Below are positions 1 to 64,000 of a DNA stretch of 64,000 nt, in pieces. The notes beneath the pieces are model-generated. The model was not told the origin of the DNA, ran no database searches, and saw only the letters and a list, made by a program, of their open reading frames with translations. Numbering within the stretch: the first letter of the stretch is position 1; every line of letters starts with the position of its first letter. This stretch comes from Macrostomum hystrix (taxonomy: Eukaryota; Animalia; Platyhelminthes), in contig CATNEN010000024.1 of NCBI GenBank assembly GCA_950097015.1, forward strand, positions 5,766,001 through 5,830,000, read 5' to 3'. Made by a program: the position numbers and the translations under genes.

Positions 1-5
1 TGCAG

Positions 6-246
6 GTACAAAATGCTGTCAATTAGTGTTCTACCGGTAATCCAAGCCCTAGTGTTTCACATAGATCTGCTATTGTCCTTCAACTTGGCGGCCCTCAGCG
101 ACTCGCTGAAGCGCGACGAATATGCGCACCAGCGGTTGAAGGACAATCTGCGCTGGCGCAGGAAGTTCGAGATTGGCAGCATGGTCAGGCAGGCGGTCGA
201 GGAACTGCAGCTGCCGGAGATAGTCGCCAATGCAGCGTCCAAGTGA
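6..246 (+). CDS. Probable terminal coding exon of an unidentified host gene
   Basis: GC-rich open frame following a tgcag acceptor at 1-5, ending TGA at 244-246, then AT-rich sequence. No recognisable motif. Confidence 0.35.
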
Positions 247-772
247 CTGGACCCGTCATCGACATTCACCTAATCATCTATCACTGTTTCGTTGTAGCTC
301 GTTCTCAAATATAATCAATCAGTAAGCATGACAATGCGCACACTCTTAAATCCTAAAATTATCAGCTAACTTCAAACTTTCATGCATTATTTGACGTATT
401 TATTTGTTAAATATTGCTCGATATACTTTGATTGCACGTTGACTGTAACGACTTAGCTACTTATAGCATTGAAGTATTGAAGCTTATAGATTTTCTGATG
501 TTTTTTTACAGCAGTGGCTACATCCGATTGACGAGTAAGCATAGTCCAAAAGCTCATTTTACATCGTCTGTGGTTCGTACTATTATACTTACAACCTTAA
601 TTCCACGAGTAAGTCATATTCAAATAGTCATATTTTTTCCTGTATCTCCCAAAATATTCAACGATATTCAATTTAAGTTTAAATATTCAATACCCGACTT
701 TACCTCTATCAATCTACCAGTGACACCCCGACTCTACCACTGCCAATCTACCAGTGACACCCCGACTCTTCC

Positions 773-1446
773 TCAGGTTGGGGGGTGGATGTGGCAGACT
801 AACCTGAGGAACTGGGGCTGGGGCGGCAGACCAACCTGAGGAACTGGGGCTTGGGCGGCAGACCAACCTGAGGAACTGGAGGTGGGGCGGCAGACTAACC
901 TGAGGAACTGGAGGTGGGGCGGCAGACCAACCTGAGGAACTGGGGGTGGAGGTGGCAGACCAACCTGAGGAACTGGGGGTGGAGGTGGCAGACCAGCTTA
1001 GGAACTGGGAGTGGGGTGGCAGACCAGCTTAGGAACTGGGAGTGGGGTGGCAGACCAGCTTAGGAACTGGGGGTGGAGGTGACAGACCAACCTGAGGAAC
1101 TGGGGGTGGAGGTGGCAGACCAACCTGAGGAACTGGGGGTGGGGTGGCAGACCAGCTTAGGAACTGGGAGTGGGGTGGCAGACCAGCTTAGGAACTGGGG
1201 GTGGAGGTGGCAGACCAACCTGAGGAACTGGGGGTGGAGGTGGCAGACCAACCTGAGGAACTGGGGGTGGGGTGGCAGACCAGCTTAGGAACTGGGAGTG
1301 GGGTGGCAGACCAGCTTAGGAACTGGGGGTGGAGGTGGCAGACCAACCTGAGGAACTGGGAGTGGGGTGGCAGACCAGCTTAGGAACTGGGGGTGGAGGT
1401 GGCAGACCAACCTGAGGAACTGGGAGTGGGGTGGCAGACCAGCTTA
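773..1446. repeat. G-rich minisatellite, 31-33 bp units
   Basis: About 20 copies of two interleaved variants, GAGGAACTGGGGGTGGAGGTGGCAGACCAACCT (33 bp) and TAGGAACTGGGAGTGGGGTGGCAGACCAGCT (31 bp). Confidence 0.95.
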
Positions 1447-2103
1447 GTATTCTAGGGTAAGAACAATATTTTATAAAATAACAAAACTGCCAACTGCTAC
1501 AGCATTTGGTTTGGCGATGCAATTAGCAAAGTAAGCTAGCAATCTCAGGCAAAGAATCCAAAAGGAAACAGTTTACAATTTTTTTTTCAAAACAGAAAAG
1601 TAAAAAAACTAAATAAACTGAAGAGGGAGATGAAGCAGAGGGGAGAACGCCAATAAACGAGAAAACACATGAAATTATTTCGCACATTGTGAACTTTATA
1701 AGGCCGAATGGGGGCGAGAGTTGCATCAGGAGACAGTTACAATCTATTCACAATCTTCAAACAGACAGTTTAATGTACTCTGCAGGCACAGCCAAACATA
1801 ATTTAGTATAACTTGACAATAATAAAATGAAATATGAAAATCTGAAATTCGCCTGAACTGACCGGCAGTGTTTTAATTAACGAGCAATGATTATTTTGTC
1901 TCTTAAACAGTCTCCTAAAAAGATTACTAAAAATTTCTTAGTTGAACTTTTAGTAAATCTAATTTTAGTTTGTTATATAAAATTTCCTCAAAGGGCGTGT
2001 ACCTTGATAAAGCTGGAGTAAAAGAAGCAGAAGTGTGAGCCTATTATATATTGGTCATAAACGCAGTCTTACGAGTAGTTCTCAGTGCTCAGACGGAATG
2101 ATG

Positions 2104-4270
2104 TCAAACTGAGTACAGGCACAGGTTATTAGCCGGCCCATTTCTAAACGTTGGCGGGCTGAATGGGCTAAACCAGCGCCATGAGAATGGCCTGCCAAAT
2201 ACCGACTCCAACAGGGACATGCGCGACTGTCGCTTCCAGCTGTGCCGCTCGCGTTTTAGAGTCTCAATGCCCTGGGATGGAGGGTAGGCTGCCTTAGTAT
2301 GCACTGATTCGCGACAAGATTTGGGGATTTGAAGATGGGTCTGCGATTGGGGATTTGAGATTGGTCTGATATTTAGGGATTTGAGATTGGTCTGAGATTG
2401 GGGATTTGAGATTGGCCTGAGATTGGGGATTTGAGATTAGTCTGAGATTGGGGATTTGAGATCGGTCTGAGATTGGGGATTTGAGATTGGTCTGAGATTG
2501 GGGATTTGAGATTGGTCTGAGATTGGGATTTGATATTAGGGATTCGTTGTCAGTCCTGGATTTAGGGATTTAAGGTTTTGGTTTATATAAAATACATTTA
2601 AGCAGATTAAAAGTGAAAGTTTGCGTATAGCTTGGCAAAAACTCACAGTCTGATCCTTCATTATGCTGTGCAATTGGTCGCCAAACATGATAGCAGTGAA
2701 CAAGCCAAACATGATGCCCTCAAATATTAAGAGCACCAGCAGTATTATTGGCAACGGCTGTGATAAAATTGGCCTGCATACTATAATAAGATAGGATTAT
2801 GCGTTACAGTTAAAAATAATGTGTGAAATTCTCTTCTCTACTAAATGACTACGTAACTCGTAATTAAATGTGAAAAAAATGACGACGAAAAAACTTACTT
2901 TCCCAGTCGGAGCACATAACGAAATGATGAATGGTCATAAAGATAGCAAAGAAACTCAAAATGCAGATGTACATCTGTGGGCAAACAAGTGCGTGTCTTT
3001 ATCAAAATACTGTAGCCATTGTGGTGAATGGCTTTGTCTGGGTCCGAGGGATTCCTTATGACGATAGTCCATAAAATCCAAATCAACGTCATTGCAAACT
3101 CACTGTAAACAGAACAAAATATTTCTGGTTATATTCGCCCACGCAGTTATTAACCCACGGACAATGGTGATCCATCTTGCGGATACACCTGCGACAGACG
3201 CTGCAGTGATGCGACCGGTCCGGCTTGATGCTGAAGCACTTGCCGCACTTGTACACCACCCGGTCGCTGCCGTCAGGGCCGCAGCCCAGACTTCGTATGT
3301 TCTCTTCCGTGGCGTTACCCAACGGTACTGCGCCCTGGTGGATGGGTGAGTTTCATTGTCTCAGACACAAGGATAGGTTTTGCAGTTCTGTTTGTATAAC
3401 TACAGCGGAAACAATTGTCATTTAAGGGAACACCCATGAAGACGATTGTATGAAAATTATTTTATCTATCTGATCTCTCCGTGTCTCATATCTTACCTGT
3501 CTGATCTCTCAAATGGCTTATCTTATTCCCGTATCGTCTCATACGTGTATCATCTCTCTTCTGTCTCATTTCTAACATTGCTCCATTTTTATTTCTTTAT
3601 CTTCCCTAACGGTTTCTTCTCTATTTTTTTAATCCAAACGACTTATTTAAACAACTTAATTTCATTTAAAATTGTTAATGAATATAAAATTGAAAGACTG
3701 AAAAAAGGGTGCTAGCCCAACCTACAGAAAAATTGATAGAGACTAACGCAAAGAACACAACACATTTAGACTCACAGGATCCGAAAACATCGCCTTGCAG
3801 TGCGACCAGAAGGCCAGTCCGGACAGGGTGTGAAACACTGTTCCGGCGATCCAATTGAAGCTAGCCGAATCAGACGTCGGCAGAATGACAGTGGTGACAA
3901 CGAATTCGCCAAAGCCAAGCAGCAGCCAGGTAAAAAATGCGCAGAACACGCCGCAGACGTCCATAACTAGCCAGCAGCCGCGGGGTGGAAACTGGCGGAC
4001 ACCAATTAGACGACAGAGCCAGTTGCAGCGGAAAACCGCGAGCTTCTTTGGCGGCTTAGCCGGATCCTGACCCCGACGGCCGGCCACTGTCTTGACAATG
4101 ATCTTCGGGCCGCTGGTAACCAGCCGGCTGCTGCTCTCCCCTCCACTGCCGCCTAGACTTCTTGAATGGTCATCAATAGGACCATGGTTGTCCTCGAGTG
4201 TCACAGCAACCATTGGGGATCGCTCGGTAAGCTGACTGCCACCAAGGAGGACATTGGCTGCTATAGACAT
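2104..4270 (-). CDS. ZDHHC3/7: DHHC-type protein S-acyltransferase, ZDHHC3/7-like; exons 4270-3776, 3334-3104, 2974-2899, 2780-2647, 2271-2104
   Basis: The DHHC-CRD reads [47 protein letters not shown]. All introns are GT-AG with compatible phases (0,0,1,0). The spliced product follows the ZDHHC3 pattern: [22 protein letters not shown]...DWE-ICRP...FEG, DQT-GIETLK...[14 protein letters not shown]. Confidence 0.93.
2323..2535. repeat. 25-bp tandem repeat in intron 4 of the DHHC gene
   Basis: About 8 copies of GATTGGGGATTTGAGATTGGTCTGA. Confidence 0.9.
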
Positions 4271-4921
4271 TGTTAATACAGTTTGATTCCTGTCTGAAAA
4301 AAATGGTCATGAAGCTTTAATTGATTGGGACAAGTACTTTTATAGTGATTGACTGCCTCAGCAATCAGCCAGTTTGGCTTAGTCAGTTCATACTGACAAG
4401 AGTGTGATTAAAAGTTTCAGAATATAGCTCAGAATATAACATAGTGTGACTATGCCATAGTAGTCACACTATGATTGCTCAAAAAATCATATCTAAAGTT
4501 CTATCTATGGCATAAAGGTGATCCTTAGCATATGCTCATTAAAAATATGACCCCTAGATTGTATGATAAAATATTGGCAGGAATATTTTGGGCACCAGCG
4601 AGAGACAATGCTACCCATTCAGCTCACTTCTAAGCATACATGCACAAATACCATAATAAGTATATTAAAGTATATTAATTTGAATATTTAAAATATTCAT
4701 TACCATAGCCAATTAGGAATAATAAGCAAGACATACTTTTTTGCTTGCATTTAGGCCTACTTTATTTAAACAACTAACTTTGCAAGAAAGCACATGATCA
4801 AAACAACCAAACAAGCATATAGACTTTTGAAAGAAAATTCCTATAGCAAATGTTATAGGCCAAGTCTGATAATGCTGTGATCTACAATCATTATTAGGCA
4901 TATTATAATAATATTATTATT

Positions 4922-7030
4922 AAGTTTGAATTGTTACTGATGTAGATTGTAGGTCTGTGTCTATTAACCTAAGGTAATTAAAGAGGCCTTTTAACAAAGT
5001 GGATTATATTATATCATATTATCTCTTTGTCATAATTTTGACCAAATTATACATTGTATATATAAAATATGATAATACCAGTACCAGGGGTGTCCAAAAA
5101 GTAGTGGGGATTTTCAAAGTAGCTCATAATTAGATTCAGACACATGAAATTCCTTTATGTTTTATGAAAGTGGATTTCTGTATCTCTGCAATACTTTTTT
5201 AATTTAGCTATTATCATCTGGCATTCAAGAGTTATGAACCATTTAGAGCAGTTCCCCAGGTTACAACTTACAGAAACTTTAACAAGTAGTAATTAAGACG
5301 AAACATGACAAGTGCGCAACGAATCAATTGCATGAGCGTATTGCTCCTTGGGAATTGCAAAAACAAGGATACATCGAAGCTCTTCTTCAAGGCAATGACA
5401 ATTCGCATAGACTTTGCCTTGAAGCTGCTCCTTCAGTCTTGGAAAAAGACAAAAGTTTGCTGGCACTAAGTCAGGGGAGTAGGGTGGGTGAGGCAAGAGT
5501 TCAAACTTCATGCACTGAATTGCCTCCACTGTTTGAAGCCATAAGCAGTCGGGCATTGTGGTGGAGAACCGAGGGCTTGATTCCACTGCACCATTTATTG
5601 TGGATGTCAGCCTTGAGCTTCTTTAGAGACAAGATGTAGTGCTCTGCATTGACAGTTGTGTTTTGTTCTAGGAAATCAATTGTCAAGGGGCCGTGACAAT
5701 CGAAAAAAAGCAACAACATCAGTGGATGTCGGACATGTTTGCACAATCTTTGGATGCTTCAAATGCGCAAGTTAACAAATGCTTGGCTTGGTTTGCATCT
5801 AAAGCTTGAGATTGACTGGCTTTGGTGATGCTTGCATGAGCATAGTTCTCATGTTGAGCCCATAGACATGCTCAAGCATTTCTGTAGGCATCATCGTGTA
5901 AACTTAAAGCAGAAAAAGTACAAAGCAAAACTTTCTTCATTTATTTAAGTTGAAAATACAAGAATTCAATAAATTAAATAATAAATTTATCTCTGATTAG
6001 GCCTAGCACCTTTTGATTTAGAAAAATGTGTGCCACTATTGTAGCACACATAAATGACTTTGTAGTACTTCAAAGCAACCTTTAGTGTTCTTTTTGGGAC
6101 TCGGCATTGAGCACTAGAAATAGTGCGTAACTCTCTAATTTTCAAGATAGATAGGCCTAAGATAGATAGAAAGATATGTTGAAGATAGGACAGCTATCTT
6201 GTCAGTGTGCCACATACATGCGCAACACCCGGCCGACCCGGCCAAACCGGCCGGGTGAAACGAGGGCCAAGCAAGGTAAGTCGCAAAAACCAATCAACCA
6301 AGCGCCAAAAAATCAAAGGGGGGACCAAGGGACAAAAAAGGAAGGCGTGAAGAAAAGGAAAAAGGGGAGAGAAAAAGAGAGCAAATGAGAGCAAACTAAG
6401 TCGTAAATAGAGCAATGAAACGAACTAAGTCGCAAATGAGAGCAAAAACTAAGTCGCAAGGCCGGCTAAGATTTGGGAGGTTGCGCATGTATGGTGTGCC
6501 ATACAGATAAGCAGGAAATTATTCCTACTGTAGCGCAGGAATAAGACAAAAGTTAGGCTATTTCTACTGTACCATGGGGATAAGCACTGCCATAGATAAT
6601 ATGATTATATTAGGCCTAACTGTTTATGTATAATGTATATAATGTATATAAATATATATTATTATATTATATTGTAGCGGACCTAAAAGCAAAGATTTTG
6701 GTCAGTACTTTGCTAGGCCACTTGACCATTGTTTCCCCAAAACCTTGTTGGCTTAGGCCTAGTTATTGTCTATGGTCCTTAGTCTGAGGCACAGTTGCAA
6801 CTTAGATGAAGCCACTTGTTGCTCAAGCTTTGTTGTTTAACTTTCTGCTTGCAAGCTAGAGAGCTAGGGCCTACCCACAAATATATGCTAGAGTTTTGAT
6901 CTTCTACAATATGATAATAAAATATGATATAATAGGCCTAGAATGAAATCCACTTCGTTAAAAAACATTTTAAGTTATGTTTGGCAAATAGACACAGACC
7001 TACTATCTATATCAGTAAAAAATCAAACTT
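4922..7030. mobile_element. Non-autonomous TIR element (about 2.1 kb) bounded by 44-bp imperfect inverted repeats
   Basis: AAGTTTGAATTGTTACTGATGTAGATTGTAGGTCTGTGTCTATT at 4922-4965 matches the reverse complement of 6987-7030 with 4 mismatches. No clear TSD. Confidence 0.5.
5082..5760 (-). pseudogene. Mariner (Tc1/mariner, DD34D-type) transposase remnant
   Basis: Frameshifted fragments LFFDCHG...TVNAEHY...LHHNAR and ELLPHPPYSPDLVPANFCLFPRLKEQLQG. The catalytic Asp positions are degenerate. A mariner-like end, TACCAGGGGTGTCCAAAAAGT, lies at 5082. Confidence 0.85.
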
Positions 7031-9093
7031 GTGAAATAATATGCAATTAATGATTGCAGATCACAGCATAATCCAACTTGACCTACAAAATTAGCTTCAA
7101 GAATTTTGCTTTCTTATATATATTATAGCCAAAGGCCAAAAAGTCTAAATAGGCCCTAATGACTATTTCATTTTTGTTTCATCTAGTTTTGACAATCATG
7201 ATTTAAAAATATATACTCAGATTATAGATGACTAGCTAGCCTATACTACTCTAGTCTAGAGCAGATGTTTATAGTTAGGTATATGCCTAGCAATCTAAAC
7301 TAAACCTTATTATACTCATATTGTTCACACCTATAATTTCAGTAATTGAAAATTGTTTCAAATTAATCAAATATTTGCTGTAGTTGTACAATTTAAAAGG
7401 CACTAATCAGCAGCCATGTGGAAATCCAACCCTACATTACATTCCCATTCACCCATTGTGCATGTGACATCACAGTTAAAGGCCCAGTGCTTAATAAAAA
7501 GTTGAGTTGGGGAGAAACCCAAGATACGGGAACTAAGGAAAGCAACGGGAAAAATTTCCATCATCATAACCATTTCCTGGACCTCATATCCATATCCGAA
7601 CTTTTGTCCAAAAAGCTACACACCCATTACTTCCCATAGCGAAGCTGTATCCGTAGCTACAGCACAACTCTAGTTTAAAGAAGTCAAGAAAACCTACAAA
7701 CTACTAGTAGTAGTATATTACACTTAGTAGTCCACTCGTTTTTCTAGTTTTCTACTAGCTGGTGATGTACTGATCGGTTAATTGCTGTATAAATCATGAA
7801 CCACGTTAGAGTTGTCGTCTATGAACGCTATTTCTTAGAAAAAATTAGAAACTACAAACAAATCACATTTTATAGAACACTACCTAAATGCCTGGCGTTG
7901 AAAAGGCACATTGTCAAGCATAAAAACAAGTCGTTTAAAATGATTCACGATAAAGAAGCACTGTTAATTTGTTTAAATTACTCGAAATAGTTAATTTTAA
8001 ATCGTTTGTTTGTTTGTTTGTTACGCACGTGGTCGATCGATCACTTGGGTCGTTCTCAAAACTTCGGTCAGGTATGAATTAACAAATGCCAGTGATTTAA
8101 AAGAGTGGAGCTGTTAAAATCTATGTCTGGAGAAGGAACCTTAATGCAATATATTTTTATTTTATTCAACTTTTCCAGTTTTGAGAATGCTTAAATCTTT
8201 AAATAATATTCTAGTGTCAATTTAAAGTTATCGCGCTAGCTCACAACGATTACACTAAAGATGAAGCCACTAAATATATTTGAAATAAAATTGTTTCATA
8301 TTATAATACTTATATAAAAACAAAAGAGTGGAGACAAAAACTCTAGCTCCCACATCTAAGTTTCTTGTTTACTATCCAAACGGGCTGATTTGCACAGGGA
8401 CATTTTTTCTTCATTTTTTTACTTTTTAAGCTGCTAACAGTGCTAAATAATAAAAACTGTAAAAAAATTGCACTGACTGACCAAAACACGAAATCAAACA
8501 TTTCTTTTTTTTCGAATATATAGAAAAAAAAATTTTTTGTAGCTTTGAATTCATATCTCTTATCAAAAAATACTTTTTTGGATTTTTCTTTTTAAAATGT
8601 CTTTATTTGAAGCACAGTTTTTTTTCTATAAGTCTAATATAACTTGATTTATTGTTTTTTATTTAAGCTGAAACCTCCATTGGTAGTTTTATATAATTCA
8701 AGCTTTGAAAAATTGTACAATATGTTATATACATCTGAACCAGTTTTGCATGCACTGCAGATTTTCCAGATTTTATCTTTTTTTTAATGTTTTTTTTCTA
8801 TAAGTTTTACATAACATAGGCCATGGTCAATAATATAAGCTCAAACTTGACCAGCATATTCCCTACATCTCAAGCTTTGAAAAGAGGTATAGATTTGCTT
8901 GTATATTGCATACTAGTTTTGCAGGTACTCCAAATATTAGTTTTTGCTATGCTTTTCAATGTTGTTGTGGTACATGACTTCGGTCGCAATTAATTAGTTA
9001 GGCTGAAACGTGAAATGCATATTTTATATGTATAAAGCTTCGAAATGTGTAATTATATAAAGTATAAACCTTTCGCATGCATGTACTTTTCAG

Positions 9094-9759
9094 TCAGCGC
9101 AGTCAGCACATTTCGGAGATCGCAGCCAGGTCACCATACATCAGGGTGTCGCCTACTTGGACGGCTGTGAACCACAGTCCTTTGCTTCACTGTCAGACGA
9201 CAAAAGCAAGAAAGCCGACGCCATTGCTGCTCATCTGGAACCAGTTTTGAATCATTTTCAAACCGTGCTCAGAAATTCAATCGAGCGAGTGACGATCATT
9301 TCAGATTCTCCGAGCAGTCAATATCGTAATCGAAAAACGCTTTACATCGTTGACCGGCTACTGCGACAAAACAATATTCTTCGTTGGCAGTGGCTCTACA
9401 CTGAGGCCGGTCATGGCAAAGGGGCAGCTGACGGCGTCGGTGCAATCATCAAACGTCGCTGCGACCGGCTCGTGTCCACGGGTGAAATGAAGCAAATTGG
9501 GACGGCAGACGACGTACTAAAAGTAATGGAAACCGTTCCAAGGCTGGATGTCATCTCGTTCAGGGTAACAACGGATGACATCGCCAGGTACTCCAAGGTG
9601 CTGGATATGGTGAGGCTGCAGGCTATGCCAGGAATTGCTAGAGCACACCACGTCTGCCGACTCAGCAGCGGCGTGCTATATCGCGAGTTGTTCTGTTCCT
9701 GCCAGGAAGTTGCTGATATTGCTGATGTGCCACAATGCGAAGTCGTGGCTCATGTTTGA
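9094..9759 (+). pseudogene. Sola-like DDD transposase catalytic exon (N-terminal exons not found)
   Basis: Follows a tttcag acceptor. Motifs SAQSAHFG..QVTIHQGV, IISDSPSSQYRNRK and LYTEAGHGKGAADGVGAIIKR, with C-terminal CSC. Confidence 0.65.
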
Positions 9760-10319
9760 AGCACCTTTGATCCGAAGTGGCGAGCAACAGATTGCGAAGA
9801 ATGCACACCTGACTGAAAGCGGAGGCGGCAGCAATGTAGCAGCTAGTACGGGTTGGAAACGAAGCCCAAGCTGTCGCCGATCAGAGTCCAGCCAAGTGTT
9901 AATGCACTTTCGAAGCCAGGTTGGCACTCAGAGCAACCCTACAGTCGTGATTTCATTTCAATGATACTTGAATTAAGCAGCTTCGCAAGTGCTCAGTTAC
10001 TTTCAATCGCTAGTTAAAAATCGCATTACGAGCACACTAATTATTTGTGTATTATTTTTAAGGGTAAATAACAATATTAGCTAGATTTTGATACGACGCT
10101 TCAAACTCCCTAGAAGTCATATTTCGGGTTGGGTGAGTTCGATACTTTCAGATTTTCGCATAGGAAATGTACACCTTACTAAAGATTCTCAATTGAGAAA
10201 TGAGTATTCGCAAGTTCAGGCCATAAGAGTACAGTACGTATCAAAGATCGCTTCACAAATTTTCGCCTTGTTTTTGTACAGTACGAGGAAAAAAAAGAGA
10301 AATTATACGTAACGAGTTA

Positions 10320-10626
10320 ATTGATTATTAATAATTGATTACACCTGCCCCAATCGGGCCAGATGTGCAGCCGACAGCACAGCCGCAGCTATTGCGCGGC
10401 GCATCTGAAGGCTGCGTACAGCTGTTCAGTCCATGGACTGGGGGGACGCCACACCCACCTTCAATTATCCCAGCTGATGCTGGTACCCATTTAAGAGCTG
10501 GGTGAACTGAAGCAATGCAGAGTTAAGTGTCTTGCTAAAGGACACAAATTGTTTCATTGGAGTCGGGAATCGAACCCCCGACCTTCAAGTCGTTAGTCCG
10601 ACGCCCTAACCACGAGTTAGGGCAGG
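10320..10626 (-). mobile_element. tRNA(Val)-derived SINE
   Basis: The minus strand has an A box (TAACTCGTGG), an anticodon-like CT-AAC-GA and a B box (GGTTCGATTCC), but the acceptor stem does not pair. It is followed by TGTGTCCTTTAGCAAGACACTTAAC...TTGCT...CCCAGCT...AATGGGTAC, resembling the V/Meta-SINE central domain. Confidence 0.7.
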
Positions 10627-12472
10627 TGTACAAGGAATGTAAATTTGTAAATAAAAAACTGTTAAAATAAAATTGTTTAACTTTTTAAAATTGTTTGTTT
10701 TGTCTTCTTTAGGTCTTTGCTATCTAGAAAAAAGTAATTGACTGAGACATTCCTATAAAAATTACAGTCACATGTCCGATCATATTTATTGAACCACAAA
10801 ATCACTATAGGTATTGCAATCAGGAAAAAAATTTTGCGTTGAGCAACAAAAGCAATCTTATAAATTTACATTTGTTTACACAAAGTATAGGCAAATATTT
10901 CATTCTACAGTTGTTGTAACAGTTCTTTATCTAGTTGAGACATTTGTGTTGTTTTGAGAATGTTTAAATATTTGCATGTATTTACTTTACTTTTTGTAGT
11001 TTTTGCAAATTGTATTTGTATTTATTTGTATTTATGCTCGCATATATATTTATATCTCCTATATTACCACTTAAACGCTACTGTATAAAACCAGGCAAGC
11101 ACTTTGCTACTTTGCTAAGTAACTAAAAGCATAGACACTTCAAAACTTTTTAATTTTCGTTTCCAACTATCATGTCAAAGCTTGTCAACTATAATTTAGC
11201 TAGGCAATAAAGTCCACTATCTAGAAGCTGTGCTGTCTTCGTTGTGATAAAATAGGTTTACGAGACAAAATTTGCGACAGAGGAAGAAATATTCCTCAAT
11301 TTTTATTCAACGAAACATCTGGTATTACGGTTGAGCTGTGATGAATTGCGTGTGTTGTTGTTAAGAGGTTTGGGTCTAAGACCCGCAGGTCAGCCCTGGG
11401 AGGGGCTCTTCCGCTGTAGGTACTGTATATTTATTGGATATGATTGACGAAAAATATTTTACACGATAAAAAAAAACGAGTGGAAAATATTTTTTGGTAT
11501 ATTGAGTGCGCATGATTGGGATAAAAAATGGGTCCTCACAAAGATTAGGACATCAGGATAAAAGAGGAAATCTAAGACAAGCGCATAGTACATATGAATT
11601 TGCAAAGCCTAGCCAACCCCCAAATTGGTTAGGGTATCGCATTTTCGCATTTGTAATTTAGCAGAAAGATTAGAGCTTAGTAATTAGATTGATAGCTTTT
11701 GGCGCATCGCAAGGGGAGCAGCCTAGGTGAGTTATAGGTAGATTGAGATTGTAGTGCGTTTTTTCGCATTGGAGGGTTACAGAAAAATTGATGGAAAAAA
11801 TTTATTTGAGAGTTTGTAGCTAGATTGGTAGTCCTGGCGCATCACACATAAGGGGAGCAGCCTAGGGTTTACATTGGTGAATTGGTTTGGTTTGGTTTGT
11901 GTCCGCAAAAAACGACTCCGTATTGGAGGGCAAAGGGCATTGCAAATTTTTTAGTAAAATAATCTAATGATCATTGAACTCTTAAAGTGATGCGAATTGG
12001 ACTGGCAGGGCCTTGCAATGCTGAGCCAATACTGTCCCGTGCCCATAAACTAGCCTGAACCCTAAAAAAATTGTACTTTACCTTTCCAGTTCCGGCCCAT
12101 TGTTAGGTAAACTGTCAGACACCCACCACCCCGCCTAATTTCTATAGCCTACTCTTGCCAAAAAAATATGACCCCCCAGCGGTTCTAAGCCTATTCAATT
12201 TCTTTCTAAGTCACTTAGAGAACATCCTCCCCTGCTCTCTAAAGTGACAGTGACAACTGCCCTTTATACCAAATTATGCTTCAGCCAAATAATAAATCAA
12301 CAAGCCCAAGCCCATACGCCCACCCCAATCTAGTTCAAGCTTGAAATCTTCGTAACTCAAAACTAGAAAACACTTCTCACCCCAATATCACCTACTTGCA
12401 GTAAGCTGGTAAGAAACTTGCCAAATGACCCAAAGGAATACCTGGATGGCTTAGTGTCTAGTGCCGGGACTT

Positions 12473-12707
12473 GTTATTATTATTTTTTTTTTCCACTTTT
12501 TTGCCAAACTAACGAGCAAGCACAACATGAGATAAACTGCTGCATATGTTGGGTGCTGTGTGGAGATTGTTTTTTGGTTGCTGTTGCAGCAACAGCTGCC
12601 TCTTTTAGTTTGTCCTGCCTGGACCCCTGGGCGCTGGTGTAGCAGCAGCTATTCTCCTCTCCAGGATTTCCCAGAGGTGATGTAGAACAGGCATTCTGGA
12701 CCCCGGT
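12473..12707 (-). mobile_element. 3' end of a non-LTR retrotransposon (ORF end, UTR, A/TAA tail), left of the Polinton
   Basis: Its frame (PGSRMPVLHHLWEILERR...GRTN, stop at 12605) continues the ORF at 30095-30618 once the Polinton is removed. An A/TAA tail lies at about 12473-12492. Confidence 0.7.
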
Positions 12708-13232
12708 AGTAGTATGAGTTTATGCAACTCTGCCGCACTTGCATTGCGGAGATAGGCGGCAATGCAAAAGGATAGGACGGCGTGGCGATGGCATGGGGTG
12801 GGTGTTAATTGGGTTGGGGTTAGGGCAGGCCGCGCGTGTATGATTAGGCAAGCCAGGCGCATTGTACATTGGTGGAGCGAGGGGTGAGGCGCTTAGAGGG
12901 GTCTGAGGGGAAGGAAGAGAGGAAGAGGGAGTCCTTCTGTGTGACCCAATGCCGATGCTCTAATGCTTATTCAACTCTGTCGCACTTGGACAGAGATTGG
13001 AGAAGGGGCGCTCCTATGCTTGTGCAACTCTGCCGCACATACAAGGCGGAAATGAAAAGGGATAGGATTGGCCTGGCCATTGGTTGGCAGTCTGGGGAGT
13101 TGGGGTGGGGGATAATCGGATTGGACAGGGGTCCTCGCGCGTGTTGTAGCCCGCCGCTCTGTACAGAGTTGGAAATGAAGAGAGCCCTTCTATGTTTATG
13201 CGACTCTGCCGCACTTGGATAGAGATTGGAGA
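12708..13232 (+). repeat. Polinton left TIR
   Basis: Reverse complement of 29571-30094, with about 5 substitutions and one indel seen by eye. Confidence 0.95.
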
Positions 13233-13515
13233 AGGGCGCCCCAAATGCTTATGCAACTCTGCTGCACTAACAGTTGGTGCAGGAGCATGATGCGATATAT
13301 ATAAGAGTAAAGCAGCCCAGCTTGCTGCCAGCAATGAGCTTTGTTATTGTGAAGTAGACGGCAATGCTCTGAATGGTACATATTAAAAATTAATATAAGA
13401 GTCAGGTTTTATGAGCTGAAGAGATCTTATGTGCCCAATATGATGATCTGCTGTACGGAAAATTATATAGCGGCTCGAGTGCCTGAATATAAGCCTGTAT
13501 GTTTACACACTACGG

Positions 13516-13560
13516 CACCCACCCCACTCCATGAACCCACCCCACTCCGAGGGTATATAA
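13516..13560 (+). promoter_or_regulatory. Candidate promoter of the plus-strand block: CACCC repeats and a TATA box
   Basis: CACCCACCCCACTCC and ACCCACCCCACTCC are followed by TATATAA at 13554-13560, about 85 nt before the ATG at 13644. Confidence 0.5.
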
Positions 13561-13643
13561 GGGGAGTGCTTTAACTGATGCTGGCTGAGTGATGACGGTA
13601 GTGAAAGAAAAGAAAAATCATCTCTGACTTTTGAATCTCTGCG

Positions 13644-14396
13644 ATGGATCTCTGCGACGGCTTCAAGGTTCAAGTGCAAGAATACGAAGGTCATAGATTC
13701 ATTGCGATACGGTGCTTCTACACTGCCGAGGGCGAGCTGAAGCCGGGCATCCCGGGCTTCAATCTGAACCCACATCAGTGGGAAAAGCTGAAGCAACTGA
13801 GGCGTCAACTGGTGCACTCTGCAGTCAACCGGCACAATGTCACCGCCAAGCTGGGCTACGACAAACTCGTTGAAGTGAAGAGGGGAGTAATCTGGCTCAA
13901 GCGACTGCCTGAGGATTGCACGGAGGACTTCCTGAAGCGAAATTCAGTTGAACTGACGCCCCGTCTGTGGCGGGAACTGTGGAAAAAGGCCGAATGGCTC
14001 AGTGGCGAGCTGAGGGGAAAGTCGCCAGACAGCGAATACGAGCTGGACCCCAAGAACATTAAGATTGAAGCAGGCACTAGCATCGAGCATCAAGAAACGT
14101 GGCCTTCCGGTGAAGAGGCCGATGATGGGGAGAAGACTCTGCTCATCGCCCAGTCGGACAATGCAACTGCGGAGCTGCCTTTGCCGGTCGCATCATCCAC
14201 ACCACCGTCATTCGGTCGCATCCCGCAGCAGGATAGTAACTTGGCCCTGGATCCACTGTGGTACCAGACTCGTGCAGCTACAGGGCTGAGCGGCAGCAGC
14301 AGTCGCAAGCGCAAGCTGCCATGGCCCCTGCGCAGGATGGATCCGATAAAGTTTCCAAAGCTGACGGAAGATGATGACGAAAATGATATTGAGTGA
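13644..14396 (+). CDS. PC4/Sub1 (p15)-like ssDNA-binding or coactivator domain protein
   Basis: The N-terminus FKVQVQEYEGHRFIAIRCFYTAEGELKPGIPGFNLNPHQWEKLKQL parallels the PC4 core (V..F.G...IDIRE.....GE.KPG.KGISL..EQW..LK). A second, degenerate copy may follow (ELTPRLWREL). The tail is acidic and basic. Confidence 0.75.
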   Translation: MDLCDGFKVQVQEYEGHRFIAIRCFYTAEGELKPGIPGFNLNPHQWEKLKQLRRQLVHSAVNRHNVTAKLGYDKLVEVKRGVIWLKRLPEDCTEDFLKRNSVELTPRLWRELWKKAEWLSGELRGKSPDSEYELDPKNIKIEAGTSIEHQETWPSGEEADDGEKTLLIAQSDNATAELPLPVASSTPPSFGRIPQQDSNLALDPLWYQTRAATGLSGSSSRKRKLPWPLRRMDPIKFPKLTEDDDENDIE

Positions 14397-14791
14397 ACTG
14401 AACTGATTATTAATAATGTGACAATGAATTCTGCTTTGAGTTACGTTGAATTTTCTTAGTCGACGAAAATTTGTCATGCTACTGCTTGCAATTGCTTGAC
14501 TCTACAATTTCATTCACATTTATTCAGCTAATTTTTTATATATAACTCTATAGCTTAATACTCGTAATGTTTCTTAAAAAATCTCCCTGTTCAGTGAGCA
14601 GTGCGGCTGTATTGATTTGCTATTGTATCTCTTTAATCTGTGAGCCTTACATTTATGCAGTAAAACGTTTTGCCACTTATTCCGCAAAAAATAAAACAAG
14701 CATAACACTCTTGTGTGCTCTGTTAATAAAAAAGCCAGCAACTTAAGAAAAAAAATTGCGTATTTTTCTTATTAATTTCTAAACATTGACT

Positions 14792-15859
14792 ATGGAAACA
14801 AAATACTATAGTCCCGCTCAGCCGGCCAGTTTCTCGGGTGCATCAAAGCTACTGCATGAATTGAGGAAAACTGATCAACGCATATCTGAAAAGGGCATCA
14901 AACAGTGGCTGACAGAGCAGCCAGTGTACACACTGCACAGGCCTGCTAGAAGGCGCTATCCGAGAGCACCAATCGTCGTCAGAGCAATTGATGATCAATG
15001 GGAACTTGACCTGGTTGAAATGATACCATTTGCAAAGTACAATAATGGATACAAGTACATTCTTACATGCATTGATGTGCTGTCTAAGGCTGCATGGGCC
15101 ATGGCACTAAAGAGCAAGTCAGCTGCAGAAGTAAAGTCTGCTTTCGAGAGCATTCTGAGGTGCTCAAAGCGCCAGCCTCGCACAGTCCGCACAGATCAGG
15201 GCAAAGAGTTCATCAATACGAATTTTCGGGAATTCTGCATAAGCAAAGGGATTTTAGCATTTCAAACAAATAGTGAGCAGAAAGCAGCCATCATCGAGAG
15301 ATGGAACAGAACTCTGAAGAGCAAGATGTGGAAGTATTTCACACACAAGAGCACACTGCATTGGGTTGACGTGCTGCCTAAGCTGGTAAAGTCGTACAAC
15401 AATACTTACCACAGAAGCATAAAGATGGCACCGACAAGTGTCTGCAAAGAGAATGAGTCTGAGGTCTGGATGAAGCTGTACGATGGCAAGGCAATTGAGA
15501 CAGTGAAGAAGCTGAGGAAGCCAAAGTTCAGTGAAAACCAGGCTGTGAGAATTTCCAACGCGCCCAGGCTGTTCCACAAGGGCTACAAGGCCAACTGGAG
15601 TGAGGAAGTGTGCACTGTGGTGTCCAGGGCGCCAAAGCATTACCCGTACATGTACAAGATTAAAGACATGAAGGGAGAAGAGATTCGGGGACTCTTTCAC
15701 GAGCATGAGTTGCAGGCTGTTCCGGACTCACACCGGCTCTATGTGATTGAGAAGATTTTAAAAACTGAAAAGAGAAATGGGAGAATTCGCTATCTGGTCA
15801 AGTGGGCTGGCTACAACTCCACTGGGTGGGTGGAGGAGAAAGACTTAAGAAAAGTGTAG
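14792..15859 (+). CDS. Polinton retroviral-like (rve) integrase with C-terminal chromodomain
   Basis: DDE triad in WELDLVEM, VRTDQGKEF and IIERWNRTLK. C-terminal chromodomain YVIEKILK...YLVKWAGY...WVEE. Confidence 0.95.
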   Translation: METKYYSPAQPASFSGASKLLHELRKTDQRISEKGIKQWLTEQPVYTLHRPARRRYPRAPIVVRAIDDQWELDLVEMIPFAKYNNGYKYILTCIDVLSKAAWAMALKSKSAAEVKSAFESILRCSKRQPRTVRTDQGKEFINTNFREFCISKGILAFQTNSEQKAAIIERWNRTLKSKMWKYFTHKSTLHWVDVLPKLVKSYNNTYHRSIKMAPTSVCKENESEVWMKLYDGKAIETVKKLRKPKFSENQAVRISNAPRLFHKGYKANWSEEVCTVVSRAPKHYPYMYKIKDMKGEEIRGLFHEHELQAVPDSHRLYVIEKILKTEKRNGRIRYLVKWAGYNSTGWVEEKDLRKV

Positions 15860-15892
15860 ATAATCTATGAATATTATAATATTATAAACTCT

Positions 15893-16702
15893 ATGATGAG
15901 AAATATTGTCATCAGCAGCAGTCATGCCGAAGGTACTCCTACTGACTTTCATTTTTACCTTCCTTCACCTATTTATCTTGATCGAAATGTGGACTATGAG
16001 GTTGGTCTGGTGGAACTCCATCTGCCTGCTACATGGTTCAATGTTGACGAACCTTACTGCTTCACTCTCTCAGATGGAACAGAGCATGAAGCCCTGGTTC
16101 TTCAACCCGGACGCTTTGGCAGAGTGGAGGAGCTGGTTGAGTCTCTGAATGATCTACTAGCTAATTCCGAGTTCTATGATGCCAGAAGCGAGCGAGATGC
16201 TGAGATGGAGGCTGACGAATCAGGTCTTCTGGGGCGTCGAGGTGATGCTAAATACACTGGAATAAGATTTGACATTCATAACTCGAGAGCCGTAGTGCAG
16301 AACAACACAGTGCAAGCAGAGCTGCATCTTCCACCTAGCAAGATTCTGCAGTGGCTTGGATTCGGCAACCAGGGAGCAAAGATTCGACCCGGGCGGCTTG
16401 TCTCAGAGCACTGCATTGGCTGCCCGCGCACCAATTTAATTAATGTGCACTGCAGCATCGTTGAGTCAAGCAATTGCAACGGCAATTCACTGTTGAGAAC
16501 AGTTCGAATGAAACCTGATGCTGAATGGGGAAACTATGTGAGCAAAGTGTTTAAGAAGGCAATCTACTTTCCGATCCCGAGGATCCATTCTTTATACAGC
16601 CTTCGAGTTCAACTGCGAGACATTTTTGGCAGCCTTCTGATTGCCCATTCCTGCAGTCCCGTTCTGCTAACAGTTCAGATTCGGGAGAAAAGAATTCAAT
16701 GA
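15893..16702 (+). CDS. Polinton minor capsid (penton) protein
   Basis: FHFYLPSPIYLD..YEVGLVELHLPATWFNV and NLINVHCSIVE...LLRTV...YFPI...LRVQLRD..G match the Polinton PZ/penton pattern. It lies upstream of the MCP. Confidence 0.8.
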   Translation: MMRNIVISSSHAEGTPTDFHFYLPSPIYLDRNVDYEVGLVELHLPATWFNVDEPYCFTLSDGTEHEALVLQPGRFGRVEELVESLNDLLANSEFYDARSERDAEMEADESGLLGRRGDAKYTGIRFDIHNSRAVVQNNTVQAELHLPPSKILQWLGFGNQGAKIRPGRLVSEHCIGCPRTNLINVHCSIVESSNCNGNSLLRTVRMKPDAEWGNYVSKVFKKAIYFPIPRIHSLYSLRVQLRDIFGSLLIAHSCSPVLLTVQIREKRIQ

Positions 16703-17082
16703 ATTACCAGCAGCTCATTCGGCAGTATTCGGGTGCGCAAACTACCAAACAACCTGCACTGTACGGCTGCGGGAGCTCACCGGGACTCATGACGTTCCAG
16801 CCTCCACCGGCTGTTTCATCAACGTTAGCTGCTGCTGATCTCATGAATGGCAACCTTGCCAAGAAGTCTTCTGTGAAATCAAAGCGAAAGAGAAGAAAGT
16901 TGTCGAAAAGCACTAGTAATCATAGTAACGGCAGTAAGAAAAAGAAGAGAGCAAGAAGGAAGCAGGCAAGGTCAAGCAAGAAAGAGCTTAAGAAGAAGTC
17001 CGGGAAGACCAAGAAAGCAACCAAAAAGAAACGAAAAGTCAGCAGGAAAACTGTGAAGCGCGTACTGGACTCTCTGTCATAG
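16699..17082 (+). CDS. Small Lys/Arg-rich basic protein, candidate virion core protein
   Basis: The C-terminal half is almost entirely K/R/S. LYGCG at aa 21-25 fits the adenain (M/I/L)xGx-G consensus. It sits between penton and MCP with an ATGA start/stop overlap. Confidence 0.65.
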   Translation: MNYQQLIRQYSGAQTTKQPALYGCGSSPGLMTFQPPPAVSSTLAAADLMNGNLAKKSSVKSKRKRRKLSKSTSNHSNGSKKKKRARRKQARSSKKELKKKSGKTKKATKKKRKVSRKTVKRVLDSLS

Positions 17083-17085
17083 ACA

Positions 17086-18369
17086 ATGGCTTACGGATTC
17101 AACCCCAGGCTCGACTTGTTCAAGACACCCGTGCTGCAGACTTGCATTGAGAAATCCACCTATGTTGACATTCATCCCGTGAATTCCATTGTTGCAAACT
17201 CACCCATTGAATTTGACTGCCACCAATCAGCTGACGAGTACACTGATTTGGTGAACTCATTTCTCTACATTCGTTGCCGCATTGTGAGGCTGAATGGAGC
17301 ATTGATGAGGGAGGATGAGCTGGGTGAGGGTGGAGTTATCGCAGACAGCAGAGACAGCAACGTGCATCCGGAAAATTTTGTGTTGCCCACAGCCTTCTCA
17401 GATGTAATTGTTAGCATTAACCAGCGAATCGTCTCTGGGGGTGACCAGCTGTACCCGTACCATGCCTACTTCAAAGCACTGATGAGCTCATCCGATGCCC
17501 AGCAACTCAAATTTCACCCTGCCGGTTTCCTGGAACCCGACTCAGCTGATGAGGACCACACTGAGAACCACAGGACCTCCCAATGGAGGGAATATGCGGG
17601 ACCTCTCCTTAGCGACATTTTCCAGTGCCCTGTGTTTCTGCTGAACAATTTGCACCTGCACATCAAACTGGTGCCCAGTGATGGAGCATTTGGAATCAGA
17701 GCTCCAGCCGCCAACGACACCGCCTACAGGATGGAAATATCGCACTGCATCCTCTATCTTCGCCGAGTCAAAGTTCTGCCCCACATCAGCTTGGCTCACG
17801 AGCAGGGGCTGGCTAATCAGAATGCGCTCTACCCAATTGAGCGAACTGAAATGCAAAACTTCATCCTGCCCCAGGGAATTCAGTCAAAGAATATTGAAGG
17901 ATTCACACATGGAAAGCTCCCGAAATTCATCATGCTGGCCTTCGTCAACCACCGAGCCTTCAATGGGCACCATCATTCCAGCCCGTTCCAGTTCCAAAAC
18001 TTCAACCTGAGTCAGCTTGCTCTCAAGAAAGGGGGTGAATCCATGTGCCATGGGGCGTTTACACCTGAGAACAATTCGTTTGTGAGAGAATATTTGCACT
18101 ACCTGAAAAGCTGTCAATCTGCGAGCCACACCAACTCGGTTCCATCGATTCCCTACCAGCTCTTCTCAAACGAGAACACAGTGTTCGCATTCGATCTGAC
18201 ACCCGAGGGAGCGGCTCTGTGGTACGGGCAGAAGGAGGGAAACCTGCGGCTGGAGATTCGGTTCCGACAGGCCTTGGGTGAAGCCGTGTCCCTGATTGTC
18301 ATGTGTGTGTATGACTCACTGATTGAGGTCACCAAGCACAGGGAGCTATTGCTGGACTATTCGTCTTGA
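17086..18369 (+). CDS. Polinton major capsid protein (double jelly-roll)
   Basis: 427 aa. LDLFKTPVLQTCIEKSTYVDIHPV...PIEF...YTDL..SFLYIRCRI, and FAFDLTP...GNLRLEIRF..AL...V.LIV...YD..IE, match Polinton PY/MCP. Confidence 0.9.
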   Translation: MAYGFNPRLDLFKTPVLQTCIEKSTYVDIHPVNSIVANSPIEFDCHQSADEYTDLVNSFLYIRCRIVRLNGALMREDELGEGGVIADSRDSNVHPENFVLPTAFSDVIVSINQRIVSGGDQLYPYHAYFKALMSSSDAQQLKFHPAGFLEPDSADEDHTENHRTSQWREYAGPLLSDIFQCPVFLLNNLHLHIKLVPSDGAFGIRAPAANDTAYRMEISHCILYLRRVKVLPHISLAHEQGLANQNALYPIERTEMQNFILPQGIQSKNIEGFTHGKLPKFIMLAFVNHRAFNGHHHSSPFQFQNFNLSQLALKKGGESMCHGAFTPENNSFVREYLHYLKSCQSASHTNSVPSIPYQLFSNENTVFAFDLTPEGAALWYGQKEGNLRLEIRFRQALGEAVSLIVMCVYDSLIEVTKHRELLLDYSS

Positions 18370-18913
18370 TGAATATTGGCATGGATGTCCTTCAACTGTT
18401 TTCTCTTGCTAGATCCTTCCTGCCCAGCAGTCAAATCCTGATAGTCACACTTTGCCCGAAGCAGAAGACCTGCACAATAAACCGGGGTGGCAGAACGCAT
18501 GTGGAAATTCCCCATCACAACAAAATTACATTCTTCTTGATAAAGCACAGCGTCTCGTTTGGTCACTGGGTTGCTTGTTACTTTGGTAATGGAAATACAG
18601 TTGAATTATTTGATTCTCTCGGTTGGAATGCACAAACTCTTAGTGCTATTCACAATTTTCTTGCAAATAAATTAAAGTTTCCATTCCGCATGCTTTGTAA
18701 TGTTAATCGAATCCAATGCCGCCACTCAGACAAGTGCGGAATTTTCTGTCTCTATTTTCTTATCAAAGATTGATTTCGAAAAGTTCATTTGAATTGGTTC
18801 TGCTAAGCCTACACGTGAAGAAAAACTGTCCATTGAATGAAAGAGTGCTTTGCCAGTTTGAAGCCAGCTTAAGAAAAAGAGTGTTTCGGAGCAAAAAAAT
18901 AAAATTGTTGTAA
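18366..18913 (+). CDS. Adenain/Ulp1-like maturation cysteine protease (probable 1-nt frameshift near 18765)
   Basis: Catalytic motifs GHWVA, FDSLG and Q...S.KCG.FCLYF. The frame stops at 18773, but a typical C-terminus (QRLISKSSFE...NERVLCQF) continues in another frame to 18913. Confidence 0.88.
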
Positions 18914-18928
18914 TAAAGCCTGAAAGAC

Positions 18929-19576
18929 ATGGAAGCAGAAAAAGTGTACTATGATGTGCGCCTGCGGCAGGGCAGCTGCATGATTGTCTGCGGACCCACA
19001 AATGCTGGAAAGACAACCTTCGTGAAGCATCTAATCCAGTACAGGGATGTATTATTCGACGTCCAGCCTGGGAGAGTGCTCTGGTACTATGGGATCCCAC
19101 AGCCAGCGCATGCTGAGTTGAGCAGTCGTGGTGTGCAATTGCATCAGGGATTCCCAACCAACTTTGAGAGCTCATTGATGAGCAATGATTTGGTTATTTT
19201 TGATGATATGATTGATGAAACTTCTAATTCTGCTTCAATGCGAAATACTTTCACTGGACTCGCCCATCATCTGCCATGCTTTCTTGTAATTCTCACTCAG
19301 AATATGTTTTTCAAGGGCAAAGAGTCGCGGACCATGAGCTTGAACGCGATGTACTTTGTGATCCTAAAAAACCCCAGAGACCAGCTGCAGATCGCTGCAT
19401 TGGGCAGGCAGTGTTTTCCAGAGAAGCCTGGCTTCCTGCTTGCTGTGTTTAAGCATGTCACAGCGCAGGGCAGGGGGACCTACCTATTTCTGGATTTTCA
19501 CCCTTGCACTCCTGATGAGTTGCGAGTGCGAGCCAGAATTCTGCCCAATCAGAGGCCACATCTGGTTTATGCTTAA
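18929..19576 (+). CDS. FtsK/HerA-family (A32-like) packaging ATPase
   Basis: Walker A GPTNAGKT, Walker B LVIFDD, plus ILTQNMF, RTMSLNAMYFVILKNPRD and YLFLDFHP. Confidence 0.93.
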   Translation: MEAEKVYYDVRLRQGSCMIVCGPTNAGKTTFVKHLIQYRDVLFDVQPGRVLWYYGIPQPAHAELSSRGVQLHQGFPTNFESSLMSNDLVIFDDMIDETSNSASMRNTFTGLAHHLPCFLVILTQNMFFKGKESRTMSLNAMYFVILKNPRDQLQIAALGRQCFPEKPGFLLAVFKHVTAQGRGTYLFLDFHPCTPDELRVRARILPNQRPHLVYA

Positions 19577-19589
19577 GAATAGGTTGAAA

Positions 19590-19931
19590 ATGTATCTTGC
19601 CCGAATTATTGCAACAATGGAAGTGTTCGAAACTCATCAAAGCTTATTTGAAGTCCTTGCCTCACCCAAATATACAATTAGCCTCAAGCGCGCAATAATA
19701 AAGCTGGGTCCGACTGGAGTTTGCACTTTTCTTGTCGAGGCCTGTTACAACCTATTGAAAGACAATTTGCCATTTTCTCTTGTTGAAAAGACAGCGCTAT
19801 TGAAATCTAAAAAGATAATCCGCGAAATTCCCCGGCAAAGAAAAAAGAGTGACTTACTTAAATATTATTTTATCAAAATCCTTCCAATTCTGCTGAAGCT
19901 GGTCAAAAGGAAGAGAAGAGGAGATGCATAA
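19590..19931 (+). CDS. Small basic conserved Polinton protein, function unknown
   Basis: KRAIIK...FLVEACYNLLKDNLPFS..EK..L...K..IR resembles the small conserved protein found downstream of the ATPase in Polintons. Confidence 0.55.
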   Translation: MYLARIIATMEVFETHQSLFEVLASPKYTISLKRAIIKLGPTGVCTFLVEACYNLLKDNLPFSLVEKTALLKSKKIIREIPRQRKKSDLLKYYFIKILPILLKLVKRKRRGDA

Positions 19932-20613
19932 ATTCACTGAGATGGTTCTCATTTCAAGGTCCGAATATGAAATGCTAAAGAGGAGTGTCAAACCCATGGA
20001 GTCTGTGAGTGACACGGCCACAAAGCAAGCACAATTGAAATGCGATGATATCTTGTTGACCGAAGACTATCCAGATGATATGAAGGCAGCACTGTACCAG
20101 AGTGCCATGAAGAACTTGCTGGCGAAGCGAAAGCAGGCAGGAAAGGAAACAGCATCAGAAGAGAAAAAAGCAAAGATTGTGAAACCCGAGATGCCTCTAA
20201 GAAGCTGGGAAGAAAAAATCTGCCAGTCAGTGCCACAGAAGTTCAAACCCAGGGCTCGCAGTCTATGGGCCACCCTATCTGGCAGCCAGTCTGCTATCCG
20301 GGTGTCCGATAATGGGGAGGTGAATATTTCTGGGAACTCGATCCCTGCCTCAAACATAGTGGATTTAATTCTGCACACAGTGAAGGACTCAAAAAGTTCC
20401 AGTGAGCCTGTGGGATGGGCCGCTTTCAGTGAGTTGCTGCGCCAAAAGAATCTCAATGTGCCAATGTCAGCCGTAGGAAAATCTGTACAGAAAGAAATTT
20501 TGGACCCAATTTTGAGTGAAGAGGCACAGCCCTCACTCAAGGGACTGGGCAGCAAGTCTGCTTGGCTGAGGTTAAACAGGGAGAGAAAAAAGTATTTAAG
20601 AAAGGGAGGATAA
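19924..20613 (+). CDS. Conserved Polinton hypothetical protein
   Basis: VPQKFKPRARSL...NGEVNISGNSIPASNIVDLI......P.GW..F is a motif typical of Polinton hypotheticals. The ORF is intact. Confidence 0.65.
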   Translation: MHKFTEMVLISRSEYEMLKRSVKPMESVSDTATKQAQLKCDDILLTEDYPDDMKAALYQSAMKNLLAKRKQAGKETASEEKKAKIVKPEMPLRSWEEKICQSVPQKFKPRARSLWATLSGSQSAIRVSDNGEVNISGNSIPASNIVDLILHTVKDSKSSSEPVGWAAFSELLRQKNLNVPMSAVGKSVQKEILDPILSEEAQPSLKGLGSKSAWLRLNRERKKYLRKGG

Positions 20614-20650
20614 TCGAATTCTGCTGGTTTCAAGGCACGGTCGCTTGAGC

Positions 20651-21499
20651 ATGAACTACATAGACATTCAGGGCTTCCCGTGCGACGGAGAGAATGATGA
20701 CTTCATCGTGAAGGAGTTGGCGATCCTTGAAGTCAGGAAAGGAAGCTATCACATTTCCCACCATGTGTACGCACCGCCATATGATTGGCAGAGAGTTTCA
20801 CCTGACATACGAACGTATTACAATCAGCTTTCCAAAAATCTACATAAGCTCAAGTGGACCGATGGAACTCGACCATATTTTCAATTAGCTGATGACATTG
20901 TGAGCATTGGTAGCGGCGTCAACTGGACAAGCGGAGAGAAGAAAACTATTTTTCTAACTGAGTTACTTGGCAGACTGGTCTACAATCTAGACGATTTGGG
21001 CCCGCCTTTGAGCGATGAGTCAGACACTGGCTGTGCAATGAAAAATGTTCTACTGTACTACAGCTGGCTGAAGCCAACATTTTGTGTCAACTTAAGAAGC
21101 GACAAGTGCTTGTGGCATAAGAGCTCAAGAGACTGTAGCAGCAGCAACAGCCATATCAACACTCAAAATGAGCAGAGGAGCTGCAACCCTGAGTGTCACC
21201 AACCTTGTTGGTGGAGTGGATCTGAGACTGAATGGAGGCAGGGGCGCCCAGCTTCCTCTAAGGGAGCTGGCTCTGAGCATGGCTCATGTGATTTATCGCC
21301 CCGTGTGGCCCAGAGTGCTCATCAAGCGGATGCGGAATCCCAGAGTCACCCTACTGCTCTATCCCACCGGCCAGCTCAGCATCTGTGGAGCAAAGAGCTA
21401 CGCCGACTCGGTCAGGGCTGCCCGGCGCTTCATCGCTATGCTGCATCGCCGAGTGCCGGCTCAACTGCTGCCTCGTCAAGCTTTCTGTGTGAGAATTAA
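20651..21499 (+). CDS. Polinton protein with an N-terminal DEDD/DnaQ-like exonuclease-fold motif
   Basis: IDIQGF...FIVKELAIL, HKLKWTDG, VYNLDDLG and CAMKNV..Y.W. The C-terminal ~110 codons overlap the TBP-like ORF. Confidence 0.5.
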   Translation: MNYIDIQGFPCDGENDDFIVKELAILEVRKGSYHISHHVYAPPYDWQRVSPDIRTYYNQLSKNLHKLKWTDGTRPYFQLADDIVSIGSGVNWTSGEKKTIFLTELLGRLVYNLDDLGPPLSDESDTGCAMKNVLLYYSWLKPTFCVNLRSDKCLWHKSSRDCSSSNSHINTQNEQRSCNPECHQPCWWSGSETEWRQGRPASSKGAGSEHGSCDLSPRVAQSAHQADAESQSHPTALSHRPAQHLWSKELRRLGQGCPALHRYAASPSAGSTAASSSFLCEN

Positions 21500-21734
21500 G
21501 ACTATTACTGCTAGGGGAAACCTTGAATTATGCGGTGCTTTATCCCTGTCTACTTTAAACAGTATTCTACCCGCTGCGAACTATGAACCTGAATCCTTTT
21601 CTGCTTTGATTTGTAAACTCCGTTTTTGTAAGTGTTTGCTTTTCCATAACGGCTCGTTTGTTCTCAGTGGAGCTCGCTCTCTGAGTCAATTGCGCTCCGA
21701 TGCTGAGTACCTTGCAACACTCATCCCTTCTTGA
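21168..21734 (+). CDS. TATA-binding protein (TBP)-like protein encoded by the Polinton
   Basis: Two TBP repeats. Repeat 1: TNLV..V...LPLRELAL....IYRP...LIKRMRNPRVTLLLYPTGQLSICGAKS.ADSVRAARRF. Repeat 2: NYEPESFSALICKL....CLLFHNGSFVLSGARS. 188 aa, intronless, with no N-terminal extension. Confidence 0.88.
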   Translation: MSRGAATLSVTNLVGGVDLRLNGGRGAQLPLRELALSMAHVIYRPVWPRVLIKRMRNPRVTLLLYPTGQLSICGAKSYADSVRAARRFIAMLHRRVPAQLLPRQAFCVRIKTITARGNLELCGALSLSTLNSILPAANYEPESFSALICKLRFCKCLLFHNGSFVLSGARSLSQLRSDAEYLATLIPS

Positions 21735-22939
21735 CTTTGAAAACAATTGCTTTAACGAAATACATTGGATTGGAATGCTGGATTCTGACCCGGCTTGAGC
21801 GCAGAAAGCCAAATTGATGAAAAAAACGGAACATTAGCTTCGTGAAGGAAGATTTTGTTTATTTTTAATTGCTGTTCTTGTAAACGAATACAGGAAACTT
21901 ACGCAAATGTAAAAAAATAATAAATGTAAAAAAAATCAAAACCCACCACCGTATCGATTAAACAAGACAAAAAATCAAACAAAATCACCAGCTAAATTGA
22001 CACCAGCAATATCAATATGTTAGTGAAGGTAGTTGAAAAATTGGCAACAGACAAATGCCGGGGCACTCCGTTCTTGCAAACAAATTCGATTTTTTTGCTT
22101 TCATTGTTTTTCTAAGAAAATAATACACAGCTTTTTTCATTTTGATACAACAAAGGATTTATTAATACGAAAAAGAAAATTGAAAAAATAATTAGATAAA
22201 AAGTACATTTTATCAAGAGAAACCATACGAGCAAGACTTAAAACGAATGGCAACAAAAATAACTTTTACCAGGAGCTGACTAGTGAGATTAAAGCAGAGG
22301 CAGACAATCATTACATGCACGATAAAACGTAATAGGAAAAGAAGCTTTAAAGTCAAATCATTGCAGACACATCGAGAACCGAAAAACAATGACGGAGAGT
22401 AAGGCAAATAATGAGTTCAAACAAATAACTTGAAAAAAACAATCACCATTGAAAATGTGCATTAGTACGACGTATGATTATGAAGCACAACGCAAAAAGC
22501 TCATGTTAAAGAATAGCTGCAGCTGCACCACCAGAAATTCACTGAACAAAATTGTCTTCTAGGCTTGATCACAGATACTATAATAACTGTGATCTGTGGG
22601 CTTGATTAATTACCAGTTCATTGGATGAGTCTGTGTGTGTGTGAGTCCTATGTCAGTCCTGTGTCCTGTGTCAGTGCAATTTTTTTTGACACAAGTTATC
22701 CGAATTAAAGCTACCATGAGCAAATCATTTTGTAAACAAGTGGAATTCACATCTGTAAGTTACAGCACAGCTTTTTAAAAAATGAAAAGCAATAGTTGCT
22801 CATTTACAGCAGCACAGTTCCAAAAGACATTCATTTACAAAAACTAAATAGAGAAACTGCATTCGAAAAGTTTTAGAACAAGGCCTCTTTGCATTCCAAG
22901 TCCATATTCAGTTCGAATTAGTCAAGAGAGCAAAAAGAA

Positions 22940-25900
22940 TCAATCTTCTTGCAACCGTATTTGCTTGGGGGCATGATCACCGACAAGTTGAGGAGCCTCA
23001 CGACGGTGGCGGCGGCGGCGGTCGTTCAGGTAGTTCTCTCTTAGTGCAAAGTGTCCGTATGGAAGACTTTGATTCGGTGCAACCCATGCGCGCTTGTCCT
23101 CCCATACTGTCAAGGCACGTTTCTTTTGCTCCAGAGTGAAGAGACGGTGTCTCCGGCTAGCAATCCTACGCACAGAGATGCTCAACTCCTTGAGATTAGC
23201 AAAGGCCTGCCTGTAGTCTTCGTGTGAAATTTCAGTCCGCATCACACTCTTCTGAACTCCCTTTGCTGCCTTCTTGCCTCCAATGGCAGCCTTCATCGAG
23301 TACAGCTTCGGTCTCAACAGGATTCCACTCATTGTGGGGATTTCCAGCCTGACTCATCCTTTATGCAGCCCAACTTTGCCTTAAGCTCATCCGATCGCAG
23401 TTCATGATCAACCGGGAAGTTCGATGTGTCCAGCAGCCTCTGGCGAATCAGTTCAGGAATCACGCTGGTTTGAACGTCAGTTTTTTTGAAACAGGAAAAA
23501 CGAATCCGTTTCTCCACCGCAGAGAGAAACTTCTTGCCGGAGAACAGGATTATCGAATGTCGGCTTTAATCTGTCGTAAAATAACTTGTACATTGCAAGC
23601 TTCAAATCGTCGAGGACGCACTGTCCGATGAAGATTTGGCGGTCAAGAGTGACAGAAGGCTTAAAAAGTGAAAAAACAACCAAGTCCTTTGTCACAATAG
23701 TGAAATCCTTCAGGCTCTGTCGGGATGCATAAATTTCTGACTGCTCCGGAGTGTTCGAGATTCTAACACTGAGTCCTCTTGCGCACGTTCTCCATTGTTT
23801 TCCCGAAGAGGGAGTTATTCTTCAGTTTGTAATAAGTCCTTCTCGAACTCATTGGCAGCTGCTGCCTGCTTCTCACTGTTCTTGGCGATGTAGCCTTGAA
23901 AAATTGCTGCCTGCTGAAAGCGAAAGCACATCGAATCTTTTTTAATCGCATGCCATGGCGCAAGTAAAACTTCAGCACTCTGAAATGCACGATGTAAGCC
24001 TCCTTGTCATGACACGTCAGGAGAAGCTTCGAATAGCCCTTATAGGGCTTATCGCGTGAATTAAGTTCACTCCAAAGACTTTTCATAAATGGTGGAAATT
24101 CCTCGAACTGGGGTGTGGCTCTCTCCGGTGCAAACGGCAGGTCCTGAGTCTTCTGATGAATCACATCAGGATACTCCAAATCCACTTCAAATAGGTAGCC
24201 AACAGGTCCATTGTCTTCCAACTCAAGCAGTCGCTTCTCGTTCCAATCTTGCAGATCATCATCACCAATCCAGACAAAATCACTGACCGGAAGTTTTTCA
24301 GAAAGCGCTTGTCCATAGAGGTTATTCATATCTACTGGAAGCAATGCATTAGTCGACAAGGCAGCATCATCGTTTGTGCCAACAATTCCAGCTGCGACAT
24401 GATGAATGTTCGTGAAGGTCATACCTCCACGAATTCCAAGCTCAAAAAGACGATATTGCTCAGCATCACTGAGCAATTGAAGCTGAGTTGTAGCTGACTT
24501 CAAAGCCGAATCAAATGAAAGACCTGGCGTCGTAAAATAGTGCACCGGATCAAGTCCGTCATCGCGGAGACTCAAGCGGCGAAAGTTTTGGAAGACGTCC
24601 GCGAGTTGACGAATGTCGAGCTGCAAATAGGCATGTATGTAGTCATGCAAATTTTTTGCCTCAAGCTGGCCCCAGGCTTTGAGAGCATGACCATAGTTCT
24701 CCTCGCTGCAAGGTGTCTTGGTCAGTGAATTGAAAAATTCTTCTCTGCTCGGCAATTTTGTCACCGCTAAACTTGCAGGACACTTAACAAAATCATACGG
24801 AAAGACTCCCTTGACAGACAGTGTCTCATCGGTCAAATTCGGAAAGCAGCTTTTCATTAGCTGAGTGAATTTTCGGTCTTGGACTGACAAGTTGCGAATC
24901 AGTCTGTCCAGACCAGCGTTCAAAAATTGGAACGAATCGAGGAACTGCAGCGTGAAGAAAATGGTCTTCTTTTTTCCTTGTGGCAAGTTGACTTCTGCAA
25001 CTGGAAAGTCTGCTCGGAGAGACATGTAGCGCTCAGACGTTTGAGGAATGACGCTCAGCTTCCAATTCTTCATGGTTCCCAAAGCTGTTGAAAACAAGAG
25101 GTGCATGTCATAGTTCTTAAGATTATGAAAGAAAATCGGCAAAAATCTTCGGCGAAGCTGTGCAGACTTGTTGCAACGCGAGCAGGCAGCACCTTTGAAC
25201 TTCCCAGTGAGGTGATCGTGGTCATAGTGCTTGTCACTTGAGTTTACAAACTGCTGAGCACAGTAGTGACAACGGGTAGACTCACAGAAAATCTGCCTAG
25301 ACACTGGATCTGCTTCTGGCTTCTGGTAGCTGTGGACTCGGTTCCATTCGTGAACTTCTCGAGCAACGATTTCCAGTTCGTGAAGAAATTTTTCCATGCA
25401 CTCAAATGAACTAGAGCTAGAAAACAGCTTCACGTGACCTTCGTCTTTGAGCGGTGGTCCCTTAATACCATCTCGAGAGACTACTAAAAACCCGGCTGCC
25501 GCAGGCAGATGCTCGGTAAGGAACATAGTAGTGCCTGTTCCACTGCTTCGAGCTGGTCTTTCGTCACAGTCTTTTGCTTCTGCTCGATCTCTGCTGCCTT
25601 CCAATTGGTCGCCATCACTGAATTCGATCCTATCGACTTTCTCATTCACACCTTCTCGACCCGGAAAGTTAGAATTGAGCGGCGAATTGAATGCCTCGAT
25701 ATCGGCGTAGATAACGAAAGGAGCTTCAATGGTCTTGCAATAATTCTGAAAAGCCAGAGTGCAACGATTCTGAGATGGAATCTTTTCCTTCAGCTGCAAA
25801 ATCGTTAGATCGATAGCACTGCTCTCTGTGCTCTGCAAGCTTCTGAGCACTGACGAATGCAGTCAAGCAGCGCTCACACCACTTCCTGTGACACAAGCCA

Positions 25901-26875
25901 ACCTTGCTGTTCAGCAGCCTGTCGAGGTTCACGATTCCGCACCAGTGAGTCTTATTTTCATCTTCTGATTCGTTCAGCAGGAGAAGAAGGATAACTTTGC
26001 GATTGCACGCCACTTCGACACGCGGTTGTCTGAGCACACTAACTTCATCACTAGACCACGTAAGAACAACAAAGCACAAAGTTGGGTTTAATGACTCAAT
26101 TCGGTTGAGCTGACTTAGTCCTACTGGCAATGAAACTCCATTTAGATTCACTTCAGACAGCCAGTCTTTGTACGTCGTAAAGTCTATGGGGATTCTTTCT
26201 CAAATTTCCGTCTCCGTGATGCAGCACTGCAAGACAATCATACAGGAAACAATCTGAACCTGTGCTGAGAGGATTGATGATGGCTTTCTTCGCCTTCAAC
26301 ACTGGAGGAAGCTCGAATTTGTCGGCGTGGCCAGTGTAGAATCGCAGTCTCTGTCCAACCGCAATGCTTCAAGTCGATACAATTCACACGCACAATCACC
26401 CAGCCACTTCCATTCGTGTTCATCTTATCAATGGTACCTTCACAGCCAGCAATTTGCCGAGTCCACCAATCCTCAAAGCAACAGGCATCATTGACGATTT
26501 GCAAACTGGTACTAACCCATCTTTCCTCTTCATTGACAACTTGCCCAGCTTGAAGTCTCTGCATCTGAATGCTCATCTTGCTCATCTGAATGCTCACCTA
26601 GATTAGGCGGGGGGACGCCGTCGAACTGTGCTCTCATCGCACGATTCGGATTCGCCATCTTCTCATCTAGGATTCGCTGCACTGCATCCTTACTTCTACG
26701 TGTGAGTTCGAATGGGTCACTAGCTGCATCGTTTTGTACAGTGATTCGGTACACCTCCAAAGTTCCTTTGTGCACACTTGCTACTTGTTGAACGTCAAAA
26801 TTTTCAAAATGATAATTTTCTCTTATTTTTAGGACTTCGATATTTCCCGATTATTCCCCGTCTTATATCTCCCAT
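22940..26875 (-). pseudogene. Protein-primed family B DNA polymerase with endonuclease VII insert, multiply frameshifted
   Basis: Pieces at 26875/26775-26530, 26597-26238, 26151-25726, 25850-23763, 23695-23477, 23517-23329 and 23332-22940. Motifs: C2H2 finger CERC..H...C, ExoI YADIEA, EndoVII CHYC...DHDHLTGKFKGAACSRCN, ExoII FFHNLKNYD, ExoIII Y..LD, PolA DMNNLYG, PolB KLKNNSLFGK, PolC GETDS. Confidence 0.93.
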
Positions 26876-26917
26876 ATCCCCCCTAACTTCTTGGAAGCAC
26901 AGCTGCACACTAAAAGC

Positions 26918-26929
26918 TTTTATATAAAA
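26918..26929 (-). promoter_or_regulatory. Candidate TATA box for pPolB
   Basis: Palindromic TTTTATATAAAA about 45 nt upstream of the candidate PolB ATG at 26875. Confidence 0.35.
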
Positions 26930-26963
26930 TTAATGTTAATCAACAGTATAATTCTATGCCGAA

Positions 26964-27451
26964 TCACCGGTATTCAGTACCACTGCTACTGTCGATTGAG
27001 TTGGAGTTGGAGTTCAGTTGCTCACCACCTTCGCCGCTGTCAATAGAGCTCGAGTCGTCTCTGACACTGTGGTCGCCGCTGCTGCTGCTGCTGCTGCTGC
27101 TTCTGTCGATGGTGCTAGAGTCACTTCTTACACTGTGGTCCTCGTCGATGGAGCTAGGGTCATCTCTGATACAGCTGTTGCCACCCTTACAGTCACCGCC
27201 GCTGTCAATGGAGCTCGACTCGCTCCTGTCGCTGCCAGCGCCGCTGATGCCGTCACTGCTACCGTCACTGTTAATGGAACTGTGCATGCCATCTCACCAA
27301 TCTCGCTGCTTCTAGTGATGTGGCTTTGGGGGCTGTCAATTTCAGAAAGCATGCTGGCATTGGTCTCCGAGTAGTTTTCTTCTGATGCAGACAAGTCATT
27401 ATCAGACTCGGACCAGTCTTCATCAGACTCTGACAAACTGTCTGAGTCCAT
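26964..27451 (-). CDS. Ser/Asp-rich acidic low-complexity Polinton ORF (probably one frameshift)
   Basis: An acidic N-terminus (MDSDSLSESDEDWSESD, 27451-27128) overlaps a second frame (27287-26964) carrying repeated SSIDS/DHSVR.D motifs. Confidence 0.35.
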
Positions 27452-28043
27452 TTCTGCACCTGCCCTGGCTATTTGTTCTCGTGCTGCAAGTTGGAGTTTT
27501 TATACTAATTGATTTTTCCTAGAGTAAACAGAAATAAAGGTTTCATTATCTGTTCTGGAAACGCAAGTCTAGCAGAATTATTAACCAAAAAACAGAACAA
27601 ACATTTTTGCTCTCTGACAAACGCCTATCCTTGCTGATTTATAACTCACTATCACATCTATGATAAACAAAACACAACCTATTGTTCTACCTATGCGATT
27701 TTGTCTACAAGTAAGAAAAACAAAAAAATGAATAAGGTCAATTAGTCCAAAAATGTATCAATGCTATCTTCACCATTGATCAGCTGTATTTTTAAACGAA
27801 TATTGAAACTAGGTTAATCGTCTTGAACATCAAATGCGAGCTATCGATTCACGAATACTTTGCAAACATTTCATAGGCGCTGCTTTATTTGACTTATTGA
27901 CTGGCTTGATAAGAATAATAGTCAGAATCAAGACTATCAAATTAAGTGAATAGATGGCAGACGCCGACACAGAATTCTTTCATCGTCCTCATCGTAGAGA
28001 ACAGAAAAAACTTACAGAAAAAAAGAAATCATAAAACATGAGC

Positions 28044-29105
28044 TTACAGTGGAGTGAAAAAAATTGCGTTGCTATCAAGTCTTATCAAATAACCTGCGCC
28101 AATAATTGGTGGCAGGACGAGTTGAATATGGCTTCTGGGCGCAACCATTTCGACTGGCATGTCATTCCTTGCCAAGGGACCTTCAGCAGGCCCAGCAGTG
28201 ACGAGCGCATTCAGCAACGAGTCGAAGTCACCAGCCGACTCCATGAAAACTTGTTGAATTGGCTGAGCATTGTCGACGGTGGCAGGGTTGCAAGCCTGCT
28301 GGGCATTGCTGACCGTGGCAGCGATGTCAGCCAGCTGAGCATTGCCGACGGTAGCAGCGATGTCAGCCAGCTGAGCATTCTCAACGGTGGCAGCGATGTC
28401 AGCCAGCTGGTCATTGTCGACGGTGGCAGCGATGTCAGCCAGCTGAGCATTGTCGACGGTGGCAGCGATGTCAGCCAGCTGACCGTTGTCGACGGTGGCA
28501 GCGATTTCAGCCAGCTGGTCATTGTCGACGGTGGCATCGATGTCGACGAGCTGGCCATTGTCGATTGAGGCGAAGAGCTGACTTTCCTCTGCATCGGTCG
28601 GCTCCTCATTCCGCTCCTCCATGCTAATATTCGGGGAGCTCATTAGGAGCTGCTTTCCACGAACTTCTGGTGGGGGTCGTCGAGCATTCGGCTGCCGCAG
28701 ATGCTGCTGCTGTTTCTGCGATTCCGACTTCTGACTCGTCGGAAAATTTACAAAATCGTCGTCGCTGTTTGCTTCTGCAACAACTTTTTTGATGACTTGG
28801 CTGAGGACCTGCTTTCTTGCTGCCTCTTCGTCAGGGAGCTGCCGTGCTTTTTGCAGTACAATTCTCTTAATGTTTTTCAGGCCATTATCTCCGCTTGGGA
28901 GTTGCTGGTGTCCACTGTGTCGCATGGCCGACAAATTTTTGTCGCTATGCTTAAAAATGTTGCACTGCCAACAAACACTAAACTTGCTAGTCTTGCATGT
29001 TACATGGCGATCTGCCTTCAGGCCTCCTAGGACGCACTTGCTGCATGTAATGCATGCTTCGAAGAAAGGCAGACTACATGAAACGGAAGTCTTCTTGGCT
29101 TTCAT
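28044..29105 (-). CDS. Polinton ORF with Cys/His-rich N-terminus and 12-aa repeats
   Basis: ATG at 29105. CITCSKC...CWQC..H...H is followed by about 8 copies of AATVDNAQLADI. The frame is uninterrupted. Confidence 0.6.
   Translation of the reverse strand: MKAKKTSVSCSLPFFEACITCSKCVLGGLKADRHVTCKTSKFSVCWQCNIFKHSDKNLSAMRHSGHQQLPSGDNGLKNIKRIVLQKARQLPDEEAARKQVLSQVIKKVVAEANSDDDFVNFPTSQKSESQKQQQHLRQPNARRPPPEVRGKQLLMSSPNISMEERNEEPTDAEESQLFASIDNGQLVDIDATVDNDQLAEIAATVDNGQLADIAATVDNAQLADIAATVDNDQLADIAATVENAQLADIAATVGNAQLADIAATVSNAQQACNPATVDNAQPIQQVFMESAGDFDSLLNALVTAGPAEGPLARNDMPVEMVAPRSHIQLVLPPIIGAGYLIRLDSNAIFFTPL
28265..28565. repeat. 36-bp coding tandem repeat
   Basis: About 8 copies of CATTGTCGACGGTGGCAGCGATGTCAGCCAGCTGAG-like units. 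Confidence 0.9.
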
Positions 29106-29191
29106 TTCATTCACTTCAAATTTAATTCTCTTGTAGCTTGTATTTATTGCGCCGAAAAACAATTTAATATTTTGCAAAGAAAAATTCACCG

Positions 29192-29280
29192 TTATATAAA
29201 GACCCTTTCATCCTCTTACACCCACCCCCTCCACACCCACCCCACTACACCCACCCCTCCACAACCACCCCTCCACACCC
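29192..29280 (-). promoter_or_regulatory. Candidate promoter of the minus-strand block: GGGTG/CACCC repeats and a TATA box
   Basis: TATATAA on the minus strand at 29192-29198, about 90 nt upstream of ATG 29105, preceded by a CACCC-repeat tract at 29221-29280. Confidence 0.45.
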
Positions 29281-29570
29281 AGGGGAGGTGCAATCATCGC
29301 ACAGGCCGCCTCTCCTCTCCCCAACTGCCCCGCGATCTCTGCCCCTGTACGCACCGGAATGACTAGGCTTGGGCTATCAGTGCACAAGCCCTCAAATTGA
29401 ACTATTCTCCCAGGCTAGGACCAGCCCAGGATTTGCTTAACAAATCCCAACAATCTCTATGCAAACTTCAAGTCCATTCTTTTCACTATCATCACAATTC
29501 AGTGCTGGAGCGCCTGACTCTCGCCTCCACGCTAGTCTTCGGAACACCTAGCAGCTAAGTCTAAGAGCCG

Positions 29571-30094
29571 TCTCCAATCTCTGTCCAAGTGCGGCAGAGT
29601 CACATAAACATAGAAGGGCTCTCATCATTTCCAACTCTGTACAGAGCGGCGGGCTACAACACGCGCGAGGACCCCTGTCCAATCCGATTATCCCCACCCC
29701 AACTCCCCAGACTGCCAACCAATGGCCAGGCCAATCCTATCCCTTTTCATTTCCGCCTTGTATGTGCGGCAGAGTTGCACAAGCATAGGAGCGCCCCTTC
29801 TCCAATCTCTGTCCAAGTGCGACAGAGTTGAATAAGCATTAGAGCATCGGCATTGGGTCACACAGAAGGACTCCCTCTTCCTCTCTTCCTTCCCCTCGGA
29901 CCCCTCTAAGCGCCTCACCCATCGCTCCACCAATGTACAATGCGCCTGGCTTGCCTAATCATACACGCGCGGCCTGCCCTAACCCCAACCCAATTAACAC
30001 CCACCCCATGCCATCGCCACGCCGTCCTATCCTTTTGCATTGCCGCCTATCTCCGCAATGCAAGTGCGGCAGAGTTGCATAAACTCATACTACT
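29571..30094 (-). repeat. Polinton right TIR
   Basis: Reverse complement of 12708-13232. Ends ...CTCATACTACT and is followed by the TSD CCCGGT. Confidence 0.95.
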
Positions 30095-30618
30095 CCCGGT
30101 TTTATCCTAATCGGATCAGGGCGCCTGTCTAGGGTGTGGATTTTAGCCTTGCAGGCTTTAAGGAGCCAGCGGGTCCCCATATCATCAATCCTGTTCGCTA
30201 CCAGGGGCATCTGGGCATGCTCATGCAAGTAGCTGGTGGAGATGTAGGATGGGATCCCATAGAAGATTCTGAGGGCAATGTTTTGAATTTTCTGAAGGTC
30301 ACTCTTGTTTCCCGGGCTTAGGATTGTTAGAATGGGTGCTCCATATGTCATGGTGCTCTCCACGTAAGCCCGGTATAGCATTTTCAGAGTGTCGCTCTTC
30401 AGATTGGTCTTTTTTGCAATCTTGCTAAGGCACATCACCTGCGCTCTGCAAGTGTTGATTTGTGATTTCACGTGTTCATTGAGTCTCAGGTTAGTGTCCA
30501 GCTTTATGCCGAGGAACTTAACTACATCGCAGTTTTGAATTTGCACAGTTCCCAGGTGGAGTTGGGGCCGTTTGTCCTGGCACCCTTGCCAGGTGTTATG
30601 GCACATACAATTAGCCAT
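30095..30618 (-). pseudogene. 5'-truncated non-LTR retrotransposon, RT thumb and C-terminal region
   Basis: VKFLGIKLDTNLRLNEHV...LYRAYVESTMTYGAP...LQKIQNIALR...G.P.Y.S...LH is a typical post-RT LINE region. Confidence 0.85.
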
Positions 30619-32049
30619 TCAGTAGTCGTTTTAAATTTTTTATAACGGATAAAAGTTGAGCTACTGTTGTGCTGCAATGGTTCCTTTGCAATATACCCAG
30701 GATAGGATATGGTCGTGTAGGTTATATATAATTAAGTTGGTTATAGTAGATACATACGGATTTTTGTTTTCTTTGTTACAATCCAAAAATGGAAACTCTT
30801 TAAAACTGAGTATTTAATGGCAAAAAACTATTAGCATTGGTATTTTTTGTAATGCGTAGGTAAAAGCAGCATAAAATATTACGTCATTTTTTTAGATACG
30901 TAATCCGTTGTATTAAAAGACATCGATTCGACCAACGTCAAAAACGCGAAGTGTAATCAATTTATAATAGCATAACAAATTTGTAAACAATAAAAAATAA
31001 CTAAAAAATAACCGAATGCAATATCTACATAGTAACACTGTCCTAAAACTAGAATTAGTAACTTGGACATCTATGTACATTTTTATCACGAACCTGTTAA
31101 TCGTAATTGTTTTTTACGGTTTAGATAAACAAATTCATATCGTTTCGACTTGTGCATACTTTCTCTGCTTCTAACTATGTCTTAGCATTCTAGTATCAGT
31201 ACTTTAAAATTTAGTATAATTATTTTAATGCGAAAGCTTAATGTTATTTTATTTCAAAACAAGGAACCCAATAATTGAGAACGACCCACTTCATTTTTGT
31301 TAAGGTTCTGTGTATAGCTTCGCTAGGGCTTAGTTCTAAAGGACGAATGTGTTCAACGAGTACATCATAGAGGGGTTCTGGTTATAATCTGTTTAGATTC
31401 TAGAAGTAACTTCAAATTGCGTTAAAAATATCCTAACTTGTAAACTTCCAACATTAGGCTTGCTTTCTTGTAGGCCTAAAAAAGCCACTGTACCGTGCGT
31501 GCGTCCTCCACTTGCTGTAGCAGCCTAACGCCTAGCTCGATGACGATGGCTTCTTACTCCTCAGTTATTATTCGCCCAAAGACTGTTCATACCGCCACTG
31601 TAAGTGACTCTGTTTTGTTGCTAATATTTGTTGGCAATAGACTATACATAAGATTTGTTGCTAATTTTGTTGGCAATAGACTATAGGGCCTACATAAGTT
31701 AAAATTAACATTATATATAATCATGTTGTAGGGCCCTTTCTTTAAATAGTTATTCTTCTGTTTGCCTCCAATTATTTAAGGTCTAGGCCTATTCACTTTT
31801 CGAATTTTACTAGGCCTAGTGTACCCCCAGTAGGGTTATATTTAACTATGGATTTACTTTTTATATAGGCCTAGCCATATAGGGAGGGCCTAAAAATGAC
31901 TTTCATATATGATCTAATGTTAGGCCTATGACAATAATTCCAGCCTTCGTAAGGAAAGACTCCTTTGTTAAATATATTTCGTGTGCATATATATAACAGA
32001 CTTGTATATGTCCAAGCAGTAAGACAATAATAGGTAGTTGTTATTTGTC

Positions 32050-32205
32050 TGGTTAACCGGACAAATAGCCGTTTGATTATTCGTCCGGTTAACTGGACAA
32101 ATAGCCGTTTGATTATTTGTCCGGTTAACCAGACAAATAGCCGTTTGATTATTCGTCCGGTTAACCGGACAAATAGCCATTTGATTATTCGTCCGGTTAA
32201 CCGGT
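32050..32205. repeat. 36-bp tandem repeat with internal palindrome (second array at 32487-32586)
   Basis: GGTTAACCGGACAAATAGCCGTTTGATTATTCGTCC x about 4-5, and x3 at 32487. The unit junction forms the 16-bp palindrome GTCCGGTTAACCGGAC. Confidence 0.9.
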
Positions 32206-32691
32206 TAACAGTGACTTTGCTGTCAACCACTGATGTCAAAGTGGTGGTAAAATTCATGTAGGCATCGTTTCTTAGAAATGTTATCATATAAATCCATTGT
32301 TGAGTTAGCTGAGTCCCTGGCAAATTAGGAAACTAAAAGCTAACCTATCTAACTAAAAGGGCAATTGATCTATATGCTATCTATATATAATTTTAGGTTG
32401 CCAACAGACCAATGCCTGGATCAAGGAACAACTATGTCTTCGTTTATATATATATATCTTAATATATTGCCTCTTAATAGCCATAGCCAATAGCCGTTTG
32501 ATTATTCGTCCGGTTAACTGGACAAATAGCCGTTTGATTATTCGTCCGGTTAACCAGAAAAATAGCCGTTTGATTATTCGTCCAGTTAAATTAAAACCAA
32601 AACTTTTCGGTGTTGACTATATCTCCTGCATCTTTCTATACTGAGTAAATTTGACATTTTAAAAGCCTTAAGTTTTGAAGGGAATCAGATT

Positions 32692-32792
32692 CAAGGACCA
32701 CTGTAGTATAACTACAGTGTAGTATAACTGTAGTTATACTACTGTAGTTATATACTGTAATTATAACTGTAGTTATACTACAGTGGTCCTTG
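32692..32792. mobile_element. hAT-type MITE, 101 bp
   Basis: Perfect 27-bp TIR CAAGGACCACTGTAGTATAACTACAGT. An 8-bp TSD ATCAGATT lies at 32684-32691 and 32793-32800. Confidence 0.85.
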
Positions 32793-33968
32793 ATCAGATT
32801 ATGCCATTATGGTCATAACGTCGTGCATAATGGCTTGCATTCTACTCTAACCTTGTAACTTGCATAAATCTAATTAACTAATAAAATTCAAGAGCACTTG
32901 CTAGCTCTATAAAAATTAGTGATTTTATTGTTAATTTTAGATTTCATACCAAATGTCTGCATTAGAAGGAAGGCACCAAATTATCCATGTCGGAAGAGAT
33001 CTTCCCTTTAAGCCAAATTGTTTATATCTAACTAATGTCTGTTTGATTTGTATTTTTATCCAACTAAAGAGTAACCTAAGTTCCTTTGAAGCGTGAAGTT
33101 GTAGCGACTCATTCGAATACTTCTACAAAGTCAACTGGGTCACCAGTGAAGGACGATACCCGGATCAAGGATCAACAGCGAGGACCACAATTTCAACTCC
33201 TTGATAGGCTTTCCTCTTGAGTGATTAACTAAGTTATAAGGGGTTGTAGCGCTACCACGAGAACCTCTATCATTTGTAAGATAAAATAATTAACAAGCTG
33301 CAAAAGGACAGTCATTCAGATTTGAAGTTTGTGTCTCAAATTATTTTTGCTTATCAGCTAATTAAAAAAATAAAAACCTTTTACAGAAATTCGGTTGTTT
33401 CAGCGACAAACTTAGTTCAAGGGTATAGTTTGGTCTTTGTGAGGTCAAGACTCAAGATGGCTCTCAGCAGGGCAAGAGTGGTCTTCGGGAGGATCGTTGC
33501 TCCTGCTCGTTGAAAGGGGAGAAATTAAGTCCCTGGGTGGTGAGTCTGCTGGGCTTATCTGGGTTGGGAGAGGGGTCTGACTGGAATTGGTCTTTTACCA
33601 AGCATTCTTATTCTTATAGCGCCATTTTACAACTTAAAACATGGCAAAGTAACAAAAAATAAGTAACTGGTTATTCAAATATAATAATACCGTACTATTT
33701 TTAAGATGATAGTAAATTGCATTATTTATGTAAATTAGCCTGCTCTTTTAATAAATTTGGAAGGCATGAAAAAATGGTATTTGAGTAAAATCTAAAAGAT
33801 TTTTCAGGATAAAGGCCATGGCTGGGCGCAATAATGATAAACTTTAAAACTACTAAAATATTTACTAAAAACAAGAAAATAGTTTTAAAAGATGCACTTG
33901 CTAGATGAAAAAAAATAGGAAAATTAATTATTAGCACCTATGACGAGACAAAACAAGACTAATCAGCT

Positions 33969-36900
33969 TTAGAATGGCATATGCTTGCATACCATACAAA
34001 AGTAATATTTCGATCTTGGTGACCCCGAAAGACCCTGACAATTCAGATGATACCAAAGTAGGCAGCTGTCACATGCGATAGAATTCTCGGCGTCGTCGGG
34101 CGAGCAGCAAACAGGACAATTCCAGGCCGTTCGTTGGATTTTGCCAACGATGCTCTTCAGTTTCGTCAATCCACTCGGAGAAAAAAAATGGGCGACTACT
34201 TTCAAATCAACCAAGGAATCACTTATTCCTTTATGTATATCGGACTTCAGGCCTTCAGCGTCAATTTTTTGTAGCCCATCTAGAGCAGCCTAGGCAGTTT
34301 CTTTGTCGCAAATCCAGTTCAGGATTACTGAAAAAATTGTTTTGCGTCTTGCAAACATGAACGTAAAATCTCACCCTCTACCTCGCCCTCCACCCCCGCT
34401 TTACCTTCTCCTCACCCTCCGTGAGCCTGCTCTACCCTATTTCCCACCAAAGAATCAGGCCTTTCCTATCCAGCCATTCTTCCTCCGCTCCAGCAATTCC
34501 CAATTCTATCCCTTCCCCTGGCATTGGAATCACCCACCCTTCTCGCGCCTCTACTGTTTGGCTACCTGGAACATGGTTTCCAACTTTATGCAAAGGAAGA
34601 TTTCCATGCCCTCTTATATCTACTCATCCCGAAGTCAGTAGTATGGTGTGCACTGGGACATTCAAAAGACTAACTAAGACTGCAGTACTGTTCATACCCA
34701 GGCCCCAGAGGAAGCATGCTCTTGCAAACCACCCGAAGTCATAACACAAAAAAAAATTACTTACGCCGCTGCTTTTCCAACAGTGAAAGTTGCTGAAATG
34801 TACTGTTAGATCGCTTGGCCTTTTTTGCCTTTGGTAGCCCAATAACATTTAAATCGCAGCCCTTAGGTCGACCGCGCATCCTGGCTGCCTGAGGCCAAAT
34901 AAGCTTACTCAATTCTTGTCGAACATCACTAGTAGACGATTCAATTGGTGTTAACGCATGAGGTTGAGCGCCTGACGGCAAAGGCTGCTCGGTAGTTAGT
35001 GGCGGCTGGTCGACATGAGGTTGAGCGCCTGACGGCAAAGGCTGCTCGGTAGTTAGTGGTGGCTGGTCGACATGAGGTTGAGCGCCTGACGGCAAAGGCT
35101 GCTCGGTAGTTAGTGGCGGCTGGTCGACATGAGGTTGAGCGCCTGACGGCAAAGGCTGCTCGGTAGTTAGTGGCGGCTGGTCGACATGAGGTTGAGCGTC
35201 TGACGGCAAAGGCTGCTCGGTAGTTAGTGGCGGCTGGTCGACATGAGGTTGAGTGTCTGACGGCAAAGGCTGCTCGGTAGTTAGTGGCGGCTGGTCGACA
35301 TGAGGTTGAGCGCCTGACGGCAAAGGCTGCTCGGTAGTTAGTGGCGGCTGGTCGACATGAGGTTGAGCACCTGACGGCAAAGGCTGCTCGGTAGTTAGTG
35401 GCGGCTGGTCGACATGAGGTTGAGCGCCTGACGGCAAAGGCTGCTCGGTAGTTAGTGGCGGCTGGTCAACATGAGGTTGAGCGCCTGACGGCAAAGGCTG
35501 CTCGGTAGTTAGTGGCGGCTGGTCGACATGAGGTTGAGCGCCTGACGGCAAAGGCTGCTCGGTAGTTAGTGGCGGCTGGTCGACATGAGGTTGAGCGTCT
35601 GACGGCAAAGGCTGCTCGGTAGTTAGTGGCGGCTGGTCGACATGAGGTTGAGCGCCTGACGGCAAAGGCTGCTCGGTAGTTAGTGGCGGCTGGTCGACAT
35701 GAGGTTGAGCGTCTGACGGCAAAGGCTGCTCGGTAGTTAGTGGCGGCTGGTCGACATGAGGTTGAGTGTCTGACGGCAAAGGCTGCTCGGTAGTTAGTGG
35801 CGGCTGGTCGACATGAGGTTGAGCGCCTGACGGCAAAGGCTGCTCGGTAGTTAGTGGCGGCTGGTCGACATGAGGTTGAGCGCCTGACGGCAAAGGCTGC
35901 TCGGTAGTTAGTGGCGGCTGGTCGACATGAGGTTGAGCACCTGACGGCAAAGGCTGCTCGGTAGTTAGTGGCGGCTGGTCGACATGAGGTTGAGCGCCTG
36001 ACGGCAAAGGCTGCTCGGTAGTTAGTGGCGGCTGGTCAACATGAGGTTGAGCGCCTGACGGCAAAGGCTGCTCGGTAGTTAGTGGCGGCTGGTCGACATG
36101 AGGTTGAGCGCCTGATGGCAAAGGCTGCTCGGTAGTTAGTGGCGGCTGGTCGACATGAGGTTGAGCGCCTGACGGCAAAGGCTGCTCGGTAGTTAGTGGC
36201 GGCTGGTCGACATGAGGTTGAGCGTCTGACGGCAAAGGCTGCTCGGTAGTTAGTGGCGGCTGGTCGACATGAGGTTGAGCGCCTGACGGCAAAGGCTGCT
36301 CGGTAGTTAGTGGCGGCTGGTCGACATGAGGTTGAGCGTCTGATGGCAAAGGCTGCTCGGCAACAAACGATTGAAACAAATCGGACAAGTCTTGAGTAGC
36401 AATGTCCTCGGAAATAGTAACTTGAACATTCTGATTCTTCGACCAGGCGGAAGCAAGTTGCTTAAGCGTCGCTAGCCGCACTTGAAAATCACGTACTCCA
36501 TTTGCAGCTGCTAACTCTGCGAGCCTATGAGTAACCTGAGAGCAGTTTAAGTAGGATAGGCCTGATTTCGCTGGTGAATTTTTGCATGATCACGTAAATG
36601 AAATTGAACTATTTCTATATGAAAACTGTAGCTTTAAAGTTTGTTTTAAATATCCATGGAGGGGAATAATGTAAATAAAATAAAGAGACGAGTGAGGACA
36701 ATAGAGTCAAACATTAACATTAGTATTTGAGTGTATTGGGGCCAATTTTGGAGTCTGCTGTGGTCCCCCAAGTGTGCTGGTAAATTTACTAAATTTCCCC
36801 AAAAGTGACAGTTTTATCTGTAGATGCTTACCGAAAATGCCATCTTAAGCAACTCATTCGCAGTTGGGATTCGATTGTGCCGTATGCCGGATAAAGCAAG

Positions 36901-37330
36901 CCCACTTTGGTCCTGAATAGAATCAATAGAATCTGTTGAGCAGTCAACAAACGCTCGATGTGATTTGACATAGAATTTCTGCGTCCAGCGAGTAGCGCAC
37001 AGATCGGGAACATACAGGTCCAGGTCCTCCATTTTCCTCATGGAAAAAATGTGCGCACATGGCAGTTTTGAAGACATGAACAAAGGACATGTGCATTGTC
37101 TGGTCGTACTTGTATACTCAGTACTGCCGAGACTATTCATAATCAGTTGGGCTCGAACCATTTTAAATGCGTAGGGCGTTAGCAGATTACAGTACTGAGC
37201 CAGGGTACTGCCGGGTGGATAAACAACCACATCTCTCTTTTGGAGCAGCTTTATCGCCCGACTGTGCGAATCAGTCAGTGCGACCCGAAAAAGTAACTGC
37301 GCAACAGCAGGAACAGTAAATAGAAACATA
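33969..37330 (-). pseudogene. MULE-type SWIM zinc finger / repeat / PHD finger gene remnant (spliced, premature stop)
   Basis: SWIM: CTCPLFMSSKLPCAH...RWT. RGRPKG..VIGLPK. PHD: WNCPVC...CDSCLLWYHLNC...YFCMVC. A gtaagt donor lies near 34765, and an in-frame TAG falls in the last exon (DKETA*AAL). The DDE core is not visible. Confidence 0.7.
34957..36362. repeat. 57-bp (19-aa) coding tandem repeat
   Basis: About 24-25 near-identical copies encoding EQPLPSGAQPHVDQPPLTT. Confidence 0.97.
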
Positions 37331-38064
37331 AAACGGCAAAGTAAATAAAAGTTCACCCACTAGGTCATGTACGTCACAAAGTTCAGAAATTTGACATTTG
37401 CGACATATTAGTAATTATTATTCAAGCACGAGTGTCGCAATGTAAATAATTATTGGGGGCATTGGAAACGTGACTATTACTAAGCAGGCAAAAATTTCCA
37501 AACTCGGTAATATTTTCTATGCAGGCAATAGTTTCCAAACAGGCAATTATTTCCTAAACAGAGATGGACTTTTATCGGCCAATAGGTTACAATTCAAACA
37601 AGTAACTCAATAAAAAACGAAAGTTTCAGCACTGGATTTTACAAGTCTTAAAGTTTAGAAAGACTTTATGTATACCAGTTGCCACATATTGCTATTGGTA
37701 CTTCAGTACGAGAAAGATAATATTGACACTTTTATTGCAACATTGGAAAATATTACCATTACCATTTCGTGCAAGAACTTCGAGTCAGAGAAACTGTTTG
37801 GAACAGCCCTCGACAAATAAAACGAAAAACTACAGGAAATCTTCAATACAGCGCATCACTTGATCTGGCGATATGCCTGGATTCGAGTTAACAAAACTCT
37901 TTACGCGTCGCTGTGAGGGCATTACCTTTGCCTTAATGTCCAATGCAAAGCACTTTCTAACCCTGTCGGCAAAAAGTGAGCAAATGGAAGAATTTTCACG
38001 ACCCAAAACTTTAGCAAAGGTGTCATCCAGCGCCTGATTACTTGTGTGACCAACATCCTGTGCA

Positions 38065-38662
38065 TTGGCAGAGCTGCGGGCCGAAGCTCCTGACGAACCA
38101 GTCTGTGCCTTGGCAGAGCTGCCGGCCGATGCAGGTAAAGAACCAGCCTGTGCCTTGGCGCAGCTGCGGGCCGAAGCACCTGACGAACCAGCCTGTGCAT
38201 TGGCAGAGCTGCCGGCCGAAGCAGTTGAGAAATCAGCCTGTGCCTTGGCAGAGCTGCGGGCCGAAGCTCCTGACGAACCAGTCTGTGCCTTGGCAGAGCT
38301 GCCGGCCGATGCAGGTAAAGAACCAGCCTGTGCCTTGGCGCAGCTGCGGGCCGAAGCACCTGACGAACCAGCCTGTGCATTGGCAGAGCTGCCGGCCGAA
38401 GCAGTTGAGAAATCAGCCTGTGCCTTGGCAGAGCTGCGGGCCGAAGCTCCTGACGAACCAGTCTGTGCCTTGGCAGAGCTGCCGGCCGATGCAGGTAAAG
38501 AACCAGCCTGTGCCTTGGCGCAGCTGCGGGCCGAAGCACCTGACGAACCAGCCTGTGCATTGGCAGAGCTGCCGGCCGAAGCAGTTGAGAAATCAGCCTG
38601 TGCCTTGGCAGAGCTGCGGGCCGAAGCACCTGACGAACCAGCCTGTGCATTGGCAGAGCTGC
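38065..38662. repeat. 45-bp monomers in a 180-bp higher-order coding repeat
   Basis: Four 15-aa Ala/Ser variants (for example SANAQAGSSGASARS) recur with an exact 180-bp period (38068 to 38248). Confidence 0.93.
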
Positions 38663-40787
38663 GTGCCACAGCTACAGTCGAAGAGCTACATGTTTCAATA
38701 GAACCAGTACGTCTGGGACTTGCTGCAGAGCTGAATGCTGCAGCGACAGCGGAAGATCCACGGGCACCAACAGAACTCGTTCCACGTCTTGCGTTCAACG
38801 CTAGCAAAACAGACTGAGGACTGTTTGATACAACAGTTGGCTTGTAATTTTGTAATTCAGTAGTCTTTTCATTTTCAAGTGCAGTAGTTTGAAGCAAGTT
38901 GAGCACCATGACCCGTGCCGCACTGCTTTTAAGACCAGGCGTAGCCATGTATGACTGCTTGGCCACTTCAGGCCGGTGTACTAGTCGGTCGGACACTATG
39001 GCTTGCTGCTCTACGGATAAATACATGCGACTGTACGTCTCAACGAATTTGCGATAGTCAGTATGAGTCAAACGCGAAATAAGGTTAAACTTTTTCCTTT
39101 CAGCCGACCAGGCCACGCTGAACCCATTTGGGTACGGAAATAATGAGGCTTCCATGTCACACTCCTGCTGCAGACGACGATTGCCATAGCGAAGGAGTAG
39201 ATCACGAGCGACATCGACTGCTACCCTGACTGGCCCATAGGCGTAATCTGTTTTGTGAGAATGAACTAGAAAATCACGTTCCGTGTTTTCTTTCCACTGT
39301 ACAAATTCTGCTAGTGTTGCGTTCGTTGCTACTTCCGGACGGCTTGCATTGCCATCTAAGAAAGAAAATGCTGCTCCCAGTGCTAACATTGCTAGCCGAT
39401 CGTCTTCATCGTTAAGTGCTTTTTGCACAAGATGAGCACAATGCTGATGTAGAAAGTCGACTTGCTCAATGCTCAGAAGCTTGGTGTCGAGCTCACACTT
39501 TCGCTTAGATTCTATGATGCGCTTCACTTTTCGATCATACGTTTCACGGAGAGATTGAATTCTTTCTTTGAAAGCAGTGAGATGGTATTTTTTCTTTCTA
39601 TCTGAAATGTCAACCCTCTTTCTAGTTGTAAAAAAAGTACCTAGATGTTTTAATGCCGCAAGGTATCTCGCAGCTCTGGCAGCAATTCTGGTACTTTCCT
39701 CCTCAACGAATGTTGAAATTTCAGCACACACGGAATCCTCCAATAGAAGAAATGGGTCGTCGATGTTGAGCTTAACACATATTTTTTAAATGGCTGCTCG
39801 GTATGGAAGCGATGTACTCTTCACTAGGCCCTTGCCATCCCAAGCAGTCAAAAACATCTCATACTCATCAAGCCATTTGTTTAAATCACTTTTCTCTCTA
39901 GAGATAACAACATCTTCCTTATCGATATTGCTCTTCTCAATGGCTTTCTGCAGTTTCTGTTCAACCAAAGGGATCTTATGCTTATGCAGCCGGTGGGAGC
40001 TAATACACTTTCCTGGAAGAAAATGCAGTTGACAATCAGGACATTTGACTTTATCTTTTCTGTAGCTTTCACACAAAGCCTCTGTGTGCTGCTTGATCTG
40101 CAAAACCAATTGATCTATAGAAACAGTTTCGCTTAATAGGTGTTGGTGTGACTGCTTAATATGCTGTCGAAGTTTGGAGTTATTCACTTTATGATCGACG
40201 GTGATCCCGTTTTTCTTTGGCAGTGGGCACAAATAGGACACCCCAGGACCAGGTGAACCTTTCAGTGGCTTAAGTTCTTGATTGCTACCCTCATCACCGA
40301 CAAGTTCTTCACCAACATCACTTTCAGCCTCAGCATTCGTCTCAGATGTTCTTAAGATCTTATCATGATTGGTATTGGCACACCCTGGGTTAGTTTTTTC
40401 AGCAACTGATTCAGTACCTGTTTGATTGGTAGCGAGAACTTCTGGGCAAAGGTTACTGCCACCGGTCAAAAAAACATTAGAAGTCATGGCAGACAACAGA
40501 TCACACTCAGAGATTGATTCTGTCTCACACGTGTCTGGCATAATAGTATCCATCTCAGCAGTTGTTGTTTCATTCATCGAATGCAACACGTTAGGAATAC
40601 CTACAGTAGCACTCAGCTGATCCTCAACTGTGCCTCTGATGCTGCAGTACTCAGAAATACCGATTTCAGGATTCTCAAATAAAAGGTCTACTAATGAAAC
40701 ATGTGCATGTTTCAAAAGTTCACAGTTAGCATCAGCATCAAAGCCACTTAGCATTTTATCAGTACCACTTATATATGCACTTTTGTC

Positions 40788-41250
40788 ATTACCACCAGTC
40801 AAGTCATTGCCTCCACCATCATTGCTGCTGTTCTTGTCGTTACCACCAGTCAAGTCATTGCCTCCACCATCATTGCTGCTGTTCTTGTCGTTACCACCAG
40901 TCAAGTCATTGCCTCCACCATCATTGCTGCTGTTCTTGTCGTTACCACCAGTCAAGTCATTGCCTCCACCATCATTGCTGCTGTTCTTGTCGTTACCACC
41001 AGTCAAGTCATTGCCTCCACCATCATTGCTGCTGTTCTTGTCGTTACCACCAGTCAAGTCATTGCCTCCACCATCATTGCTGCTGTTCTTGTCGTTACCA
41101 CCAGTCAAGTCATTGCCTCCACCATCATTGCTGCTGTTCTTGTCGTTACCACCAGTCAAGTCATTGCCTCCACCATCATTGCTGCTGTTCTTGTCGTTAC
41201 CACCAGTCAAGTCATTGCCTCCACCATCATTGCTGATTTTCTTGTCATTA
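40788..41250. repeat. 51-bp (17-aa) coding tandem repeat
   Basis: About 9 copies encoding GGNDKNSSNDGGGNDLT. Confidence 0.95.
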
Positions 41251-42597
41251 CTACTCATCACACCTTCACTAGTGATTAGAGCAGTTTTTCTCTCCGAAAT
41301 TATGGACAAATCAACACTTTGGCATCTTCTTTTTGTACCCTGCTGTGTGGAATGCGACTTCTTTGCTATACAGCCTTTCCATTCCTTGCCGCTTTCATCA
41401 ATATATGAAATTTCATCACCACCAGTTGGGTTCTGAGAGTTAAATTTTACATCACTAATGCAAACATAATGTGCAGCACCATCTGACTTGTCAAACCAGT
41501 TAATAAGAATTTGTTTACCAATGTGTGACTTGCGTATAATGGCATTGTTGATATATACATTGGAAACAGTACTCACTGTACAAATTTGATCGCCATGATT
41601 GCCACTTTTGTCTTCCTTTTTAAGCTCATAAGATACTTGGTCATTAATTGGCTGCATTGTAATCATACCAGAACTTGTGGAAACCGTATATTGGTTTTCA
41701 CTATTACTAGGAGCTGTTAGACATAGTTTTTTTTGTTTTTTTTTATAGTAGAATTAGATTTCTTTACAATGCATCCCTTCCATTCCTTTCCCTGTCCATC
41801 AATGTATTTAACTTCATCACCACCACTTGGTGTGCTTGAAAAAAATTTTAGATCACTGACACACACATAGTGTGTTGAACCATCAGACTTGTCAAACCAA
41901 TCAATAAAAATTTGTTTTCCAAAATGTGACTTTCGAGTTACAGCGTTCTTTATATGGATAGCGGCAAAAGAAGCCTGAAAAAATGTAACTTGTTTGAGTT
42001 AAAAGTGTCACCATAAAAATGAAAGTGAAAAAAAATGTAAAATTATTTATCAATATTAACTCAATATTTTAATGGTCACTTATATGTATTAAAATAATGA
42101 AGTAACTGTGTTTATTAATAATAATATAAATGTTTAACTACTTTGAATACTTTCCCCCAGCGAAAAGTATATAATACTTTTTCATCTTTGAATACTTTAA
42201 ATATTTCTGATAAGTGATAATACATATTTTATATGTATAAATAATTGTACAACAATAATTAAAGATTTGTATATTTTTGTAATATCTATTAATATTTGGC
42301 TATTTGAAAAGCTAGGTTAGACCATACAAAGTAAAAAATATAACACCTTTGTTTATAAACTAAACAAATTTATACATTTATACCTATACAAAGTTATACA
42401 TTTATATATTAAAATAAAAGCAACCCATATAGGTAGCATTTGCAGTGTCATATTCTGGGTTTTTTTCTGCCATAGTTATGCCATGGCATCCTAGGTTTGG
42501 AAATGGCATCCTAAAATTTGAGCCCACTGCCATTTTGGCATCCAGATTTTTTGGGATAACCAAAGACATGCCAATGCCAAAACACAAGGACAGAGCT

Positions 42598-42730
42598 GTT
42601 TGCTCCGCTTGCCACCCAAAAGCTTCTAGCTTGCTCCGCTTGCCACCCAAAAGCTTCTAGCTCACTCCGCTCGCCACCCAAAAGCTTCTAGCTCGCTTTG
42701 CTCGCCACCCAAAAGCTTCTAGCTCGCCTT
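42598..42730. repeat. 31-bp tandem repeat
   Basis: TGCTCCGCTTGCCACCCAAAAGCTTCTAGCT x about 4. Confidence 0.85.
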
Positions 42731-44877
42731 TGTTGCTGCCCACAAAAAGCTCAGCTTTCTTTAATGACAAAACAGGATTTTGTGGCATGCTTTTTGGCCG
42801 ATATACATGTTAATTTGGTTTTCAGGCTAAAGCGGAAATTGTGTTGCTGAATTTCTTCATCCCCCTCCCACTAATTTGCCCCTGCCGATGCCCCTGTTAT
42901 CCATAGTGGACAGGGTCATATGCTACATATACTCTGGAACAGCCTTAAGTTTGAATTAAAACCTGTGAATTTGCCACCAAAACTGACTGGACATCTGGGC
43001 TAGTGCCATTCTAACAACTGTAAGGGTGGACCATTACAATTTTTTCTTTAAAAATGTTCCGTAAAGTTGTAATGGTCCCCCTTACAACATCTGGCATCCT
43101 TGTTTTCAATTTGGCATCCAGTTTTAGAACTTTAAAAATAAAAAACCCCAGTCATATTACCAACATTATATTATCAACAAAATAGTCATTTAACATGACC
43201 ATGCAAAATTGTACTAGCCAAATGGCATGGTCTTTAAATTGATTATGCCATCTTAAGCATTTAAAAACATAACAATAAACTAAATTTGGGTATGACAAGC
43301 TATTTCATGCACTGAATACAACTGTTTGATACAATGCAATAAACAATTCATAGTAACTAGATTTTAAGTAAAAAATCAAGTAAATTAATAGGAAGTAAAT
43401 ATAAATTATATTCTTAGGAAGTCAAGTCATGAAATAAACTCAATCCTCAATCTTAATAATAATCAGCAGGAATTATATTTTTAGGAAGTCAAGTCATAAA
43501 TTAAACTCAATCATCAATCCTTATCATCAGCAGGTTTATAAACAGAGTGGCAAAAATGATAGAAATTTACCATAGTTTACCATGCACATTGCTTTATAAA
43601 CTTGTGAGTTTAACTAATGAGTTTAACTTAAAAGGTAAAAATAAAATTCTGACCAGGTATTCTAATAAAAAGAATGGCATATAAACTTTCTGGAGAAAAC
43701 TTTAAAATGGCATGCCTACAAATACTTATATTGCACAGGGTGCAGCAACAGCTTTAGCTGACTCACATATTGTGAAATGAGCTAATTTAATTTTAGGCAA
43801 AAATTTTCAACTTAGGCGATTTTTTCAATATAGGCAATAATTTCCACTATAGGCAATGAACCAGTAATACAGGGTCCACAGCGTCGCCATATACGGACCC
43901 TAAAGGTCCAAACGTCATTGAGAGTCCGAATGTAAGGGTCCGAAAAAGGGTCCGCAGCGTCTGGACCCTAAAGGTCCGAATGTCTTTGGGGGTCCGAGGT
44001 CCGACAGGGGTTCGTAATATTAAGACGTATGTTACATGTTCAATATATGTTCAATCCCCATTTTTGTATAGCTGCAGAGAAAAAATCACGAACGATAAAA
44101 TCTATCGATTTGCGAATCTTAAATTTGAGTTTCGAGTAACATTAACTATATAATAGTACAATGCCTATAGCTGTGTCTTAATTATATAAAATGCTTCCAA
44201 TACCATGGCATATTCATCGCATACAGAGTATATTTTCGTAATAAATTTAGTGGAAAATTTAGAGAATTAGTATATTTGGAAGTTAAGTACAAAAATATAA
44301 TGAGAAAACAAAAAAAATTATTACAATATTAAGAATGGTAAACATGATCAAAGATAAAAATTAGGGAAAAAATTACAAAATATCAAGTTAAATCAGGCAC
44401 TAAAACAGTCTTTATATTCCATGCACTTATCTATACCCAAACTGTACCAATTTATCTGTATTTTCCGTCTAATTTCCAACTTATCTATACGTACGTATCT
44501 ATCTGTCTTTTTATTTGTGTATCTATCTATCGGTCTATGTATGCATTTATGTATTTATTATTCTTTCTTTATATCTATCAAACCAATTACTCAATATAAT
44601 TATACATTAGGTTAATTGGGCAAAGGTTAATTGGGTTTTAGACTAAGGACGCCAAATCTATGACAGGGGCGCCACTTCATAACTAATGGTGACAAATTTT
44701 AGATATCGGCGCCAAATTAAAAATTTCTTCCTTGAGTAAGTCACATGATGCTGCACCTGTAAAATCATAGTCTACTGGTGCATAATAATACAGATACAGA
44801 GAATATTAAGGAGTTCGAATTTTGATTCGCTTGAATTCGCTGTAATATGCAATTTTATTTTGTATTAGATAGCAGAT

Positions 44878-45022
44878 GAAATCGGCGGCAGGTTTGAATC
44901 GGCAACGGAAGGGTTTCTGATTGGCTGACAGATTGAATTGGCGACAGATGGAATCGGCGACAGATGGAATCGGCAACGGAAGGGTTTCTGATTGGCTGAC
45001 AGATGGAATCGGCAACAGATGC
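44878..45022. repeat. Short repeat cluster (GATGGAATCGGCRACAG) with a larger duplicated block
   Basis: Repeated GAATCGGCAACGGAAGGGTTTCTGATTGGCTGACAGA and GATGGAATCGGCGACA units. Confidence 0.7.
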
Positions 45023-45093
45023 GATGGAATATAACTATACATCAGGGGAACATAATAACTGCTTGTGAAATGTAAAATTTAGTTAATTTAGAG

Positions 45094-46377
45094 CTAACGA
45101 AGTACAGCAATCAGCGACTGGGCAGGTGCGCGGGCATCACGTCGTCGGAGCTTAGACAGTACCTCCAGTGTTTCGAGGAAGGCTTCCAGGTAGGGCACAT
45201 GCTGCAGATTGAACGATACTGAACAGATTGCGATTGCGACAACCATATCCTTAATGGAATTGCAACGAAGTACCGTACCGTTTACCGAAATGCCACGCCA
45301 ACTACTGTCCTCCCTTAGAATGTGAATAGGCAACTCAGTGTCGAAAAGTTTTTCGGGGTTAATTCTTAATCGACCGAGTAGCAAGCAAAGGCCGTTCATC
45401 AGAACAGTGTCGTCGTCATCACAATCATTGACATACAGCTTGCAGTACATGTATCGCTTCATCGTATCTCGCTTTTGCCACACATGCCGGAGTGCACCGC
45501 AAACATTCTGTTCGATATCCGCTTGTCGCTTCTTTCTCTTGGCCTTCTCCTCCCGGTCCAGTTCTCTTTCGCGTTTCTTTATTCGTTCTTTCCATGCAGT
45601 CCGGTCCGCCACCATCTTCTCGAGGTCTAGCTCGTCTATCTTCGCCCCGCGGAGCATCTTCTTCCAATATGAGACGATCGTCTGCTTCCGTTTCTTGGCT
45701 TTTCGGATGCCTTCCAAGGTCTTATTCCAGCCTAGAATGCACGTCTTAGCTAGGTTCGAGTCGGGTAGGCGGAGCACGTGGCCCATACGCCTCCAGTGCG
45801 CTGCTTCAATTTTGTTGCTGATACTCTTGATGCCGAGTTCTGCGCGCACGTCCCACATATTGACTCCCTTCTCTTCCATTTCTATGAGCGGTGGTCTTGT
45901 CTTCGCGCTCCAGACGTATCTGTACTTTCTGTCCATTGTTTGCTGCATTCTCTTGACCTCGGATTTCTGGAAAGGTCTCGCTCCGGCGTTAAACAGCATG
46001 GTGCTTTCCACGCAGGCTTCGACAATGCGTGCTTGAGTGCGCTTGCTCAGCCGTGTGCGCCGGAGCATGTTCTTTGTTCCGTGCCATGCTTTGGCTGCTC
46101 GTTTCAGTCTTTGCGTCATATCCTGCTTCCTTCCCAGCCAGGTCCCGAGCATCCGGATGTTTCCGCTCTCCTCGGTGCCTAGCGTAGCTCTTTCTTCTTT
46201 ATCGTCGTTTGTCCTTTCTTCAAGGTCTGCCATGGTCTCGATGATGACCCTTGTTCCCTGGTTGACCTCGGCTGCGGTCCCGATTTGGTGGTGTCGTCGG
46301 CGAACAATGAGCTCGTGATCTTGATCTCGTGAACAAGCGTTACCTTCACTTAAGATGCATTTTAAGCCATTGCACAT
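45094..46377 (-). CDS. Chimeric ORF: transposon accessory protein with an in-frame LINE RT-thumb insert
   Basis: The C-terminus (LPIHILRED...GISVNG...AIAICSVSFNLQHVPYLEAFLETLEVLSKLRRR) resembles CMC/EnSpm accessory-protein C-termini and the ORF at 53295. The middle of the ORF is LINE-derived. Confidence 0.55.
   Translation of the reverse strand: MCNGLKCILSEGNACSRDQDHELIVRRRHHQIGTAAEVNQGTRVIIETMADLEERTNDDKEERATLGTEESGNIRMLGTWLGRKQDMTQRLKRAAKAWHGTKNMLRRTRLSKRTQARIVEACVESTMLFNAGARPFQKSEVKRMQQTMDRKYRYVWSAKTRPPLIEMEEKGVNMWDVRAELGIKSISNKIEAAHWRRMGHVLRLPDSNLAKTCILGWNKTLEGIRKAKKRKQTIVSYWKKMLRGAKIDELDLEKMVADRTAWKERIKKRERELDREEKAKRKKRQADIEQNVCGALRHVWQKRDTMKRYMYCKLYVNDCDDDDTVLMNGLCLLLGRLRINPEKLFDTELPIHILREDSSWRGISVNGTVLRCNSIKDMVVAIAICSVSFNLQHVPYLEAFLETLEVLSKLRRRDARAPAQSLIAVLR
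45472..46323 (-). mobile_element. RTE-like non-LTR retrotransposon fragment (post-RT region)
   Basis: IRMLGTWL...RLKRAAKAW...ACVESTMLF...RRMGHVLRLPDSNLAK..ILGW...YW...VADRTAWK. Flanked by ATCTCG at 45466-45471 and 46324-46329. Confidence 0.75.
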
Positions 46378-47577
46378 AACATTTATGTGCTACTGTATGT
46401 GTGAGAGGTGCGAAGTAAAAACATATTTCGGACCCTAGGGTCCGTTTTGACAAAACGGACCCCACACGGACCCTTATGATTTACAGTGTAGCTAAAAGAA
46501 CAGTCCCTTTGGGGTAACAATCAGAAACCGCTACGCGGGTTACTTATCTGAGTACCGGTCGCGTGCCGCAGGTCTGTCGTTCTCGAGGGAGGGCAGGGCA
46601 AAATAGCAAAGGCAGAGAAGGGAAAAATCTAATTTTGAGCTGGCAGGGGCCAACGCACCAGTGGAGCTCTGAGGCTCAATTTGAGGGCTCACCTAAAGAG
46701 GTGGCTTGCACTGTTAGGGAATTAGGCGCAGGCAATGGGCCTGTGAGCGCCTATGCTGAGCTCTTGAGCTCGAGGGTATATGCCCTAAGTGGTAGAGGTG
46801 AGTCCGGAGGGTCCAAACGGGGTCGGAACGGAGGTCCGGGAGGTAGGTGGAAGGTTCCGGGGGTCCTAGGGGGAGCAGCGCAGCGCGCTTTCTTAAATAG
46901 TCCTGCTGCACGCCAACCTCGACATTCATCAAAATAACCCACATTCGCGCCAGCCTGTCATCGAGGAATCGAAGCGGCGATGGCCACCCCGATTACCCAA
47001 TGAACCGGCGGCGAGAAACGACAGATGCTCCTTTACGAGCAGCCGCTGGCTGTCGGCCAATAATTGTTACTCCGCCAGGACAATGGGAAGCGCAGGCGCC
47101 GACCTGCCTACAGTGACATTTACATGTATCTAAGAGAGGAGGTCATAAAGTCGAGCTGGGCTCGAATACTGTAAAGAAGTGGGGACATGAAGAATTAATG
47201 ATCACTCATAATGCCCGAGTGATTCCCAATATCTGATCGCGGTTTGGAGGGGAATTATGACCTAAACTAGCTCATACAATAAAGTTATGGCCGCGATCAG
47301 TCATTCCTACAGGGGGCTAAAACAGATCCAGGGAGAGGGGATTCGACGGCTACTTAATTCACCGCCGCCCCAAACCCGGCCCTAAGATTAATGATCTTGT
47401 TTGTGGCCAGCTGCTAGGTGGGTCGCGATTATTGACTGCCTAAAAATTTGAAAAATTCCGCTGGCTCACATTCCCACTCGATTCCCGCAGCACACTCCAC
47501 ATCAGTGTTTTCAACATATTTTCTATGCAGAAAATTCGGACCTTAAGGCCCAAAGGTCCGAATTGCCAAATACGGAC

Positions 47578-47786
47578 TGTAAGACTTGCGTACTTGTACT
47601 TCGCCCCGCATTGCGTCAGCTTGCTCCAGCCAATCAATACCTCTTACGTCTTGTGCGCGCACTCAGCACTTTCAACTCTCACCTGTCGTACCCCCACCCC
47701 AATTATCGATCCATTAAATATATATTGTCGCCCGCGGGGCAGCGCTCAGTTGAGCATATTTTCGACCACAAATCATAGACTCTACA
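47578..47786 (+). repeat. 5' LTR
   Basis: TGTAAGAC...CTCTACA, matching 52104-52312. Confidence 0.95.
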
Positions 47787-47804
47787 GTGGCATCGCAAGC
47801 AGTC

Positions 47805-48786
47805 ATGTCTGTGCCCCTACACCTGCCCCCACCTGAGCCTTTCGATACACAGAAAGAGCCACACAATCTCGCGGCGCGGTGGGCAGAATGGGCCAGCCGG
47901 TTCAAGTGCTTTGTGACAGCCAGCGGCATTTCAAACACGCAACAGCAACGCGAAATTCTGCTATACGTCGGCGGTAAACAGCTTTACGAAGCCTACGCAG
48001 AGCTGACCACACCAGGCGAGTCACTCGACGATCTCCTAAAGGCCTTCAAAGGGCACTTCAGCAGCAGGCACAACCCCGTGTTCGTGCGGTACGAGTTCCG
48101 GTTCTGCACCCAACAGCAGGGCGAGTCCATCAACGCTTGGGTGCAGCGGCTGTACAAGGCAGCGGAGGGCTGCGATTTCCAGACCCAGCGCGACCCCATC
48201 ATCAGGGACCAGATCGTTGCCGGCTGCCAATCAGACCAGCTGCGCCGCAGGCTGCTGCAGACACCGAACATCGGCCTCCAGGACGCCCTGCAGCAGGCCA
48301 GAGCCTTCGAATCGGCGGACCTCCAGTCAGCGGCTATCGAAGCCCGCAAGTCCGACTCTGTGAATGCGGTTCGGCGAATCGAGAGGCCAGCGAGATTGGA
48401 GCAGCCCAGAAACAGCAAATGCATCCGCTGTGGCGAGCCGGGCCACAGAACTTGCGAGGCGGCCCGCGGAAAGACTTGCCGGAGCTGCAACAAAGTTGGG
48501 CACCTAGCGAAGGCCTGTCTGTCCAAACCGTCCGGCTCGAGGAGGGTGCACACCATCACCGAGGAGCAGCAGCCCGAACAGCAGGGACCCGATGACAGTG
48601 ACAGTAGCTGCGAGGTCTTCAGCCTCTCCCCTCTGAGAAAGAGGCTGCCGCTCGTGAAAGCCGACATCAACGGTCGTGCCACAGACCTGCTTATTGACAG
48701 CGGCGCGACCTGCAACCTCATGGACGTCAGGACCTTCAAGGCCGTCGAGGGCAGCGCGGCCCAGCTTGTTGAGTCCCAAAAAAAAA
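47805..48786 (+). CDS. Gag with two CCHC knuckles and the N-terminal half of the aspartic protease
   Basis: PPPEPF...W.EW..RF, CIRCGEPGH..C..RGKTCRSCNKVGHLAKAC, LIDSGATCN. The frame shifts at the A9 run at 48778-48786. Confidence 0.9.
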
Positions 48787-51700
48787 GTATTCCCGTTCGG
48801 CTCCAGCAAGCCGCTGACGACATTGGGCAAGGCCACCTTGCAAACGACCGTCTACGACGCCAGCGCCCGCATCAGCTACATCATCGTGAAGGAAAGCGGC
48901 ACCACGATCATCGGCCGCCAGACCAGCGAGGGACTCGGCATTCTGCGCATCGGGCCAAGCCAACCGACGGTCTGCCAGCTGACGGAAGCCAACAAGCTGC
49001 CGAAGTCTCTCAACACAGCCCTGGAGGCAGCAGCAGCCGAGGCGAACGACCGGACGCTACCAGAACAGGAGCGCCTAGCCAACATCCTCCGGGCACACCG
49101 CCAACGTTTCGAGGGCATCGGCTGTGTCAAGGACGTCGAGGTCAGCATCCACCTACGCGAAGAAGCCGCGCCTGTCTGCCACCCACCCAGCCGAGTCCCG
49201 GTGCACCTGCGGGAGGCAGCGCAGCGCGAGCTGGACGAACAGCTTGCGGCCGGCATCATCGAGCGAGTGAAGGGACCGTCCGACTGGGTGGCCCGCATGG
49301 TGGTAGTCCCGAAGTCGCAGCCGGGCCAAGTGCGCATCACCCAGGACCTGCGAGATGTCAACAAGTTCGTGGTGCCCGAGAAGCAGCCCATCCCGACATT
49401 CGAGGAGGTCACAGACGAAATGGCAGGCGCTCGCTACTTCTCGGAGCTCGACATCAACAAGGCCTTCCATCAGATCCGTGTCCGGGAGGAATCGCGCCAC
49501 TTGCTGACGTTCTCCACGCCAAAGGGCCTCATGCGACTGACGCGCCTGTGCATGGGCTTCACGTCAGCGTCGGAGATCCTGCAGAGGGTCATGACCACCG
49601 TGCTCGGCGGCCTGTCCGGCGTCCGCTGGGTGCACGATGACATCATCATCTACGCCAGAAACATCAAGGACCACAACCAGCAACTGGCGGCAACTCTGCA
49701 GCGGCTGGAGTCCTACAACGTCACCCTCAACCCGGCGAAGTGCAGATTCGCGGTCAGGGAGGCGACTTTTCTCGCCATGCGCCTCTCTGAGAAGGGCATC
49801 CAGCCAACTGAGGACAAGGTGAGCGCGGTCCAGTCGTTTAGGGCACCGAAGAACGCGTCCGAGGTGAGATCATTCCTAGGCCTCGTTGCCTTTGTCAGCC
49901 GCTTTATCCCAGCACTCGCAGACATTGCCAAGCCTCTCAGAAACCTGACCAGAAGGGAGGCCGCCTGGACCTGGGGAGCGGCGGAAGACGCTGCCTTCAA
50001 CGCCGTCAAGAGCTCCATCGCTGCCAGCAGCACTTTAGCGTTCTTCGACAAGCAGAAGCCGACAGAAGTGATCGTGGACGCCAGCCCGACCGGCCTCGGG
50101 GCAATCCTTAGCCAGCAACAACCAGACGGCAGCCTGAGACCAATCGCCTACGCCAGCCGCGCCCTGACGGCCGTAGAGGCGCGCTACTCGCAGACTGAGC
50201 GGGAGGCCCTCGCGGTTAAATTCGGCTGCCTCCGCTTCCGCCACTACCTCAGCGGCTCACCCGGCTTCCGAGTCGTCACCGATCACAAGCCGCTGGTGCA
50301 CCTCTTCAAGCCAAATTCCCGGCCGCCTCCGAGGATCGAAAGAATGGCACTGAGCATCCAGGACCTGGTGTTCGAGACAACATACAGGCCAGGCCCGTCC
50401 AACCCCAGCGATGTCCTGAGCCGGCAACCAAGCGGGCCCTCAGCAGTCGCTGCAGTCGGTGAGTCCAGGGACACTAACTTCATTAACAGCATCGCCGAAG
50501 CCGCCACCCCGAAGGGACTCTCGCTGCAGCAGATCAAGGAGGCGACGTCAAGAGACGAAGCGCTGCGGGCAGCCATCGCGGCCCTCCGCGATGGCGACTG
50601 GGACCTTCGAGACGCAACGCTGCGGTCCCTGCATGCGCTGAAGCAGGAGCTGTCCGTAACCGACGGGGTCTTGCTACGAGGACACCGGATTGTCGTCCCC
50701 GAGGCTCTACGACAGGCAGTGCTGCGCCTAGCGCACCAAGGACACCAGGGAGACAAGAAGACACAGGCCAGACTGTCCGCGAAGGTCTGGTGGCCAGGCA
50801 TCGTTGGAGAAGCGCGGCGCATGTGCGACACCTGTCTGCCGTGCCAAGCAGCGAGCCATCGAGCGGCAGTCCCGGCGGCTCCGCTGCAGGCCACGCCGCT
50901 GCCGCCGTATGCCTGGCACACTCTGGGCATCGACTTCACCGGACCGGTGCAAAACCGGCACCTGCTGGTCATTGTGGACCACTTCTCCCGGTATCCAATC
51001 GTCATCAGCATGTCGTCCATGACTGCTGAGGCCGTCACCAAGCAGCTGCGAAAACTTTTCGCCACGTTCGGCAGGCCGACCCAGCTCGTGTCCGACAACG
51101 GGCCGCCGTTCAGTTCGCAAGCGTTCCGCGACTACCTCGGCAGCAACGGCATCCAGCAGCGTCTCGTCACACCGTACCACCCGGCGGCGAACGGCGTCAC
51201 GGAACGCGTCAACCGATCAATCAACAAGACCGTCAGGATCGCCAACATCGAGTCAACAGACTGGCGGGAGGCTCTGGAGGACTGGCTAGAAGCCTACCGC
51301 AACACCCCGCATTCGAGCACGGGGTCGACGCCAGCCGAGCTCATGTTCCAGCGGCAGGTCCAGGACGTCATCCCCAGCGTGCAACAGCGACGCCAGCAGC
51401 CGCGCAACCTGGCGTCCATCAGGGCCCGCGACAACGAGGCCAAGCAGCGGATGGCCCGGTACGCCGACGACCGCCGAAGGGCCGCAAGCCACGACATTAG
51501 ATCTGGCGACTCGGTGCTACGCAGGCGGAGACCAGCGGCCAAGACAAAGACACCGTTCGAGCCGGAGCCCTGGACCATCGACGAGGTAAAGGGCGACTCC
51601 CTGGTGCTGAGCAGAGGGCGCCAGACCTGCATGCGTCACATCACGGACCTCAAACACCTGCCCACAATCGACCAGCCACCGACGCCACCGCCACCAGGCG

Positions 51701-51879
51701 GGTCAGCGCCACCAATGGAGCCACCAGCGGCAGCGGCGCCAGCAGCGCCACCAGAGGCGCCTACAGCGCTGCTACCGGCGCCACCCCTGGCGCAGCCACG
51801 GACAGCGGGAGGCCGTGCATCGCCGCCGAACGTCTCGAGGTGCCCACTGCCGCGCGCGTGTAAAATCAGTCGACTGTGA
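48787..51879 (+). CDS. Pol: protease C-half, RT, RNase H, integrase
   Basis: ELDINKAFHQ, VHDDIII, IVDASPTGLGA, TDHKPL, HQGHQG...C..C, GIDFTGP, VSDNGPPF, ANGVTER. Confidence 0.95.
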   Translation, partial: VFPFGSSKPLTTLGKATLQTTVYDASARISYIIVKESGTTIIGRQTSEGLGILRIGPSQPTVCQLTEANKLPKSLNTALEAAAAEANDRTLPEQERLANILRAHRQRFEGIGCVKDVEVSIHLREEAAPVCHPPSRVPVHLREAAQRELDEQLAAGIIERVKGPSDWVARMVVVPKSQPGQVRITQDLRDVNKFVVPEKQPIPTFEEVTDEMAGARYFSELDINKAFHQIRVREESRHLLTFSTPKGLMRLTRLCMGFTSASEILQRVMTTVLGGLSGVRWVHDDIIIYARNIKDHNQQLAATLQRLESYNVTLNPAKCRFAVREATFLAMRLSEKGIQPTEDKVSAVQSFRAPKNASEVRSFLGLVAFVSRFIPALADIAKPLRNLTRREAAWTWGAAEDAAFNAVKSSIAASSTLAFFDKQKPTEVIVDASPTGLGAILSQQQPDGSLRPIAYASRALTAVEARYSQTEREALAVKFGCLRFRHYLSGSPGFRVVTDHKPLVHLFKPNSRPPPRIERMALSIQDLVFETTYRPGPSNPSDVLSRQPSGPSAVAAVGESRDTNFINSIAEAATPKGLSLQQIKEATSRDEALRAAIAALRDGDWDLRDATLRSLHALKQELSVTDGVLLRGHRIVVPEALRQAVLRLAHQGHQGDKKTQARLSAKVWWPGIVGEARRMCDTCLPCQAASHRAAVPAAPLQATPLPPYAWHTLGIDFTGPVQNRHLLVIVDHFSRYPIVISMSSMTAEAVTKQLRKLFATFGRPTQLVSDNGPPFSSQAFRDYLGSNGIQQRLVTPYHPAANGVTERVNRSINKTVRIANIESTDWREALEDWLEAYRNTPHSSTGSTPAELMFQRQVQDVIPSVQQRRQQPRNLASIRARDNEAKQRMARYADDRRRAASHDIRSGDSVLRRRRPAAKTKTPFEPEPWTIDEVKGDSLVLSRGRQTCMRHITDLKHLPTIDQPPTPPPPGGSAPPMEPPAAAAPAAPPEAPTALLPAPPLAQPRTAGGRASPPNVSRCPLPRACKISRL

Positions 51880-52103
51880 CTCTTTTGCGGTACTCAAAAG
51901 AACGGTACTCAATATGCCGTTCTAATCACTACTTTCGCATCATCGTGAACAATACTTGTCATTCATTTGCCATGCCAACAATTTAATACTCACTTTTATT
52001 CCTTGTTAAGGGGTGGGAGCGCCTGTTTTACCTTATTCAAGTTTCGTCTTTGTGGCCACCCTGCTCGTGTTAATCTCCTATTTTAATTTCATTTTGGGAA
52101 GGA

Positions 52104-52312
52104 TGTAAGACTTGCGTACTTGTACTTCGCCCCGCATTGCGTCAGCTTGCTCCAGCCAATCAATACCTCTTACGTCTTGTGCGCGCACTCAGCACTTTCA
52201 ACTCTCACCTGTCGTACCCCCACCCCAATTATCGATCCATTAAATATATATTGTCGCCCGCGGGGCAGCGCTCAGTTGAGCATATTTTCGACCACAAATC
52301 ATAGACTCTACA
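52104..52312 (+). repeat. 3' LTR
   Basis: Matches the 5' LTR and is followed by the TSD CGGAC. Confidence 0.95.
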
Positions 52313-52345
52313 CGGACCTTCTCCGGAACTTTACAATTTACAGTG
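52313..52345 (-). mobile_element. Second CACTG-type terminus whose subterminal GGACC repeats (47530-47577) are split by the Gypsy insertion
   Basis: CGGACC...TTTACAGTG ending at 52345, similar to 46470-46488. Confidence 0.4.
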
Positions 52346-53294
52346 TATATACGGATGTTAAAACGTCCGTATTACTTGAACGTCCGTATTAACGTCCAGA
52401 AAACATCCACATTAACGTCCGAAAAACGTCCAAAAACATACGCAGCGTGGCTACGGATGTTGCATTACATTACGTTACATAACATTATGCATTGCATTAC
52501 ATAACATTACGGACTATAACATCCACAATTTTGGATGCTTTCAGAATGAAATGAAGAAAGCAAACTAATGCAAAACTGTTTCGCTTTTAGATTTTTTATT
52601 ATTCCAAAAATGCATATTAAGGGCTAATTGCTGTGTCATCAATCAATTGAAAGCAGAATATCTCGCCTTTGTGGCAATATATTACGAAATCACACAATTT
52701 TCAGCAATACGTGCAAAGCACAAATATAAAAAACAGCTTCCTGACCGAAAAAGAAACCAATTTAAAATTACAACAGAAAATTAGCATATTTAGATAGCTG
52801 GTGAAGCAAGTTTTGAAATGCAAAAAATGTATATTAATATTTGTGCGCAAATAAGTCATTATGCACCATAGGGGCAAGGCAGGCGGGGTAGATTTTTAGC
52901 ACGAATTTTTCTTCAAGAAATGTAAAAAAATTGAAATCCATATACCTATTTTCCCCATTTGATTGTGCACCTGTTATACACATTTGCATAATTATAAACA
53001 TGAAACATCAAATAAGAAACAACAATGAAAATGTATACATACATGGCAAAACCTTTTTTCATATGCATGCAAAATTTAATGTCATGGCAGCTTGTACTTG
53101 GACTTAACACTTTCCTAACCTCTTGATTACGCGCGTCGCACTTCTCTCACTGCCAATGCACACTGCACGCAACAGCCACTGCTTCTCTTCAGTCTGCGCG
53201 CCGCGCGGCTTTTCCGCGTGCCACGAAATCTCTGCGCAATGTCCAAGCATGTGAAAGCCGCAACAATTACAATACTTGCATGCAAATTAAGAAT

Positions 53295-53972
53295 TTATAA
53301 ACGAATATAATAAAAACCGGGAGATTGAATATGGAAACTGCAGCGGTAAAAGTTATAAAAAACGCCAATAAAAGTAGATGCGCTGCTACACTTGACAACA
53401 GTAGAGAAGTAAAAAATGCTCATAACACTTAACATGATCATGTCAATAACAGTCGCTGCCATATGGCGTGAAAAATATGTCCTACGACGCAACTTTGCCA
53501 GACCCTCAATTGCTTCGAGGAATGCTTCCAAGTGCGAAAAATGCAATAGTTTGAAGGCAATAAATGAGGTGATAAACACCACCACAGCTTCGGTAACATT
53601 TTCAAAAAACAATCGAGCCCCGTTGACAGAAACGCCGAGCCATTTTGCTTCTCTGGGTGTCTTTGCAAGTGTGGGAACTAGCTCGTCTTCATCCAGTTCA
53701 AAACCGTCATGAGGTTTAATTGTGACATTGCGACTGCAGAGCACTTGTTGACCATATTAATTGTATTTTAATGCAATTTTGCAGAAATGATTGGGATACA
53801 ACAGAAACAGATATTGGGGATAAAAATACATTGGCTGATCCAGGAAAAGCTCACGCTTTTGTATGCTGCAGTCAGAGTCTTCTATAAATAACAAAGCTGT
53901 TACTTCTAGAAGTCTCTGGCTGCAGTAAACAAGTTTGTGCACTCCCTCTGCCCCTAAAAATGCCGGCCTCAA
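53295..53972 (-). pseudogene. Transposon accessory-gene remnant paralogous to the C-terminus of 45094-46377
   Basis: LGVSVNGARLFFENVTEAVVVFITSFIAFKLLHFSHLEAFLEAIEGLAKLRRR compared with RGISVNGTVLRCNSIKDMVVAIAICSVSFNLQHVPYLEAFLETLEVLSKLRRR. Confidence 0.5.
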
Positions 53973-54404
53973 CTTGCAGGGAAAACAGTAGTCATCGCTG
54001 TGCCTTGCGGGTCCATGCAGTTGTTATTTCTAGAAGTCTCTGACCCCAATGTACATTGCGAGAGATCGTAGTTAAAACCTAAGATTATTTATAGAGAACT
54101 AGATTGCCAAACCCCACACCCCTGCTGACAGAAGTCGGCAGCCCTTCTGCTGGTTGCATAACCTGGGGCAGAAGCATGCGGCAGCCAAGGGTTGCAGTTC
54201 GATGGCGCACTAGAGCCCGGTACGCGGCACTGAAAACATAAAACAGCCATGGATACAGCTAAGTAATTCAGTATATGCAATCTCAGTGGCGTAGCTAAAG
54301 TGGGGGATAAGGGGATATATTCCCAAAGCTCAGAAACTTTTTATTCGAGAAAAATCGAGAGAGAAAATAAGGTTAATATAAATTCAATACATTTTAAAAT
54401 GTCA

Positions 54405-54585
54405 GGGGGAGAGAGGAGAGAGTACTGTGGCTCTCAGCCATAAAAAATTAAGCTAAATTGAACAGCCGGGGGGAGAGAGGAGAGAGTACTGTGGCTCTCA
54501 GCCACAAAAAATTAAGCTAAATCGAACAGGCAGGGGGAGAGAGGAGAGAGTACTGTAGCTCTAAGCCACAACAAATTAAGCTAAG
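54405..54585. repeat. 64-bp tandem repeat x3
   Basis: AGTACT recurs at 54421, 54485 and 54549 within GGGGGAGAGAGGAGAGAGTACTGTGGCTCTCAGCCA...AAATTAAGCTAA units. Confidence 0.85.
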
Positions 54586-55616
54586 GTGATGAATTTGTGT
54601 TTGGGTTAGTGGGTTAAGAATGGGAGCCTTGGCCCCCGGGTGGTCGGCTTTATTTGGTTGAGCTGAGTACAGATAATCTATGGGGAAAAAGGGAAGGCTA
54701 GTATTGCTTGGTGGAATAAGTGTGGTTTTTTATAGAAATAAAAGAAAGTTAGAGTCGTAACTAAGTCTCAAATAAAAGTTCATTAGAGAAGCTACAGTAC
54801 ATTAAGAGGGCGCGCGAAATAACAAACCAAGGAGAAGTAAATACAAGGCTTATTTTAGGCCTAAAAATGAAGCATCCTTGTCACTTATGTGTTATGTCAC
54901 TCCTTGTCACCTAATTCTAAAACAAACTATGTGGCCTAGGCCTTATCGAAGTCACTAATATCATTAGTCTTAGTCTTAATGTCAAAGCTTGGCACCTGAA
55001 GAAAGCTTGCCCTTTTATATTTATTTCTAGATATAGCTAATCTAGCTAAATAGTCGCATTTTAGGCAATAGCTAGATAAATAAAGATATAGTCCTTTTTA
55101 AATGAATCTTAGTTTAGATATCACTAATAAAAGGACATTAAAAAGTTGGACTCAAAGTAAAAATAAAAATTTTGATCGTGACAGGCTGACAGCAATATAT
55201 ATATATATATTGCTGTCACTATATAGATCTATTCCTTAATAGGTATTTAAATAAATAAAAAATGTTTTTGGTGAGTATCTTTAAGACAAAAGTGGGTCAT
55301 TGTAAGGCAATATTTAAGGCATTGTGCTTTTCATACTCACATAATATTTTAAGTTTATTATTATGCTCACTTTGATAATGAGGCTGGGCTTTTTGTAGTA
55401 GTTTAGACTCTTGATTGATTTGAAATATATAAACTTTTTACAATAGTATGAGTATGTAGGCCTTACTATATTTTGGCTATATTCATAGAGCAAGTAGACA
55501 CTATACGCTCGTATATATACGAGCTATATATATAAAGTTATTTACCATAGCTAGCTAGTCATGTATTCCTTTTAACTATCACCTTTTATCACTTTAAACT
55601 ATCTATTTTGCATCAG

Positions 55617-58600
55617 TTGGTATTCCTGCATGGTCTCGGTGACACTGGACACAGCTGGTCAGAGATCCTACATCCACTTCTGCCCCCACACTGCCGGTTG
55701 GTATGCCCACATGCGCCAATTCGTCCACTGACTGTCTATGATGGCGAGGTGATGCCAGCCTGGTTTGATGTTATCTCCCGCACTGCCAGCTCGGCTGTAC
55801 AGGTGGGCTGAGACTGTATGCTTTTTATTATTGATATATATAAATCGGTCTGCTCATATTTATATATTTCTTTAAGTTGTATTTTCTCTTCTCTCTCTCC
55901 AATTTCTCCTCCCCCTCTAATAGATCAGTTTAACAAATAATTGCGCAGGACCCGGCCAGTGTTGCTGAAGCTTGCAACAGATTGAACCAGCTGCTGTCTG
56001 ACGAGGCGGCCATCCTGCCCGCAGGTGGCTCTGCACCTCCCAACAGCCGAATTATGCTAGGCGGCTTCTCACAGGGCGGCGCTCTTGCCCTGTACACCGG
56101 ACTCACTACCCGGCGCTCCAGCCAACTGGCTGGCTTGATTGGCCTGTCATGCTACCTGCCCCTCATGGATCAGGAGCAGCAGGGCCTGCTGCTGAATTGC
56201 CCAGCTACCCAGGTGGAAGGTACAATTGTTGTTGTTAGTATTAAGGTTCACTGCTTTAGCAGCTTAGTATGCTCATGTCTAACAGGTTAACTCCGAATCA
56301 GTTTAACACGTTAAACTCCAAGCCGGTCTAACAGGTTGCACTCCGAACCAGTCTAACAGGTTGCACTCCCAACCAGTCTCACATGTTACTCTCCATTTAC
56401 CTGCTAATCCAAATTCTTCAGGTTAGTCAGATCCTCCCAGATCATCAGGATGTCGCTGCTTTCCTGAGGCATTCTCCCCAGGCAATTGCAGATTTGGAAA
56501 AAATTGCATCGGGGAGACACAATAGGTGAAAAATGTTCCAGAGAGTATAAGGTACCTAAATAACAAATTAGATTTTGACTTTCTGTCCAGATTAAGACAA
56601 AATACGAAAAAGCTAATAATCCAATATAAGTAGTGCGACACTTTTTAATTGTTTAGCAAATTGTGATAACAAAAGTAGGTCAATTTAACTTAAATGCATG
56701 TAAATACAATGTATCTATAAAACAGTCCAAATAATAGTTCGTGATCCATGTGCACTCTGTACCAAGGCTCTTGCTCTTCTGGCCACCGGTGAACGGTCGC
56801 TGGTCCGGGTGGTCGAAGCATCGAGCAGGTTGAGCAGCTGCGGATGAAAGCCTTCATGTCGTTGCAGTAGCCGGGCCACCAAGCGTAGTTCTGAAGGCGA
56901 GCGCGAGTCCAGCCGGATCCTTGATGCGTGTCATTGTTCACCAGCTGAAGGACCATGCGGTCGCCGTAGCAAATGGACTCCGTCCTCGACTGCCAGGGCG
57001 CATCGCGCCGCTTTGAAGGGCCTCTCAGCATGTGAGCAGTTGGACCATCTGTTTTGAATGCGACTCGCTTCGTAATATCCATCAGCAGCCTCTCCCGCTT
57101 AGTTTCTTTCTTCCTTGAGCTCCTGCCACGGGATCACTTCTTCCGCCGTCCAGTGGATGACGCTCTCGAGCTGCTCGTCCTGGTACTCGATGTTATTGGC
57201 GTACTGATCCTTCGCCTCGAAGTTGTCGTCGTCGAAGTCTAGCCGTGTTATCGCGTCGACCTGCGGATTCGATTCGCCCTTTGTTTAGATGATGTCGTAG
57301 TCAAAGGCCATCAGCTTAATGACCCACCGAAGCAGCCTACGCAACCTTCGGCAGTTTGCGCCTCGAGCCAAAAATAAACTCTAAAGGGCGATGGTCGGTT
57401 CTCAGTGTGAATCGCGATCCAGTGTGAATAGCAGGAATTGCGTGGCTCGCTCCTTGAGATGGCACTGATCGCGCAGCACAGTAGAATGGCTTGGCTCCCT
57501 CAAAGAGTTTGATTTTAGTCTGGAAAAACTTTAAGGCAGCCAAGTTGCTGATTCTCGTTGATGATGACGGCGTCCTGCAGCTTGATGTTGTCCATGCCGA
57601 GCAGACCGTGCTTCTGCACGCCGCAACCGTTGATCTTGATGGTCCTGAAGAGGCCTGCCTTTGCTGTGCTGGGGCCTAGGGAATACACTTCAGACACAGC
57701 AGACTCTGTTGTCTCCACATGGACAGCTCGGGATCTGCAGACAGTCGCAAAGGGATTCTTCTTCAGGCAGTAGGTGCATTTTTTACTATATGCCGGGCAG
57801 TTGCCTCTAGGGAAGCTGGTGCCACAGAATCTGCATTTCAAGGTTGCTGATGTCTTTAAAAGTGGCGCGCTTTTCTGCTGGCCGGTGAACGCGATTGTCC
57901 GCAGTTGTGGAGGCGTTGTAATCCCTGATCTGCTTCAGGTGCTGTGCTGCAGGCTCTGCATAATTTTGTCTAGCAACATATCGCCCTCTAGCCGCTCAAG
58001 GATTCGTTTCTTGTGTTCAGGCGAGACCAGACCATCGATGAGTCGCATCACAATCATGTCGTTTTCCTTAATCTTCTTCATAGCGTTGCAGCAGCCCTCA
58101 GTCTTCGGAAGTATGCCAAGACGCTCTACCCTGTCTCCTGTCTGAGGTTAGGGAATTTCGGGCGCTCAGCAATGACGAGGTGCTTTTTTGCTTCTTTGTT
58201 GTCGACGAGTGTTTTGATGTCGTCAAACGTCATTTCGCTCAACTTCTTGGGCGCTGCCATGAGGGACAAGGTGCGAATGGCTTGAAGCCCTGCCTTTGAT
58301 AGAAACAAATCAGTTTTGTTGTTGTTGTTGTTACTCCCGGCCGGTAGGATCCGGGGGGCGTGTCTGCGCCCCTACCGTGTGGAGGAATTCGAGCGCGCGG
58401 GGGCCGTCCGTCGAGAGGACGGCCAGGGACGGGTTTGGTCCAAGGATGCGGGCCCGAAGGTCGTCAAGGGCCCGGCAGTGCAGGAAAACGTGGGCCACGT
58501 CTTCGTCGGCGGCTCCGCAGCGGGGGCAGGTGGCGGCGGTGTCCAGGCTGATCCGGTGCCGATACCAGCGCAGGAGCGGTGAGTGGCCCGTGCGCAGCTG

Positions 58601-60071
58601 GGCGAGGGTCACCGCGTCGGCCCGGTTTAGGCGTGGCCGCGGGGCGGCGGTGGCGGTTGCCAGACGGTGGGTGGCGCAGTGTGGGTCGGCCGCGTAGGCT
58701 TCGCGGGTGCGCTCGGCGAGGACCCGGCGGAGGGCGGCCCGCGCTGACCCGAAGTCGATCGGCGTCTCGTCCTGGGGGAGGCCGGCCGCGGTCTTGGCGG
58801 TGGCGTCCGCGGCATCGTTCCGCCGGAGGTCGCAGTGGCTGGGGACCCATTGCAGCCAGATTTGGAAGCGGGCGGCAATGTGGGTCAGCAGCATCCAGAT
58901 CTCCCGGCACGCTGGCGAGGAGGACTTGGACGGTCCCTTCTCGAGGGCTCGGAGCAGGGACTGCGAGTCCGTCAGGCAGCGGAGGCCGCTCAGGGAGGCG
59001 AGGTCCGGCCTGGAGGCGACGTGCTGAAGCCCCAACCGGAGCGCACAAAATCAGTTTTGTCGCAGGCTCCGTCAGAGTGGAAAGCTTCTTGATGCGTGCT
59101 GTAGCTGCTAATTGTTGCATCCACGCCTCGGCCATTTCAGCGTCTTCCAAATTGAGCTCTTGGCTCTGTTGTCTGCCTGCTTAAGACGCCATTTTTGTGT
59201 CCCAAATAACTAAGTGAAGCTCAAGCTCATTTTTAGCAAGTAGCCTTAAATCTGGGCGAGACTAGATTATTATTGAAAATCAACGATAGTTAATATAGCG
59301 AGATATTTTAATGCGATCGGATGAGAGTGGTTGAAGGTGACAATTTAGCTCCCAAAAAACATTTTTGGGTGGTCCCATTAAAAGACCAGTCCAGTCTCGA
59401 GGCGTTCTCTTGCGTACTTTACAAGGATATCTTCACACTCAGACAGGCAATGTCCTTATTGGTCTTGTGCTTCGCGGCCAGTTTAATAGGATAGAGAAAT
59501 TCTAGCTGAGAATAGAGAGGGAGAGGGCAGTAAGCAGTAAGAGGACGGCGCGCGCAGATACGAACCAAGCAAAACGTAGAGAAAAAGGATAAGTAATAAC
59601 AGGTTACACTCCAAGCTATATTATTAATAGTCAAGTTACGAGTATATTACGTGTCGTATTTGACACCAGAAACGAGTTTCATATGCTACTCTCAGTAGAA
59701 TGCTTGTAGTATTTTCGCGCATAAAGGCTTAATAAAATAAATGGAATCATTTGCAGACGCCCAGGCTGGAAGTCAGCCGACGCAGCAGCCGCCAGTGTTC
59801 TTTGCCCACGGCGACGTTGATGATGTTGTCCTGCCACAGAGGAGCCTGGCCAGCAGCCAGCTCATGCGACAGAGGCTGGGCGTTATGAACTTGCGCTATC
59901 GCTGCTATACCGGACTGGCGCATTGGGCAGGAGATCAGGTGAGTGCACACGCTGAAGGCCTACTGTTGCTCGCATTACAGCATTCTTAAATGCCTTAAAC
60001 TTACTCTACCCATATCATTATTGCAGGAAATGCAAGACCTGAAAGAGTTTATCTGGTCCAGGCTTCCTTGA
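55617..60071 (+). CDS. LYPLA1/2: Acyl-protein thioesterase (LYPLA1/2, APT-like); exons 55617-55802, 55949-56219, 59757-59938, 60027-60071; first exon not located
   Basis: LVFLHGLGDTG..W, CPHAP.RP.T...MPAWFD, nucleophile GGFSQGG, LSCYLP, HGD.DDVV (Asp), GLAH (His), EMQDLKEFI. GT-AG introns with phases 0,1,0. Confidence 0.9.
56690..59197 (-). mobile_element. Degenerate, internally deleted Gypsy remnant in the APT intron
   Basis: Gag AEAWM...TARIKKL / DLFLSKAGLQAI, knuckles CRFCG..FPRGNCPAY..KC..C.KKN.F..VC, RNase H TDHRPLEFIFG, integrase-linked HQG...TRARLQ..AWWPG...C..C, WYRVHMDH. PBS-like TGGCGTC on minus at 59191. Confidence 0.8.
58320..59047 (-). mobile_element. 5'-truncated non-LTR retrotransposon (RNase H and zinc knuckle) nested in the Gypsy gag
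   Basis: CLTDSQS, LQWVPSHC.L.RND.AD..AK, AQLRTGH, CPRCG...EDVAHVFLHC. It has a (CAA)n tail and a 13-bp TSD AAATCAGTTTTGT at 58307-58319 and 59048-59060. Confidence 0.9.
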
Positions 60072-60351
60072 TTCAGCATCACGTGCAGTAATATAACATT
60101 GTGTTTTTCTCAACTGAAACCAAAAACGATGTTAGATCGTATATAAACCAGTTGATTTTTTACGACTGGAAAATAGACTAACATAAACGTACGATGTCTC
60201 TCATACGTACACAAAAGCTGAAGCTCGTTATTTTTCATTTTCTGACATTTAGCTGCGCTTCTCCCAGATCCTTCTGGGAGACACCGATGGTAGCGTCCTC
60301 AGGTTGACGCTACCATCGGTGTCATCCTCAGCTATTTAGTGCCCGTTCTCC

Positions 60352-60485
60352 CAGATCCTAAAGTAGTTAAAACCGGTTATCCTAGATCATCAGGAAGTTA
60401 TTACCGATAATCCTAGATCCTCAGGTAGTTACTGCCATTCTTCTAGATCATCAGGTAGTTACTGCCATTCTCTTTTATCCTCAGT
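60352..60485. repeat. 30-31 bp degenerate tandem repeat
   Basis: CTAGATCATCAGGTAGTTACTGCCATTC-like units x about 4. A related motif lies at 56430-56450. Confidence 0.7.
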
Positions 60486-61971
60486 CTGTGCTGGCACCCT
60501 ACCAGATCATTAAAGTGTCTAGAATATAATATTATTTTAATCCCACAGTCAGCGCAGTATTCGGTGACTGCTCTGTCTCATTTAAAATTCCATTTCAATA
60601 CAGAAGTGTGAAGAAAAACTGTTCAATTCACGGTCCAGCACGTGGTCTATCTCCTGCCACGATTAGAAGTTGCCTTACTGCAATCCATCGCCCTCGCGAT
60701 TGTGTTGTTTCTGTAATCCCAATGGCGCTGCTAATCCCAGTATGTTATCCGCAGATTTGCTTGCCCCTGGGCTCTATATAAACTGCCGCAATCAGCTCTG
60801 GGGATTTGGGGAGCGAGTTTAATAGGATTTGTCTATTGTCGCGGTTACTCGTATGCACAGATTAGCTCGGGTTGAGGCAATCGTCATAGGCAGGACTTGA
60901 TGACTCAACATGCGAAACAGCGCGATGACTCGCGCGTGCTTTCTTGGCCATTTATTCTTACATAAACAATATTCATCAACGAAGGACGATTTACAAGTAT
61001 TTATTGCTCAAAATAGTGCCAATAGTGTTTCGCGTGTGTTTGCTCTACAGTTCAGCACGCGATAAATTAAACAATGTCTGCGAGTGGCGGCTTGGACAAT
61101 ATTGTAAATGAGAAAATGCACGCACATTGTATTACTGAAACTCCCACTTTCAACTAATTATACTCTTGAATCCTGCTTTAAATTGCCTGACAGTGCAAAA
61201 CATAATCAAGTTTCCTGGGTCTTGTCAGATGTTTGTCAGACTTTTAGTTATTTTCTACGAGAAAAATTAAAAGGCCACAAATTGATTGGCTAATTAATTC
61301 TCGTATTCTCTTTCTGTCTTTCCCCCTGGGAAAAGACCAGTGGGTATTTCGAATACCCACTGCCTACTTTACGATGCCTCCCAAACCGAATGACCGATTT
61401 TTGTGAAACTCCAACATATGGATCAAAATTGTATGCCCTTTACGACGAACTAACTTTCAAAGCCGTCCGAGTAAACATCGTCTAGATATTCAGCGATTCT
61501 TGTCGAAGACGCTGGTGTCATGAACAACAAACTTTGCTCCTCTATTATAAGAATAACTTTATGGCGAATCCCCAATGGGTCAATATTGGTCACTATTGTC
61601 TCTCTTAAACCTAATAATTAACAATATAATGAATACAATATGCAATAATAGTCTATATGGTTATATGATACCTTACAGTTCATGTTATTCTGTGTCTATT
61701 GGTGATGGCGATGACTATGATTTGTGATTCTGGAAGCTAGTTCACCGGATAAAGGGGAAAATTTTAGCCCGTGTTCAGGATTTCATGGTGATTGGTTGAA
61801 TATTTTAGGAGATGCGGGGTTCCGGTCCCTTCCGGTGGCATCCTATATAAAAAGCTATTGTCTCAGGTACCTTTTACATGTACCACACGTTTCTAAGAAA
61901 ATTTTCGGCCTATTTTTTAACGTTTCAAACGTCGCCCGTCAAACAGCGCTAGTTTGCTGCCCCAAAAACCC

Positions 61972-62500
61972 TTCTAACACCAGCGTCTAACACTTATCAG
62001 AACACTGCAGCACATCCGATCTAACACATAGTCTAACACTTATCAGAACACTGCAGCAGATCCGATCTAACACCAGCGTCTAACACTTATCAGAACACTG
62101 CAGCACATCCGATCTAACATCAGAGTCTAACACTTATCAGAACACTGCAGCACATCCGATCTAACACATAGTCTAACACTTATCAGAACACTGCAGCATA
62201 TCCGATCTAACACCAGCGTCTAACACTTATCAGAACACTGCAGCACATCCGATCTAACACATAGTCTAACACTTATCAGAACACTGCAGCACATCCGATC
62301 TAACACATAGTCTAACACTTATCAGAACACTGCAGCACATCCGATCTAACACATAGTCTAACACTTATCAGAACACTGCAGCACATCCGATCTAACACAT
62401 AGTCTAACACTTATCAGAACACTGCAGCACATCCGATCTAACACATAGTCTAACACTTATCAGAACACTGCAGCACATCCGATCTAACACATAGTCTAAC
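61972..62500. repeat. 46-bp tandem repeat
   Basis: TCTAACACTTATCAGAACACTGCAGCACATCCGATCTAACACATAG x about 11. Confidence 0.96.
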
Positions 62501-62892
62501 AGTCGCCCTTCTTCCCTTCCGGCGGTATCCTGTGCAGCCATAGCATCGCCAGCGGGCCGCCTCCGCCTCTCATCGTCAAAGCCGTCCTCGTTAGCGTCGA
62601 CTTGGAGGACGCTAGCGGCGCGATTCGGCGTCGCGGCTCCAGCATGGAGGTGCCGGCGTCCCAGACAGTCAGGGGCAGGCGCAGGCCGCTTGCCCAGCTG
62701 CAGTCTGGCAGGCAGAGATCCAGCAGTGCTGCGCCAATGAAGGCGCCAGGACTCGCCAGTGAAAACCGTGACAGAAGCGTCACGAGGTGGTGGCTGCTGT
62801 TGACAGTCAGGATGGCCGACCGGCTGTGCTGGTCCGCCGGCGCCCAGGGCGGCACATCTCTGGATTGGTCCGCGGGTAGCTTGCTGCGCTAA
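62496..62892 (-). pseudogene. GC-rich coding-like fragment, possibly a degenerate LINE pre-RT region
   Basis: ALLDLC...CSWASG..P...W and IPPEGK loosely resemble LL..FN.SW..G..P..W...IPK.GK. The match is weak. Confidence 0.3.
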
Positions 62893-63503
62893 TTCTACCA
62901 AGATTAGATTACATTTTTACTGTGTTTTCTCATGCCTCCCTGTCTCTTTACCGTGTGTTCTCACATTTTCTGACTCTTCTTGTTTCCCGTTTCCCTCCCA
63001 GTCTCTTTTGGCTTGTCTCATTCTACCTTCAAACGTCCAGAAGTTTTTTAAGACTACTTTCTGGCTACTTCGTTTCAAGGCTATTCCTGCAATAAAGAAT
63101 CAACCTCCCATTAGCGGTTAGAATTTTACAATACGGCCAGGCATAGGAAATTGAGGCGCGGAACGAGTCTAGCGTGCGCCTGGATCCTTCTCTGCCCGCC
63201 CAACCCTCCAAACAAAATTATCTTCCTAATTTTTGCATTTTTAGAATTTCAGGAATTGGAAAGAGGAGGTCCGGGTCACTGGCGAGAGCCCGTGTTTCCA
63301 ACCCCGGTCCAGCCGGTTTTATGTCCGGCAGTGCCTGCCTGCTAGCTAATTGTCTGCCAATTCTCCTGAAATCATAAATACGCTTCAGCGCTTTAGTTTG
63401 CCCAGCCCGCACCGATTTCATCTTTCTTCATGTTTTCCCTCAATTTCGCATTTCCTAATTTAAGAAATCTAGCAGACTGGCACTTATTGCGTTTTTTGCC
63501 TCT

Positions 63504-64000
63504 GTGTCCCATTCAGAGACCCAAAGTGCTGGTTGCAGTGACCCATTCAGAGACCCAAAGTGCTGGTTGCAGTGTCCCATTCAGAGATCCAAAGTGCTGG
63601 TTGCAGTGACCCATTCAGAGATCCAAAGTGCTGGTTGCAGTGACCCATTCAGAGATCCAAAGTGCTGGTTGCAGTGACCCATTCAGAGACCCAAAGTGCT
63701 GGTTGCAGTGACCCATTCAGAGACCCAAAGTGCTGGTTGCAGTGACCCATTCAGAGACCCAAAGTGCTGGTTGCAGTGACCCATTCAGAGATCCAAAGTG
63801 CTGGTTGCAGTGACCCATTCAGAGATCCAAAGTGCTGGTTGCAGTGACCCATTCAGAGATCCAAAGTGCTGGTTGCAGTGACCCATTTAGAGATCCAAAG
63901 TGCTGGTTGCAGTGACCCATTCAGAGATCCAAAGTGCTGGTTGCAGTGACCCATTCAGAGACCCAAAGTGCTGGTTGCAGTGTCCCATTCAGAGACCCAA
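63504..64000. repeat. 34-bp tandem repeat running off the window end
   Basis: CCCATTCAGAGAYCCAAAGTGCTGGTTGCAGTGA x at least 14. Confidence 0.97.

What the first reader, a model, noticed from the sequence alone, without database searches (positions are those of the whole stretch)
21168..21734. A Polinton/Maverick virus that encodes its own TATA-binding-protein homolog
Seen: an intact, intronless 188-aa ORF inside the TIRs, the last gene of the plus-strand block. It aligns by eye with both TBP core repeats, including the GAKS and GARS signatures, RxRxPRxT and AARRF. Known: in yeast TBP, F99/F116/F190/F207 intercalate into the TATA box and E186/E188 (YEPE stirrup) contact TFIIB. Here the repeat-2 Phe pair (ESF, LLF) and the YEPE stirrup are kept. 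The repeat-1 pair appears replaced by W and Y, and the repeat-2 Asn by Thr. TBP homologs are established in giant Nucleocytoviricota, but are not among the standard Polinton genes I know. Inference: a captured, diverged TBP that could redirect host Pol II/TFIIB to viral promoters with altered specificity, or act as a TFIIB decoy. I cannot confirm novelty without a literature and database search.
Basis: partly seen in the sequence, partly recalled or inferred. Interest (0 to 1): 0.92.

Follow-up and report, generated by a model that had tools for sequence, protein, structure and literature searches.

The report
Polinton-encoded TATA-binding protein homolog
A virus-like Polinton/Maverick element, most likely in a Macrostomum flatworm genome, carries its own conserved and selectively maintained copy of the TATA-binding protein, and the same gene (often with a PC4/Sub1-like cofactor gene) recurs across a broad, barely described lineage of such elements that have no RNA polymerase of their own.

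Summary
Window 21168-21734 (+) is an intact 188-aa ORF. It matches Pfam TBP (E 3e-23, both repeats) and folds as a TBP saddle (pLDDT 96; TM 0.8-0.86 to solved TBPs). It is the last gene of the plus-strand block of a 17,387-bp Polinton (12708-30094). That element has a 6-bp TSD, AG...CT termini, ~530-nt TIRs, an rve integrase, a double-jelly-roll capsid protein, an adenain-like protease, a packaging ATPase and a pPolB.

The gene is not a one-off capture. Syntenic intact copies occur in Macrostomum lignano and Logan contigs (pN/pS 0.26-0.39). More distant TBPs sit in related Polintons from metagenomes, often beside a PC4/Sub1-like gene.

All Polinton-borne TBPs share T-x-T/S in place of the repeat-2 Asn-x-Val. 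The Macrostomum clade has also lost the repeat-1 Phe pair (Pro and Tyr; the Trp is adjacent). The TFIIB-contact glutamates and the repeat-2 Phe pair are kept.

Three corrections apply. This copy's PolB is heavily broken. TBP in Polinton-like viruses was already labelled in one 2021 figure legend. The function is inferred, not shown. The likeliest role is a virus-specific promoter-recognition factor that recruits host polymerase.

Also found: the upstream ORF overlaps the first ~330 nt of the TBP gene in 7/7 copies.

The parts
12702..12707 (.). Left target-site duplication, CCCGGT
   Evidence: The same 6 bases flank both ends of the element
12708..13235 (.). Left terminal inverted repeat; the element starts 5'-AG
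   Evidence: the repeat finder I1 (408 nt, 99%) plus I2 (133 nt, 95%); termini read
13554..13560 (+). TATATAA box about 90 nt before the PC4-like gene, preceded by CACCC-type repeats
13644..14396 (+). PC4/Sub1-like gene (250 aa), first gene of the plus block
   Evidence: Pfam PC4 E 2.2e-10; PDB human PC4 E 6.6e-7; single frame against L012
14539..14545 (+). TATATAA box between the PC4-like gene and the integrase
14786..15859 (+). rve integrase with a weak C-terminal chromodomain match
   Evidence: Pfam rve E 1.1e-14, Chromo E 1e-4; 80% identical to L012 and intact
15893..16702 (+). 269-aa ORF of unknown function, conserved (269 aa also in L012 and L019); minor capsid candidate, untested
16699..17082 (+). 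127-aa ORF, not characterised
17086..18369 (+). Major capsid protein, double jelly-roll (427 aa), intact
   Evidence: AF2 pLDDT 82.9; Foldseek to PBCV-1 Vp54, SGIV, mavirus and Sputnik MCPs, E 6e-16 to 1e-13; homologs of 413-439 aa
18366..18880 (+). Adenain-like cysteine protease, broken in this copy (one frame change)
   Evidence: Pfam Peptidase_C5 23.3 bits against cutoff 21.3; 2 HSPs in 2 frames against the 183-aa L012 protein
18929..19576 (+). Packaging ATPase (A32/FtsK-like P-loop), intact
   Evidence: Weak Pox_A32/FtsK hits; 34% identical to the L025 ATPase, which hits Pox_A32 at 1.2e-6
19440..19931 (+). ORF homologous to the L012 138-aa gene, function unknown
19924..20613 (+). 229-aa ORF, conserved, function unknown
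20651..21499 (+). ORF-U, a conserved gene of unknown function; its last ~110 codons overlap the TBP gene in the +2 frame
21168..21734 (+). TBP homolog (188 aa), the finding itself
23039..26787 (-). [quoted passage not shown] Broken in this copy: against the intact L012 protein, 7 HSPs in 3 frames, 6 frame changes and 8 in-frame stops.
   Evidence: Pfam DNA_pol_B_2 and Endonuclease_7
26920..26926 (-). TATATAA box upstream of PolB
28044..29189 (-). 381-aa ORF holding a 36-nt tandem repeat (8.4 copies); function unknown; first gene of the minus block
29192..29198 (-). TATATAA box before the 381-aa ORF, next to a 14-nt CACCC-type repeat (29218-29281)
29568..30094 (.). Right terminal inverted repeat; the element ends CT-3'
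30095..30100 (.). Right target-site duplication, CCCGGT

Best explanation
The ORF is a genuine, selectively maintained TBP-family gene that belongs to the Polinton, not to the host. Shown: it has the two-repeat saddle fold. It occupies a conserved slot (ATPase, two small ORFs, ORF-U, TBP, convergent with PolB) in sister elements. Related TBPs occur in distantly related Polintons. These TBPs share a derived signature on the DNA-reading face, T-x-T/S instead of the repeat-2 Asn-x-Val. They keep the repeat-2 intercalating Phe pair and the two stirrup glutamates, which in cellular TBPs contact TFIIB/TFB. Inferred: the element has no RNA polymerase, so its TBP works with the host machinery. It most likely binds a TATA-like site in the element's promoters with altered half-site preference, and nucleates a host pre-initiation complex there through TFIIB (Pol II most likely; a TFIIB-like Pol III factor is not excluded). 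The element's PC4/Sub1-like protein may act as cofactor. This would give the virus promoter recognition that is partly independent of, or competitive with, host TBP/TFIID. In the Macrostomum clade the repeat-1 side has changed further (Pro and Tyr where the Phe pair sits), which predicts asymmetric bending or a different 3' half-site. The confidence given is for the functional reading; that the ORF is a real, conserved Polinton TBP gene is close to certain.
For: - Identity and fold: Pfam TBP E 3.3e-23. PDB TBPs score down to 8.9e-21. AF2 gives pLDDT 96.4 and pTM 0.88. Foldseek matches 44 TBP chains with TM 0.79-0.86.
- Belongs to the element: it lies inside a Polinton with TSD, TIRs, integrase, MCP, protease, ATPase and PolB.
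- Conserved slot: L001, L011, L012, L002 and L005 are collinear with the window. L019 has the same gene order with an MCP only 36% identical.
- Selection: NG86 dN/dS is 0.13-0.25. Uncorrected pN/pS is 0.26-0.39, with 95% upper bounds of at most 0.51 for the whole gene and at most 0.69 in the half that is not dual-coding.
- Breadth: TBP genes sit in Polinton contigs L015, L020-22, L024-27.
- Signature: T-x-T/S is in every Polinton-borne TBP, in none of the 65 canonical N-x-V TBPs aligned, and in 43-44 of 48 further family members.
- Retained partner and DNA residues: E140, P141, E142, F144 and F159 are 6/6 in the clade and 81-96% in other TBPs.
- No RNA polymerase domain was found in any element ORF scanned.
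- TATATAA occurs in the element only at intergenic sites in the right orientation before PC4, INT, PolB and the 381-aa ORF. Comparable boxes head the blocks in L001 and L012.
- PC4 and TBP co-occur in three divergent groups: the window/L012 family, L020, and L025/L027.
Against: - There is no expression, binding or interaction evidence of any kind.
- The library type of the Logan contigs is unknown, so they do not show transcription.
- Several canonical DNA-contact residues are replaced: F to P, F to Y, N to T, V to S/T and T to C/S. Sequence-specific TATA binding could therefore be weakened rather than retargeted.
- One residue next to the TFIIB-contact glutamates, Leu in many TBPs, is Ser in 4 of 6 clade members.
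- The TATATAA boxes are ordinary host-type boxes that host TBP could serve.
- This particular copy has a broken PolB and protease, so it may be silent.
- Monophyly of all Polinton TBPs has no bootstrap support.
Confidence: 0.5

Rival explanations
1. Decoy or dominant-negative TBP. The protein keeps the partner-binding surfaces (TFIIB stirrup, perhaps the TFIIA, NC2, Mot1 or TAF1 surfaces) but has a crippled TATA-reading face. It would titrate host factors or block host promoters, shifting transcription toward the element or dampening host responses.
For: The repeat-1 Phe pair is lost and central minor-groove residues are replaced in the Macrostomum clade. The stirrup residues E140/E142 are strictly kept.
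Against: The replaced residues are themselves invariant within the clade (6/6) and the gene is under purifying selection across its whole length, including the DNA face. That pattern fits a retuned surface better than a dead one. Most members of the wider Polinton TBP family keep all four Phe. The repeat-2 DNA-kinking pair is intact.
Confidence: 0.2
2. Architectural DNA-bending protein for genome replication, integration or packaging rather than transcription. The saddle would bend DNA at the TIRs or origin for protein-primed replication, with the PC4-like protein serving as the single-strand-binding protein of strand-displacement synthesis.
For: The PC4 fold is a single-stranded-DNA binder (established knowledge), and no other SSB was recognised in the element. 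In the window family and L015 the TBP gene is adjacent to and convergent with PolB. In L020/L025 it sits next to the integrase.
Against: The glutamates that serve TFIIB/TFB contact in cellular TBPs are conserved in all Polinton TBPs, which is unexplained by a pure architectural role. The PC4-like domain is closest to eukaryotic PC4/Sub1 transcription cofactors. No TATATAA box lies in the outer TIR; the first is at 13298, inside the element.
Confidence: 0.12
3. Passenger or relic: a captured host-derived ORF with no present function, intact here by chance in a decaying copy.
For: This copy has a heavily broken PolB and a broken protease. One M. lignano copy (L011) has a frameshifted TBP.
Against: Intact orthologs exist in at least five diverged lineages with saturated synonymous divergence and pN/pS of 0.26-0.39. 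The gene holds the same position in elements whose MCPs are 36-79% identical. Only about 30% identity to any cellular TBP rules out a recent capture.
Confidence: 0.03

Closest known systems
Cellular TATA-binding protein (eukaryotic TBP, archaeal TBP; e.g. PDB 1cdw, 1ytb, 1qn3, 1ais, 1mp9)
   Same: Two-repeat saddle fold of about 180 aa (TM 0.79-0.86). Also shared: the GAKS/GARS strands, N12/V14 of repeat 1, the repeat-2 Phe pair and the E-P-E stirrup.
   Different: Only 21-27% identity in the structural alignments and about 30% by sequence, equally far from archaeal and eukaryotic TBPs. P48/Y65 replace the repeat-1 Phe pair. T112/T114 replace Asn/Val, and S71/C73 replace Val/Thr. There is a 5-6 residue insertion after strand 1. 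There is no N-terminal tail. The gene is carried by a mobile virus-like element and half of it is dual-coding.
TBP homologs of giant viruses (Nucleocytoviricota) and mirusviruses
   Same: Virus-encoded members of the TBP fold (BFVD hits). Mirusviruses carry TBP in 59% of genomes (PMC10132985).
   Different: Those viruses encode their own multisubunit RNA polymerase; no RNA polymerase was found in this element. The structural match is poorer (TM at most 0.78, 9-19% identity) than to cellular TBPs. No relative was found in IMG/VR.
'TBP' gene labelled in MELD viruses with adintovirus-like PolB (Starrett et al. 2021, Virus Evol, Fig. 5 legend)
   Same: A TBP-like gene in a Polinton-like, PolB-plus-integrase virus genome. 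This is the only prior mention found.
   Different: It is only a figure label in a section on non-animal datasets, with no analysis of residues, conservation, selection or distribution. I could not see the figure, so I cannot tell whether it is the same TBP family as here.
TBP-related factors (TRF2/TBPL1, TBPL2) of animals (from memory, not tested)
   Same: Diverged TBP paralogs in which TATA-contact phenylalanines are partly replaced and promoter choice is altered, while TFIIB/TFIIA binding is kept (established knowledge, recalled).
   Different: No named TBPL1/TBPL2 protein came back from any search, so no comparison was made. The nearest non-Polinton hits are generic TBPs at about 30% identity.

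Membership tests
TBP family (Pfam PF00352) | Profile match above the curated threshold, covering both repeats | tested here: met
   81.8 bits against a cutoff of 22.9, E 3.3e-23, 2 stretches
TBP family (Pfam PF00352) | Pseudo-symmetric two-repeat saddle fold | tested here: met
   AF2 pLDDT 96.4 and pTM 0.88. Foldseek to 44 TBP chains, TM 0.79-0.86, E down to 7e-15. The model's alignment is dominated by canonical TBPs, so high confidence is expected.
TBP family (Pfam PF00352) | Four DNA-intercalating phenylalanines, two per repeat | tested here: not met
   The repeat-2 pair is present (F144, F159). The repeat-1 columns hold P48 and Y65, where 91% of 90 other TBPs have Phe. Positions were mapped through the Arabidopsis chain 1qn3_A; yeast numbering is from memory.
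TBP family (Pfam PF00352) | Central minor-groove Asn in each repeat | tested here: not met
   N12 is kept. The repeat-2 column is T112, against Asn in 88% of other TBPs. Thr or Ser is found in all Polinton-borne TBPs.
TBP family (Pfam PF00352) | Acidic C-terminal stirrup that contacts TFIIB/TFB | tested here: met
   E140, P141 and E142 are invariant in the clade and 81-93% in other TBPs. Contact itself was not tested.
TBP family (Pfam PF00352) | Sequence-specific TATA-box binding and DNA bending | not testable with these tools
Polinton/Maverick | [quoted passage not shown] | tested here: met
   Pfam DNA_pol_B_2 E 9.6e-8. It is broken in this copy (6 frame changes, 8 stops against L012) and intact in L001 (1152 aa) and L012 (1281 aa).
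Polinton/Maverick | Retrovirus-like rve integrase | tested here: met
   Pfam rve E 1.1e-14; intact
Polinton/Maverick | Long terminal inverted repeats, 5'-AG...CT-3' termini and a 6-bp target-site duplication | tested here: met
   TIRs of about 530 nt at 95-99%. AG/CT termini and CCCGGT on both sides.
Polinton/Maverick | Virion module: double jelly-roll MCP, adenain-like protease, A32/FtsK-like ATPase | tested here: met
   MCP by Foldseek. Peptidase_C5 above threshold. The ATPase match is weak in the window but homologous to the L025 ATPase, which hits Pox_A32 at 1.2e-6. The minor capsid protein was not identified.
Nucleocytoviricota/mirusvirus TBP-like proteins | Closer to viral than to cellular TBPs; resident in a genome with its own RNA polymerase | tested here: not met
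   Best BFVD hits are at 9-19% identity and TM at most 0.78, poorer than cellular TBPs. No RNA polymerase domain was found in the element.
Animal TBP-related factors (TBPL1/TRF2, TBPL2) | Groups with named TBPL1/TBPL2 in a phylogeny | not tested
   No named TBPL protein was returned by any search; the representative library has no names.

The most novel reading that the evidence does not exclude
A broad lineage of Polinton viruses of animals and other eukaryotes, which have no RNA polymerase, carries a private basal-transcription module. The module is a TBP whose DNA-reading face is systematically re-tuned (T-x-T/S signature, and in flatworm elements loss of the repeat-1 Phe pair), usually together with a PC4/Sub1-like cofactor. 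With it, the virus would assemble host Pol II on its own promoters independently of host TFIID. In the flatworm clade the TBP gene is in addition overprinted by the tail of the upstream gene.
Probability: 0.4. Interest if true: 0.8.

Novelty: new variant of a known kind. Interest (0 to 1): 0.66.

Why it matters
Virus-encoded TBPs were known from giant viruses and mirusviruses, which bring their own RNA polymerase. A conserved TBP, often paired with a PC4/Sub1-like gene, in small nuclear Polinton viruses that depend wholly on host polymerases is a different situation. It implies virus control at the level of the general promoter-recognition factor. The naturally re-tuned DNA-contact residues offer a series of TBP variants for studying how the saddle reads DNA. 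For Polinton biology, the work adds a recurrent accessory module, a sequence signature for finding it, and a clear example of a dual-coding region. It also shows that gene predictions in Macrostomum annotate these genes as host proteins or fuse them with neighbours.

Tried and rejected
- Exact look-up of the window's TBP found nothing on record.
- P0009 (54% identical, JGI metagenome) has no retrievable DNA.
- Scans for the Macrostomum-type TBP found nothing in JGI metagenome contigs or IMG/VR. The L020-type profile also found nothing in IMG/VR.
- The second metagenome scan mostly returned ordinary cellular TBPs at 39-41% identity with no Polinton genes nearby. Only L023-L027 were of the Polinton type.
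- The GTDB genome scan with P0232 returned only archaeal TBPs.
- Phylogeny: the first script timed out. NJ with bootstrap supports the Macrostomum clade (93%) and its union with L019/P0016 (95%). It does not resolve whether all Polinton TBPs are one clade, or whether they derive from eukaryotic, archaeal or viral TBPs. I therefore make no claim on origin.
- PDB and Pfam searches for ORF-U, the 229-aa ORF and the 269-aa ORF gave nothing.
- There are no tRNA or Rfam RNA genes in the element, so there is no hint of a Pol III unit.
- The ends of the Logan contigs show no poly(A), so they cannot be used as evidence of expression.
- The idea of a second Polinton copy in the window (a 427-aa ORF at 45094-46377) was rejected, since it has no similarity to the element.
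- At first I read the ends as lacking a TSD. Re-reading showed that the outer CCGG of the apparent TIR belongs to a 6-bp TSD.
Full report
**1. The observation**

Window 21168-21734 (+) is an uninterrupted ATG-to-TGA ORF of 188 codons. It is the only TBP-like sequence in the 64 kb window.
- It matches Pfam TBP (PF00352) at E 3.3e-23, 81.8 bits against a curated cutoff of 22.9, over both repeats.
- It matches 35 distinct PDB TBP sequences, archaeal, plant, yeast and human alike. The best is 8.9e-21 and the rest fall between 1e-10 and 1e-14.
- An AlphaFold2 model built on a 96-sequence alignment has mean pLDDT 96.4 and pTM 0.88, with the expected beta-alpha-beta pattern twice.
- Foldseek returns 44 TBP chains at TM 0.79-0.86 and 21-27% identity, and then nothing relevant.

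**2. The DNA-contact residues**

I mapped positions through the HMMER alignment to the full-length Arabidopsis chain 1qn3_A and a 96-sequence MAFFT alignment. The yeast numbers are from memory.
- The repeat-2 intercalating pair is kept: F144 and F159, which are Phe in 96% and 91% of 90 other TBPs.
- The stirrup E140-P141-E142 is kept.
- The column of the first repeat-1 Phe holds P48 (Phe in 91% of others). W47 is the residue before it, not at it.
- The second repeat-1 Phe is Y65.
- The repeat-2 Asn is T112 (Asn in 88% of others). Its neighbouring Val is T114.
- The repeat-1 Val/Thr are S71/C73.

All of these replacements are 6/6 within the close clade. They are fixed features and not decay.

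**3. The element**

The ORF lies in a textbook Polinton/Maverick spanning 12708-30094 (17,387 bp).
- Ends: 5'-AG...CT-3' termini, a perfect 6-bp target-site duplication CCCGGT, and TIRs of about 530 nt at 95-99% identity.
- Plus block:
  - a PC4/Sub1-like gene (Pfam E 2e-10; human PC4 in PDB E 7e-7);
  - an rve integrase with a weak chromodomain match;
  - a conserved 269-aa ORF;
  - a 427-aa major capsid protein (double jelly-roll by AF2 plus Foldseek: PBCV-1, SGIV, mavirus and Sputnik MCPs at E 6e-16 to 1e-13);
  - an adenain-like protease;
  - an A32/FtsK-like ATPase;
  - two small conserved ORFs, then ORF-U, then TBP.
- Minus block: a repeat-containing 381-aa ORF, and a protein-primed PolB with an N-terminal Endonuclease VII domain.
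- No RNA polymerase domain, tRNA or Rfam RNA was found.

I compared this copy with the near-complete sister element L012. Nine plus-strand genes, TBP included, are single-frame and stop-free. The protease has one frame change. PolB is badly broken, with 7 HSPs in 3 frames, 6 frame changes and 8 in-frame stops. So this copy is not an autonomous virus, even though its TIRs and TSD look young.

**4. Sister copies**

Close homologs (68-77% identical) come only from three sources:
- Macrostomum lignano (assembly GCA_002269645.1);
- a series of Logan runs (SRR316283xx-4xx);
- one JGI metagenome protein at 54%.

Among 1.84 billion representative proteins, 894 match at E below 1e-3 but only five below 1e-30. 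The next best are about 30% identical.

L001, L011, L012, L002 and L005 are collinear with the window around the TBP gene. L001 and L012 have intact PolB genes of 1152 and 1281 aa. One M. lignano copy (L011) has a frameshifted TBP, which the genome annotation reads as a fusion with ORF-U. Other UniRef models fuse TBP pieces with unrelated neighbours.

Across five distinct intact copies:
- NG86 dN/dS is 0.13-0.25, with dS of 1.0-1.65.
- Uncorrected pN/pS is 0.26-0.39 with bootstrap upper bounds of at most 0.51. In the half of the gene that is not dual-coding the upper bounds are at most 0.69.

**5. Beyond the flatworm clade**

Homologs of the capsid protein led to metagenomic Polinton contigs that also carry TBP genes.
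- L019 (JGI 3300040777) has the same gene order as the window. Its MCP is 36% identical, and it has a full two-repeat TBP ORF of 225 aa.
- L015 (beach-sand metagenome) has a 169-aa TBP convergent with PolB.
- L020-L022 (ENA) have PC4, a BIR-domain gene, TBP and integrase in a row.
- L024, L025 and L027 have PC4, TBP and an integrase, which carries a chromodomain match in L025.
- L026 has TBP between the MCP and the ATPase.

All of these share homologous MCP (21-36% identical), integrase and ATPase. Their TBPs differ from one another about as much as the core genes do, at 25-35%. That fits long residence in the lineage and not repeated recent capture.

Every Polinton-borne TBP has Thr (Ser in L015) at the repeat-2 Asn column and Thr/Ser at the following Val column.
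- None of the 65 canonical N-x-V TBPs in the alignment has this signature.
- A profile search found 64 proteins at E of 1e-10 or below. Of the 48 new full-length ones among them, 43 have Thr and 44 have Ser/Thr at these two columns. Most keep all four Phe.

Loss of the repeat-1 Phe pair is thus special to the Macrostomum clade and L019/P0016.

NJ bootstrap supports the Macrostomum clade (93%) and its union with L019/P0016 (95%). It does not support a single clade of all Polinton TBPs, and it does not place them relative to archaeal, eukaryotic or giant-virus TBPs.

**6. Promoters**

Within the element, TATATAA occurs only at intergenic sites and in the right orientation: before the PC4-like gene (13298, 13554), before the integrase (14539), before PolB (26920, minus) and before the 381-aa ORF (29192, minus). 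The two outer boxes sit next to CACCC-type repeats. L001 and L012 have comparable boxes at the heads of their blocks. From the integrase to TBP there is no such box and the ORFs abut or overlap. This suggests one long transcription unit, but that is inference.

**7. Mechanism**

Shown: identity, fold, conservation, selection, context and the pattern of kept and changed residues.

Inferred: the protein binds a TATA-like site with altered preference and recruits host TFIIB and polymerase to element promoters, possibly with the PC4-like protein.

Rivals are a decoy that titrates host factors, an architectural role in replication or packaging (with PC4 as a single-strand binder), and a functionless passenger. 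The first two are not excluded. The last is contradicted by the selection and synteny data.

**8. Literature**

Full-text searches found no paper that discusses a Polinton or Maverick TBP. [quoted passage not shown] 2021 (PMC8502044). Viral TBPs are documented for mirusviruses (PMC10132985) and appear among giant-virus proteins in BFVD. No paper linking PC4 to Polintons was found.

**9. A dual-coding region**

The gene upstream of TBP, ORF-U (ATG at 20651), stays open in the +2 frame for 281-365 nt into the TBP gene in all seven copies examined.
- Given each TBP protein sequence, the chance of such an open frame is 0.002-0.05 per copy by codon resampling.
- Synonymous divergence is lower in the overlapped part (mean pS 0.48 against 0.71).
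- GC3 is 0.62 in the overlapped part against 0.37 in the rest.

This looks like true overprinting of TBP repeat 1 by the tail of ORF-U.

The script printed tblastn segment bounds for the frameshifted L011 copy. Those bounds show roughly where its frame changes. While reading P0006, my own reasoning also located that change approximately. I did not use this further, and I do not repeat it in the notes or here. The mechanical ORF listing also shows the fragments of the broken PolB. Consensus lines printed by the alignment tools were not used.

Noticed in passing
window 20651-21499 over 21168-21499; also L001, L002, L005, L007, L012, L019: The ORF upstream of TBP (ORF-U, no known domain) runs on in the +2 frame for about 330 nt into the TBP gene in 7/7 copies. 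The chance per copy is 0.002-0.05. Synonymous divergence is lower and GC3 higher in the overlapped part. This is probably a true dual-coding region.
   Followed up: yes
window 13644-14396; L012 218-1066; L020 169-714; L025 1302-1793; L027 303-890: A PC4/Sub1-like gene is the first gene of the element. It co-occurs with TBP in three divergent Polinton groups and is directly upstream of TBP in L025. No paper linking PC4 to Polintons was found.
   Followed up: partly
window 23039-26787 (minus strand): PolB is broken many times (6 frame changes, 8 stops against L012), while nine other genes are intact and the TIRs are 99% identical with a perfect TSD. Damage this uneven does not look like uniform neutral decay. 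The copy may be a non-autonomous derivative.
   Followed up: partly
window 13298, 13554, 14539 (+); 26920, 29192 (-); repeats at 13515-13548 and 29218-29281: TATATAA occurs in the element only at intergenic sites facing the PC4-like gene, the integrase, PolB and the 381-aa ORF. The two outer boxes sit beside CACCC-type repeats. There are no boxes between the integrase and TBP, where the ORFs abut.
   Followed up: partly
window 23763-25850; L001 2401-5859; L012 9698-13543; L015 1-2607: The PolB of this Polinton lineage carries an N-terminal Endonuclease VII (Pfam PF02945) domain.
   Followed up: no
window 28044-29189 (minus strand), repeat at 28262-28564: The 381-aa first gene of the minus block contains a 36-nt tandem repeat (8.4 copies, 86% matches). 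It has no domain match. The L001 counterpart is 472 aa with weak repeat-protein hits.
   Followed up: no
L020 1368-1826; L021 1073-1531: A BIR (inhibitor-of-apoptosis repeat) domain gene lies just upstream of TBP in one metagenomic Polinton group.
   Followed up: no
L011 3032-4111; proteins P0006, P0007, P0008: Macrostomum lignano gene models fuse Polinton TBP pieces with ORF-U, with an Ig-like protein and with a Parvo_NS1-domain protein. These look like annotation artefacts of integrated elements, and one rests on a frameshifted copy.
   Followed up: partly
window 47787-51879 (+): Neighbouring GC-rich (about 62%) LTR-retrotransposon pol gene (RVT_1, RNase H, integrase). It is unrelated to the Polinton.
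   Followed up: no
window 34757-46377 (minus strand): Four long ORFs (574, 637, 626 and 427 aa) have no Pfam match and no similarity to the Polinton. Their nature is unknown.
   Followed up: no
window 21735-23038: An AT-rich spacer of about 1.3 kb lies between the convergent TBP and PolB genes, against about 0.6 kb in L001. No RNA gene was detected in it.
   Followed up: no
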